The position numbers and the translations under genes were made by a program. The notes under the pieces are model-generated. The model ran no database searches. It was given only the letters and a program-made list of their open reading frames with translations, and was not told where the DNA came from. A DNA stretch of 61,324 bases, filler included, from Globobulimina sp. (lineage: Eukaryota), in NCBI GenBank assembly GCA_003354225.1. It is 13 parts of 13 records of this genome, joined end to end, with 100 filler letters (N's around TTAATTAATTAA, not from the genome) between each part and the next. Parts side by side here need not be neighbours in the genome. Positions count along the whole stretch, not along the records: positions 37,830 to 42,451 come from PIVH01001055.1; 12 more parts are not named here. One strand, written 5' to 3'. Shown here one piece after another: positions 1-61,324 of this stretch (position 1 is the first letter of the stretch; each line of letters begins with the position of its first letter).

Positions 1-853
1 TATGTGCTTTCCTATCAAATCTTCGCTACACATATCTTCTTTTTTTGTTGTTTATTTTCCAAGGTGCATGAATTTCCATCAAGATCTCAAAATGTGGTAT
101 TTCAAAAACAATCAAATATTGCATCTTATATTGTCCTTGACAATACAAGATGACCCACTGTACCTAAAGTTTTTTAGTCATCAAGCAAAACCTCCGGTAA
201 ATGTACAACAACAAACAAATCGGTTTTGTTTTCCATCTGCATACTACGTGCGTTTCCATCTATTTGTGCGTGCATTGTGCAAGGATACAGTATATTTACC
301 ATGTAACTGAATTAGAACGAGAAGACTTTCATCATTGTTTAATTTGTTTTATTAAAATTAAAATACACAAAAAAATTAAACAAAATTACACAAAAGACTG
401 AAATAGCACAAAAAATCGCTTACAATGAGGTGTTTAATTTTTTTTCAACACAAAAACAAAAACACAGGAAAAAATTATAAGCTTTAAAAACAGTAATAAT
501 GTCCAAATTTTTTTAGAATAAAAATACAGACACAAAAATACAATAAGGTCAATGGCAATGATCACAAAATAATAAGTGTTTTACATAAAAAAATAACTGA
601 GGCAATGGAGAAAAAAAAATTTAACATAAAAAAAACAATGAATAAAAATAGAGAAATTATAAAATTCTAATAGTAAATAAAAAATATTGAGCTTTGCATC
701 GATCAGAAAACGAAATAAAACGAATAAATCAAAGAGAAAATATAAAAATGATATAAGTGAATATCTAAAAAAAGAAAACCAGCTAAAATTTTACAAAAAA
801 AACCGGTTTAAAAAAAATAACAATCCACTTATCTCATCATCAGTTTTATTTTA

Positions 854-1666
854 TTAATTTATGTCTTCGTCAGTTTGATAATCGACTAATTTCAGTAAAT
901 GCTGACATACGTCATCAGAGATTCGTATATCGTTTGGATGTATGGACCAATCAAATTTCTTCTCGTATGATTCATTGTGATTGTTCTTGTTCTGCTCAAT
1001 AGGCAAATGTACGGGGGATTGTATCGGCGTGTGTTGAAGGAATATATTTGTGAGCGATTTCGGTATTATCTGCTCATTCAATGTCAGACTTAAGTTGGAA
1101 AACTCGTTCGCATCATCGAGAATATACTCATACTCCGCACATTGAGGCGAAAATGTATTTGCATTATCATGGCACGGCGCAGACTCAATTGATATTAAAT
1201 TGGAGTCTAATTCCAATTCAAAGCCACAAAAATGGCCGGCGCCAGAATCAGAGTCTGGATACTCGTCATAGTCAAAGGTCGGACTTTGTTCATCAAGCGA
1301 AAAAATCGAGGCATCTGCAAAGTTTTGAGATTCGTAGGTATGGGGCAATAATATGTAATCTTGCTCTTCATCGTCAGCATCGCCGATGGTATAGGATTGA
1401 AAGGGTGAGGGAGAGGGTGATGGCGACAGAGATACGGACTGATTTAGATAGTTATCGTTGTAGTCACATTCTATTGGATCTACCGCAATGTCATCACATC
1501 CGAATTGCGTTGACTGTGTTGACAGTGACAATGTTCTTCTTTCGTTTGTTTCAGCTTCTTTTGTTTCACCATGTGTGTATACACCATTTGTGGAAATTTG
1601 CGGTTTGGTTTTCATAGTATTGATGTCAATTTGTCTCGTGATGTAACTAGCGTTGGTGTGGATCAT
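854..1666 (-). CDS. Acidic, Ser/Pro-rich hypothetical protein (270 aa)
   Basis: ATG-to-TAA ORF, D/E/S-rich with an (SP)n tract, followed by a long AT-rich 3' region. No domain recognised. Confidence 0.6.
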   Translation of the reverse strand: MIHTNASYITRQIDINTMKTKPQISTNGVYTHGETKEAETNERRTLSLSTQSTQFGCDDIAVDPIECDYNDNYLNQSVSLSPSPSPSPFQSYTIGDADDEEQDYILLPHTYESQNFADASIFSLDEQSPTFDYDEYPDSDSGAGHFCGFELELDSNLISIESAPCHDNANTFSPQCAEYEYILDDANEFSNLSLTLNEQIIPKSLTNIFLQHTPIQSPVHLPIEQNKNNHNESYEKKFDWSIHPNDIRISDDVCQHLLKLVDYQTDEDIN

Positions 1667-1680
1667 GGTAGCAATTTAAT

Positions 1681-1740
1681 TAGGGCTCTCCGATAAGTAC
1701 TGATTTTTTCAAAAACTTATCAAACAGGTCTCAAAAATGC
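1681..1740. repeat. Dispersed non-coding element copy 1, beginning TAGGGCTCTCCGA
   Basis: 13-nt exact match plus further colinear similarity to 29103-29157 on another contig. Confidence 0.6.
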
Positions 1741-1944
1741 AATCAGTTCGATAAGTATTTTCATTTTTTTTATATTACAGAATCTTAACAATACACACAA
1801 GAATTAGATATTACAAAAAACAAATAAACATTCACAAAAAATACCAACACATATCCTTGCACTTTCACACATGAAGTCAATTGAATAAAATGCATTTAAT
1901 GTTTTGATTATTTATACATTTTATATTTAAAAAATTATCTAAAT

Positions 1945-3180
1945 TTAATATGTTGCCCTAATCATAGCAGTAACAAACAAACCCAAAGCAGTAACAAACA
2001 AACACCCCATTATAAACCCATAGAACCACTCTTTCGTACACTCTGAATGGAATGGAATCTCTTGTTGAGGTTCTTTATGTTGCCCTTTCTTATATTTTTT
2101 GCCAATCATACGTAAATATAATCGCTGGGTTTCATCTTCTGTAATATTTGTACTTCCACACTCTAAACAAGAAAAAACAATCCGTCGATACGACATTAAT
2201 ATTGGAATTAAGATAATTACCATAAGAATTGCGGAAAATAATATATTTGATTGCAACACAGCTGTCCAAAACGAATTTACTTTCAATTCATACTCATCAC
2301 CATTGGAATCAACACCATATTTATCACAATTAAACGCATTTAATCCGGTTTGATTGATTGGAACAATGCTCACAAAACTGACTAATAAACACCATGGAAT
2401 TAAATGTATTAAACGTGAATACAAATAGATTGTAATCCAATCATCTTTGGGTGAATAAAATCTCCATATAACGTCTTTAAAGGTTCTTTTTATGGCTTTG
2501 GTACTGAATTGTTTCATAAATTCATTATATATCCAAACGTCAATTACAAATGCAAGTAAATCTTCACATTTAATTTCTAATTTAATGCAAAACCCCACAA
2601 AGGATAATAATATCTGTATTATACACCAAACTACCCAGCAAATGTGAAATATAAACGATAGAACACAATGTTCAAATAATATGGCCCAGCAAACAATACA
2701 TAGCATATATTGATGAAACAATAAAATACTGATTATGCCAACTGCGAGACACAATCCTGCAGCACTTCCTCCCCTACAATATTGTGGATGCCATGCGGAT
2801 TTTTTCACATAAGGCTGACCATTAAAACAAATGAAATCATGTGATTCTGTGTATATATTATTTCATTTGATTATTTTATTTAGAGATTGTCAGATTAGTA
2901 TCATGTACAGATTCAAATAACCTGTCCATTTAGATATGAATGTGTCACAAGCACCAATATTTACATATGTAGAAGCATCGGAATATCCATAACAGTCACA
3001 TGGTTTGGTGGTGTATACGCGAAATAAAAGGATTGCGACAGCGAATATAAGAATTGGAAGAAATACGAGATCCAATACAACACATATCCAAGCGAATAAA
3101 TGTCCAACAGTCAAACATTTTGTGTTTGATCTATTTTCTGCATTTTGCAAAAGGCTACGTTGCGCACCCGCTTTCCCCAT
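1945..3180 (-). CDS. Multi-pass membrane protein, 2 exons (intron 2847-2921)
   Basis: A 75-nt GT-AG intron joins the ORFs 2890-3192 and 1945-2808 in frame. Several hydrophobic helices and Cys-rich loops. Confidence 0.7.
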
Positions 3181-3332
3181 GTTGTTTGACAAAAACTTTG
3201 CTCAGTTTTTGATAACATTTCTTTGTGTGCAAGGATAAGGATTGTTGTATTCAGCTAAAAAAATTAAAAACTAAATATAAAGCGTTTAATAAGTATATTT
3301 AACATATTTACAGTATAAAACTGACAGTGTAT

Positions 3333-4559
3333 TCAAACAAAAAACTGTGCCATTAATGGAAAATGTTTTGCCGGTGATTGCCAATTTGGATAAGATTTAT
3401 ATTGATTTATCTCTTTATCAATTGGTAATGTTAATATATTTGAACATGAAACATCTTTATCGCGATCAAAAAATATATAATCTCTACATTTCCCACCAAA
3501 TACAGTACAATCTGGTTCACAGCGCCTTGTTTTTCCTTTATAAAAAGACTCATAATACGCAGAGCATAAATTTAAACCATATCCTTTCTCATATTCTTTT
3601 GGAACATTTTTATTTTTTCCTTTCCCCTCAAAAAATGAAGAACCAAATTGTATGGAATAGTATTCATCGCCGAACTGATCATTTCCTAAATCGCATCCGA
3701 TAAATATTGCACCCTCATTATAATCACACGATATCTCTTTTAAACTATTCGTTAAATGGCTTAATTTATTTATCCTCGCAGGAACCTTATCGTTTGCATC
3801 GATATTCGCACTGCAAACAACCATATTTTTATCGGATTTTTTATGTGTTAACACCAATGTTATTGCATACAAATCAAATTTCGTTCCTTTTTCGACATCT
3901 TTGCCATACATAAATGTCGTTATATGCTCAAAATAATCCCTAGCATAAAATACAGCGACACCTTGCAATAATTTTGATTTTGTATTTAGTTTCAATACGC
4001 CATCATAGCCAAGCGGTGCTAAATAATGACACATAAATTCAAAATGATTGATGTCTTGCAAGGTGATAATATCCGGCGAGTATTTTGCTATGATTTCAAT
4101 GATTCGATAACCGCGATATTGCCAGTTATCAAATGATACCTCTTTTTCGTCACTTTTTTCGTCTGTTTTTTCATCGTTTCCGTCTGCTTTTTTTTGTTTT
4201 CCAATGAATAAATCTAAGCCGATATTATATTGCATTATGGTTATACGTGTTTTATCGTTATATACTTTGCCAAATTCAAAGAACTGACGATCTAATAATT
4301 GTACGTAATTGTTGCCGTATTGTTGTTTTAATCGCGCAATTTCTGCCTCAATGTCATTACAATCACCACATTCTTCATTACCAAGTTGTAACACTTTCTT
4401 ATTAAATGTATATTGTAATCTTGCGAGCGGATAGGTTAAGTCTGCTATTTCTTTATTTATTTTACTATATTTATGTAACTGATTTGTATCTGCTGGTGGC
4501 TTACCATGTTGATGTAAATATGCATCCCAGGCTTGACTAAAATTTGAAACTTCTGTCAT
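3333..4559 (-). CDS. Nocturnin/CCR4-like EEP-fold protein with degenerate catalytic motifs
   Basis: IMQYNI, WQYR, PDIITLQD, GVAVFY, DYIFF and PNWQSPAKHFPL correspond to the EEP motifs in order. Confidence 0.8.
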   Translation of the reverse strand: MTEVSNFSQAWDAYLHQHGKPPADTNQLHKYSKINKEIADLTYPLARLQYTFNKKVLQLGNEECGDCNDIEAEIARLKQQYGNNYVQLLDRQFFEFGKVYNDKTRITIMQYNIGLDLFIGKQKKADGNDEKTDEKSDEKEVSFDNWQYRGYRIIEIIAKYSPDIITLQDINHFEFMCHYLAPLGYDGVLKLNTKSKLLQGVAVFYARDYFEHITTFMYGKDVEKGTKFDLYAITLVLTHKKSDKNMVVCSANIDANDKVPARINKLSHLTNSLKEISCDYNEGAIFIGCDLGNDQFGDEYYSIQFGSSFFEGKGKNKNVPKEYEKGYGLNLCSAYYESFYKGKTRRCEPDCTVFGGKCRDYIFFDRDKDVSCSNILTLPIDKEINQYKSYPNWQSPAKHFPLMAQFFV

Positions 4560-4633
4560 GGTTTGAAGAGATTTTCTACACTTAAAATTTTTTCTACACT
4601 TTATGACTTTAGAAAACAGTCCTTACACTTCAT

Positions 4634-4733
4634 NNNNNNNNNNNNNNNNNNNNNNNNNNNNNNNNNNNNNNNNNNNNTTAATTAATTAANNNNNNNNNNN
4701 NNNNNNNNNNNNNNNNNNNNNNNNNNNNNNNNN
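4634..4733. other. Artificial contig spacer (N44-TTAATTAATTAA-N44). Identical spacers at 9366-9465, 14097-14196, 18828-18927, 23555-23654, 28282-28381, 33007-33106, 37730-37829, 42452-42551, 47174-47273, 51893-51992 and 56609-56708
   Basis: Identical 100-nt blocks carrying a six-frame stop linker. Contig lengths between them never increase (4633 down to 4616). Confidence 0.99.
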
Positions 4734-5087
4734 TGATCTTATTTCATTAATTTTCCTTTGTTTTTGTAGTTTTTTGTAATAATCTCCACGATGAAAGAAT
4801 GGATCCAATAAATATGTGTTGAACATATGATTCAAAATAAAAAATATTACAACAATTAATACACAGCGAACAACTGTATATTTTAATTCATACCAAAATT
4901 CACCATCATATCCATCATTTGTTTTATTTTCAGTTTTTCCCGTTTTATTATCATTATCATTTTTCTTTACTGTTTCATCAACACTTGACTCGTTCAGTTC
5001 ATCATTAGAAATTTCAGATTTTGATATTAGTTCCACTGGACCTTTTTTATTCCGTCTACGGAGTTGAGATGTCACAGTCGCTGCCAT
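4734..5087 (-). CDS. Small single-TM protein, 3' truncated by the contig end
   Basis: ATG start, LRRR, acidic linker, then a hydrophobic helix (VVRCVLIVVIFFIL). Confidence 0.55.
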
Positions 5088-5299
5088 GCTAGCTCACTAC
5101 TTAAAGTCAACTTAATCAATATCAACGGTCAAAAACGGTATCTAATCTCATTGTCAAGAATACTAAATAACACACTAATAAATAATTATTATATAAAAAA
5201 AATCAGATAAAACAAAATACCAATACTCTTAAAAAAAATGATTACGCAAAACTACAAAAAAAAAGACAATAAAAATTACATTGCTATATATATTATATA

Positions 5300-7371
5300 T
5301 TATACAACATTAGAACCAGCATAGGGATATGGATTTTGTTGATATTGCGGATTTTCAACATATGGCTGTTGTTGGGACTGCGCTTCATATGGTTTTACAT
5401 GATATGACGATGATGCAAGTTCATTATACTGCACTGGATTTTGCTGTTGCTGCTGTAACACGGTCCATTGCGGTTGATGTCCATGCACAGGCGGCGCAAC
5501 ATAAGGTTGTGATTGATATTGCGGTGCTGCGTTGCCCACAACATACACACTTGAAACTGCAGAGGGCGCTAAGTGATGTCCAGAAGGCGGTGGTTGCATT
5601 TCAATTCTTTCGTTTTGCCCCGGTGCCGGTGCTCTATTCCCCGCTCCATTATAATTGTCATATTCGCCATGTATTTCATCAAATTGTGAATGTTTTCTAT
5701 CATAATCATGCCGTATTCCTTCATTCGCATTCACTGCGCCTTTGACAGTCTCATGTCCCATTTTATGCGTACGGATTGATTTTTTAATGGCAAATAAGCC
5801 AATCAATGTACCAATGAGTGCCAATACAATAGCAATATAAACGACAGGTTTTGCCTTTCCTAACACCATTTCATTCGTATTGGTTGGATCCGTGGTAAAC
5901 ATTTGAAATAATATAAAAAATAAATACGGTGCACATGCCTTTGATAATGAATATATAGAATGGAATAAACCATATGCAATTCCATATTGTTTTGAATTTA
6001 TGAATTTGGCAATGGAGCCATTTACAAAAACGAACCCAATCTCACCCATTGCGAAAAATATACCACATAGTAATGCTATGATAAAAGCATACCATTCACT
6101 CGATATTAATAAAAATATAATGATAGTAAAGGAAAATATCATTAATATCATGGAGCATAAAATATTGGTTATTGCTTTACCACAGCAACACTTTTTTTAG
6201 TTAACAAATAGAATATTATGACACCGCAAAACAGAGAAAACAAATTTTATCATACCTTAATACAACATGGTGTGCATAATAGTGTACAACCCAAAGTGAA
6301 TAAGAATGCGCCATAAATTGCAAGATCATCACTTAAAGCATCCGTTACATTGACTGTACCATTGGACCCGGTTGAATTTGTATCGCTTGTATCACCAACA
6401 GACACTAAATCAATTCTGGCATAATTGGAAAAATCGAAATCAATCAAAAATATATCCTGAATCACAGAAGCTATACCAATCTGCGCAAAGGAACAGAAAA
6501 AAATAAATAAAGCTGTATATATAATTACAGAATTTCGTAAAGCAGTTGAAAGGCCATGGCATGGATTTATGTTTTTATATTTTAATTTATATTCATTGGA
6601 TAATGATTCAGGAACTAACATGGCAAATATTACAAAGGTAATAGCATATAATCCAACAGTGGTTGCCATAATACGCTGCGTTGTAAAATTAATAAAATCA
6701 TTTTGAATAAAAAAATTTCTGATTTGATTACCAATGATACTATAAATCATAATCGATGACACAATGCCAGCACCACTATAAATTGAGACTAATTTTGCAA
6801 ATCCAGAAATTAAAAACTTTTTGGGTAATGTGTCAACGACATATGCCTTCATCACGCCGGTCAATGATGAAATGGAACCGCAAAAACCAATTATTGGTAG
6901 GCAATATAAAAAATATTCGATTTTTTGAGGAAATAATAGCATTGGTACGTATGGCAAAGATTGCATTAATATGGATAATAAAATAATGTATTTTCTGCCA
7001 TATCGATCTGATAAACGGCCAAGAATTGAGGATGTGAAAGCAGATATAAATCCGGCAAGAGCTAAAGATATAATATACCAATTTAACCATTTCTCATATC
7101 CATATTTAACTGCTCCATATAATGTTATCCAATAAAAACCAAATTGCTCTGCAATTGATAATAAAAAATATACAAATTTAAAACGTGCATATTTTGATGA
7201 TGCTGATGATAATTCTATACATCCGACAACTTCGTATCTTTCGTCAAAATCTATTTCACCATCAATTTTGGACATAAATTGTTCTTTGCCGTCTTTCATA
7301 TCGCCATCGTAACTTACACGGTCATCATTGTCATTGTCCCACGATGCTTTAATTTGTGGGTCGTGGTTCAT
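5300..7371 (-). CDS. MFS transporter (TetA/MFSD14-like) with a Q/P/Y-rich C-terminal tail; intron 6191-6255
   Basis: MFS motif A (GRLSDRYGRK), multiple TM helices, and a 65-nt GT-AG intron joining two ORFs in frame. Confidence 0.85.
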
Positions 7372-7499
7372 GCTTTTGTTAAAGATTTTCGATCAGATTT
7401 CAACTCAAGCAAATTAAAATAAAACTTTTGCAACCATCAACTTAATACAAAATAAACTTGTAACTGATCGATATATTATTTGGCATTAATTCACAAAAT

Positions 7500-8613
7500 A
7501 TGGGAGTTTCATTCAGCGATATTGTGCAGAAAGCATGTGCAGAAACGAAAACGAAAACGAAAACGGAGAGATTTGTACTTTCAGAAAACGGAAATCAATT
7601 CAAATTGGATAGAAAATCGTATATTAAACAATTGTCAGATGAAACCAAAACATATATCGCAATGACACATTGCTTTGCCTCAATATGGATGCAATATTTT
7701 AACCATATTGACAACAAATGTGAGTATCAAAACGGTTCATTTGAGATTTTAGATTACATATTAATTCGAGGTGGATGCTGTCGAAATCATTGATGAGATA
7801 ATATACGCCGGATATAACTTGAATGGATGTGATTTAGATTTCGTAGATTTGCGTAAAAGTGAAATTGCAGAATTTTCTGAAAAAGTAACATTATCCAATC
7901 ATATATCTCAAAACATTGAACAGACTGCGATTGGACATGAGTTTGAGGTAAAGGCCATTGATTTGCCTGTTTATCCCTCATCGTATGTTGACTCAATGCG
8001 TTGCGCTGATTTGACAATGAATACATTGATTATTCCTTGGAGTGAGGTGTTAAAGGACGAAAATGGTAACTTCACCAATGAAGATCATATTAATTATGAC
8101 TGGAGGGCAAAAATAAGAAATCCCATTGATGATATTGATGGAATTAAAGACGCGATGAATTATAATATGAAAACATGGGGGAAAAGTGTGAATGATGTAA
8201 AATATGTGTTGATGCAACAGAAGCCAGAGATTCATTTTTGGAGAGTCATGAAAATGTATATCAAATTAAAAGGAGAATGTAAAAAGTTTACTGTCGATGA
8301 GAAATTGATTCAAGCGACGACTGAAATGTATCCTAAATGGTTTACAAAAAAGAGATTGTCCGAAGATTATGAACATTGCAAAAAGATGGCACATTATTTT
8401 ATAAATTTGTATTGTAAAAAGGGTGCCATTGATGCACGTTTTGAATGTTTTGAAATGCTGAAATTCAATGAATTATGTCAACAGAATTTGAATCAAATAC
8501 CAACCTTTAAACAATGTGTAATGGAGAAGATGGAGAATATCAAAGATAAACAAATGAAAGAAGAAATGGAACATGTAATGAGGGAATACAAGTATGATAA
8601 TAGTTTATTGTAG
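7500..8613 (+). pseudogene. Class II nucleotidyltransferase (CCA-adding/poly(A) polymerase head-like), frameshifted by a 7-nt insertion at 7785-7791
   Basis: Removing AATCATT gives IRGGCCRD...CDLDFV. Downstream DSMRCADLTMNTL resembles RRDFTINAL, and HFWRVMK resembles LRILRA. Confidence 0.65.
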
Positions 8614-8939
8614 AAACGTTGTCATCAATGTACAAATTTACGTTGTTTGTCAGTGTTGTTTATCATAATTCACTGTATTGCATGATGTGTATATATTTTA
8701 TATAAGAATATATACATATATATCTTGTATATTTCAAATATTTCAATATGTTTGATGTACAATTTTATGTTTTTTTTTTGTGCAGTGAGTATTTTATATC
8801 TTTAATTTTGGTTTATGATTTTTGATTTATGATTTGTTTGGAAAAGTGCAATAAATATTACGCTATCACTTTTAATAAAGTTAAATAAACTGTGTTAGTA
8901 AAATCTTTAGTACACGATTAACGCGAAAACAGTGGGATC

Positions 8940-9365
8940 ATGTCAAGAGCTGTAGTGGTAACACAAGCACAACAATTACAAGAAAAATTAAAAATAAAAA
9001 ATAGAAAATACAAAGAAAAAACCTATAACAATTGTTTCGTTGGGACACACTGTTTAAAACTTATCATCAATTTAAAATTTGCATCAAATGAACAAGACGC
9101 CATTGACTTTGGCAATAAACTTATACAATACAATATCATTCAACATGTAGAGAGACATCATACATTTAAAAATGAGAAACTATATTATCAATTTATTCCA
9201 GGATATGATGCGATTGGTACAGCGAAACAATCATCCATTGCCTCTGATACATCTACGCCCGGAGCATCCCGATCTGCGCGCAAACGTTTGCCACGACCAA
9301 CCTCCGGATCCTCTCGTTTAACGGCAAACCCTCGCCATAGGACAGGCTCTTCAAATTTCACCATC
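8940..9365 (+). CDS. DEP-domain protein, N-terminal part (truncated)
   Basis: IKNRKYKEKTYNNCFVG...AIDFGNKLI...IIQHV...FKNEKLYYQF is a typical DEP domain. Confidence 0.85.
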
Positions 9366-9465
9366 NNNNNNNNNNNNNNNNNNNNNNNNNNNNNNNNNNN
9401 NNNNNNNNNTTAATTAATTAANNNNNNNNNNNNNNNNNNNNNNNNNNNNNNNNNNNNNNNNNNNN

Positions 9466-10967
9466 CTCCTCCATTACCATATCACAATCAGCAAATGTCT
9501 CATTAAACATTTTAACATTGCTGGATTTCTCCAATTGTGATATTCTCCAATCAATAATACCAAATAAGTCCTTTCTCCACGTTGCCTTTGATGCTAATAA
9601 TATCTGTCCACCAAACTTACGATTTGCTTCAAATAACACAACAGTATGTCCTCTCATTGCACATATTCTCGCACTCTCTAAACCAGCAATACCACCACCA
9701 ACAATTACAATCTTTTTAATAAGTTTTGGATCAGTAACTTTATTAATATTGTGATCATGCGGTAATATCTGTTCCCGTCCACTTGCTGCGTTATGTATAC
9801 ACAATGCTTCATTGCCAACATATATTCTGTCAATACAATAAGCCGCACCAACGCATGGTCGAATATCATCCTCTGCATTTTGCATCAATTTATGCACAAT
9901 ATATGGATCAGCAATATGTGCTCTGGTCATCCCAACCATATCCAATATACCTTCTTCAATCACAAACCTATTCACACAACAAATGTATTCAAATCTGCAA
10001 CAAATATTGATGCAAAAAACACAAACCTTGCTGTGGATGTATCCATAATTCGCGCAGCATGAACCAATGCAATATTTTTATTTTCTAAACCAGCCCTAAA
10101 CTTCTTCACTTTATTTAAATGCGGCGCCAAAGGATATGACATATTGACCAACATCTTCGACAAACCCGACAATGTGGCCATTTCGCCAACATTTACATTA
10201 TAAAAATCAATCATATCGTTCTCAGCCACAGCGTTCCAAATTTCTAGTCCATCATTTAAAGTAAACCCACCATCAGTGGCTTCATCGATAGTTACTCGCA
10301 TCCCAACAATAAACGCGTCGCCAACATATTGTCTCACACAATCAATAACTTCCATGATAAATCTTGTTTTATTTGCTAATGTAGCACACGAATATTCATC
10401 ACTGCGCTGATTACATATTGGTGACAAAAATAGATCCAATAAATGACCGGACGCCATAAGTTCAATACCATCCAACCCGCCATCTTGACATCGTTTAGCT
10501 GCTAATCCAAAATCGTGGATAATTCTGTTGATATCTGATTTGTCCATTTCTTTGGGATGGCCTCTGTGTGAATGTTCTCTAATTGGTGATGGTGCGACTG
10601 GCGGTAGCCAGTGACCAATGTTGTATGGTTGTCTTCGGCCCATATGAGTCAATTGACACATTAGTTTACAGTCATATTCATGGACTGCGTCACTTAGTTC
10701 TGTTAAGTATGGTATTACAGTATCTGTTGAGACATTGATTTGACCAAATACCGATGGTGAATCAATTGCGACATTGCTGGAACCACCAAACATTGTCATT
10801 GCTATGCCACCTTTGGCTTTTTCAACATGATATAATTGATATTTTGCTTTCGGTAATTCGTTTTCAACAAAATTTGGTGCATGAGCTGTTGATAGGATCC
10901 GGTTTTTAAATGTTACATGTCTTAATTTAAAAGGCTGTAATAATGCATTTGTTTTAAAATGATTCAT
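9466..10967 (-). CDS. NADH:flavin oxidoreductase (OYE domain plus FAD domain), N-methylproline demethylase/DgcA-like; intron 9968-10026; 3' truncated
   Basis: KNRILSTAH, MCQLTHMGRR, DGIEL...GHLL..FLSP..NQRSDEY, the IRPCVGAAYC...C Fe-S motif and GGGIAGLE. A 59-nt GT-AG intron restores the frame. Confidence 0.9.
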
Positions 10968-11082
10968 TATTTAAAGTTTTTAGCTAGATAAAAGAAGTAA
11001 ACTTCAAAACCAAAACACATTTACAAGTAGCTTTTCAAATAACTCACTAAATTCAACACTTCTGTGGTTCACATTCAACAAA

Positions 11083-13935
11083 ATGTCGTTCTGCATTTTA
11101 TTTGTGTTACAAACGATGATTTATCAATAATGCAGCATCATTGGTACCACAGCAATTAGATGTATTGATCGATATATACTATGCAATGAATGTGGCGAAT
11201 TGGACCCGATGTGGTTCAGTATTTGGTGAAAAATGGAATATCACGCAATTTGAAAATGGTAATTTTGACTGCAGTGTAGTGCATTGCGGATTAACCATCG
11301 AAACACTCGGTCAACATTGTTACGTGGAAGAGTTAGTGATCGCACACAAGAATGCGACAGGATACATCCCCGCGTCCATCAGCAATTTCACGGGCTTAGT
11401 TATTCTTGAAATTCGTAACAATAAACATTTAACAGCTGAATTACCGCATTCTATATTCAAATTAAAATATTTACAACAACTTTACATTTATTACAATGGC
11501 AGAATTACATTGAAAACGCCCAATAAACGGCTTTGGTGCGGTTTACAATCATTGACAACATTAGAATTTACAAATATCGATTACGATAATGGTTTCATCA
11601 CAGATTTCGAGTGTTTATTCAACAAAACGACTAATCGCAAATTCTCCAAATTCCAAATTGAAGAAATACATTCCATGAAAGGTGCTATTCCATCATTTAT
11701 TTGTAACTTATCTGCGCCGTTAGTTGGTAACCAAGAAATTATGATTCAAGCAATCCATGATTTGGATCATTCGGAAATACCGCATTGTATTAATAATTTG
11801 AATGCCAGTCATGTTGTGATTGCATTTACGAATCTGCCAGCTTTATACGGAAGCATTCCAAATACTATTTGTGATATATCAAATCGATTATTCTCATTAG
11901 ATATTAGTAATAATAAACATCTTTCTGGCACTGTTCCGCACTGCATTTTTAACAGTAACTTGGCTCAAATCTCATTAGCAAATAATAGTTTGACAGGTTC
12001 CATCCCAAAAATAAATATTCCAAAACTAACATCCGTTCTTTTGAACGACAATAATTTCGGAGGTAGTCTTTCGGATATTTTCAGTGCAGATATCGGGTCG
12101 CGATTAGTTCAGATTGCTGTGCAAAATAATAATTTTCATGATGACGACGTTTCACATTTATTGAGAAAATGGTTGGACAAAACAGCATATCCGGTTTTGG
12201 AAGTAATACAAATATTTAATAATAAAAACATACATGGTTTCATACCGGATATGAATGTGACAAATAGTGAGATATTATATTTTATGGCGCATTCCTGCGA
12301 TTTACATGGCTAAATTCCACACAACTTAAAGTTTTCAGAAATGAAATATTTAACGTTATTTGATAATCGTTTGTCATGCAGTATTCCAGAATCATTTGTT
12401 CCTGATTTAAAAAATTTGAATATTACATTATTTTATCTCAAAACTTATTTTCTACAAAGAGCTACTCAGAAATCCCAATGTGGATAAAAAACTTTTCATT
12501 ATATGCGACTGCGGACAATTTGTATGTGACAAAATGGACAAATCTGAAGATGATAGCAATGTTTATTGTGTCTACTTTCTGTATGGTTTTGACTGTGATG
12601 ATTATCAGTCACAATGTATACAAAAAATGTAAACAAATATCAGACAAACAACAAATTGTTGATAGAAGACACAGAACTTTCGTGTATAATATACATCGCA
12701 TTCAAAGCATTTTTATTGATTATAAATTGATGTTATGTGTTGTTATATTATTGATATTATATTCCACAGCGTCCACTTATTTTGAATGTTCACCTGTTCT
12801 CATTTGGTTTAATTTGTGTTTTTTTTATTCCGATAATGATTGGAAATATTGGATGCTGTTTGTTGTGTGCATAATATTTAATATTATTGTTGGTTATTTG
12901 GTAATGCAGTTATGTTTCGATACATTAGTATTACAAAAGAGTGCGAGTGCCGATGATAATGATTTGGTGGCTATGAATGTTGATGATAATGACGCAAAGT
13001 CAATGTGCAATTGTATCAGAATTGCATCAATTGTTTGGTATTTATTATTATATTTATTTTTTACTGCAATCACCATATTTTATTTGGGTTTTCAGTCTTT
13101 ACCAAATGACAACATCTTACATTTGAATGATATCGAAAGAAATATGATTGTAAATATCGTATCATTGATATTAGCGATAAATACATCCCTCATTATACCA
13201 GCTTTAGTGGATCTAATATCATCTGCTCAAATTAAGCATTATCATCGAAGTAAAATTATATTAGTATTACGTACTATGAATATTATTTAAATTCCCATGC
13301 TCTCGGCATCGTTTTTATTGAATGATTGTGGGAATTATTGGACAAAATTATGGAATCCATGCAGACAGAATGGAGATGATTTTAATATATATACCAGCTA
13401 TGCTCATAACAATGTTGATAGTTTTGCTGCAGAAGTATTGACTCAAAATGATGTTTGTAATCCAAATAATATGAATGAAATTAATTTTGATAAATGTATA
13501 CGATCATTTTTTTATGAATGGAGTTATGTGGTTATGGTGAAAGTGATTATTATGATTGTTATGCCAATCTTTGTCATTGGAATACGGACACTGAGACGAA
13601 AAACATTAGGTCGATGTATTAAGAAATGGTCAACTAACAAAACAGCGATCGATTCAGAATATTGTATGATTGTAACCAATTTAGAAACAGTTATTATATT
13701 TTCATTTATATCCCCATTAATTGTACCTATTACATTCATTGCAATTCAATCCAATAAATATTTTTATGATATTATGATTAATAAATTGATGTGGCCATTG
13801 AAATCATATTCAGATTATCGGTCCTTTCCAGTTCAATTTTTAGTGATTGGTATTATCATAGAACAATTTTTATTATTTATGTTCTTTTATGAATCTATCC
13901 ATAAAGATTTAATAACTATTTTTTTGACAAATTGA
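11083..13935 (+). pseudogene. LRR-ectodomain multi-TM receptor-like gene with two in-frame TAA stops (12311-12313, 13288-13290) and two frameshifts (~11120, ~12430)
   Basis: Plant-type LRRs (NNSLTGSIP, NNFGGSL). LRR sequence continues past the first TAA (IPHN...LFDNRLSCSIP) and TM sequence continues past the second. Confidence 0.75.
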
Positions 13936-14196
13936 CAAAAACGATTTGACAATTTGACAGTACCGCTAACTCCTTATAATAGGGGATATAGCTGGTTGGA
14001 CTTAGTTTAAAACAGTTTAAATAAATCTTTTCGCTAAACATGGCAGATCTTTTACCTGAAACCCGTACAAAACATGAAAAAATAACACAATCATTANNNN
14101 NNNNNNNNNNNNNNNNNNNNNNNNNNNNNNNNNNNNNNNNTTAATTAATTAANNNNNNNNNNNNNNNNNNNNNNNNNNNNNNNNNNNNNNNNNNNN

Positions 14197-15022
14197 TATT
14201 TGATTGTGATAATAATGCACAATTCTTTTGAGCATATTTAATTAATGCATTTGTAACTGTTTTCGATATATTATAAAATGAATTATATACTTTACACGCA
14301 TTTGTTTGATTGCAACACTTATTTGAACACTTAAATTGCATCGTTTCTCTATTTCCATTCTCTGACCAATATTTAAATTTTGCTGCTTCTTTATATTTTT
14401 TTTGCGTCGATGAGTGTTGAAAATACATAAAACAAAAATGGTATAAATTTTTAATCCAATGAGCTTGTTTGTTTTCATCCAAAGTGATTATTCCAAATCC
14501 ATATTTATGAATGGATTGCGATAATATTTGTGCTGCTTCTCCATCGATATTATTCTCTAAATCTAACCACTTAATTCTACCGACATCACGCAATTGCAAT
14601 ATTTTATTTTCATTTGTTTTATACTTAATAAGCGATGCATAATTTAAACACGATTTATTGATAAATGTAGTTATAACATTGTTATCATATTCCAACATTT
14701 TATATAATTGAGGCAATAGTGATTCATTTATAATAACACCAATACGAGATGGAGTTTGATAATACTTATAATCATTTATTTGTTTTGAACCTGTAACTTT
14801 GGAACTCAATTTATAAGGCATAGCGATTTGAAATTTATTATTCGTATGTTTGATAAAATACGGTTTGAATTTTGCATAATATAATGGTGATAATAATACT
14901 GATAAAACAAATATAAATGTGATGTAAAATGATATAAGGTATGAAAAATACAATAAAATTATAAATAGAAATTTCCAAACAGTGTTCTTGTTCACTAATT
15001 TGTTATACATATTCACGTGCAC
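14197..15022 (-). CDS. Hypothetical protein with N-terminal TM segment and a possible 2OG-Fe(II) dioxygenase N-terminal region; truncated
   Basis: Hydrophobic N-terminus. KWLDL...QSIHKYGFGII...YF weakly resembles DIOX_N. Confidence 0.45.
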
Positions 15023-15251
15023 TGTTGTCTCAAAAAAACTTTAAAATTCGTTTTTAACCATCATTAAAATCGGAGCAGCGGAGTTTTGTTATGCAATTAA
15101 TTGAGCACCGTATTTGTCATTTTATAATTCAACAAATATGTAAACAGAATTAACTAATTAACCAAATAAACCAATACAAGCGCTTGCAGTCATAAAAAAA
15201 GCTCAAAAAACTGGCAATACAGTAATATCAAATTGTTTTAACACATACAAA

Positions 15252-17234
15252 TTACAAAGAAACTGTCTTCTTAATTGATCCATACGATAAATTACAAAGA
15301 TACGAGACCCTTTGCGGTAATTTCGGTTTAATCCCCAATAATTTCTGTTTTTTTGATGCAACTAAAAATTGTCTCAAATACCCAGTCACCAATAACTCCT
15401 CATACCGTTTCTGTGTCACACTGTCAATATTAGGCACACTCTCCGATCTCTCCATCTCTTCGAGATTCCGCATACTGATCCTCTGAGATATCACCTTGAG
15501 ATGCAATTGATTATTTTTATTATTTTTATAACAAACATCACAAACTCGCTTCTCTTGCTGATAGTTTTTGATTTTTAATTTCTTCGTACTGCACGACCCA
15601 CAAACTACAAAACCACAATATTTGCATAAATATCTCCGATTAGTTATCGTAAATTTCTTGGAACAACCAACGAACATACATTGCAATGCAAACTCATACG
15701 GTATAAACAACGTTGCTGCGTATAACTTATCCTCTTTTTTGACTGTTCCTGATTCCATAAATTCATTATAAGTCTCATCAATAAAATCCACCCAATCTTC
15801 CATTCCCTGCTTATTCTCAGCATATAAGAAAAAAGACTCATTCGTCGAATGTAATTCAAATAAATGTTTTAAATTCGATATTAATTTAATAGTTCCGCTC
15901 GTTTTTTGAACCCGAAAATTCGAATCAAAGTATAATATGTTTTCGAGTGTCAATCTGTTGCCATTACCAATGGTCGCATACAATATGCAGTCATTAAATA
16001 ATATGAACCAATAATACTCATGCTTTTTTTTCTCCATTTTCTTCTCGATTCTGCACAGTCGACCTTGATATATGAACCTTCGCGAAGGAATAACCAAATT
16101 ATTCACTTTCCCACCAAACCTATTCTCTATACTTTGTACTTCAAGTCGCGACTCGAATATTTTTATTCTATCATTGATAGAAATATTCACTTTGGATATC
16201 TCCACAAATGCACTGTTTAATTGTTGCAAATCGGGATGGTTTGCCTCTGTGTGTTTGATGATTTCCTGTAACAACAATTTATACCTCGGCATGCGTTGAA
16301 TGGGCAAAATTAATAACTGTTCAAGAGATAAACTGTTAAAACATGGCATTGAAACTTGTTTATTGCAATATTTACAGAATGAGGAACCAATCTTTTTTCG
16401 TAAGTCCGCCAAACGCGTTGCTGCCGCATTATAATTATTACAATATCTTTGATACATTTTCTGTTATGATACATATCAAATATATAATATACATATTATA
16501 AATCATAAAATACATACAAAATGTGGGCAAAATGTAAATAAGATATCTCCAATTTTGCTGGTTTGAATAACTTTGGATAGATCGCGTAAAAAGGTTTGAT
16601 TCAATCCAAGTATGGCATGAATATCTGAAGGAAACAATATTTGATAGTCCGTAGCAGATAAACCATGCCCGTTTGTACGTAGTGGCTCCACATAATGTTC
16701 AACCAATTTACTCATTAAATTAACGTATGTCTTTTCCGTAGAAAGCAACTCTTCAATGGCTCGCTTTCTTTGTCGCTCTCGTTTGGCCTTTTTGGCATCG
16801 CCAAACATATTTTCTTTGTCTGTGACAGTGTCTGCAGTCTGTGTCTCGTCAATCTTATCACCGACCCAATTATTAAAACCTGTGCTGAGTTTGCTTCCTA
16901 ATATATCCTGCATTGTAAGCTTTGCTTTGTGCGGCTGTTTAGTGTCATCATTATCAGTCAAAGTGTGCTGTTTCACCGTGGTCTTGACTTTGACGTTGAC
17001 CTTGTATTTACGATTTAAATCTTTAAATAATTTCGCGTCGCGTCCTTTATATCGTTGTAATATTTTCTTAAGAAATGCAGGGTCATTTAATTTTTTTGGG
17101 TTATGCACTGTATAAAATTCAACTAAGCGGCGTCCAATTTCAGTGCTATCCACCGGGGGAGGAGGTGGCCTGAGGATGTTCGTGGAAGCTGATGTTTGCT
17201 CTTTTCTTTTGGCATATTTCTTTTGGGATTTCAT
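15252..17234 (-). CDS. FGD-like RhoGEF (DH-PH-FYVE); intron 16461-16517
   Basis: EELLSTEKTYV and LILPIQRMPRYKLLL (DH), FILFND (PH), C..CSKKF...RRYLCKYCGFVVCGSC...RVCDVC (FYVE). A 57-nt intron keeps the frame. Confidence 0.92.
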
Positions 17235-17300
17235 ATTGTTTATGATCTAGTTTATAGTGGGTCCATTGTGAAAATGTATGTTTTCATTTTTAGTGAAAAT

Positions 17301-18017
17301 TTATATAGTATCAACAGATAATTTAACATCATAAACAATTTGAATCATCACTACATTTGTTTTATTAACTTTGGGACATTCCAATACTGTGACATAGCAA
17401 TCTTTCTGTTCGATTTGTCCTCTCTCAATATATTCATTTATTTTATCAAACAATTTCCTATTCTCTTTTCCATTCGATATCGGAAAAATTACCTCTCGAT
17501 AAATCTCATCAAAACATACAACATTATAACGATATGGAATTTGAAAATAATATTTGAAACATAGATTTATTATTCCTTTTGATGTCAGACAATTATGAAT
17601 ATCATTGGTATGAATATACCCAAAAACGAGTTTATTAGCTCGTTGTTTGATTATATTTAATTGTTTGCATGCAATCATATCTTTATCCATATGACTTAGC
17701 AAATAATCTGTCTGTTTTACAATTGCTTGTTTGATAATATTCTTCCCAGCACACGATTCCTTTGCAATTTTATTATTATGTGGATACCTTAACTCATAAA
17801 CACATTTTGTTCGGCCATGCTTGCCACATTGTGCTAAATGATATTTTGTTACCATTCCAGTATAGCCAGTTTTACTATGAATACACCACATTCCATTCTT
17901 TATATCTTTTGCGTGGATTTTATTTAATACTGTATATGATAAGTCTGGATACGTATCCACGTCTTCTTTCACAACGTAGTTTTTTGAGTGAAACTGAAAC
18001 ATCTTTAATATCTGCAC
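17301..18017 (-). CDS. Divergent eIF5A-like protein with an internal insertion
   Basis: AQCGKHGRTKC aligns with the eIF5A hypusine loop SKTGKHGHAKV. VKQTDYLL and a C-terminal VTVL match the OB-domain positions. Confidence 0.6.
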   Translation of the reverse strand: MQILKMFQFHSKNYVVKEDVDTYPDLSYTVLNKIHAKDIKNGMWCIHSKTGYTGMVTKYHLAQCGKHGRTKCVYELRYPHNNKIAKESCAGKNIIKQAIVKQTDYLLSHMDKDMIACKQLNIIKQRANKLVFGYIHTNDIHNCLTSKGIINLCFKYYFQIPYRYNVVCFDEIYREVIFPISNGKENRKLFDKINEYIERGQIEQKDCYVTVLECPKVNKTNVVMIQIVYDVKLSVDTI

Positions 18018-18335
18018 TTCAGTTCAACTTAAATACTCAAATGTTCTCCGTGTTTTCCTAAGCTTCTTAATTGGCTTATATATTATTTGATTATTACATC
18101 GTTAATTGGTTATTCGTCACTTAATTAATCAATTTATTAAATCAGATACCTAAAACGATGGTGGACATAAACTCTCAGTGTGTTTTTTATATAATCTGCA
18201 TTTTGTTTACAATGAATAATATTAATTGTTTTATCTTATTAGAAATGAAGATATTGTTGTTGATACTTTGGTATTTTATATAATATATATCTATAGACTT
18301 TATACCATGTTACTTAATATCATAAATAGAATGTA

Positions 18336-18827
18336 ATGTGCGGTGAAGAGCAACGAGCATTGTTTACAATGAAAAACAAAATACAAGAAATTGGGAAATC
18401 AATTGAAAATATCGAGAAGATACAAAAAGATGTTGATAGCCAAGTAATAAATTGGACGAAACAAATTGAAACAGCATTTTCTGATGTTTTTACTGCATTA
18501 AATAAACGCAAAACTCAATTAATAAGTAAATTAAATAAAATTGCAAATCAACATCAAAATAAATTAAACAATAAAAATGCGCAGTTAAATGAAAAATACT
18601 CTGAATCTAAACACAAATTTGATGATTGTCACCGGATTTTACAGCAAGAGACTGAAACACTCGAAAATGAACAAATAGAAACACGAAAAACTAAAGTTTT
18701 AAATGCCGCAAAATATGTAAATGACGCTGCTATTACAAATGTGTTTGATCATGAATATAAAATTAATGTTTCAATCAACAAAAATCATTCCATTAACATT
18801 ATAAATAATTTTGCTCATATTTCAAAT
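18336..18827 (+). CDS. Coiled-coil (B-box C-terminal-like) protein, truncated
   Basis: Heptad-rich IETAFSDVFTALNKRKTQLISKL, open to the contig end. Confidence 0.6.
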
Positions 18828-18927
18828 NNNNNNNNNNNNNNNNNNNNNNNNNNNNNNNNNNNNNNNNNNNNTTAATTAATTAANNNNNNNNNNNNNNNNN
18901 NNNNNNNNNNNNNNNNNNNNNNNNNNN

Positions 18928-19437
18928 GAAAATCCGTTGGTTTTGGGCTATAATCCAAAGAATTGTGTCTTGTCACAGGATGTTGTGGATAAGTTAGAAT
19001 ATAAAAAAGAATTGATTGCAATCTTAGGTTGGCGGCTGAAGAATTATAATATGAAGAAACCAAATGATGCACTAAAAAAGAAGTTTATTGTGTATTGCCA
19101 TATGGTTCAGGTTTTGGTTTTGGATCCGATGACACCCGAATTAGAGACACTGTTTACGGTGATACCAAATAAGAAACCAATTATTTCATTTCAACAAATT
19201 TTTAGATTGTTCCCATCTGTGACTGATATATTTCTACGGAAAACGCAATTAAATTTGCGCATAGCATACAGAATACAGGATTTTATGAAAAACAATCCAA
19301 ATAATCAAATTGAAAGAATATTCTTTGGCAAAGAAACACGAATCGGCAAACTGCAAATACCGCCGTTACAAGAGATCTTAAAATCTGCCAATTTTGGATT
19401 CGTGGAAAGTGAGCAAATGGTCATTAAAAATGTATGA
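18928..19437 (+). CDS. C-terminal fragment of a hypothetical protein, possibly the same family as 30336-31389
   Basis: Open from the contig start. KKFIVYC...ISFQQIFRLFP loosely resembles the C-terminal region of the ART-like family. Confidence 0.5.
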   Translation, partial: ENPLVLGYNPKNCVLSQDVVDKLEYKKELIAILGWRLKNYNMKKPNDALKKKFIVYCHMVQVLVLDPMTPELETLFTVIPNKKPIISFQQIFRLFPSVTDIFLRKTQLNLRIAYRIQDFMKNNPNNQIERIFFGKETRIGKLQIPPLQEILKSANFGFVESEQMVIKNV

Positions 19438-19768
19438 TGGAAATTAAAAATGTAATTTAAAATATATTTTATTGTAATTATGTATTTGTTGTGTTCCTCC
19501 ATATTCGTGTTTGATTGTGATGTTTTGTTGGATATATTTTTTTGTGTTTATTGAGCGTAGATGTTGGTTATACCTGCAACGTAACGTTCAAAAAACCTGC
19601 AACGCAGATTGAAATCAAAAAGCAACATTAGAAAAGTGCAGAGTTAGAAGGTTAGCACCTCCACAATGTTTTGAAACACCTGACAAGCGACAACATAAAA
19701 ACAAATACAGTATATATTGATAACACAATTGCAATATATGAAAATTATCAAAGATGGAGAAACTGAGA

Positions 19769-22700
19769 TTATTCACCAGCATCATCCATTTCATCATAAT
19801 TTACATCGACATCAGTCACATCCGGACCGCCGGTGCCTAATCTCCTAAAATCTTTTTGTGTTTTATTTCGAACCGATAACGGTTTAACCGCAGATCTCGG
19901 GAAATATTCCAAATCATATTCTCTTTGTCTACAAAACAAGAAATTCGGCGAATGTGCTCTCAATTCTTCCGTCCAATATTGTATTAACTTTTCAATCTGA
20001 CACAACACCCAAAAAAACGGAATAAAAAATGGCCAGATTACTAAAAATGTGTAACACGAAATAATATTCGTCATCGCCTGAAATGGCGTCAACAAATTCC
20101 TCCGCATATCTTCCAACGTAATCGGTCTGAAACAAAACTTACAAAACAACGTTTTCAATGTTAAATGCTTTATAAATAACTTATCATAGACATTTAATTT
20201 GCGATTTTCCTCTGAATGTTTCCTTCTCGATTCCAAAATAGAATAATATTCGTTGGTAGACACAGCTTGTATCTCTCCGTTGCCATAGATGCCCGTAATG
20301 GTATTATAACAGCCGACATGATATATCCTCCAATCGTGATTCATTTTATATGGCAATATTGACAGTATATAGTATGCAAACACACGGCGACGAGTATTCA
20401 TGTGATTTATGGACACTATCTCATGTTTATGCGACGATTTGTTACAACAATTGCTGCCATACAACCTCTTCTGATTGACATAGGCGTAAATGTTTAAATG
20501 TTCTGGCGATATCATAGCCGGCATAAAATTCAGAATATGGCATATTAATCCAATAATAACCACCACTACATTTAGAGGCATGGGCATCACTCGCGGCGAA
20601 ATGGACAATTCGTGCGCGTACAATGCGGAAGTAAATGAAGTTTCAGCCTTCGCTTTTTGCCGCACACTGTTCATTGCGCCACTCATCAATGCAATTAATA
20701 GCGACATAAACATCCGCACGCCCAATATGGCAAAGACCATAGTCAATAATTGTGCGTACACACGGTAGTTTTGATAAAATGTGTCAATGGTTCCAACATT
20801 ACCGCCGCCAAATAATAGCTTAAAAAAAAATATCACCACATCATACAAATCAGTAAAGGACGTAGCTTGTTCGGTGTCTATATCAGAACTGAATAAATAC
20901 CAAATTGCAAATAAAAAGCCAGTGGTCACAATGATTATAATCACACCGAATTTCAACACTTCCATAATCATTGCACGTACCACACGTAATAATATACCAA
21001 AAAAACCGCCCGCAGACTCGAAATAAGACAATAACCGCATGGTTAACATCGCGATTTGCGTGGCCCACAACACATTGTATACTAATAATAATTGACTGTC
21101 AAAGGTCTCCACACAGACCTCATTGACCAGTAAACAATCCGTGTCTGTCGTGTTTAGATCGTCATTATAATTCAAACACGTTTCATTCCAAAAATATTCT
21201 ATTGTATCATTGCTACCGTCGAGCGTCAAACTGCCATCATATGGAATGGTAAAATTTTTGGCAACACATTTTAACCCCGTTTTGCTGTCCACATTGGACT
21301 CTGAAGCTGCAGTTACAGTCTCTTCATAAAACATGTCATGTCCGCTGAAACTATCAACATTCGAATCTTGTAACGATCTCCGTTCAGATTCCATCATTTC
21401 ATTATAATCGCACAGCAAATCTATGATTTCATTCTCTTTGCTGGATACCTCCGCAATGCAGCTCTCATTATATACCACTTTGCAGCTAAAAAAATCGGGC
21501 GGACACAGAATATCATCATTAGCCCGCAACCGGCGACGGAAAAATGATGATTCCGGTGGCAGATAATTATGCGTATGATCCTCAAATCCGACAATAAACC
21601 AAAACCGAATCCCAGCCAACACGCACCAGATAATACTAATGATGATATCCCACAAATTGGTGGCGCCATCCACTGAAAAATAAGCTCTGCCCAACGTATA
21701 AAACTGCATAAATTCAGCAAAGACAAAGCCCAAATTCATGAACCAAATGCATCGTTCGAACCAACCCATACTCGTTTTATACACTTGTTGATGCAAATTG
21801 TGCCTCGCCGACGAATTCAACGCAATCCACACAATAATACAGATCACATAACACGTAAAAAACAGCGAAATGCACCATTGATGTCCAAACGGAGTCAAAT
21901 AGAAATAGATGGGTTTCCGTAGCAATATTTTAAAGGCGTCGCGTAGATTTCTTTTCGGATTCTTGGTATGTGATAACATCTCAATATGTGGATTCAACGG
22001 ATTTGCCGTAAACCACGTATGCGTCACCATTCTATTCACGCGTTCCGTATTCAAAAATAGCGTGTTATGCTGTTCTAAGGCTAACTGAATCAACGAGATC
22101 TCCTTCATATACACGGGTATATTCATCAGCATTGTCAGCATAAAATCATCCTCAATGCTGGACACCTGTTCTGCTGCATATTCCTCATACTTTTTACTGT
22201 ACCCTTCCCACACACCATTCCGCGCTAAGTCATCCCTCGCATTTTCCTTCATAAAATGACTCAGAAATAAACAAGCAGGCACTATGAACCTCGTTCCCTG
22301 TATAACTTGCCGGCAAATCCAATCTAAATCAGAAGGCTTGGCCCTCCGTAGCTGCGTGCGATTATTATACAATATTTTCAACGACTCCTTATTGGGCATG
22401 GTCTTCAACAAAACGCCTAAAAAAGTCCACAATGAGCGCAAACCGCCTCTGGTGCGCAACAATTCAATCACAAACTTGCTCATTGGCTCGCCATAAGTCA
22501 CCAAATCGAAGGTGTTGAGGATCTCTTTCAACTCAAATCCCAAATCGCGAATCATAAACGGGTCCCTCGTCCGGCACTCCTTAAACAACTGCCGCCAATC
22601 AATCTTATTATCCACCATATTGTTCATCTTCTCTTCCTCTATAAACTGTGTCTTGGTTTTGGGTAACACGAATTTGGGAAATACCCTCCGTTTCGACTTT

Positions 22701-23539
22701 GCTTTCTGATATTCGTCGATCATTAATCGCTCGAATTCTGGCTCTGGTTCGTCCACATACGATACCGAACTCTGCGAATCCAACTCTTCCTCATCGATCT
22801 CTAACTGTTTCTTGTCTTTAATAGTCTGGTTCCAACCCGCTGGCTTCGGCAACTCTGTGATGCGCTGTATGTGCGTATCGCGTTGATTGTCATTCAAAAA
22901 CACCAACGACTGGCATTGCCAGGTCGGCCGATCCTTTTTATCCTCGATCAATATCTCTATAATGCTCGGCGTGATGCTCGATATTTGCCGCGCGACGATG
23001 GCCGAGATGTAGCGCACGCGATGCATGATATTCTCCCACCGAATGCACCAATTCTTAAACTCTTGGAACGCGACATCTTGCGTATAATCTTGCTCTCCGA
23101 TGCTCTCATTCAGCCGCATGCGGAAATACGCTGCGCGTTTCGTCAATAAATTGTAATATTTGCGCTCATTGAATTGGTTCTGCACTGCCAATTCGATCAA
23201 AACCTTATCGTGGCCGATATGCCACCAACTCGGCACTCGGGTCCATGACTGCGAGAACTGCTTCTTCCATTCTTGCAACCGCTCCTTGGATGAGGTAGCT
23301 TCCGTTTTGGCATATTTTAACTTGTCCGCATTGCCAAGCTTAGCCGGAGAGTTTGTTTTGTATTCGTTGTCGCTGTCCGTCAATGCGGAGGACTCGTTAT
23401 CTACTTCCTGATCACTGTCTGATTCGTTAGGGTCAGACTCGTCGCTGCTTTCATTGGCGAAATCCGCACCTAACTTATACGCAGGCGATAGTGCCCACGT
23501 TAGGAACGAGTCCCAATTCGGTAATTGTTTGGGACTCAT
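19769..23539 (-). CDS. TRP-family cation channel (1256 aa, no introns evident)
   Basis: Six-TM pattern with the S4-S5 linker (GILLRVVRAMIMEVLKF), pore region (LFGGG), S6 (LLIALM), TRP-box-like ETSF and MPMPLN (cf. LPPPFN). Confidence 0.85.
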   Translation of the reverse strand: MSPKQLPNWDSFLTWALSPAYKLGADFANESSDESDPNESDSDQEVDNESSALTDSDNEYKTNSPAKLGNADKLKYAKTEATSSKERLQEWKKQFSQSWTRVPSWWHIGHDKVLIELAVQNQFNERKYYNLLTKRAAYFRMRLNESIGEQDYTQDVAFQEFKNWCIRWENIMHRVRYISAIVARQISSITPSIIEILIEDKKDRPTWQCQSLVFLNDNQRDTHIQRITELPKPAGWNQTIKDKKQLEIDEEELDSQSSVSYVDEPEPEFERLMIDEYQKAKSKRRVFPKFVLPKTKTQFIEEEKMNNMVDNKIDWRQLFKECRTRDPFMIRDLGFELKEILNTFDLVTYGEPMSKFVIELLRTRGGLRSLWTFLGVLLKTMPNKESLKILYNNRTQLRRAKPSDLDWICRQVIQGTRFIVPACLFLSHFMKENARDDLARNGVWEGYSKKYEEYAAEQVSSIEDDFMLTMLMNIPVYMKEISLIQLALEQHNTLFLNTERVNRMVTHTWFTANPLNPHIEMLSHTKNPKRNLRDAFKILLRKPIYFYLTPFGHQWCISLFFTCYVICIIVWIALNSSARHNLHQQVYKTSMGWFERCIWFMNLGFVFAEFMQFYTLGRAYFSVDGATNLWDIIISIIWCVLAGIRFWFIVGFEDHTHNYLPPESSFFRRRLRANDDILCPPDFFSCKVVYNESCIAEVSSKENEIIDLLCDYNEMMESERRSLQDSNVDSFSGHDMFYEETVTAASESNVDSKTGLKCVAKNFTIPYDGSLTLDGSNDTIEYFWNETCLNYNDDLNTTDTDCLLVNEVCVETFDSQLLLVYNVLWATQIAMLTMRLLSYFESAGGFFGILLRVVRAMIMEVLKFGVIIIIVTTGFLFAIWYLFSSDIDTEQATSFTDLYDVVIFFFKLLFGGGNVGTIDTFYQNYRVYAQLLTMVFAILGVRMFMSLLIALMSGAMNSVRQKAKAETSFTSALYAHELSISPRVMPMPLNVVVVIIGLICHILNFMPAMISPEHLNIYAYVNQKRLYGSNCCNKSSHKHEIVSINHMNTRRRVFAYYILSILPYKMNHDWRIYHVGCYNTITGIYGNGEIQAVSTNEYYSILESRRKHSEENRKLNVYDKLFIKHLTLKTLFCKFCFRPITLEDMRRNLLTPFQAMTNIISCYTFLVIWPFFIPFFWVLCQIEKLIQYWTEELRAHSPNFLFCRQREYDLEYFPRSAVKPLSVRNKTQKDFRRLGTGGPDVTDVDVNYDEMDDAGE

Positions 23540-23654
23540 CGTGGCTATGTCTAANNNNNNNNNNNNNNNNNNNNNNNNNNNNNNNNNNNNNNNNNNNNTT
23601 AATTAATTAANNNNNNNNNNNNNNNNNNNNNNNNNNNNNNNNNNNNNNNNNNNN

Positions 23655-26600
23655 TTGTTGCCTAGGTTGCGGCCACCAAACTTCTGCTCATCCAAATACT
23701 TATTAGTACTGATGCCCTTTTCTAAAATAGCAATAACTCGCTCGCATAACACGTCCATCGAGGTGCCCTTGTCCTGCTTGCCTTGGATCACACCCACTTT
23801 CCCTTTGATGTGTATAGCGTGCGATAATACCCTCGGAAACACCCATTGCAACTCATTCAGCACTAAAATCGCATTCTTTTGCCACAAAATATTGTCGCTT
23901 TGCATCAAATGCACCAAATAAATGGTCAGAGAGCGATGCATGGATCGAAATTCAGTACAAAAGTCATCGTAAGACATACTAGTCTGAAACGAGTATTTGC
24001 ACGCTTCCAATTTGCTTAATTCCGCCATAAATAACGCCTTTTTCTCGCGATATTTCTCTAAAATCAACATAAAATCGCACAGAAACCGCCCCACTCTCCG
24101 CGATTCGGAGTACGTCGACGAGGATAAGATCTGATTAAAATTTCGTAAAAATTCATGTAAAAAATGAATCAAATAAAATCCCGGCACATTGTTATTAATC
24201 AATAACTCGATGAACTTTGCCGCATATTTCGCATCGATGTCAGAGGTAGTAATCCGTGGTAAAATACATTTAAATAAAAATACATCAAAATCCTCCCGAC
24301 CCTGTCCATCGGCACAAAACCATTCGTTTTTATGATATTTATTCGATTTGAATATAATGTCAATGGTTTTATTGACACTCTTCATCTGTTCTTCCTTATC
24401 TTTTTTCAATTCATTGCCAATCTCCACACAATTTTTCTTATCCTTCTTCATTTTACGTAGTTTCTCATACAAATCGTCATCATTATCATACGACTGCTTA
24501 TATTTATTAATCTTAATATCTTTCTCGTACTTTTTATATAAATCCTGCTGTCGTGCTATCTCTTTGTCGTATTCCGCCGCCGGGATAAATATATCGCATA
24601 CATCCAGCGACCAAAATATCGCGTAAAACCCCGCCGAAATGCCGGTAATAGCTCCATTCAACGCCAATGTCTCAGAAACCTCCTCGATATCAAACACAAT
24701 CTCTTTCCGAAACAACCGCAATAACATAAACGCGTAATTCGGCTTCATTTTGTATTCCAAAATCAGCTCTTTTAGGCTCGGATATTGCGCATATAACTCT
24801 TGCTTATACCGCGTGAAAATATAATTCTTCATAAATAGAAATAACTGCACAAACATATCGTTTGTAAGGTCGATTTGTGTGGGGATAATGTCGAATATTT
24901 GATTGCTGGCAATCTCGTTTGGGTTATAATCATAACTCAAACTCCGATGTACATTGTTCAACAAAATAAAGATCGGCATCAACATCTGATTGTTGATCAA
25001 TGTCTTGCTGATTTTGCGGATAATTTTACTTTTCCGACTGCTAAAATAATGCGAATATTTATTATCCAACTGCAGCACCACTTGTTTTAGCAACTCGCTG
25101 CCCGCCAAACACGACAACTGTTTGTATGTAATCACTTCGCCAAACGCCTCGATCTGCGTTAATTTCATAATGATACTCTTGAATATCAACAAATGATCGC
25201 AGTGACCCACACATAATTTATTAATCACATACTGCAAAATGGGCAATATATCACAGTCCAAAAACTGCTTAAAAAAATGCCCCGTAATATCGCACAACGC
25301 ACGAAACCAATCTTGGTAATACGTATCGCGCCGGATCTTCTGCGGGAATTTCTTATTATTCTCGCATTGGCACAAAATCTGCCAAATCAGCACATCGCGG
25401 TCCAAGTTGGTCAAATGGCGGAAGCCGTCCACCACGGTGCTCACGTTGCCGCTGTACGACTGCAACTGTTTAAGCACCAAATCAAACACCAACACCGGCT
25501 GCGAGTTGATGTACCGCGCAAACATTCGTCCCAATTTCAGGTTTTTCTCATTGTTCTCGTCCACGTGATAGCGCCGCAATAAGTACTTGGTGTCTTTGAT
25601 GGCGTCCTCGCGTTGGCATAGCAGCTCGCAATACGAGGAATAAATGACGTCTTTCCAATGCGAGTAGAACTTGAACCGGATTACGAAGTTGAATCTGGAT
25701 AATAAGTTCCATAAATCGCAGCTTAGACCGCTGTTGTTGTCGATGAGCGAGTACGACGCCAACAAGTTATAAATGATATTTTCGATCAGGTCGTCGCGTG
25801 GATGGTCCGCTTGGTCCATGGCATGGCATAATATGCGGCAGATCTTGCCGTATAGTATGGGCCTGCGGTATAGGTAGACGTTGATGTGGGAGATGATGGG
25901 CGCGATGATGTCGCATAAGGTGGATAAGGAAGGCATAGTTAGCGAGGGATCTAAGGGCGCGAAGGGTGAGGGGAGTGGAGCTGTGTCGTTGTTGGGCGAT
26001 AATATCATCCATATACTGCAATATTTGTTGTACAACGGCGTGATTATAGACTCTAACAAGTCCATTAAGGCCCAATTGATGAAGTGTTTGCTTTCGCATT
26101 TAATGTCCGATAAAATGTGCAGCAGCTTTTCAACGTTGGTCCAGTCGCCGCATTGTATCATATTTAGTAACAATTGGAAGATTTGCGAGGATTTGTGACT
26201 GGTGTGATATTCGCCGCGTTTTTTGTATAATATTTCTTCTTTTTTTAGCCTGGCTTCTTTTTGCTCGACTTTGTCGTTTAAATTTATGAAATTGATCAAC
26301 GTGGCGCGTTCTTTTTCGTTTTGCTCGAATTGCTTTCGCCATTTCTTGTGTTTTTGGATCAGATTACACTCAAAATGCGGCAATAAATCCGATAATGATA
26401 TGATATTATAATGGATCAAATGCGTTGTTAATATGTAGAGCGATTTCGGGGTTTGTTTGTTTCTCTGATTTGCAGCCTGATAATGTTTGAATTTAAAGCC
26501 TAAAATGGTGACAATATTAGACGGGATAAAATTGCGTAATATTTGTAATAATACGGCATTCGACGCATCATATTCCAATCCATGCAGTAATATATCGATC

Positions 26601-27556
26601 ACTCTTCACATATATACAGAAATAAAACCAAAAATAAGTATAAAATATCAAATGTTTGTGTAATTATATAACAATATCAGCGCAAGGATATAGTATAAGG
26701 CCACAATGAATACATTTGTTTTTGCAGATTTTAAGTGAGGTTCATACCGATTTGGATCCAGTTTAAACTGCCCGATTAGTTGAAATATTTTACTTTGTAA
26801 GCGGTTATCCGTGGCATCCAATGCATCCTTTTCATGCTGCTTCATATCCACATCTTGCTCGTCCTTGTCATTTTGCTGTATTTTGTGCTCCATTCGCGTG
26901 CTTTGTAGGTGTTCCCCGATGGCGGTGATCAATTTGGCAAAACCCTCAGATTCTTCAATTAATAAATTGAACTTATTTTGGACGTAATACAATCGGGTTT
27001 TGCGGCGCCGATCCAATGTGGAGATGGGGTCAATGTCCTTGGTTTTGGGGAGTTTGAGTTTGGTGAATAAGGACAAGGAATGGCAGGCTTCCGCATTCAA
27101 TTCGCGTTTCAATAAAGTTGGCTCGATCAATGGCGACAGGTTTAACACCAAAGACTCGTATTTTTGGCGATAGACAGCATACTCTGTTCGGGTCTTGCTT
27201 TTGCGGTTGGTTTTGAAGAGCTTGATTTTGGCCCAGTGCAAGGATAAAAGATTTAGAATTAATAATTGACAGTGGGTTGATATGTCCACTTGCAATGAAT
27301 TGATTAACACAAAGGCATTTATGCTAAAATTATTCCATAGTAAGTAGGCACTGAAGATATTGTTGAATAAGTCGTGTAAATTGGAGTGGGATATGAAGTT
27401 TTGATTTTCGGTGTGTTTGAGGATTGCGGTTCGTAATTCATCACATAAAACTTTTAAATTTCCATGCAAGGCGTTGCTGTTTAAAGCTCCCCAATCGTAT
27501 TTGGAAAATTCTTTTTCGTTGAATGTGGTGCGAAAAGGCGCTGATTTGCTTGACAT
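23655..27556 (-). CDS. THOC2: THO complex subunit 2; intron 26604-26747; 3' truncated
   Basis: TRLYYVQNKFNLLIEESEGFAKLI, LIGQFKLDPNRVIDILL, ILGFKF, FYAIFWSL..DIFIP and CILPR. A 144-nt GT-AG intron keeps the frame. Confidence 0.93.
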
Positions 27557-28381
27557 GGTTTTTGTGTGATGTCAGAAAGAGTTTTTTTATTGATGAAAAA
27601 ATAATAATTAAAAGAGGCAGAATATTAAATTGTGCAGAATCTGAACATTAATTCATAAAAATTCGTGCGATTTGTTTGTAGAGTACAAACAAACGAACAG
27701 TCGAACACAAAATATAAAATCCAGGAAAAAAAGATAAGCAAAAACAAACAAAAAAATTAAACAATAAAGAAAAACAACTGAAGCAAACCAAAACATAGTC
27801 AAACATATGAAAGAAACAATGGTCAAATGATTATATTAATATTCTTATATAATTTGGTGCGATTGATATGATTTTTAAACAGCATCTTATTGTATATAAT
27901 CAAATATTCATCCAACAATACATTGTTTCTTTGCTTTTGCTCAATCAATACAACAACAAAAAAACTATATTATATTTACATTTTTGCTGGAACAAAATGC
28001 GTTAATTTTTTAAATATTTTATTATTCAACAAAACTACTCTTAGAAGAACAAAAGCACACAGAACAACAAAAAAAAAAGTGTAAAATACTAATAGTATAA
28101 AAAATATATATTATATATGTTATATATTAGGAAATACATTCACATATTTTCTGTTAACAAAAGACAACACACACAAATATATAATTGTTGACCTATAAAA
28201 TTTTATATCCACAATTTCCTATAAAATGTATAATGGGATAATATCTAACATTTTTTTCAACAGATAATGTTCTTCTAATTTNNNNNNNNNNNNNNNNNNN
28301 NNNNNNNNNNNNNNNNNNNNNNNNNTTAATTAATTAANNNNNNNNNNNNNNNNNNNNNNNNNNNNNNNNNNNNNNNNNNNN

Positions 28382-28500
28382 TCTTATTATATTATCAACG
28401 ATTTAATCACAAATAAGTCTTATTTCCCCTACGTTGCCTTCAATTTCTTCAATCAGCACAACAATTTGCACAATTTTGATTTTGCTATTTATTACAAGTT
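28382..28500 (+). repeat. 119-bp exact terminal direct repeat (left copy); contig circularisation overlap
   Basis: Identical to 32888-33006. Confidence 0.97.
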
Positions 28501-28609
28501 GAACTATGATCAGAATAACGGCAAGAATGGCTATCACAAAAATGGACAGCTACGGACACAGAAAACGAAAACGCAACATTGCTCAGAATGTAAAACGAAT
28601 TTTGTATAA
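28501..28609 (+). CDS. 3' end of the 31751 ORF, read across the circular junction
   Basis: The frame continues YYKL-NYDQNNGKNGYHKNGQLRTQKTKTQHCSECKTNFV to TAA at 28607-28609. Confidence 0.65.
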
Positions 28610-28842
28610 TAATGTAGCTCAAAAAGAGCCTCCAGTTAACTGGTGATTTGGGTTTAAATCCCAACATTTATTTTTTTGGTTTAGACTATAAATAATCTGT
28701 TCAAAATTTGTTTTTGTTTTGTTTGTATTTTTGTGTTTGTTTTCTACTTTCCCTTCAATTTTTTTTTGTTATGCGCAATTTATTTTATGGATTTTTCCAA
28801 TTTTTTGTAACATTTAGGGATTTTTAAACTGCTGAAGGTTGT

Positions 28843-28900
28843 GTTGGTGGTGGTGGTCTGGGTGGCGGGGGTCTGGGTGGTGGTGGGGATCGGGGTGTGT
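28843..28900 (-). repeat. Pro-rich low-complexity tract ((PPPPR)n-like)
   Basis: GGT/GGG-rich run that encodes PRSPPPPRPPPPRPPPP on the minus strand. Confidence 0.5.
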
Positions 28901-29102
28901 TGTGGCTGACAGTTGGTTGTGACTGGCGCGTAGAGACATGGTGTGACTGACTATTTGCTTGAATATGGCTAGCTTGCGTTTTTTTGACAACAATAAATAA
29001 CCGGTTACAAAAACAATACAATTAAAAAGCTAAAAAGATACAATACAATCTCAATCACCAATTATGAAAATTCTAAATCAGAAATGAAGTTTAAACTTTT
29101 AA

Positions 29103-29157
29103 TAGGGCTCTCCGAGAATGCTGAAAATTTTAAAAAACTTCTTGGTCACAGGAAATG
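29103..29157. repeat. Dispersed non-coding element copy 2, beginning TAGGGCTCTCCGA
   Basis: Colinear similarity to 1681-1740. Confidence 0.6.
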
Positions 29158-30335
29158 AGATGAGATGGATTTGAGCCCTTCCCTTAAGCAACATAATTTA
29201 AATATGTTTTTGTTGCGGTGACCATGCAGAAGACCACCATTAACATATATGTGCACCATAATCCTATATGTCAATGCCAACTCGCAATTGATATTTGGAA
29301 TGGTGATTTCGTTTTTGTATGATTTTGTGCAACAGATTTGTATTAAACAGGAAATGTAATGCTAATATTACTGGATAATAATAAAAATGAATACAAAATA
29401 AAATAGCGTCAATCATAAATGTACGTATTACGGCTTGGGTTGATATTATTTTACATTTTAATATAACAAATAATCTGATAAATGTTTACGTTCTGTTTCT
29501 AATGAATAGCTAAATAATAAATCTTTAAAACTTCAAGATGCCATGTTTTCCGTTTTTATGAAAAGATTTATTTAAGTAAAAAACTTACTTCATCTTCTCT
29601 CTCTTCTTTACTACTTCATTGATTGGATTTGGATTAGTCACGATATACATTTTGAAATTGGAATAATTTATAATTGGAATTGACCAAAAAATTTAATGCA
29701 TAAAAAAATGGATAAAACGTTTATCGGCATACTGGTCGCAACTAGATTAGAATTTTGGGTCATGCCTTTTCTTTTCTTTACAACTCAGTGCCTGACCGGT
29801 TTTTAATTCGGCTGAGGCTTCCTCGATAAGTATAACGTTTATTTCATTTTATTTTGTGTTATATTTTGCTTGTACATATTATCAATATATATATCTCATT
29901 TATTTTATACATTAATTAATCATATTTTTATCTGGATTTTAATTTCATTGTTGTTGTATATATTATGAATATATCAAATTATACATATTAATCATATTCA
30001 AATGGTTTTAATTTGTTTGTCATGGTTATGCGCTCGCTATATTTCGCAATGTTAAGTTTCTTTTTCTTTTTCTTTGTTATTTTCATTCCTTTAGTGTCGA
30101 CTGCCAAAAACTTTAAGCTTTAGCGACTCCGAAATGTCAGCTCAAATACTATCTATCCAAAGTACGGTTTGTTTTTTTTATGAATTTAATTTGGTCATTG
30201 AGTTTATTGAACGGCATTTGATTTATATTTTATACACATGAGACATTGTCGTCCGGTCCGAATTGGTTGAGAAAGAAGGAAGGTATTTTTTATACATTTG
30301 TGTGTGGTGTACATGTGTTTGTCTGTATAAAATAA

Positions 30336-31389
30336 GTGAATAAAATTGATATTGATAAATACAACGCTATTATTACGAAAACAAACGAATATATGAATGC
30401 ACGAATGGTCAAACAACTGAAATTCGAAGATGATGAATTGGGTTGGGATGACATTAAATATTTTGGTATCAGCCATCACGCTGCAATCACAAAGCTGCAC
30501 CTTCAAAGTTTGTCATTTTACACAGATTGCAGTGAGTCAGCAACCGCATTCAGTAAAACATTCCGCAGAATCACAGTGAGTGAAACATTACAGAGCGTAA
30601 AAGAAAGGAATAGAAGCTATTGGTGGCTGAGTAAGCTACTCATTGAAGCAGTGAATTGTTTTGGTAGTAACAACTGGGAAAACAGCGACGGTGACAGAGT
30701 AAAAGGGCCATTCTTCTGTGGCATGAGTATGGTGATGGAAGTGCCTTCATTTATGATTAGATTATGTGGGCCAACATCCACCACCTCACAAATTTGCATT
30801 GCTGGTAATTTTGCGGCTGGTAATGGCATCATATTGGAACTGGATAATGTCAGTTGTCTCGCTGTGAGGCTGTTGCGCGTATTTAGTGTGGCCTGGCTCT
30901 CTCGTTACAAATTAAGCAGAGTCCGAGTGTTTGTTCATCGGTGGACAGTGGCCAATTGAGATCAAATCAATACGACTGACTCAGACATGTGATAATTATG
31001 CGGATTTCTTCCATTGTTTATCAAAATATGATGCCGCTATTAAAGGCGATGAGTGTGAGACTGTAAAAGGATTTGGCAAAACAGATGCAAAAATAATTGG
31101 CTTATTAGGCAAAAAAGATAAAACATTGCCAAAATATATTGTGGATACCTGGAATATGTTTACATTCCATAAAACGACACTTATCATCAATTTGTTGTTT
31201 GTTATCGAATATTATCCGCCTTATTTACGGGATTTGATCGTGGTGGCAACAGATAAAAATGGCGCCGTTAAAGTTTGCGATGAGGATAATGTGTCGTATG
31301 TAGATATTACTGATAATAGGAATTTAGTGAATGGTGCGGTGGCTCCACGTCGTATCAATTTGGTTTGTGTGTGTTGTTGGATCTGTTGA
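30336..31389 (+). pseudogene. ADP-ribosyltransferase-like family gene, frameshifted by a 4-nt TTAA insertion (30912-30915) and apparently truncated
   Basis: PFFCGM...GPTSTT...FA..NGIILEL...WLSRYK[TTAA]AESECLFIGG gives STS-like and ExE motifs once 4 nt are removed. Confidence 0.65.
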
Positions 31390-31750
31390 GTTCCCTACAG
31401 TCAAAAAATCAAATAAAATGCTCATTATATGGCGGATGGGAGGATGGAGGGAGGGGAAATAAAAGGAGCTGGCTCTATTATGTATATTCATTGATTTCCG
31501 ACTCATTAAGTATTAAATATAAAACAGTTAAAACGTCGATCAATAAAAGAGTCAAAAGATAATAATGGTTACCGACGAGATTTATTAATATTTGAAATTT
31601 AATAACAATTTCTTAATTAATATTTCTTGATGTACATTCTTTAGAACATTTTTGTATACAATTTTATTGTAGTGTTTCTTGGTAGTTCTTTGGCTACACA
31701 TTATTTTTCTGAATTACAAAAAAAAACAAAATAAAAAAATAAATGATAAT

Positions 31751-33006
31751 ATGGCAATGTTTCCATCACCACAAAACTTTTCACTCAAAAACATTTTTAT
31801 CTATATGCAATCCATGCAACTGCTTAATGTTCACCGAATAGATGAAAAAACGAATTCGAACAATGATTTTACAATTGGCGGCTTCAAATCTCCACAACGA
31901 GTGCAATGGATCAACGGCAGAGGCAAATCACTGAAACTCTCCACAGTTTTAGACCTGATGAGTACTGACGACCCACCGCGTATTCTTGAAATTGCAGTCT
32001 CATGGAACGAAATCTATCAAAGAACCACAATCCTAAATATAATTAAAAACATCCATCATCAATATTGCACCTTCGACCCTCAACACCATGCTCCGGTACA
32101 CATAGACATCTCCTCCGACGACAATGACAATGACTGCGACGATGACGACAAAAAAATAGAGATCGAAAATCTAAATCTATTTAAAACACAGCCAATGTCT
32201 CTAATGCCAGCCCCATTGCCGCCCGATTTGCAGCCGAGTATATCTGCGCCGTCACCGAGCTACAAACAGTGCCTACAAATCTATGATCACATTCCCATTA
32301 TAAACGACCACATCCCCAAAACCAGCAGCAGCGCCAAACCAAAACCAGACAAAAAACGACCTAAAAACGATGTGGACGGCAAGCGAAATATCGGCAATAT
32401 CCCCAAAAAGATAGACCTGCAAAAACAGAAAACATTGACCCGAATCGGACAATGTCTGGCCTTGGAAGAGTTGTTCGCCATTTTATGCTGGCAAAGCTGC
32501 AGCAATTTAGCTATAAAGATCCAATTTGCGGACATTGTCACCATCCAAAACTCCACACAGTTGATCTTGAAATATCAGTCGCATTTCAAATTGGATCTGT
32601 CCTCGATTTGGTATCACGGCATATTCTTACACGAATTCCCAATGGCTCGCAGTCTGAAACATGTATTCAGTACGCTACAATCGAATAAATTGTCTTTTCA
32701 TGATTTCACGCATAATATCTGCAAAGTGCCCGCATTGACGTATTCGTTGTCGTGGCCCACCAACAATATGAATGCGGTTAAATCGCCGCCTTCGTTGAAG
32801 TTGTGTCTCTCGTCGATATTATCAGAGATATCCATCGGCAATGAACACGACATCATCATTCATTTCCCCATTCAGTACATCTATGACTCTTATTATATTA
32901 TCAACGATTTAATCACAAATAAGTCTTATTTCCCCTACGTTGCCTTCAATTTCTTCAATCAGCACAACAATTTGCACAATTTTGATTTTGCTATTTATTA
33001 CAAGTT
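31751..33006 (+). CDS. Hypothetical protein (~454 aa including the part across the circular junction)
   Basis: Long stop-free ORF running through the terminal repeat. No domain recognised. Confidence 0.65.
32888..33006 (+). repeat. 119-bp exact terminal direct repeat (right copy)
   Basis: Identical to 28382-28500. Confidence 0.97.
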
Positions 33007-33220
33007 NNNNNNNNNNNNNNNNNNNNNNNNNNNNNNNNNNNNNNNNNNNNTTAATTAATTAANNNNNNNNNNNNNNNNNNNNNNNNNNNNNNNNNNNNNN
33101 NNNNNNATTTAACAAACTCAACAACGAAGGACATATATATGTACATATGACAAAATAAAAACGATTCGTCAATGCAAACTTAAAGAAAAAACGTTTGCAT
33201 CTTCTACGTGATTCTGAACA

Positions 33221-34167
33221 TTAACTCGATGGCGTGTTCGTTGGATATTTTGTAGGTGATATAGATGGATAATTCGATGGATAATTCGATGGATTTGTGG
33301 TAGGTACAAATGTTGGATTTTTGGTGGGTAATACTGATGGTTGAGGTGTAAACGTTGGGTTTGTTGGATTGTTTGTAGGTGATAATGATGGATTTATTGG
33401 ATTGTTTGTAGGTGATACGAATGGATTTGTTGTGGGTGCAACTGATGGATGGATTGGATTTTTTGTAGGTGATAACGAAGGATTTGTTGTGGGTGCAACT
33501 GTTGGATGGATTGGATTTTTTGTAGGCGACGGTGATGGATAATTAGATGGATTATTAGACGGATTTTGTGTAGGTGCAAGTGTGGAATAGGTTGGATAAT
33601 TTGTAGTAAATGTAGGTGATATTGAGCTTACTGTTGGTGAAGATGTAGAAACAGCAAAAGGTGGCGGGATATAAGCAGATGTGCAATATTCTGTAGCTGT
33701 ACATAATAAACTTGTAGCAGACGGCGCAAACACTTTTGTAGTCTCACAACTTGTACTTTGTACACATGATATGGTGCATACAGCAGTTCCACAATGGATT
33801 TGAGTATTTCCTTTGCATGCACCGATACCCACACAGTTAACAGTTACATCCGTAGCTGCAGACGCATCAATAAATGCAATTCCCTCGCATGAGTTTTCAC
33901 CAATACAATTAACCGTGCATGGGTCGCCTGATCTGCATGTTAACGTACTGTCTTTACAGCTATCCTTAGCATCGCAACTAAAGTTGTATTACACAAATTT
34001 TTTATTTGAATAGATACTAATTTAATATTAGTGTAACCAAACTTTAATGTGCATGCTACGCCTTCAGGAGAACTTGGACAATTACAACTGCCACTACAAG
34101 ACACAATTTGAGTGTTTGCACGGTAAATAGCAACGAAAACGCAGAGTGTTATGAATTTTGAAGCCAT
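33221..34167 (-). CDS. Secreted/surface protein with signal peptide, Cys-rich repeats and a PT-rich mucin-like stalk; intron 33978-34042
   Basis: MASKFITLCVFVAIY signal; periodic C....SC repeats after a 65-nt intron; (PTxxP)n repeats at 33230-33630. Confidence 0.8.
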
Positions 34168-34254
34168 TGATGATTAATTAAATGCTTTTACTAGGTTTTC
34201 TACTAAAAAACCAGTTTATCAGAATTAAATGGAAATTATCAATTTTTGCAAGAT

Positions 34255-35181
34255 TTACGTCCAAAGGTAATCTACGAAGGTTGAATGCTGTCCAAAGTCA
34301 TATAAATGAAAGCCAGAGATATGCTCAATTTCCACAGCATTCATAAAACTAGAAACACTAAAAAAAGCTTCATAATCGTCATCATGCTGCAACAATCTGG
34401 CAATAGACATTGACAATTCCGAGACTTGACATTTTCTGCAATATTTCAACATTTCCATTCTTTTGCAAAATGGTACACCGATTATTATCTTATTTATCAA
34501 CTGATGGTTTCTTAATTTTTCACAAAACATATTGATGGCATTTGTATGCAGACATAATTGAGTTATTACATTGATATCCTCCATTCCTGATTTATATGCT
34601 AACATCACCTTATTTTGCAATGCTCGCAAACTATGTTGCTCTGTAATTGATGCATTATCATCCAAATTGCCTTCAGGATATCCAGCAAAATATATTTTAT
34701 GTATGCCATGATGTTGCAATATTTGGGACATAAAAAACGAATCATAATCTATTTCAGATGGTTGTTCCTTGCAATACGGACCACCAACAATTAATACTGA
34801 CTGTATACAGCAATCTAAGTTGGAATTCGAATTTGAGGCAATTTGATTTTTGCAGCTATCCATGAAATGATTTATGTCATCAATATTGAAGAATCTACGC
34901 AATGCGATAGCTGGTGTTATAGTATAAGCACTTGGTGACTGATGCAGTTTTAGTCGATCAGCAATATTTGATATTGTAGACAAAACATCATTTCCCATCG
35001 AAGCGTATGGCTCGTTTTCAATGTAATTGTGTTGAGAGTATGCATCGAATGACGGTTTCATTGGAATAATTAGATTCTGGATTGAGGACATCTTAGATAT
35101 AAAATTGCCAAACTGTGTCAGTTTATAGCTATTGGCAGTATCGATTTCAATTGAAACTATTTTGCGCAATACTGAGGCCAT
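34255..35181 (-). CDS. Methylenetetrahydrofolate reductase-like protein (short, catalytic barrel only, divergent)
   Basis: SIEI, VLIVGG, FAGYPEG, LQNKV, VITQLC, IIIGVP and GFHLY occur in MetF order. Confidence 0.7.
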   Translation of the reverse strand: MASVLRKIVSIEIDTANSYKLTQFGNFISKMSSIQNLIIPMKPSFDAYSQHNYIENEPYASMGNDVLSTISNIADRLKLHQSPSAYTITPAIALRRFFNIDDINHFMDSCKNQIASNSNSNLDCCIQSVLIVGGPYCKEQPSEIDYDSFFMSQILQHHGIHKIYFAGYPEGNLDDNASITEQHSLRALQNKVMLAYKSGMEDINVITQLCLHTNAINMFCEKLRNHQLINKIIIGVPFCKRMEMLKYCRKCQVSELSMSIARLLQHDDDYEAFFSVSSFMNAVEIEHISGFHLYDFGQHSTFVDYLWT

Positions 35182-35344
35182 TGTAATTTGAAATAATCTT
35201 TTAATTCTTTTTATTCTGAAAACTTTGAAGTTCCAATAGACCTATAAAAAAGTTATAATAAACAGGACAGAAAATGTAATGCAAACACTATAATAGAAGA
35301 AAATAATATAACTCAATAATATGAAAAAATTCATTCGCCACAAA

Positions 35345-36799
35345 TTAATTTGTTTCCATTTGTTGATTAATAATCCCATTCCCATCATTATCTGTTGGTA
35401 GTTGTATTGACAATGGCTGTACATCCATAATATTTAAATCATCGCTATCCGTATTATAGTTACTTAAATTATTTATGTCATCAGTCGATAAAGAAAAGTA
35501 AAATCCATATTTATTATTATTGAAAAACGTTTTGTGATGAAAATACCATTCCTGATATAATTTTGCTATAACTCCGCCATAAACTAATGCCTTTGTGTGG
35601 TGATATTTTACTTTATTCTCATCAACAAATGCAACTGCAATATAATCTGCAACGTTTTCCAACATTTCCCCAACATCCCATGCTAAAATAATCACACCGA
35701 TACTGTTTTAAATTCATTTATTTTTGTTTTAACACATTTGGAATAACACAGTACAATGACTGCATACCTCAATATGATAAGGCCAATGAAAAACATTGTC
35801 CCTTGAAATGGTTCAATACTCTGCAGTTCCTGAAAATAAATAGCTCCAATGCATGATGATAATATTACTGACCATACCTCAAATATAGGTAATACAAATA
35901 CTGCGCCAAAGTACGCCAATCCGCGATTCCGATACAGCTCCATTAACAGCATAGTTGCAAAGTAAAATACTATCAATACATATGTTAAATAATCCGTTGC
36001 ATTGATTTCAAACTTTTCAGCACTTTCGATGGAGGAACCTAACATCAAATCCGTTTCAAAATATCGATTGACATAAATATTCCAATAAAGGTTTCAAACA
36101 GCACATGTATGAAAATCGACATTTTAAAATGCATTGATACTGTATACCTAATAAAGATATAATTGATTTGAGAAACATTTGTTGAATGGCTGCGAAATAA
36201 GCGGCAATAATGCAATATGAAAACAATAGATAATGTGCACCAAATGTTATGTATCGATTATTTGTTGATTTATAGTTTTTATATTCTGTATATTTAACAA
36301 AGATAATATTAATAATAATCGCCGCAGTGACAAATCCTACAAACAATATAAAAAATATATTGTTATAAAATGCAATCAATGAATGGATTGTCAGTGTGCC
36401 AGCAATATTTTCTAAATTTGGGCCAAACACAATTATCATAATGACACCAAAAAACATAATAATAACTGCCATAAAATCTTCAAATCTTATTTTTTCATTA
36501 AATAAACAATATGAAAATAATGTTATCCATACTAAACGTAATGACATCAACGGAATTAAGACGCATTGTGGACCAAAATTCAGTGATAATGCACTGAGTG
36601 CTGTGCCTAAACAAAATATAGCAATCCCTACTTTCCATGATAATTTTTTAGCGTACCATATATCAGAACCTTCATTTTCTTCTTGATTACAGTCGTAATG
36701 AGCTTTCTTTTGTGCTACATAACCAACTGATTGCACGATACCACCAACTAACACCAGTATCAACGCATTTGTAATGTCTGTAGGCACTGTGTCAGACAT
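35345..36799 (-). CDS. NIPA-family Mg2+ transporter; introns 36039-36147 and 35703-35767
   Basis: GYVAQKKAH, W..G, LNFGPQCVLIPL, VFGP and GAIYFQE. Two GT-AG introns join three ORFs in frame. Confidence 0.85.
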
Positions 36800-36956
36800 T
36801 CAAAAAAAAACGTTTTTATTGAGTAGTAAGTAGTTATTTTGTGGACTTTTGTTCGGAAAAAAAAAGGGAAAGAAAAAAGAAACATACAGCAAACTGTTTA
36901 AATAACAAATGATAAAATATGACAGCACACAACAACAATCCTATACAAACCAACAA

Positions 36957-37709
36957 TTATTTTTCTTCCGGTTCCAATGGTTCAATGGTATCAAATATAG
37001 TCATATCAGCTTTCATGACCATCCATGACAATAAACGAAGCAAACCGAACAAGCCAATCATATTTCCAACATTTACCTCATGTGACGATACAATATGACA
37101 ACATTGATTTTCAATGCAAATTTCCGAGACAGTATCAGCAGTACAGGTCAATGTTAATTTTTCGTCCAATATATAATTCGCCACATACCCAAAGACAACA
37201 GCAGGCAAAGTGGCACTCAATGCACATAAAATCAATAATAAATCCTGTTTATGTACATTCGTAACATGTATCCCAACAATTAATTTCGTTAAATGTGTAT
37301 ACCACAAATTTAAATTAATGCAAAAATAGTCAATTATAAAAAATAAACACCAGAAACCATATGCAATCATCCAAACGTTAGTATTTTTATAGTAAGTATT
37401 TTTATAATGATTTAACACCACAATAATTGTCAACGGAGTACATACGAACCCAATAAATGTTGATACATAATGTCTATCTTTGAATTTATTATTCTGTAAC
37501 TTAACAAAATCGATTGATGATAAATCATCCGCCGACGTTAACTGTTTATTATTATTATGCCTTCTCATATTTTTAACCATTAATGTATGTGCAATAAATA
37601 CACATAACCGATATGGTGAGAATAATGATAATGTTTTTTGTGAGCAGCAGAAAATATGCAATATACAATAAGTAAATGTACATAAAATGAATGGGATTAT
37701 AAAATGCAA
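36957..37709 (-). CDS. Multi-pass membrane hypothetical protein
   Basis: 250-aa ORF with several TM helices and a Cys-rich loop. True start uncertain. Confidence 0.55.
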   Translation of the reverse strand: MHFIIPFILCTFTYCILHIFCCSQKTLSLFSPYRLCVFIAHTLMVKNMRRHNNNKQLTSADDLSSIDFVKLQNNKFKDRHYVSTFIGFVCTPLTIIVVLNHYKNTYYKNTNVWMIAYGFWCLFFIIDYFCINLNLWYTHLTKLIVGIHVTNVHKQDLLLILCALSATLPAVVFGYVANYILDEKLTLTCTADTVSEICIENQCCHIVSSHEVNVGNMIGLFGLLRLLSWMVMKADMTIFDTIEPLEPEEK

Positions 37710-37829
37710 CGATATGAATATAAATAATGNNNNNNNNNNNNNNNNNNNNNNNNNNNNNNNNNNNNNNNNNNNNTTAATTAATTAANNNNNNNNNNNNNNN
37801 NNNNNNNNNNNNNNNNNNNNNNNNNNNNN

Positions 37830-38182
37830 TTGGTGCATCTTTTTGTTCTGTTAAATATTTCAAAATGCTTGCTTCAGACAATATATTTTCTTTAATATTC
37901 TGAAATTGAGTGCCATTAAAAACTGCAATTCTATTCTCATGTAAATGTTTGTTGGTCACTTTGATAACAACAGGGACATTTGTTGATTTTCCAAGTGCTT
38001 TATAAACACTACCTATGTAATTGTAATCAGTCGGATTGATTACGAGTGGTTTACTAATCGTATGTAAACAATCAAAAACAGAGGAAATATATACCTTGCA
38101 AAGAATCTGCGAGTTTTATCACATTGATATATCCAGCCTTGTTAATTGATGCTAGTAGTTCTCTATCAAACTGGGCGGACAT
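37830..38182 (-). CDS. Protein kinase N-lobe, truncated; intron 38013-38094
   Basis: After splicing an 82-nt intron: KLADSLQGSVYKA...VVIKVT...ENILSEASILKYL (VAIK lysine and helix C Glu). Confidence 0.75.
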
Positions 38183-38268
38183 TATTGAGGAAGAAGTAAA
38201 ATGTTGTGGTTTTTTTGAATTTTGATGTCTCAAAGTTTAATAATCATGGCACTCTAATTACATCACAT

Positions 38269-39801
38269 ATGGCCTCAGTAGAATTACGATCTGTTGACAA
38301 CGACGATAAAGCGTTATTAAAAGATTCTCATCATTTCTATTACACAGAAATCCAAGACCAGACAACACCGAAAGATGTTTTATTTCATGAGGACTCAACT
38401 GATGAGACCCAAACACCTAAAAAAATGCCTCCCAAAACATACGTTTCAAGCATGCTTTCTTTTTTTGGTTATGATCAAGAAGCCAAAGCAACTGTGTTGT
38501 CCACAGCAATCAATATATCAAACTCAAACATTGGTGCTGGCATTTTAGGTTTGTTGCTAACATATTTTTATCTGTTACCACAAGTATATATATATATATA
38601 TACTTGTATAGGTTTGCCGTACGCCATGGCCCACACCGGCTGGATAACCGGCATTATCTTAGCCGGCGTATTCACGTTCACTTCCATTGTCGTCATGCAT
38701 TTCCAAATGATAATTGGCCGCAATTTAGGTGGCACAGCTTCATACGCAATCGCATGCAAAGCCATAGTGCCAAAATTTCAAATATTTGCGGACGCATCCA
38801 TTGGTTTGATGTGTTTTGGTGCCATTTGTGCCTATTTCATTATAATTGGCGATAATATGTCTGCAGTTATGGCCCACAGAGATTTCAATTTAAGCTCAGA
38901 CCATATATTGACAAAAAGACAACTATGGATCGCAGTGTTTTCAATGTTGTTCATTATTCCAACTACTTCTTTACGTAAGTTAGATGCATTGAGATTCACC
39001 TCTGGCATCGCTTTATTATGCTTCAGCTATGTCTTAATCATATTTATTGTATATACTTTTATCGACGAGTTGCATTTCGGCGATCCGGATTTCGATCATC
39101 TGGGCGATGTCCATGGCTTTGAAGGTGATTTTTTGGACGTTTTCAAAGCTATTCCAATTTGGTTGTTTGCATACGGTGGTCAATCATTGTCGTTTACCGC
39201 CAGCACAGAGTTGCAAAACAATACTCCGCAAAGGATAAATTGCACAATTTTATTAGCATATTTCTTTGTGACTACAGTATATACAACAATTGCTTTGTTG
39301 GGTTATTATGCGTTTGGTGACTTTGTTGAGTCGAATGCTTTGGTTAATTTCCCATCCAATGACGAAGCAATAATGATTGTTCGCATTGGGTTATCGATTG
39401 CTGTGGCATTTTCTGTGCCGGTTTTAGCCAATCCATTGAAGCATTCTTTAGCCTCTTTGTTATGGAGGAAGAACCGCGACGGTAATGAGGATGCGTCCAC
39501 ATTGCCAACAATTAAGTTTTTTGGGATATCGTATGCTATTGTTTTGGGTGCTTTTTGTATCTCGATGTTTATTGATGATTTAGGAATTGTTTTGTCAGTG
39601 ATTGGAGGCACAGCGGGAGTGGCTGTCCGGTTGATTATACCTGCGGTGTTTTACTATTTCTCTGATAATATGGATTGTGATGCAATATCTAACAATCCGT
39701 GTCATAATACGAAAAGGATTATTGCTGTGGTTTTTTTTGTAACTGGTGTTGTGTTGGTTCCTTTGTCTCTCACTGTCACTATAATTGATTTTTATAATTG
39801 A
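38269..39801 (+). CDS. AAAP/SLC38-type amino acid transporter; in-frame 63-nt intron 38549-38611
   Basis: NSNIGAGILG|LPYA, SLRKLDALRFTS and GYYAFG, with multiple TM helices. Confidence 0.92.
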   Translation: MASVELRSVDNDDKALLKDSHHFYYTEIQDQTTPKDVLFHEDSTDETQTPKKMPPKTYVSSMLSFFGYDQEAKATVLSTAINISNSNIGAGILGLLLTYFYLLPQVYIYIYTCIGLPYAMAHTGWITGIILAGVFTFTSIVVMHFQMIIGRNLGGTASYAIACKAIVPKFQIFADASIGLMCFGAICAYFIIIGDNMSAVMAHRDFNLSSDHILTKRQLWIAVFSMLFIIPTTSLRKLDALRFTSGIALLCFSYVLIIFIVYTFIDELHFGDPDFDHLGDVHGFEGDFLDVFKAIPIWLFAYGGQSLSFTASTELQNNTPQRINCTILLAYFFVTTVYTTIALLGYYAFGDFVESNALVNFPSNDEAIMIVRIGLSIAVAFSVPVLANPLKHSLASLLWRKNRDGNEDASTLPTIKFFGISYAIVLGAFCISMFIDDLGIVLSVIGGTAGVAVRLIIPAVFYYFSDNMDCDAISNNPCHNTKRIIAVVFFVTGVVLVPLSLTVTIIDFYN

Positions 39802-40051
39802 TTTACACTGACTTATTATAGATATATCCAGCTCATTCGTTTGGATTTGTATAAATGAATTCAATTCCTTATTAACTTAAAAAATGAGTCATCACAGTAA
39901 AAAAAACAAAAAATGATAAAATGCGCAATAAATTTCTATCTTTATTAAGTAGGTAATCAAACATAATAAAAGAGAAACATTGCCTTTGTATGTTGTTTAT
40001 TAACTATACATTTCGCGAAATTGCGTACAATAATCAAATGTATATTATAAT

Positions 40052-40243
40052 TTAACCGAATTGATGACACTCACATCGACTTCGACAATACCGATGTCTT
40101 GATGCACAACCCCATGTAAATGGATTTGCAACACATAACCAATACGCAGCACAACAGGTCGTGCAAAAAGCATTCGCACTCGACACAGAACTGAATAATA
40201 ATGATACCACCAACATTAATGTCAATAAGTGTAATACTTTCAT
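40052..40243 (-). CDS. Small secreted Cys-rich peptide (63 aa, 8 Cys)
   Basis: Clean signal peptide ending VSSA, then a 40-aa mature part with 8 Cys. The ORF is an island of higher GC in AT-rich intergenic DNA. Confidence 0.75.
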   Translation of the reverse strand: MKVLHLLTLMLVVSLLFSSVSSANAFCTTCCAAYWLCVANPFTWGCASRHRYCRSRCECHQFG

Positions 40244-40354
40244 TTTTTTATTTTTTGATTATTAACAGTGTAAATAGATATATTGTGTGAAAGAAGAGTG
40301 AGAAAGGATGTTATTAAAGTTGAAGTTTGAATGAAAAGCTGAAAAGCGGACAAA

Positions 40355-42451
40355 TTAATAAAATTCATTACAAGAACAAACCCCATTTTCAAACACATGC
40401 ACACGATTTGCGTCAGAAACTATAATTTTTCTATTTTCAGTCAACGATGCTAACCTAACAAAGTCATGACAATCGCTGCATATTCTTAAATTCTTATTAA
40501 TTACAATAACGTATTCATTCGCGGTACTCAACAAACCAAACGACAACGCGATCTTTTCTGAATGTCGCCAAAGTACATATTCCTCCGTTTCGTCACTACG
40601 TAACTCTCTTGTTACTAAACTATAATTATGTTCATATCCATGCTCACTTTTAAATTTCTCACATAATTCGCCCAACTTACTATCAATTAACGCATACTCT
40701 TTCTCCTTCTCTCCAACATTCCGTAAGTACTCATTCCCTGCATAGAACTTATGCAATTTTCCATAAACATCAATCTCTGAAAACCCAGGCTCTTTTTTCC
40801 ACCCATTCACCTTCATCAAATTTCTTATTCTTTTAACTTTGTCATACTCCCCATTTGAAGCATAGATATTTCTCAACATCACCGAGGCCGCAGCCATCCT
40901 GGCATCGTATTTCTTGTTCCCTTTGAATCGTAGTATCATTTCATTATACACTGTTTCAGCCATATCCTGATCCTTATATTTAATACACCCATTCAACAAA
41001 GACCCCCACATCACATCATCATACCCGCCAACATCCTCATTGCTCGTTTCATATTCAATGATTATCTCAAATGCTTTGCGTAAACTTCCTTTCCTCGATA
41101 AACAATCAACAAACGCTGCAATGACGTAACAATTATATCTAACATCGACATTTATTTGCTGCCATATTTCCTGAGCTTGTCCATCATCGCCGGAATAACT
41201 GCAGGCAATTAACAGTGCCATATATGTCTTATCATTCGCAACCAAATCAGTTTCATTTTGCATGCTGTCATAGAGTTGTTTTGCTTTGCTAAGATTACCC
41301 AGTTTGCCATGGGAATGAATCATGGCGTTCCAAATGGATATTTGCGATCTGTATTTGTTAAAATCATATTTGCGAAGTTTGTTGAATATATCCTCGCAAA
41401 TATGTAACATCCCGCACTTTGCGTACATGTTAATAAGGTTTACAATGATCGAGGTATCATTCAATATACTTTTGTTTTGGTAGAGATTCTGTTTCAGTTT
41501 GTCATGCATTGCTTGTCCAAAATAAAAAGATGTTCCATTGGTGCACGCTCGGAATAATATTTGATAGGATGTGAGTGTCGGCGACAATGATGTATTTGCG
41601 AGAATATGTTTAAATAATTCAATACATTGCGAATTTGCTCTATTTGTAACATACGCCGCTAACATAACATTAATACAAATTATATTCTTTTCACAGTCAA
41701 TATTATTGAATATATCAACTGCATTGTTTAAATCGCCACATTTGCCATACATATCAATCAAAGCAGTGTTTGCAATCACATTGTCAGCCAACAAATGCCT
41801 AATTTTATCATGAATTTCTTTTCCTTTTGTTAACATATTTGCATCGCCGCAGGCATTCAACGCAACAATATGTGATATTTCATTTAATTTATATTTACCA
41901 TTTAACGCAATCTCATCATACAATTCCAATGCATTCACACCTCCACTGCTCTTGACATAGGCTGTCATCATCGCGTTAATAGTGATTATATCTTTTTTAT
42001 CATCGCTCATTGCATTGTATATATCGATGGCGGTTTGTATTTGCAATGAATGTCCATAGAAATCAATCAGTGAATTTAATAACGCAGCATGTGTTTCTGC
42101 AGTTATTTGAGATATAATTTTATCCGCAATCTGTGTACCTTTCTCATAATCGTTCATATTTTTAGCTGCTTTAATGGCCATTGTATGACATATATCGTCT
42201 AATTCCAAGCCAACATTATCATATAACACCAACGCTTCCTCATATTCTTCGTTTTTAACATACGCGTTCATCATAGCTACAATAGCAACCACATCGATTT
42301 CATGTTTGTTGAATGAATGAAACACATCCAATGCACTCGTAATACTCAAACACTTTCCATATGCGATGATCAATGCTGTTTTAATGAAATGTGTTTTGCC
42401 GTCGGTACAGCAAATATAAGCGTCGCATAACAATGAATGGATGAATTGCAA
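40355..42451 (-). CDS. PLS-like PPR protein with E/E+ region and DYW cytidine deaminase domain; 5' truncated
   Basis: PPR repeats (NTALIDMYGKCGDL, WNAMIHSHG), PG box (KKEPGFSEI), HSEKIA, KNLRICSDCH and H.F.NG.CSCNEFY. Confidence 0.95.
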   Translation of the reverse strand: MQFIHSLLCDAYICCTDGKTHFIKTALIIAYGKCLSITSALDVFHSFNKHEIDVVAIVAMMNAYVKNEEYEEALVLYDNVGLELDDICHTMAIKAAKNMNDYEKGTQIADKIISQITAETHAALLNSLIDFYGHSLQIQTAIDIYNAMSDDKKDIITINAMMTAYVKSSGGVNALELYDEIALNGKYKLNEISHIVALNACGDANMLTKGKEIHDKIRHLLADNVIANTALIDMYGKCGDLNNAVDIFNNIDCEKNIICINVMLAAYVTNRANSQCIELFKHILANTSLSPTLTSYQILFRACTNGTSFYFGQAMHDKLKQNLYQNKSILNDTSIIVNLINMYAKCGMLHICEDIFNKLRKYDFNKYRSQISIWNAMIHSHGKLGNLSKAKQLYDSMQNETDLVANDKTYMALLIACSYSGDDGQAQEIWQQINVDVRYNCYVIAAFVDCLSRKGSLRKAFEIIIEYETSNEDVGGYDDVMWGSLLNGCIKYKDQDMAETVYNEMILRFKGNKKYDARMAAASVMLRNIYASNGEYDKVKRIRNLMKVNGWKKEPGFSEIDVYGKLHKFYAGNEYLRNVGEKEKEYALIDSKLGELCEKFKSEHGYEHNYSLVTRELRSDETEEYVLWRHSEKIALSFGLLSTANEYVIVINKNLRICSDCHDFVRLASLTENRKIIVSDANRVHVFENGVCSCNEFY

Positions 42452-42551
42452 NNNNNNNNNNNNNNNNNNNNNNNNNNNNNNNNNNNNNNNNNNNNTTAAT
42501 TAATTAANNNNNNNNNNNNNNNNNNNNNNNNNNNNNNNNNNNNNNNNNNNN

Positions 42552-43423
42552 GGGCTGATGACAGCGTTGCTGCGTTAATAAAGATTTTGGAAGATGAAGG
42601 GGTATATGATGAGACATTTGTGGTTTTAATGAATGATCAGGGAATGGGTGCAAAAGGTTCATTGTATGAGCAGGGAACGCGCATGTTTCAATTTATTCGA
42701 TTCCCGCCCTATTTTGATACGAGTAGCAGTGGTGGGACTATCGTGGTGCCTGAGGATTATATTGTATCCAATATGGATTTAGCAGCGGTGTTATTTGATG
42801 TGGCGGCGATTGACGGTGCAAGTTTATATGATATGGAAGGTGTGTCGTGGATTGATGATGTACTCGAAGGTGTGTTGCAAGCAGGAAATGGATGGCTCGC
42901 TACTCCGTCGTGTTGCAAATACAGATACAATGATGTTCAAAATTCACATTCTATCGTCAGTAAAAACTGGAAATATATTTATAGAGCAAATAGTGTGTTA
43001 ACAAATGATGACATTCCAGATAAGTATGCGGATGCTTCTGCTGTGGAACAATTATATAATTTAAATACAGACCCAAATGAACAGGATAATCAAATAAATA
43101 ATGAGTTGTTAATTGGTACAATAAATGAATTCCAACAGTTAATGCGTAACTACATAGCGGACGTTGTTTGTACAGAATTAAGTGTAGTTTGCAAAATGCC
43201 CGATATTAGTTCCATTGCGCAACAGCAATGGCCACAACCACCATCATTTCTGCCGTCATTAAATCGATTGGAAGTGGCAATTTGTATTTTGTTATTAGCA
43301 AATTTAGCGTTTCTCATTGTATGTATATTTAAAAAAAATAAAGTTACGGCAAGAGGTACAGTATTATTATACATGGCTCAAATTTATTTGATACAGAAAC
43401 AGCGCGGGAGTGGGAAGAAATGA
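42552..43423 (+). CDS. Sulfatase, C-terminal half (5' truncated), with a C-terminal TM segment
   Basis: DDSV..L..LE..G....TFVVLMNDQG...KGSLYEQGTR, SNMDLA, WKYI and LYNLNTDPNEQ. Confidence 0.85.
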
Positions 43424-43881
43424 TTGGCATCAGACCAAACGGTGCGCTATGGTCAGACCAAGACGCCGTATACACTCATTTTATTGATTGTACTTATTTT
43501 GATCTACGGAATAATATACCAAATGCGCCGCCTAGTCGTAAAATGTTATGCCTAATTGACGGGTATATTCGGCTGGAAGTAAAGCCAATTGCTAATATTG
43601 TTCCTGCAACCATTGTAGATTTAATTGGAAGCTTTATTGTCGGATATGTGGGTCCAAATTGCAAAGTTATAGATATGGCAATGAATAATTTAGCACGAGA
43701 AGAAGGAAACAACGTCAATATTATATTATTAACTAACACTAATATCACCGACGTCATTTTTCTTCCAGATATGACATGCGCTTTTGATAATATTTTTTGC
43801 ATAGATGCGATGGAAGACGCTGTAACACTTAAAACTTGGATATCCACTCATCCAAGAAAACAATTATTATTAGACCATTAA
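43420..43881 (+). CDS. Hypothetical protein carrying the LxxGYIR...P motif
   Basis: 153-aa ORF containing LIDGYIRL...IVPATIVDLIGSF. Confidence 0.55.
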   Translation: MIGIRPNGALWSDQDAVYTHFIDCTYFDLRNNIPNAPPSRKMLCLIDGYIRLEVKPIANIVPATIVDLIGSFIVGYVGPNCKVIDMAMNNLAREEGNNVNIILLTNTNITDVIFLPDMTCAFDNIFCIDAMEDAVTLKTWISTHPRKQLLLDH

Positions 43882-44380
43882 ACCATCGTTTTGTTGTACA
43901 TATTTTAGTGTGCGTGTTAAAAGATTTTCATATTTGTCAAATGATTAAATTAAGTTATTTTTTATTATACGTTTATTTTTTTTGTAAATATATTTATCAT
44001 TTATTTTTTTTATGACAAATTTCATACAGTTATGGTCTTTTATTTGTCATTTTTTCGTTGTTTGTATACCTTTTACTAGTTGTTTGTATACATTTTTTTT
44101 TGTTGTCTCTGAAGCGATATTATTTTGTAATGCCTTTTTTGCTACTTTTGGCAATTTTTATATGTATTTGTTACGGATTACACGTTTATGTGTTTTGTTT
44201 ATGTTTTTGTGTTTCATTGCGATTATGATATTGTTTCGGTATATAATATGTGTCTGTGTTTATTTCAACGATTTTAGTTTCAATTTTGATTAGCAAAAAA
44301 TTAAATCCGTCAAAGTTCGCAGCCAAAAAACTATCTTGTAACATCAAACAAAAAAACTTCCAGTCGCTCTCTTTTCATCG

Positions 44381-44403
44381 CTCTCTCTCTCTCTCTCTCT
44401 CTC
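44381..44403 (+). repeat. (CT)n microsatellite
   Basis: About 11 CT units immediately upstream of the MGNC gene. Confidence 0.9.
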
Positions 44404-44426
44404 AAGTCCAAGTCCTGTTTAAAAAC

Positions 44427-44696
44427 ATGGGCAATTGTAATTGGTGTAGACGTACACAACGTAATACTGGAACATTGCGCAATACTCACCCACAACACGT
44501 ACATAATGATAATTCGCAAGACTTTGCGGCGCGGTGTGCAGCAGCTCGCAAAGTGTTGGAAGAGCTCAAATTGGAGAGAAAGCGCAAAGTGTTGCAGTGG
44601 CACAAGGATTTGCGTGCAATGCATGACAGTGATCAATTACCAGCTGGTTATGTCCCGTATGACCGGGCAAACCCATTAATTATACCTAAAAATTAA
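44427..44696 (+). CDS. Small, putatively N-myristoylated/palmitoylated protein (89 aa, MGNCNWC)
   Basis: AAAACATG start context, MGxC motif, and a diverged inverted copy that keeps the frame. Confidence 0.65.
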   Translation: MGNCNWCRRTQRNTGTLRNTHPQHVHNDNSQDFAARCAAARKVLEELKLERKRKVLQWHKDLRAMHDSDQLPAGYVPYDRANPLIIPKN

Positions 44697-44947
44697 AATT
44701 AGCAATAAATTGAGTTTAATTAAGATTACTATTTAGATATTGATATTCATCATAATATTATATATCAAATAGTGATAAGACATATTGTTTGATTTATCTG
44801 TGACATTGTTTTTAACTTTTTTTTTTATTAATTATTGTATGATTGTATATATCCATTACTCCAAATTCTCATAAATTGTCTTATTTGTATTGAGTGCAAG
44901 TGCAAGGATGTTACTCTAATAAATATGGTTCTGTTTTCAAACTTAAG

Positions 44948-46540
44948 ATGATGGCGGCAGCGTTACCGACAAAAGGACAGCATATCACTAGTACTCCCGA
45001 AGGAACACCGACATTGGGCCTAGGGAATGGAGCAAACATAAGCAAGTTACCACCGCCTCCAATCAGAAAGAATAAATCCTCATTTGATTTAAATGCATGG
45101 CTGAACTCCAACAATTTATGCAACATTAAACATCTATTCATCAAACACAAAATGACCACATATCATTCAATCACCACTTCCAACACAAATTTTGCATTAT
45201 TGATCTCCGAGAAAGTAATCATTGAATCCAACATATTATCAAATGTAGTGATTGCAATTCAAAAACTACACTTAACTCATCGCCATCGGTCCCACTCTGA
45301 AAACGACGAAACAACCGATGAGAATGAGAGCGATTACAACGAGAACGAGGAAGCCCGGCAAGAGTTCCATTGCAACACTGAATATATTGTAATATCGCCC
45401 GACGAACAGCAGGTTTTAACCGCATTGAAACAGTCCTTATTCGAGATGAACAAAATAAAAACACAGTTGAAGCAAATCCAAAGCAATTACATGGAAAATA
45501 AAAATAAAACAGAAAATAATAAACTAAAATGCATCGCCAAATGCAAAGAGAAAATAAATGCGACTTTTTGGAGTTTGAATGAAATGATTAAAAATCGGCA
45601 GCAATGTTTGTTGCAGGAATTGGATGCAATGCATTTGAAACAATTGAATCTGAAAAATAATAAAATAATCGAGATCAATTTCAGCGACATTTTTAATGAA
45701 ATTGCGTTTCACGAAAAATATATAAATAATAAAATAAATGACTACAAGTCGCTGATTGAAAATACAAAATCAAGTTAACATTGCATAGAAAACGTGTTTC
45801 TGTGCAACTTCTGTTTATTGTATACAGATTATAATAATTTTGAGGATATCCAAGTTATTAATGATGACACGAAAAAAGTGCGCGTCCGACGACATTCTAT
45901 CATTAAAATGGGAAATGACACACAGAATTTACACAAGCGACAGACCCGGCATATCATTGCGGAGTTTGCCAAAATAAAACAAAGTATAAACAGTGAGCTG
46001 ATGCAACGAAATATTGACTTTATTCTGGATGAGAATTATTTAAATAATTTCTTAATTTATATGCAAAATACATTTGGATTGATTTTGGAAAACATTCCCA
46101 TTCCAAATATAAAGAATGTATCCTTTGCCTTGCAGTGTGACAATAAATTAATAATTGAATTAAATGAGAACAGCGATGATGATATTTATAAAGTATTACG
46201 ATATGAAATTGCATATTGTTATAAATACCAAGCACTCGAAAAAGAGCAAGAAGAGCAAGAAGAAGAGGAGAAATCATGCGATTCCGCATCGAGTGAATTA
46301 TTTATCCAAAATATCACCGAAGGCGGTGATAAAATGAATGGAAATTTAAATTTTAATACGAATATGGACAAAAACCAAGACATTTTATGGAAATTGACAG
46401 AGATTGAAACAAATAATAAATCTAAAATAAGCGCCAAAATCGAGCAAATAGCGCAAGAAAAATGTAATGATTCAAAATGTGTGGCACTGCACGCAAATCC
46501 TTGTGCCACTGCAACACTTTGCGCTTTCTCTCAAACTTGA
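44948..46540 (+). CDS. SAM-like/coiled-coil protein; intron 45774-45827; 3' end runs into the inverted copy of the MGNC gene
   Basis: LNAWLNSNNL (SAM-like) and INATF..L...IKNRQQCLLQEL (coiled coil). A 54-nt intron keeps the frame. Confidence 0.65.
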
Positions 46541-46684
46541 GCTCTTCCAACACTTTGCGAGCTGCTGCACACTGCGCCGCAAAGTCTTTCTCATTATCAT
46601 TATGTACGTGTTGTGGGTGAGTATTGCGCAATGTTCCAGTATTACGTTGTGTACGTCTACACCAATTACAATTGCCCATGTTTT
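46484..46684 (-). repeat. 201-bp inverted copy of 44422-44622 (truncated MGNC gene paralog, ATG at 46679)
   Basis: Reverse complement alignment with 7 mismatches counted by eye and no indels. Confidence 0.93.
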
Positions 46685-46848
46685 CAAAATCAGACGAGAC
46701 TGCAAACAATTAAACTTTTGAAACGAAAGCAAACCTAATTAGTTAGCTAATCTGTGAGTGGTTTGTATATGTTTTTAAAATGAAAGGCACCTACAAACAA
46801 AAAAAACACTGATAAATCCGAACAAATTTTGCAAAGGTGACAATCAGA

Positions 46849-47173
46849 ATGGCAGTGTTAATTGCATCATTGTTAATATTCTTATTCAAATGTTCATTGG
46901 CAGCTGTAACTCGGCCAACACTTTCATTCAAACCTAATTTCTTAATTATCGTAGTGGACAACTTTCAATATACTACATATTGGGACCATTCGTATCCACA
47001 GGGAACAACCTTAGCAAATGGCAACGTCGTGTCTTATGTGGATGTTTACCTTCCAACCATCGAATCCTTCATCGATGAAAGTATTGTATTTCCGCGTACC
47101 TATGCCAACCCAATGTGTGCTGTTTCAAGATTTTCTATTTTAACTGGAAGGCAGGCCGTGAGATCTGAATATT
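46849..47173 (+). CDS. Sulfatase, N-terminal part with signal peptide (truncated)
   Basis: KPNFLIIVVD...F...YANPMCAVSRFSILTGR sulfatase signature. Confidence 0.88.
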
Positions 47174-47273
47174 NNNNNNNNNNNNNNNNNNNNNNNNNNN
47201 NNNNNNNNNNNNNNNNNTTAATTAATTAANNNNNNNNNNNNNNNNNNNNNNNNNNNNNNNNNNNNNNNNNNNN

Positions 47274-47799
47274 CAAAACAATATTAAAATTGGTAAAATA
47301 TGTTGTGGTGTTTTGCATAATATATTATTACCATTAAATAACAAAGTTTTGATCTTTTTGTGTTGTGTTTTGTCTGTCATATACAAATATATTTTAATAA
47401 ATAAATAAGGTATATTGTTTTGGATACAATGGGGGGTATCAATGTGTAACTGGTTCAAATAAAACTGTATATTTTCCACAACCAAATGAAACATTAAAAA
47501 AGGAAACAATTATTGATATTAAATGTGGTATGCATCATAATATTATTAAAACAGAGGATAAGAAATATTATTTATGGGGATATAATAATTATAATCAATG
47601 TTTATATGTCTCAACATCAACATCGATTCTCTCATATTTTTCCAATCCGCCAGAATGTATTAAGAAACCCTTATTATTTAATTCAAATTATTTTGCAAAA
47701 GATAAAGAAATAATTGATATTTATGCGGGAGGTTATGAAACACGAATAATAATTGGTAATTGTAAAGAAAATAATGGAGATGAAAAAGATAATTTATGA
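47274..47799 (+). CDS. RCC1-repeat protein, C-terminal fragment; intron 47346-47409
   Basis: KICCGVLHNI...VYCFGYN..YQC...IIDIKCGMHHNII...YLWGYNNYNQC. Confidence 0.8.
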
Positions 47800-47982
47800 T
47801 TTGTTTTATTGGTCAGCCTACGAAGTGATCAATCTATGCATTGACTTGTTTTATGGTACAATTTAAGTATTCAACGTTGATTATTATTTTTCTGAGAAAC
47901 GGTTTGCAGAATAATATGCTGCCGTACGTTTTTGAAATTAATCAAGTTTTTGTGCTTTACATAAAACCTTTGTTACTAGTAC

Positions 47983-50473
47983 ATGCATAAAATCATGTCA
48001 CAAGTAATTCATCTTCTCTTTAAAGACCATACCACATTGGAGATCAAGGAATTATCAACATTTGGTCGTTTAACACCCGGATATGATACCATCAGTGGCA
48101 GAGTGAGCAGAATTCATATCCAAATAGAGCCGTTATCAGCAGATGACAACCGATCAAATAACGGTGTCAACTGCGCAGAACTAACACTCAAAAGTCATTA
48201 TTTACGAATAACATCAAATTCAATCTCAAACACTTACACGGAACCCGGCGATACCATATTTCTCAAACACAACGATATAATTAATTTAGTGTCAAATCAA
48301 CATAAAAATGATCAATTTATGTTTACAGTCCATTCACCAAACCCACAAATTGCAAAAAAAAAACGAAACAATGATAATTCATTGTTATTATCACCAACCA
48401 GAAAGAGAAGAAAATATTCCCTAAATAATGGAAATAATGATTCCATTCTCTATGATTACAATACAAATATTATGCGAGATCTATCACCAAATAATAATAA
48501 ATACAATAATAACAATTCAAATGTATTGAGTTTATCCGGTTTAATGACCTCAAATTTTGAGCGATCGCCTTCGAGAAATAGCTCCAATCCATCACCAATA
48601 TCATCTGCAAAATATAACCAATTCGCTTCCTTTCCAATCAGTGATAATTCACTTGTTATTCACAAGCAATTAAGCCATGATTTAAGCAGTGATGATGATG
48701 ATTTGTTATTGAATGAAAATGAAGAAAAGCAGAGTAAAATAAAAATTAATGATGAAAAAGAAAAGAAAAAACAAGAACAGCGATTAAAAGAAGAACAATT
48801 ATTCAACGAAGGAAGATATAATTTGGCCATTCCAATCATTGATTGTGAGAGATATAAATTTGATATTTATCAAACTATGAAAGTTATTGCAAATGTTTTG
48901 AATCAATTCATGTCCATTCATAGGTATGTTTTTATTTTATTTTTTTAGTTTTTATTCGCAGGTTGAAATTAACAGACATCCAAAGTTAAAAATTGTGGTG
49001 GTTGCCAGCAGTGAATTTAGTGACATTTTCTATAAGACATTGTTGGAAGAATATGGCTGTCAGTCATTAGAATTAGAAATCAATGATTTCGATCTCGATA
49101 CAAAATATAAAATTTTTGAAGCGGACGAAAGAATAATAATTTATTGCGGTGAATGGAGGGATATTATTAAATTAAAAGAGAATGGTTTATGTTGTCAAAA
49201 TTTAATGAATTTTACTTTTTGGAACTTTCATGCGAGAAAAGGTGATAAATTAAACAGATTAATCCATGCAAATTGTGCGCATTTAAGCGATTTATCCATT
49301 AAAAAACATCAAACTGCAAAGAAGAAATGTCATTGTTATTCGATTCAACTTAACGGCGAAAATGGCGGTGTTTTATATCAGACACAAAATATACGGAATA
49401 TTTTGCAAATATTAGCGCCAAATATGAATAAAAAATTGAATGACTTTATCTCAAATCAAGAAAATGCATATCTCAAATTAAAGGAAACGTATTTGAAAAT
49501 ATTCGAAGCATTTTATAAATCAACGCAACTAAAAAAACCATTAAATGATAAGTTTATTATCAAAGATGTGGCGAATTGGAACAATAAATCATTGATAAAA
49601 AAAGAAAACGTATCATTGACACAAACAAATTGCAAGGCAATGTCATTAGACATCGATGCTAAAAATGAATCAAAATCAAATGAAGAAAGTCTACATTTTT
49701 CATTAAAAGCAGTTCCAAAATATAACATATTAAATGCTTCTGAATGGCCACAATTTGATGGTTTTTGGAAGAATGCATTGTCAGTTTACATCCACGAGAA
49801 AAAAACACGAGATCCAAAATGGAATAAATGTATTTTTTATGAAGATGAGGAATATGTTATTATTTATGATCGATATTTTAAGGCTAAGATCCATTTATTA
49901 TTAATGCCGAAATATAAAATTCAAAGTATTGAGGATTTAGATCCCTTGAATGCTTTTCATATTTCATTGATTGAAGGGATGATCGCCAGAGCAAAATGGA
50001 TAAAAATTGGAATCTTGGCCAGAAATAAAGCAATTAATAATATTAAATATGGATTTCATTGCATTCCATCTATGAATCATTTACATTGTCATATAATATC
50101 GGATGATATGGACAGTAAAAATCTGAAAAATAAAAAACATTTTCATTCGTTTACTTCCAATTATTTTATTCCAGCAAAGATATTGTTGAAAGTCTTAAAA
50201 ACTGAGAAAAGAAAATTATCCGCAATCAATAAAACATATTATCGACAATTATTAAAAAAGGAATTAAAATGTCATTTTTGTTTTAATGAAATTAAAACCA
50301 TTCCAGCTTTAAAAAAACATATAAAACAATGTCAATTTGCTAAAAATAAAAGAAATCAAAATAAAATTAATTTCAATAATTCATTTGGCAGCAATAGTAA
50401 TAATAATATGAGTGATGATGAACAAAATGGATTTGAATCTTTTCAAATTGTGTTTGACTCTGACAATCCATAA
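47983..50473 (+). CDS. APTX: Aprataxin-like protein (FHA-like, Macro-like, HIT and zinc finger); 25-nt intron 48924-48948
   Basis: DRYFKAKIHLLLMP, GFHCIPSMNHLHCHIIS, LKNKKHFHSF and LKCHFC...IPALKKHI. N-terminal FGR...VSR.H is FHA-like. Confidence 0.85.
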
Positions 50474-50582
50474 AATTTAGATTGTTTACAAATATTTATA
50501 ATTTTGCCGGCAAATTCTGTTCAACCAAATAAGATGGATAAAAGTTCTGCACCTTTTACTTTAGAATAGGATGTATCCTATC

Positions 50583-50647
50583 TCAGATATATCTCGATAC
50601 ATCTAGGAAATATCATATGTATCTGAGATGTATCAAGATATATCTGA
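50583..50647. repeat. 22-bp inverted repeat (1 mismatch, 21-nt loop) within a GATATATC-rich tract
   Basis: TCAGATATATCTCGATACATCT (50583-50604) versus AGATGTATCAAGATATATCTGA (50626-50647). Confidence 0.8.
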
Positions 50648-50779
50648 TATATGTCTGAGATATATCATATCCTTCCTTAGATCATTCCTTTTCAGAAACT
50701 CCTTTGGCGAAGGTCAGTCTGAACAAGATCAATATTTACAAATAATAAAAATATTTTAAAGAAATTTTATGTTTGTTTA

Positions 50780-51892
50780 TCAATCATTTATGCAAACTAA
50801 ACAATGTTTGACATATTTAAACTGCTTTGCTTTTTCAGAAGGAACGATCAAACGACGATTTCTGCGTAATGCAGCCTTTAATTTGTACTTATTTCCGTAC
50901 TCTTTGCCATTACGAAGACATATGCATTTCTTTGCAATGATTTTACTTATTTTCTTCATCGATAAACCTCTCATTTCTGCTAATATTTTCAATCTTTGGT
51001 TTAAATCATCGAGTGCAATAACACCATTTCTTGTACGTAAACTTGAGAGAGAAGACACAATTGTCGAGGTTTCACAATCCTTATTCCGTTGAGTATGTTT
51101 GGGTGACAGCATTATTTCTCGCATCTGTTGCATGTTCAGATACTCTTCCTCTTTAACCACTGGTAACTGTGACAAATCTGATAATATGTATTATAAAAAC
51201 GAATGTTTCTAAATCTAAGAAGAATATTCAAATGAATTTTGCAAACCTGAGCTAAATGAGTATGTTGATAACTCTTCAAACATTTCTTCACAACTGTCGT
51301 ACGAGACCACTGTGGATCCACTCAAGCTTGAAACACTGGAATTTGTCGGTGTTGGGTCGACAAACACACAGTAATGTAACTTGTGTGGGTTCCATAACTT
51401 TCCTTTACAATTACGAGAGGAGTAGTTTTTGAATTTCTTTTTGAATGTTTTTTTAGTCACAATTTCTTCCCATACTAGGTCCCACATTTTGTAATTTATA
51501 TTCCATGAATCTATTTGTTTGCCTCCTTTTGCACCAATATGTAATACGACATGGAATTCATGTGTATCAGCAACAACCTCTGAGACATTGTCAAAAACAT
51601 TTTCGATAAATGTTCTGTTGGCGTTAAGGTTTTTGGGATCTGCCTCATTTCTCGGAAAAATAAAATAAATCTTATTGAAATAACCATACTTATTGGCAAA
51701 TTCAGTTTCTTTTAACTTAGTCGCATCAATTCTGTTCAAAACAGTCACTCCCATCGCTTTAAGAAACCGTTGATTGGTTTTTTGAGTTGTTTTGCAATCT
51801 GTTGTTATAGAATTGATGGCAGCGAAGGTGGTCGCCACCAAATTATTTGGATTGCATTGTTGAGAGATTGCTCTTGCAAATGTCAGATCCAT
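50780..51892 (-). CDS. DUF2431/Bmt5-like rRNA methyltransferase-domain protein; 5' truncated; intron 51178-51246
   Basis: DLTFA...LVATT...GVTVLNRIDATKL...FNKIYFIFP...EFHVVL...SWNI. A 69-nt intron joins the 50780-51175 ORF in frame. Confidence 0.75.
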
Positions 51893-53008
51893 NNNNNNNN
51901 NNNNNNNNNNNNNNNNNNNNNNNNNNNNNNNNNNNNTTAATTAATTAANNNNNNNNNNNNNNNNNNNNNNNNNNNNNNNNNNNNNNNNNNNNATGAAGCA
52001 AAATGAATAGCAGTGGAAGCGCCAATTCCAGAACTGGAACCTAAAAATGGCTACCATTAATTATTGTGGTATTCGAAGAGTGAAATATTATTTTATACCT
52101 GTGATAAGAGCAACCTTTCCAGCGATATTGGGCATTTTTTAGAAGTGCAAGCAACTGCTAGTGTTAGAATTGACAATACAGTATATTTGGTACAATGAAG
52201 TTATCCAACGTGCCGAGAAAGTAAAGAGTGGATGAATGAGAAGTAGAATAAATAAGAATCCAGAACAAGTTAGTCAATTGTCCAAAAAAAGCGTTTCTAA
52301 ACGGATGGATACATACTTTTTTTGGCAAAACCATGAAGGGAAATTGAATCCAATCATCTACAAAACATTGATTTGAACTAATTTTATATAAATTACTGTC
52401 AATTAGGAATATAGTAGAAGAAATTGAATGTAGTCGACAGTAAAAATAGGATACAAGTGGAAATTACTAACTATATTAAGTGGGTTTATTTATTTAATGG
52501 TTGGAGTCAAACACCTACACTTACTTTCAAAATTACCCTAGAAACTACGGCGGCTTGTCAACTTATAGTGGTGCATCAAAAAATGTCGAAATTTCACTTG
52601 AATGAACTAAACCCCCGAAACACTCTCCACGTCACTGAGTGAGTCAGACATTCGGTATCAGTATCAGTATCTTATCATTCAGTATTTTCCCCAGTATCAT
52701 TCAGAGTCTGAAAATGAATTATCGTATTGGTGTGTATATCGAATCGGGTCAGCCACAGCAGTGTACATATCCTGAGGTCACTTACAATTTAACAGCTTCC
52801 TTGCTGGAAGGTGTGGGGGGCGGGAGCCCACAAATTAAATTAAATTAAACTAAACAAATTAAGATTTTTATAAGGGAACCTGAAGTTGCAGAAATTCGAC
52901 TTTTAATCCATTTAATCTAGTTCAAAAGGATTTAGTGGGTTCCAATATTGTTGGTCAGTCGGGGTCACTCAATTATGACATTTCATCAGTAGAAAACATA
53001 ATATCGCT

Positions 53009-56000
53009 ACAACAACAATACATTTTATTTATACTGCACTAAAAGCAGTGAAGCACCGCGCGAGAGAGTACAGTGTTTAGAAAAGTTTAAATAAAGATTA
53101 GTTAAATAATAATAAAGTTAGTAGACTATACTCAGTCGCTAACACGCTGCTTGACTGCTTTTTTAAATTGATCAAAATTCAAATTTATACACTCGTCAGG
53201 TAAAGAATTCCATAATTTACAAGATATAATGAAAAAACTCTTATTACAACGGTCCCGGGTAAAAACTGGAATATAATATTGTTGTGAATTATTTAAGATG
53301 CATGTAGCTCTCGTTCTCACATTGAATATTTTCTGTTGAATGACATCTTCTGGTAGATAACGGAGCTGATAGTGATATTTGTATAATAATAATAGTCTCC
53401 TTTCATTGACAACATTTTCAATCTTCTTCCATCTCAAATGACATAATATTTCCTCATATGTCGATTGATAATCATTTGTTGCAAGTCTGGCAGCATATTT
53501 GTGTACGGACTCAAATTTACGTTTGTCTTTAGCATAGACTGGCCACACAACGGGAATGCTATACAGTAGAGATGGCAAAATGGTTTGGCAATAGAGTTTC
53601 TTAAAAACATATTGAGGTACAAACCGTCTGCAGGTTCGAGAAAAAGCTCCAATTGCACATTTACATTTTAAAGCAGTTTTGGCAGAATGTTCGGTCCATG
53701 ATAACTTCGGATCGAGCCAGACACCCAAATATTTGTAACAGTTGACTTGTTCTATACGAAAATCTTGTATGGCAGGAGTGAATTCCAAAGATGGTTTTGG
53801 ATTTGAGTCCGACAATGTAAACAACATATACTTTGTCTTGGAAATATTGAGTGTAAGACCAAGATACTTGTAGCAGTTTGTAATCAATTTTAAGTCATGT
53901 AGCATATCTCTTTGTTCAATCAATGTTTCTGCCTTTTTGAAATATGCCAGGTCGTCTGCATAACCAATAGAGAAAGCAGAATTTGATAACAATAATTGTT
54001 GAACAGGAGCAGTGTATGCATTAAACAGAAGTGGGCCCAAAATTGAACCCTGAGGTACACCAGAAATTACATCACGTTCTGAAGACAAGGAGCCACCAAC
54101 TCGCACACAATGAGTACGGTTTGATAAATAGGAATGTAGCCAGTTGAGGACACCAGCTGGTACTTGATAGGTAGAATCCAAAACTGTGAGCAGTCGACCA
54201 ATAGGAACTTTATCGAAAGCTTTGGACAGATCAAAAAATACTCCAACCACCTTGGTTGTCCCAACACAAGCATTAAACATGGCCAGCACTTTATGTTCTA
54301 ATAAGGCTAAGGCATCTTCTGTGGAGCGATGGCTTCGAAACCCATATTGTAAAAAGGGAAGCTTCTCATCAATAAGAGGTCCAAGGCGACGCAACACACA
54401 GCGTTCACATAACTTTGAAATAATGCATAAAAGGCTGACAGGACGATAGTCAACAGGCTTAGATGAATTGGCAACTTTCGGTATTGGAGAAACAGTGGCT
54501 TTTTTCCATTCAGAAGGAAACTGGCCTTCCACCAGAGACTTGTTTATGAGCAAGGTGACAGATGAAGCAATAATAGGAGCTGTATTAACCAACATGGAAG
54601 CCGTAATACCATCTGGGCCACATGATTTGGTCGTATCTAAGTACATAAGTTGCTCAAGAACCCAGTCATCATCACATAACCAATCAAAATCGATCTCCGC
54701 TGCAGGTTTATGAGGAGGGAGAGCACTAGGATCAGAAAATACAGTGTCATACTGGTCAGCCAGGAGATTGGCTTTCGCAGGGTTTGACACAACAACATCT
54801 CCATTAGCATCCTCAAGATCTGGAATTCCATTTACTTTAGCTTTCCCACCCACTCGTTTAAGAGTTTTCCAAAATTTTGATTGATTGGTGGCGCAGGATG
54901 TAAAAAGATCTCCATAGTAAGACTTTTTGGCAGCAGAAATGTCTTTTCTTAATGTCTTTCGTAACATAACAAATTTTGAATGATTTTGTGGGGTGGGGTT
55001 TGATTTCCACCTCCTGAATGCCTTGTTTCTTTCTTTTAAAAGTTGTTTAATCAGTGGAGTAAACCAACCTTTGTCACATTTCGCCCAGGGCACATTTTTC
55101 TTTGGTATAAATTGATCTGCAACAGTTAGGAAACATGTTTTCCATCGAGACCATGCTTGCTCCATATTTGTAGCTGTTGATACAAGTCCACACAAATCGA
55201 GATCAAATAGAATTTGGTTAATAGCGGACCAATCAGCACGATCGTAAAGCCAAACTGGCCGCTTTCCTTTGACTGGAAGGTTAACTTTGGCTTCCACATG
55301 AAACCAAACTTCAAAATGTGGATGTTGTATGTGGTTTTCAATGGGGCATCCCAAACCCCAGGTGACAATTGAAGGAGAAAAAAGCAGGTCCAAAGCACTA
55401 TTCCCATGTGTTGGTATATTGACCAATTGATGTAGACCAAATGGTTGACAAAATGATTGAAATTTGTAAGAATTTTGAGATAGGGCGTCCCAATTAAAGT
55501 CACCAGTGAGAAAAGTTTGACACTTGCTTTGGTCCAAACCAGATAGAAAGTTAGTAATACTGTCACAAAATTGTTCTTCTTCTTCTCCACTTTGATTTGG
55601 TGGTCTATAAGCTGTGGCAATAATTATGGGGACACGCTTTGTTCGAAATTGAATGGCCAACAACTCAGCATTCGGTTCGTCTCTGAGTCGTTTAGGAGAG
55701 AGTGATGTTTTGCAATAGATACCTACACCACCACCATTTTCGTTCCGGTCGCGTCTGAATAGAGTGTAACCAGGAATGTCAAAAGTCTCTGTAATATTTG
55801 TGCCCAATTTTGTCTCATTCAAACAAAAAGCAGCATAATCGTAGGACTGCAACAAAGCATAAATTTCAGAATGTTTGCCTCTGAGTGAATTAATATTAGC
55901 ACATCCAACCAACAAAGAGCCATTTGGAGGCAATTTCGTATCAGGAAGTGGAGGGCTAGGAGTTGGCGAGGGAGGACGGTCAAAAGTTAGATCAAATCCA

Positions 56001-56608
56001 GTCAATAAAGTTGCATCATATCGAGAGTCACAGTTATGACAGTAGTATGGTAAACCATTATATCGTACAGACCAAAGGCCACGACGGTCCAAGTCAGAAC
56101 ATTTTGCATGGACTTTCTCAGAACAGACAACACAAGTAAAAGGGTTAGATCTTCCATCTATTTGACGTTCACATTTGATACAAGTTGGCTTTGGGCCAGG
56201 ATTCAAAGCTATGTCACCACAAAGAAGTAATAGTAATAATCGATGTACATAGCTGGGATATACTTTTGAGATAGTAGTAGAGACAGGTCGGTAGCGACGG
56301 CCGTAATCAAGAGGGCACACAGTAAACGGGCAGCCATTATCAACGTTCAAAGAGGCCCGACCGAAAACAACACACGATAAAATGAAGGCAAAGGGCAACC
56401 AGACGAAAATTCTCATAATTAATAAGGAAATTGAATAAAGTCGAATTTCAATGAAAGACACAATGAAAGTTCACCAGATTGTCAAGAATAATAGTTGAGA
56501 TCGATAGTCAATTAGTGAAGTACTTTTTAGGCTTTAAAAATGAAGAAAAGTTCTATTTCAAAGTAAAGTAAATTTGTTAGCGAGAGCAGACACAACAAGA
56601 CAGCGGCC
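53009..56608 (-). mobile_element. Non-LTR retrotransposon (CR1/L2-group LINE), apparently near full length
   Basis: Intact APE-RT ORF. The 3' UTR has a short stem-loop, AAATAAAA and a (TTG)n tail at 53009-53050. Confidence 0.9.
53132..56461 (-). CDS. LINE ORF2: 2A-like peptide, PHD finger, AP endonuclease and reverse transcriptase
   Basis: GDIALNPGP; C..C...C..C...H..C...C..C; NINSL, LNETKL, GGGV, GDFN; YRPVSLL, DLSKAFD, GVPQGSILGPLLF, YADD, YKYLGV. Confidence 0.96.
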   Translation of the reverse strand: MSFIEIRLYSISLLIMRIFVWLPFAFILSCVVFGRASLNVDNGCPFTVCPLDYGRRYRPVSTTISKVYPSYVHRLLLLLLCGDIALNPGPKPTCIKCERQIDGRSNPFTCVVCSEKVHAKCSDLDRRGLWSVRYNGLPYYCHNCDSRYDATLLTGFDLTFDRPPSPTPSPPLPDTKLPPNGSLLVGCANINSLRGKHSEIYALLQSYDYAAFCLNETKLGTNITETFDIPGYTLFRRDRNENGGGVGIYCKTSLSPKRLRDEPNAELLAIQFRTKRVPIIIATAYRPPNQSGEEEEQFCDSITNFLSGLDQSKCQTFLTGDFNWDALSQNSYKFQSFCQPFGLHQLVNIPTHGNSALDLLFSPSIVTWGLGCPIENHIQHPHFEVWFHVEAKVNLPVKGKRPVWLYDRADWSAINQILFDLDLCGLVSTATNMEQAWSRWKTCFLTVADQFIPKKNVPWAKCDKGWFTPLIKQLLKERNKAFRRWKSNPTPQNHSKFVMLRKTLRKDISAAKKSYYGDLFTSCATNQSKFWKTLKRVGGKAKVNGIPDLEDANGDVVVSNPAKANLLADQYDTVFSDPSALPPHKPAAEIDFDWLCDDDWVLEQLMYLDTTKSCGPDGITASMLVNTAPIIASSVTLLINKSLVEGQFPSEWKKATVSPIPKVANSSKPVDYRPVSLLCIISKLCERCVLRRLGPLIDEKLPFLQYGFRSHRSTEDALALLEHKVLAMFNACVGTTKVVGVFFDLSKAFDKVPIGRLLTVLDSTYQVPAGVLNWLHSYLSNRTHCVRVGGSLSSERDVISGVPQGSILGPLLFNAYTAPVQQLLLSNSAFSIGYADDLAYFKKAETLIEQRDMLHDLKLITNCYKYLGLTLNISKTKYMLFTLSDSNPKPSLEFTPAIQDFRIEQVNCYKYLGVWLDPKLSWTEHSAKTALKCKCAIGAFSRTCRRFVPQYVFKKLYCQTILPSLLYSIPVVWPVYAKDKRKFESVHKYAARLATNDYQSTYEEILCHLRWKKIENVVNERRLLLLYKYHYQLRYLPEDVIQQKIFNVRTRATCILNNSQQYYIPVFTRDRCNKSFFIISCKLWNSLPDECINLNFDQFKKAVKQRVSD

Positions 56609-56708
56609 NNNNNNNNNNNNNNNNNNNNNNNNNNNNNNNNNNNNNNNNNNNNTTAATTAATTAANNNNNNNNNNNNNNNNNNNNNNNNNNNNNNNNNNNN
56701 NNNNNNNN

Positions 56709-59083
56709 CTCCTAAATTGTGATGCTTTTTTATCTCCGACAGTACGCCTATTACCACTGTAATGATTAATATTTGATGAGCGTTGTGGTGGTGGTGGTTG
56801 TGGGTATTTTGCTTTTGTATTTCTGCTCGATTTCACAACTTTTTTTACTTTGCGTGTCATATTTAGACGTGGCGGATGAATGCTGTTCATATTATTTGTA
56901 GTATTTGATGGAGGCTTTCTGACCCAACGATAATTAGAACGAACCGATTTTGCCGGATTATTATAATTATGTCGTTTTTTCATATAATTTGGATATTTTG
57001 GCCTTTGCGGAGGCTGTGCTTTATATCTTGATGTTTTTGGATAAAATTTATTGAAATTATTATTATTATATCGATTATTATTATTATTATTAGTTTGTTT
57101 TTTTACAGCTGGTTGTGATGAATTACTCGTTGTCGATGTTCGGTAGGTTTTAGTTCCGGATATATACGAATTATTATAGGAACGCCGTCTGTTGTTATAA
57201 TTGTTTTTATTTTTTTTATTTTTATATTTATTTTTATTTTTTTTATTTCGTTTTTGTTTATTTTTATTTTTATTTCTTATTTTGCGCGAATTTGGAGGAG
57301 GATGAAAAGTTGGCGTTAAAACGGACTTTCTTAGTTCATCCAAATATGTTCTCCGCACTTCGCGCATTGAATAGGTGGCCTCCCTCGCGGTCGACGCATA
57401 GGTTGCTTTGCCTCTTCTTGTTCGAGTTATATCCGTTTCATTCCAACCATTAATTTGTTTGTTAATTACAGAAAGATTTAATTTCGGAATACTTGGTTTG
57501 TTCGCTTCAACCAAATGATGGTTGAGCAGTTTTTGCGGTGTTAAATTATTGTTATATATTTTCGGCGGCGTTTTATTCATTCTTTGCGGCGAACGAATAT
57601 TTATTGGAACATAATATCTTCGATTGTGATGAGCTGATGATGGCCGTATTGGTATTGGTATTGAGGTCGGAGTTGGATTATTATTATTCTTTATTTTTGA
57701 AATATGCTTATTTTTATTGTGTATTATATGGTTTGGTTTATAATTTCGTTGTTTCTTTGTTGATTGCGTTTGAATTTGTGGCTGTTGCTGATTGTTTGAC
57801 ATATTTTTTTTAAAATTGTATTGTTGTAATATTGCTGCTGATGTTTGCATAGTATTCGTAGTAATTTCTGTATTTTCTTTATTTTGTTCATTTATTGTTG
57901 TAATTTTAGCAGAATCATCTATTTGTGTTTTTTTATTTTGGTTAATTTTTAATAATATTTTATCAATCATAGCTGCATTTTTATTGACATTTATTGAATT
58001 CGCAGATTGATTATTTTCGCGCAATTTTAGTAATTGATAGGTGGCATAAATATGATCGTGTTTTCGTTGCTTGATAGAAATTAATGATTGCTTGATATCA
58101 AAACCAATCAATTCCATTTGTTTTAATACATTGTCATTTAATTTGTCATTATCAATATTACCCTCCGTCTTATGGGGGACAATAATATCAATTGTTTTAT
58201 ATGGCGGCAAAGGATCGGAGAGCACAGATTGTTGTCGATACCATGGATGTTTACGAATATCTTCAACCGTATATCTCTGCGTTGGATCTGTATTTAATAG
58301 CTTATGGAATAATGATTTTGCAGCGTTACTAATCCATGATGGCGATTCAAAATGTCCTTTGATGATTTTTTTATATAAAATGTTTGTGTTTGGATGTTCG
58401 AATGGTAAGTAGCCGCATAACAAGGCATATAAAATAATTCCGATACTCCATATATCGGCGGATTGTCCTATATATGGTTTACCGGCAATCATTTCTGGTG
58501 CGGCATAGCATGGAGAGCCGCATGCTGTTTTCAAATATTTGTATTTTTTTTCTATGATTTGACCCAACCCAAAATCTACAATTTTTATTTCATTGAATTT
58601 ATTTAGCAGCAAATTTTCTGGCTTCAAGTCTCTGTGAATTATGCCCGATTTGTGGCAGTAATCAACCCCATTTATAATCATATGCAAAAATTTACACCCC
58701 TCAGATTCTGAGAGACGCGTTTTTGAGACAATGTAGTCAAATACTTCGCCATTGTTTGCATATTCCATGATTAAAAATATATATTTGTTTGTATCAATCA
58801 CTTCATATAAACGTATGATATTTATGTGGCGGATCCTTTTCAATATAGATATTTCTCTCGATACTCTTTCAATATCTGCCTGATCAACAATTTTTTTTTT
58901 AACTAATATTTTAATGGCGACTTCAATTCCGGATAATTTATGTGTTCCTAAGCGGACTTTACCAAATGTACCTTCACCAATTACTTTTCCAACTGCATAA
59001 TGTTCACATATTTCTGGACCGTATTTTGCTGATAATATACGTTTTTGATTTCGTTTTTGATGTAGTGCAGATCTATTAGGCAT
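56709..59083 (-). CDS. SNF1/AMPK/MARK-related Ser/Thr kinase with UBA-like region and an N/K/R-rich tail; truncated
   Basis: GEGTFGKV, VAIK, HRDLKPEN, DFG and LKTACGSPCYAAPE. Confidence 0.95.
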
Positions 59084-59188
59084 TGCGCAGAATCAATTAT
59101 TTTGACATCACTATGCTTGTTATCTGACGTAATTAATAATTAATTTCATTACATAATAATTATATGTTCGTTGCTGAAACTAACTTTG

Positions 59189-59228
59189 TTGATGATTGAA
59201 ATTAATATAATTGATGATTGAAATTAAT
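59189..59228. repeat. 18-bp direct repeat (TTGATGATTGAAATTAAT x2) between divergent genes
   Basis: Copies at 59189-59206 and 59211-59228. Confidence 0.8.
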
Positions 59229-59296
59229 TTCGAAGCTAAAAAAAACTGTCAGTTAATGCGCGCGAGAACCGTTGATTGACTGTTTCCATTGAATAA

Positions 59297-61324
59297 ATGG
59301 ATGATTATGCCATAAAAAGTAAGTCGAATAAAAAAAAAAGCAAGAAACATCATCATCATTACCATCAATCAGCCAATGGTACAAAAAAAGAGGAGGCGAT
59401 CTCGCTACTTAAACCACCAATGTATGATTCAATACATACTGGGAACGGTGTTAAACCACATATAATTGTGACAAATAATGGCGAGTTGGATGTGATTGTA
59501 AAAGCAAAATCATTTAGTTTTAATCCTAAAACAAATTTATACATTTTAAAATTAGAAAACGTGCGCATTCTCTCCATCAATGGCAACAATGTAATACTCG
59601 AGATACCGCCCGATAAAATACACAAAGACTCACAAACGCAGTTGCTTCACGAAGAGGACATTGATGCCATATTAGATGAGATCCATCATACAGAGCACCA
59701 AAGCTCTGACCACCCGCATCATATTCAAAAGATTCAAATCAAAGCGCATCATTCCAGGGAGGAATCCAAACAGCAAATCCCTATTATAAATAACCACGAA
59801 CCTATCAACACAATGGATTCATTGCGCAGTATACCGCCCATACCATCGCCCTCTCCGTCGTATAATCACAACAACAAATATCGGTTCAACAACAGCAGCA
59901 ACAAAAAACTGCGAAAACACCAACTAATCAGCGAATGGAAACAAATTGAAAGTACGCATAAAAACACTGAATGCAAAGACGGTGAAAGTATGCGGCATTG
60001 CCAATCCATTGAACGCGTAAAGTTTATGCTCAAATATTACGCCAAATGGGTCCAAATACGCACTACCAAATCATCACAAGCAGTTTGTCAAAAATATGTT
60101 TTTGTGTTGGAAATCACTTTGTATTTTCTTTACGTTGTTTGTATACAAAATAATACAGCAAAATGAGATGATGAATCACATGAAATATTATGAAAATATA
60201 ACCTCCTTTTTCCTAGAATTAGGTTATAATGCGGTGTCATTGACAAATGATTTTGAGCATATTCGAGACTTTCATATCAATAATAATTCGTCCTTGCTGC
60301 TCGACGATGAGAACGATAACGATATGGACGATATGTTGGACTCAGTCTCGCAGCAAAATGGCAAAAGCGAGCGAAGAATGCGTATGCGGCGAGACAATGA
60401 CACCATGGAATTCTTTGGCATCGTATTAGGAAAATGCGATGCGAAAAACTGCAATATTTTGCTGCGGCATTGTCGCGATCGCGATAAAATTGACAATAAA
60501 CAAGAGTTAAAACGAAAGAAATTGTTCTTTATCGCCGATGATAAGTTTGGTGGAGACAATGTAGAATGGACTAAGAATGAAATCTATTTAGAAACAAAAT
60601 TAGATATCATACATTGTGCGTTGTTGCACCAACAAACCAATGTGATGCTGTTGAACAAAAATAAGTTCATCACTGACATCATAAAACAGCCCGTCGGGGA
60701 CCACGACCTCGCGAATGTGCAGACCAATGAGGAGGAACATATTAAGTTAAACAACCACGGCAATATAAACAAGAAAAAGATCATGGCCTTTGGCGAAAGC
60801 ATCACGTATTGGGACAACAAGCATCATTTATACATTTCGTGCAAATACAATAATCTACGCACTGAACTGCTAAATAACAAATTGTACCAAATCTCAAAGA
60901 CAATGTTTGAGCAAATTAAATATTTTATCATCTCGTTTTTAAACAGCAACAAAGGGCGCTTATTAGTGTCGCAACGCGAACACGATTGGATGAAATCGTA
61001 CAAAATCAAAGAGAATATCATCATCAGTGTCAATCATTTGATTGCGATCTATACATATACCAATATCACCGCTATGCGAGACATATTCATCTCGTATGGC
61101 TATAGGCATTATTATAACCACAACGAGTATGACATATCCATTCATAAAGAGATCTGTAATTGGAGCAGATTGCTATTAGAATGCGTGCATTCTTTCGGTA
61201 ACTCCTTCAATCAATACTGGCGGTATTACCATGGCATTAATTGTAAGCTATTATTTGATCGCTTTAATATTATGATCGATGTGCCGTGCTCCTTGACTTT
61301 GGACAAAGATTTTGCGTATACTTT
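59297..61324 (+). CDS. Large protein of the ART-like family; intron 60083-60158; runs off the window
   Basis: After a 76-nt intron the frame stays open: LTNDFEHI, C...C..L.RH.RDR, HLIAIYIYTN, NWSRLLLECVHSFG and YYHGI, matching the 30336 ORF (HLQSLSFYTD, WLSKLLIEAVNCFG, FFCGM). Confidence 0.75.

Follow-up and report, generated by a model that had tools for sequence, protein, structure and literature searches.

The gene and its contig

Analysis of N runs and piece lengths resolves the window, by which we mean the whole stretch of 61,324 nucleotides that was analysed, into 13 contigs of 4616–4633 bases each, with linkers of the form N44-TTAATTAATTAA-N44 between them. One of these contigs carries a gene for a pentatricopeptide repeat (PPR) protein with E motifs and a DYW cytidine-deaminase domain, alongside an amino-acid transporter gene, a small ORF and the fragment of a further gene (Table 1). 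We regard the PPR-DYW gene as truncated at its 5′ end because its reading frame runs, still open, off the edge of the contig and into the linker. The gene has a GC content of 0.35, that of its contig is 0.352 and those of the remaining 12 pieces range from 0.295 to 0.40; in GC, GC3 and codon use it lies inside the spread seen across 12 other ORFs of the window. No additional PPR-DYW copy was found by Pfam among 44 ORFs of the window, which were picked by length and non-overlap from 96 frames of at least 90 residues, and a tblastn search of the window with the protein (E up to 10) returned the gene itself and three chance-level matches only. A search of the whole window with Rfam gave 0 matches.

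Table 1. Features of the contig and of the PPR-DYW protein that it encodes, in coordinates of the window
Feature	Coordinates	Strand	Details
Gene-bearing contig	37830..42451	.	4622 bases; linkers on both sides; delimited by N runs and piece lengths
5′ fragment of diverging gene	37830..38182	-	runs off the contig; one 82-base GT..AG intron (38013-38094); 'kinase' of the initial annotation
Amino-acid transporter gene	38269..39801	+	Aa_trans 4.9e-51; one 63-base GT..AG intron (38549-38611)
Small ORF	40052..40243	-	about 63 residues; between transporter and PPR gene
PPR-E-DYW ORF	40355..42451	-	698 codons plus stop (40355-40357), single frame; 5′ end open
PPR array, residues 1-478	41018..42451	-	L-motif tail, then S-P-L-S-P-L-S-P-L-S-P2-L2-S2; 13 motifs of 32-40 residues
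E1 and E2 motifs, residues 479-553	40793..41017	-	Pfam E_motif plus hand-set register
DYW cytidine-deaminase domain, residues 554-698	40358..40792	-	PF14432 6.4e-28; gating-domain insertion included
PG box, P555-G556	40784..40789	-	present; P in 8/19 and G in 13/19 clade rows
HSEK, residues 630-633	40553..40564	-	H630 catalytic-zinc ligand, E632 catalytic glutamate; align to H892 and E894 of OTP86
CSDCH, residues 658-662	40466..40480	-	C658 and C661 catalytic zinc, H662 structural zinc; align to C920, C923 and H924 of OTP86
C-terminal HVFENGVCSCNEFY	40358..40399	-	H685, C692 and C694 complete the structural zinc site; terminus E-F-Y for D-Y-W

An initial annotation of this DNA had described the contig as bearing a kinase and a transporter with short introns like those on the other contigs. 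The transporter is borne out. Over 390 residues it shares 70% identity with P0130 (labelled Bolivina argentea), in an alignment that spans the splice junction, and it is 71% identical to P0125 (labelled N. stella, that is, Nonionella stella). The kinase is not: in the unspliced frame of the diverging fragment, Pfam at E up to 1 matched no kinase family. The short introns are present on this contig, but the "other contigs" of the comparison are unrelated pieces joined by linkers. Next to the transporter, the small ORF has a hydrophobic N-terminus, is cysteine-rich and matches no Pfam family; in run X2, summed contig depth over this region (40000-40309) reaches 18,677-27,384.

The introns also bear on how public sequencing runs are to be read. 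Both are missing from contigs of four runs, each belonging to a different study: the 63-base transporter intron is skipped, and the joint from 38009 to 38092 (cut +3) of the diverging gene fragment is present. We read the run contigs as transcripts because these neighbouring introns are missing. Record 13 of run X2 covers 40290-42451 colinearly, with 18 differing letters and no gap, and continues for 509 letters past the end of our contig; it reveals no splice joint within 40355..42451. In a second run, a contig reaches 411 bases past that end. The contigs of run X6 show an in-frame 3-base deletion in the PPR frame. With the run contigs taken as cDNA-like on the strength of the absent introns, the PPR-DYW gene is apparently transcribed.

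PPR array, E motifs and DYW domain

The initial annotation had called the protein a plant-type PPR-DYW factor with a PG box, an intact HSEK...CSDCH deaminase centre and the variant terminus EFY, and each of these elements was confirmed. Pfam identifies PPR repeats (PPR 5.7e-34, PPR_2 1e-27, with PPR_1 and PPR_3 also matched), an E motif (PF20431 E_motif, 2.6e-08, 34.4 bits against a cut-off of 27.3, residues 523-560) and a DYW deaminase domain matched over its full length (PF14432 DYW_deaminase, 6.4e-28, 96.9 bits against a cut-off of 24, profile positions 1-93 of 93, residues 605-698). With the register placed by hand against a plant consensus, the PPR motifs sort into three classes that recur as S-P-L, which makes this a PLS-type array. 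Pairs of motifs from one class (18 pairs) score 32.9 on average and pairs from different classes (48 pairs) score 7.1; for 11 of 12 motifs the best-scoring partner is of the same class. The parts of the protein follow one another as in the PLS-class PPR-E-DYW factors of land plants, namely PLS triplets, P2-L2-S2, E1, E2 and DYW.

The fifth and last residues of the eight P and S motifs are the positions at which the plant PPR code is written. Five of the eight carry T/D, N/D, N/N or T/N, which are base-specifying pairs in that code. The other three carry V/D, V/Q and N/T, pairs that are not known to have a meaning in the plant code. With this register and S2 set opposite position -4, the code would specify G at -16, U at -13, a pyrimidine at -12, A at -10 and a pyrimidine at -6.

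In sequence searches of the PDB, the DYW domain matches 9kfx (1.1e-28), 7o4e (2.6e-24) and 7w86 (8.8e-21). Of these, 7o4e (like 7o4f) is a structure of OTP86 (Arabidopsis At3g63370), 7w86 is DYW1 and 9kfx is a synthetic PPR-DYW protein with RNA. Our protein resembles all three in its PG box, its HxE...CxxCH and H...CxC motifs, its Zn1 and Zn2 ligands, its catalytic glutamate and its gating lysine, and it differs from OTP86 in having two extra stretches, of 3 and 4 residues, in the region of the gating domain. In particular, alignment to OTP86, whose zinc ligands and catalytic glutamate are assigned in PMC7611903, shows that the catalytic glutamate and all seven zinc ligands are present; H685, C692 and C694 correspond to H947, C954 and C956, and K653 and R656 likewise align to OTP86 residues with roles assigned in that paper. 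H630, E632, C658 and C661 are invariant in 230 of 230 aligned rows, comprising the 19 rows of the clade described below and 211 others. All eight positions of the two zinc sites and the glutamate, the structural zinc site thus included, are kept in 19 of 19 clade rows.

Another difference lies at the C-terminus. Land-plant factors end in DYW, DFW or DSW, whereas this protein ends in CSCNEFY and so lacks the literal tripeptide; the terminus aligns to D958-S959-W960 of OTP86, with a glutamate at the position of D958. The last residue is tyrosine in 17 of the 19 clade rows, compared to tryptophan in 183 of the 211 other rows. We treat the D-Y-W tripeptide as giving the family its name and not as defining it, because OTP86 itself ends in DSW, because the remaining 28 of the 211 other rows also lack the tryptophan, and because PMC13386178 describes the tripeptide as variable in non-plant DYW domains.

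The AlphaFold2 (AF2) model of the DYW domain (pLDDT 93.6, pTM 0.87) has the predicted fold of a cytidine deaminase with the gating-domain insertion, and includes a long helix at domain residues 44-65. Foldseek matches the model to 9kfx_A (E 4.4e-15, TMq 0.84), 7o4e_B (TMt 0.88) and 7w86 (TMt 0.86). Sequence, profile and fold all put the protein in the DYW family.

Relatives and organism of origin

Relatives for the DYW region were collected by an exhaustive HMMER search, since a word search gave only five proteins. For the protein as a whole, most of the 120 matches listed are plants, and the named land plants among them are 24-31% identical to our protein over its full length; within the DYW part, land-plant identity is 31-40%. 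The closest relatives, which carry the N. stella label or come from ENA contigs, are 36-49% identical overall and 50-69% identical in the DYW region. At least eight distinct PPR relatives are labelled N. stella, four of them with a DYW domain. A metagenome scan with the PPR-DYW protein gave 28 loci, whose best segments are only 18-39% identical, with no orthologue and nothing that completes the 5′ end among them.

The initial annotation had proposed a phylogeny of DYW domains, and the careful tree that we built, in which the bootstrap had not settled (correlation 0.942), pairs the window protein with P0144 at 100/97 and places it in a clade of 19 rows at 97/90. This clade holds four of four N. 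stella rows (EukProt EP01083; P0002, P0121, P0151 and P0155), the ENA proteins P0005 with P0144, P0122, P0145, P0146 and P0148-P0150, and seven further rows (P0152, P0157, P0161, P0164, P0165, P0167 and P0170); it holds 0 of 22 named land plants and 0 of 2 rotifers. The split of the window protein from the 22 named plant rows is weakly supported (57/85), and the careful tree lacks a 14-row clade that the quick trees had shown. The rotifer domains group on their own at 98/88 (100/99 with one further row). Named rows of the tree exclude Naegleria, Physarum, Acanthamoeba, fungal and paradinid sequences.

The N. stella and ENA members of the clade have in common with our protein the run VINKNLRIC.DCH, Y-ending termini and a PLS array. 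At 36-69% identity they are paralogues or orthologues, and none of them is this very gene in this very organism. P0005 and P0144, which are 49% and 65-69% identical to our protein, are each listed with 12,082 bases as the length of the longest contig, and together they look like its orthologue in another assembly; the two are split within the S2 motif, where the frame in the window is continuous. Of the 16 fifth and last residues in the eight P and S motifs, 12 are identical to those of P0005, compared to 52% identity overall, and these code residues look constrained for specificity between our protein and this likely orthologue. The gene is thus part of a multi-copy clade in foraminifer-labelled data, with Y in place of W as its C-terminal residue.

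Plant-like DYW proteins in non-plant hosts have precedents, of which Naegleria gruberi, Acrasis, Physarum polycephalum and the rhizarian paradinids were compared by description. The Physarum proteins are mostly of LS type (PMC4758236), whereas ours is of PLS type, and paradinid and fungal DYW domains are described as sharing a two-residue deletion (PMC11946409). The bdelloid rotifers Rotaria sordida (P0016) and R. magnacalcarata (P0082) also have PPR-DYW proteins, with about 31% full-length identity to ours; their termini are variant too (GHF, DHF), yet their domains fall in a clade of their own.

Land-plant factors have plant hosts, whereas the host of this protein is a non-plant and probably foraminiferal genome, as the initial annotation had supposed. 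We tentatively assign it to foraminifera because the nearest named relatives of both the PPR-DYW protein and the adjoining transporter are labelled Nonionella stella and Bolivina argentea, and named land plants lie far off.

Proposed function and its alternatives

We favor, with moderate confidence, the reading that a foraminiferan carries this gene in its nucleus, or else that a very close associate does whose transcripts predominate in data labelled as foraminiferal, and that the gene encodes a site-specific C-to-U editor of mitochondrial RNA. The product is an all-in-one PLS-class PPR-E1-E2-DYW protein. If it works like the factors of land plants and Naegleria, its array would bind a single organellar transcript or a small number of them, with one base presumably read by the fifth and last residues of each P or S motif. 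The DYW domain would then sit over a cytidine a few bases downstream, where a zinc-activated water together with E632 would deaminate the cytidine to uridine. The likeliest site of action would be the mitochondrion. By a crude count, full-length clade members have basic N-termini with much serine and threonine and few acidic residues (the first 50 residues of P0002 hold 9 K/R and 0 D/E); the N-terminus of our own protein lies beyond the contig end.

Two alternatives concern the origin of the gene. That land-plant DNA contaminated the assembly, a danger which the initial annotation had itself named, is hardly credible. The family is overwhelmingly a land-plant one, and plants dominate the matches listed; however, their low full-length identity, the placement of 22 of 22 named plant rows outside the clade, the GC content of the gene and its neighborhood, which has a foraminifer-like transporter and introns of 63 and 82 bases, led us to reject this explanation. 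It is more conceivable, if still quite unlikely, that the contig comes from another eukaryote that accompanies foraminifera, for instance a prey organism, a symbiont or a small animal. The foraminiferal labels come from transcriptomes of field-collected cells, and the transporter proteins labelled N. stella and B. argentea belong to a single 90% cluster; cross-contamination or a shared associate is therefore possible. The transcriptomes behind the named relatives are also huge, with protein numbers above 228,000 and 304,000, and the runs that contain the stretch bear three different organism labels. A counterweight is the number of distinct N. stella-labelled PPR relatives, which points to an organism with good coverage and not to contamination at trace level, and to this can be added that the contig resembles the other 12 in composition and codon use and that rotifer DYW domains group apart.

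The other alternatives accept the gene and question what its product does. It may be a sequence-specific organellar RNA-binding factor acting, for instance, in stabilisation, processing or cleavage, in which the DYW domain is kept for structure, partner binding or some other activity and no editing takes place; we consider this unlikely, although it is the rival that we take most seriously. The terminal tryptophan, a tyrosine here and in most of the clade, is reported to be indispensable in vivo for DYW1 and PpPPR65, while W960A reduces the activity of OTP86 (PMC7611903); the literature that we found on foraminifera reports no C-to-U editing. Against this, the zinc ligands, the catalytic glutamate and the DYW-specific lysine and arginine are all conserved across the clade, and a catalytic centre conserved so widely is hard to account for without catalysis. 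Tyrosine could still stack on the zinc-binding histidine as tryptophan does, and OTP86 has a variant terminus of its own. A more distant rival moves the protein outside the mitochondrion, where it would edit or bind, for example, RNA of stolen diatom plastids, as the initial annotation had suggested, cytosolic RNA or viral RNA. Some foraminifera steal diatom plastids and keep them working for months, and N. stella, the label of the closest named relatives, is one that keeps kleptoplasts. We nevertheless judge this improbable, given that the N-termini of full-length relatives resemble simple basic presequences and that protist DYW proteins have been tied to mitochondrial C-to-U editing in Naegleria and Physarum (PMC4758236) and in paradinids (PMC11946409). 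Its boldest form, that foraminifera turned a plant-type PPR-DYW family to non-mitochondrial transcripts and with it edit or repair the RNA of stolen diatom plastids, is a long shot that we rate marginally lower again; the kleptoplast habit of N. stella is the one point in its favor.

The preferred reading of a mitochondrial editor would follow a known path, in that it was the finding of DYW-type PPR proteins in Naegleria that prompted the discovery that its mitochondria edit C to U (PMC4758236). Editing in paradinids, published in 2025, is reported as the first C-to-U editing in Rhizaria (PMC11946409), and a 2026 survey counted 31 DYW domains in Rhizaria, with the species not given in its main text (PMC13386178); these 31 may already include foraminifera. 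Our search of the literature on foraminifera and Reticulomyxa found no paper describing PPR-DYW genes or C-to-U editing in foraminifera. The foraminiferal mitochondrial-genome paper PMC10127745 worked with DNA only, and its available text mentions neither "pentatricopeptide" nor C-to-U editing. Foraminiferal mitochondrial genomes have been assembled from DNA alone and serve barcoding and phylogeny (PMC10127745, PMC8589990).

A clade in foraminifer-labelled data that looks transcribed, is catalytically intact and occurs in multiple copies yields a concrete editing prediction for foraminiferal mitochondria. Presence of the gene, as read from its sequence, predicts but does not demonstrate C-to-U editing of mitochondrial RNA in these protists. 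The Y-terminal variant would offer a natural test of how important the terminal tryptophan is to the DYW fold. If the prediction holds, particular C positions of foraminiferal mitochondrial genomes may read differently in the mRNAs; if it fails, the clade would represent a conserved deaminase centre put to another use.

The DYW frame and its deaminase centre

Our analysis of the 698-codon frame confirms that it encodes a PPR-DYW protein, as the initial annotation had claimed. Pfam matched PPR (5.7e-34), PPR_2 (1e-27), E_motif (2.6e-08, which exceeds the cut-off) and DYW_deaminase (6.4e-28), the last at residues 605-698 and across the entire profile. The motifs named in that annotation are all present: the PG box (P555-G556), HSEK (630-633), CSDCH (658-662) and the terminus CSCNEFY. 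The frame continues open to the contig end, so the gene is 5'-truncated. No second PPR-DYW copy was found within the window by Pfam searches of 44 of its ORFs or by a protein-versus-window search. The window is made up of 13 pieces of 4616-4633 bases each, sorted by falling length, and features on different pieces have no physical linkage. Elsewhere in it, the frame with reverse transcriptase looks like a LINE-like retrotransposon.

Features of the window (positions along the whole stretch)
Feature	Coordinates	Strand	Remarks
PPR-DYW frame	40355-42451	-	single open frame, 698 codons plus stop; piece 37830-42451
Intron in transporter	38549-38611	+	63 bases, GT..AG; contains a (TA)n run
Intron in diverging gene fragment	38013-38094	-	82 bases, GT..AG
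Small ORF	40052-40243	-	~63 residues; between transporter and PPR gene
THO complex subunit 2 gene	23657-27571	-	at least 2 frames; Tho2 6.2e-52, THOC2_N, Thoc2; piece GC higher, 0.37
Long open frame	19772-23554	-	1261 codons, filling most of the highest-GC piece (0.40); no Pfam family matched
Endonuclease/exonuclease/phosphatase plus reverse transcriptase frame	53135-56470	-	1112 codons, open; RVT_1 6.4e-30, Exo_endo_phos 1.9e-08
Linkers, N44-TTAATTAATTAA-N44	4634-4733, 9366-9465, ... to 56609-56708		between pieces

Residue roles were taken from PMC7611903 and transferred through the PDB-search alignment of the window protein with OTP86, an Arabidopsis PPR-DYW reference. By this alignment, H630, C658 and C661 (OTP86 H892, C920 and C923) would bind the catalytic zinc (Zn1), and E632 (E894) would be the catalytic glutamate. 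K653 (K915) corresponds to the DYW-specific gating lysine and R656 (R918) to a conserved arginine, while H662, H685, C692 and C694 (H924, H947, C954 and C956) would hold the structural zinc (Zn2). The window protein differs from OTP86 at the extreme C-terminus, with E696 for D958 and Y698 for W960, a tryptophan that PMC7611903 reports as important for function. In our trees, the window's DYW domain and its closest rows form a 19-row clade. Seventeen of these rows end in Y, against 183 of the other 211 aligned rows that end in W, so a terminal Y is conserved within the clade and is no sign of decay.

A PDB sequence search returned three relatives: 9kfx, a synthetic PPR-DYW protein (1.1e-28), 7o4e, the OTP86 DYW domain (2.6e-24), and 7w86, DYW1 (8.8e-21). 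The AlphaFold2 model for residues 540-698, for which a 44-row alignment was used, has a mean pLDDT of 93.6. Among PDB entries, Foldseek matched it best to 9kfx_A (E 4.4e-15, TMq 0.84), 7o4e_B (TMt 0.88) and 7w86 (TMt 0.86). Every family feature tested was found except the literal DYW tripeptide, which we treat as name-giving, not defining.

Relatives, neighbours and host

Among the best 120 of 1008 matches in a full-length protein search, the top ones are 36-48% identical, named land plants 24-31% and rotifers 31%. The best named ones are EukProt proteins labelled Nonionella stella, a foraminiferan (P0001, P0002, P0006, P0021, P0034, P0121, P0151 and P0155), and the others at the top are ENA proteins. 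When the E2-DYW part was searched exhaustively with HMMER, 2116 proteins were found at E<=0.001 and only 14 at E<=1e-30, the best being P0144 (69% identity). Another database protein, P0005, is 49% identical in the PPR part, and both records give 12,082 bases as their longest contig. Taken as a pair, P0005 and P0144 look like the orthologue in another assembly, split inside the S2 motif, where the window frame is continuous. An intron or a frameshift may account for the break, or it may have arisen in gene calling.

DYW trees were built from 293 sequences: the DYW query matched 253 of them, and the 230 with a near-complete domain were retained (23 dropped). A 66-row set held all 26 non-plant-side rows, 13 of a neighbouring grade, 22 named plants and 5 others. 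The 19-row clade, which includes all four N. stella rows, has support of 98 in FastTree (230 rows), 93 in a quick IQ-TREE and 97/90 in a careful IQ-TREE under LG+C20 (both 66 rows). A 14-row clade of the window, seven ENA, four N. stella and two further rows has 96 and 95 in the first two and is absent from the careful tree, in which one long ENA row moves. Values from the careful tree come from a bootstrap that had not settled (correlation 0.942): the window pairs with P0144 at 100/97, two rotifer rows form a separate clade at 98/88, and a weakly supported branch (57/85, 55% of bootstrap trees) has all 22 named land plants on the same side. The tree is unrooted and holds no named Naegleria, Physarum, Acanthamoeba, fungal or paradinid sequences, so it is silent on donor and direction of transfer.

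The adjoining gene, the transporter of the initial annotation, encodes an amino-acid transporter (Aa_trans 4.9e-51). It shares 71% identity with a fragment labelled N. stella and, over 390 residues, 70% with a protein labelled Bolivina argentea, the latter alignment spanning the splice junction. It diverges from a gene fragment across a common region of ~90 bases; a Pfam search of the fragment's unspliced frame left its earlier 'kinase' label unconfirmed. The PPR frame's GC (0.353), GC3 (0.355) and codon use (r 0.62-0.84) fall inside the range of 12 other window ORFs. Land-plant contamination is excluded by the distance of the plant matches, the foraminifer-like transporter and this match in composition and codon use. 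A caveat is that field-collected cells yielded the very large transcriptomes behind the foraminiferal labels, and that N. stella- and B. argentea-labelled transporter proteins (P0125, P0129 and P0130) fall in one 90%-identity cluster, which may point to cross-contamination, or to an associate common to both, in these two field transcriptomes. A co-sampled organism is thus a possible source, although we consider the host quite probably a foraminiferan.

Public sequencing runs from four studies also contain the sequence; they carry three coded organism labels, and no run is on record as RNA. Contigs from four runs all pass directly from 38009 to 38092 and from 38550 to 38614, skipping the 82-base intron of the gene fragment and the 63-base intron of the transporter. 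Intron-free contigs are what cDNA gives, and because both introns are missing we infer that these are transcript assemblies. The same runs cover the PPR frame colinearly. Record 13 of run X2 (2671 letters) spans 40290-42451 without gaps, differing at 18 letters; run X6, ~4-5% different, has an in-frame 3-base deletion. The available part of the gene therefore lacks introns, and the 3' UTR is ~65 bases. Record 13 extends 509 letters beyond the contig end and record 7 of run X1 411 letters, which implies at least ~170 further upstream codons, in agreement with the roughly 190 residues of P0005 ahead of its aligned part.

The small ORF has a hydrophobic N-terminus and many cysteines, and matched no Pfam family. 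Summed contig depth over 40000-40309 is 18,677-27,384 in X2, 2,435-4,553 in X6 and 497-840 in a further run, X8, and roughly 0-80 elsewhere on the contig, the flanking bin 39845-39999 excepted. The ORF may be a very abundant secreted-peptide transcript, or a repeat.

Motif array and proposed function

With the motif register fixed by hand and its phase taken from a plant consensus, the available architecture reads L-motif tail, then S-P-L-S-P-L-S-P-L-S-P2-L2-S2-E1-E2-DYW. Same-class motif pairs (n=18) average 32.9 versus 7.1 between classes (n=48) in ungapped BLOSUM62 scoring of the first 28 residues, and for 11 of 12 motifs the best partner belongs to the same class. The three motif classes are real, and their arrangement is plant-like PLS.

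In the plant PPR code, P and S motifs read one base each through their 5th and last residues, and S2 lies opposite position -4 relative to the edited cytidine. Among the eight P and S motifs, five have pairs that are base-specifying in plants (T/D, N/D, N/N, T/N and N/N), and the remaining three have V/D, N/T and V/Q. Code positions are identical to those of P0005 at 12 of 16 sites, against an overall identity of 52%, a mild hint of a conserved target.

By analogy, each P and S motif would read one base through these residues, and E1/E2 and DYW would then be positioned over the target cytidine for deamination, with S2 opposite -4. By a crude residue count, the N-termini of full-length clade members are basic, Ser/Thr-rich and acid-poor, which would fit a mitochondrial presequence. 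We lean toward a role in mitochondrial C-to-U editing. In the 230-domain alignment, all 19 clade rows conserve the seven zinc ligands and the glutamate; a non-editing RNA-binding role seems unlikely to us. Targets outside the mitochondrion, including the kleptoplast RNA raised in the initial annotation, appear highly improbable.

Land plants have DYW-type PPR proteins, and scattered cases are described in Naegleria, Acrasis, Physarum, Acanthamoeba, Malawimonas, fungi and rotifers (PMC4758236, PMC11946409, PMC13386178, in the passages shown). Most Physarum DYW proteins are LS-type according to the available text of PMC4758236, whereas the window protein is PLS-type. Within Rhizaria, paradinids are reported to have PPR-DYW transcripts and C-to-U editing, the latter previously unreported in rhizarians according to that study (PMC11946409, 2025), and 31 DYW domains have been counted, with species named only in a supplementary table (PMC13386178, 2026). 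Foraminiferal mitochondrial genomes, assembled from DNA alone, encode 14-15 proteins (PMC10127745); 'pentatricopeptide' is absent from that source, and C-to-U editing is unmentioned in the passages shown. Full-text searches of the literature on foraminifera, Reticulomyxa and Rhizaria for DYW, pentatricopeptide proteins or RNA editing yielded no account of PPR-DYW genes or C-to-U editing in foraminifera. In this lineage the gene makes editing an easily testable prediction.
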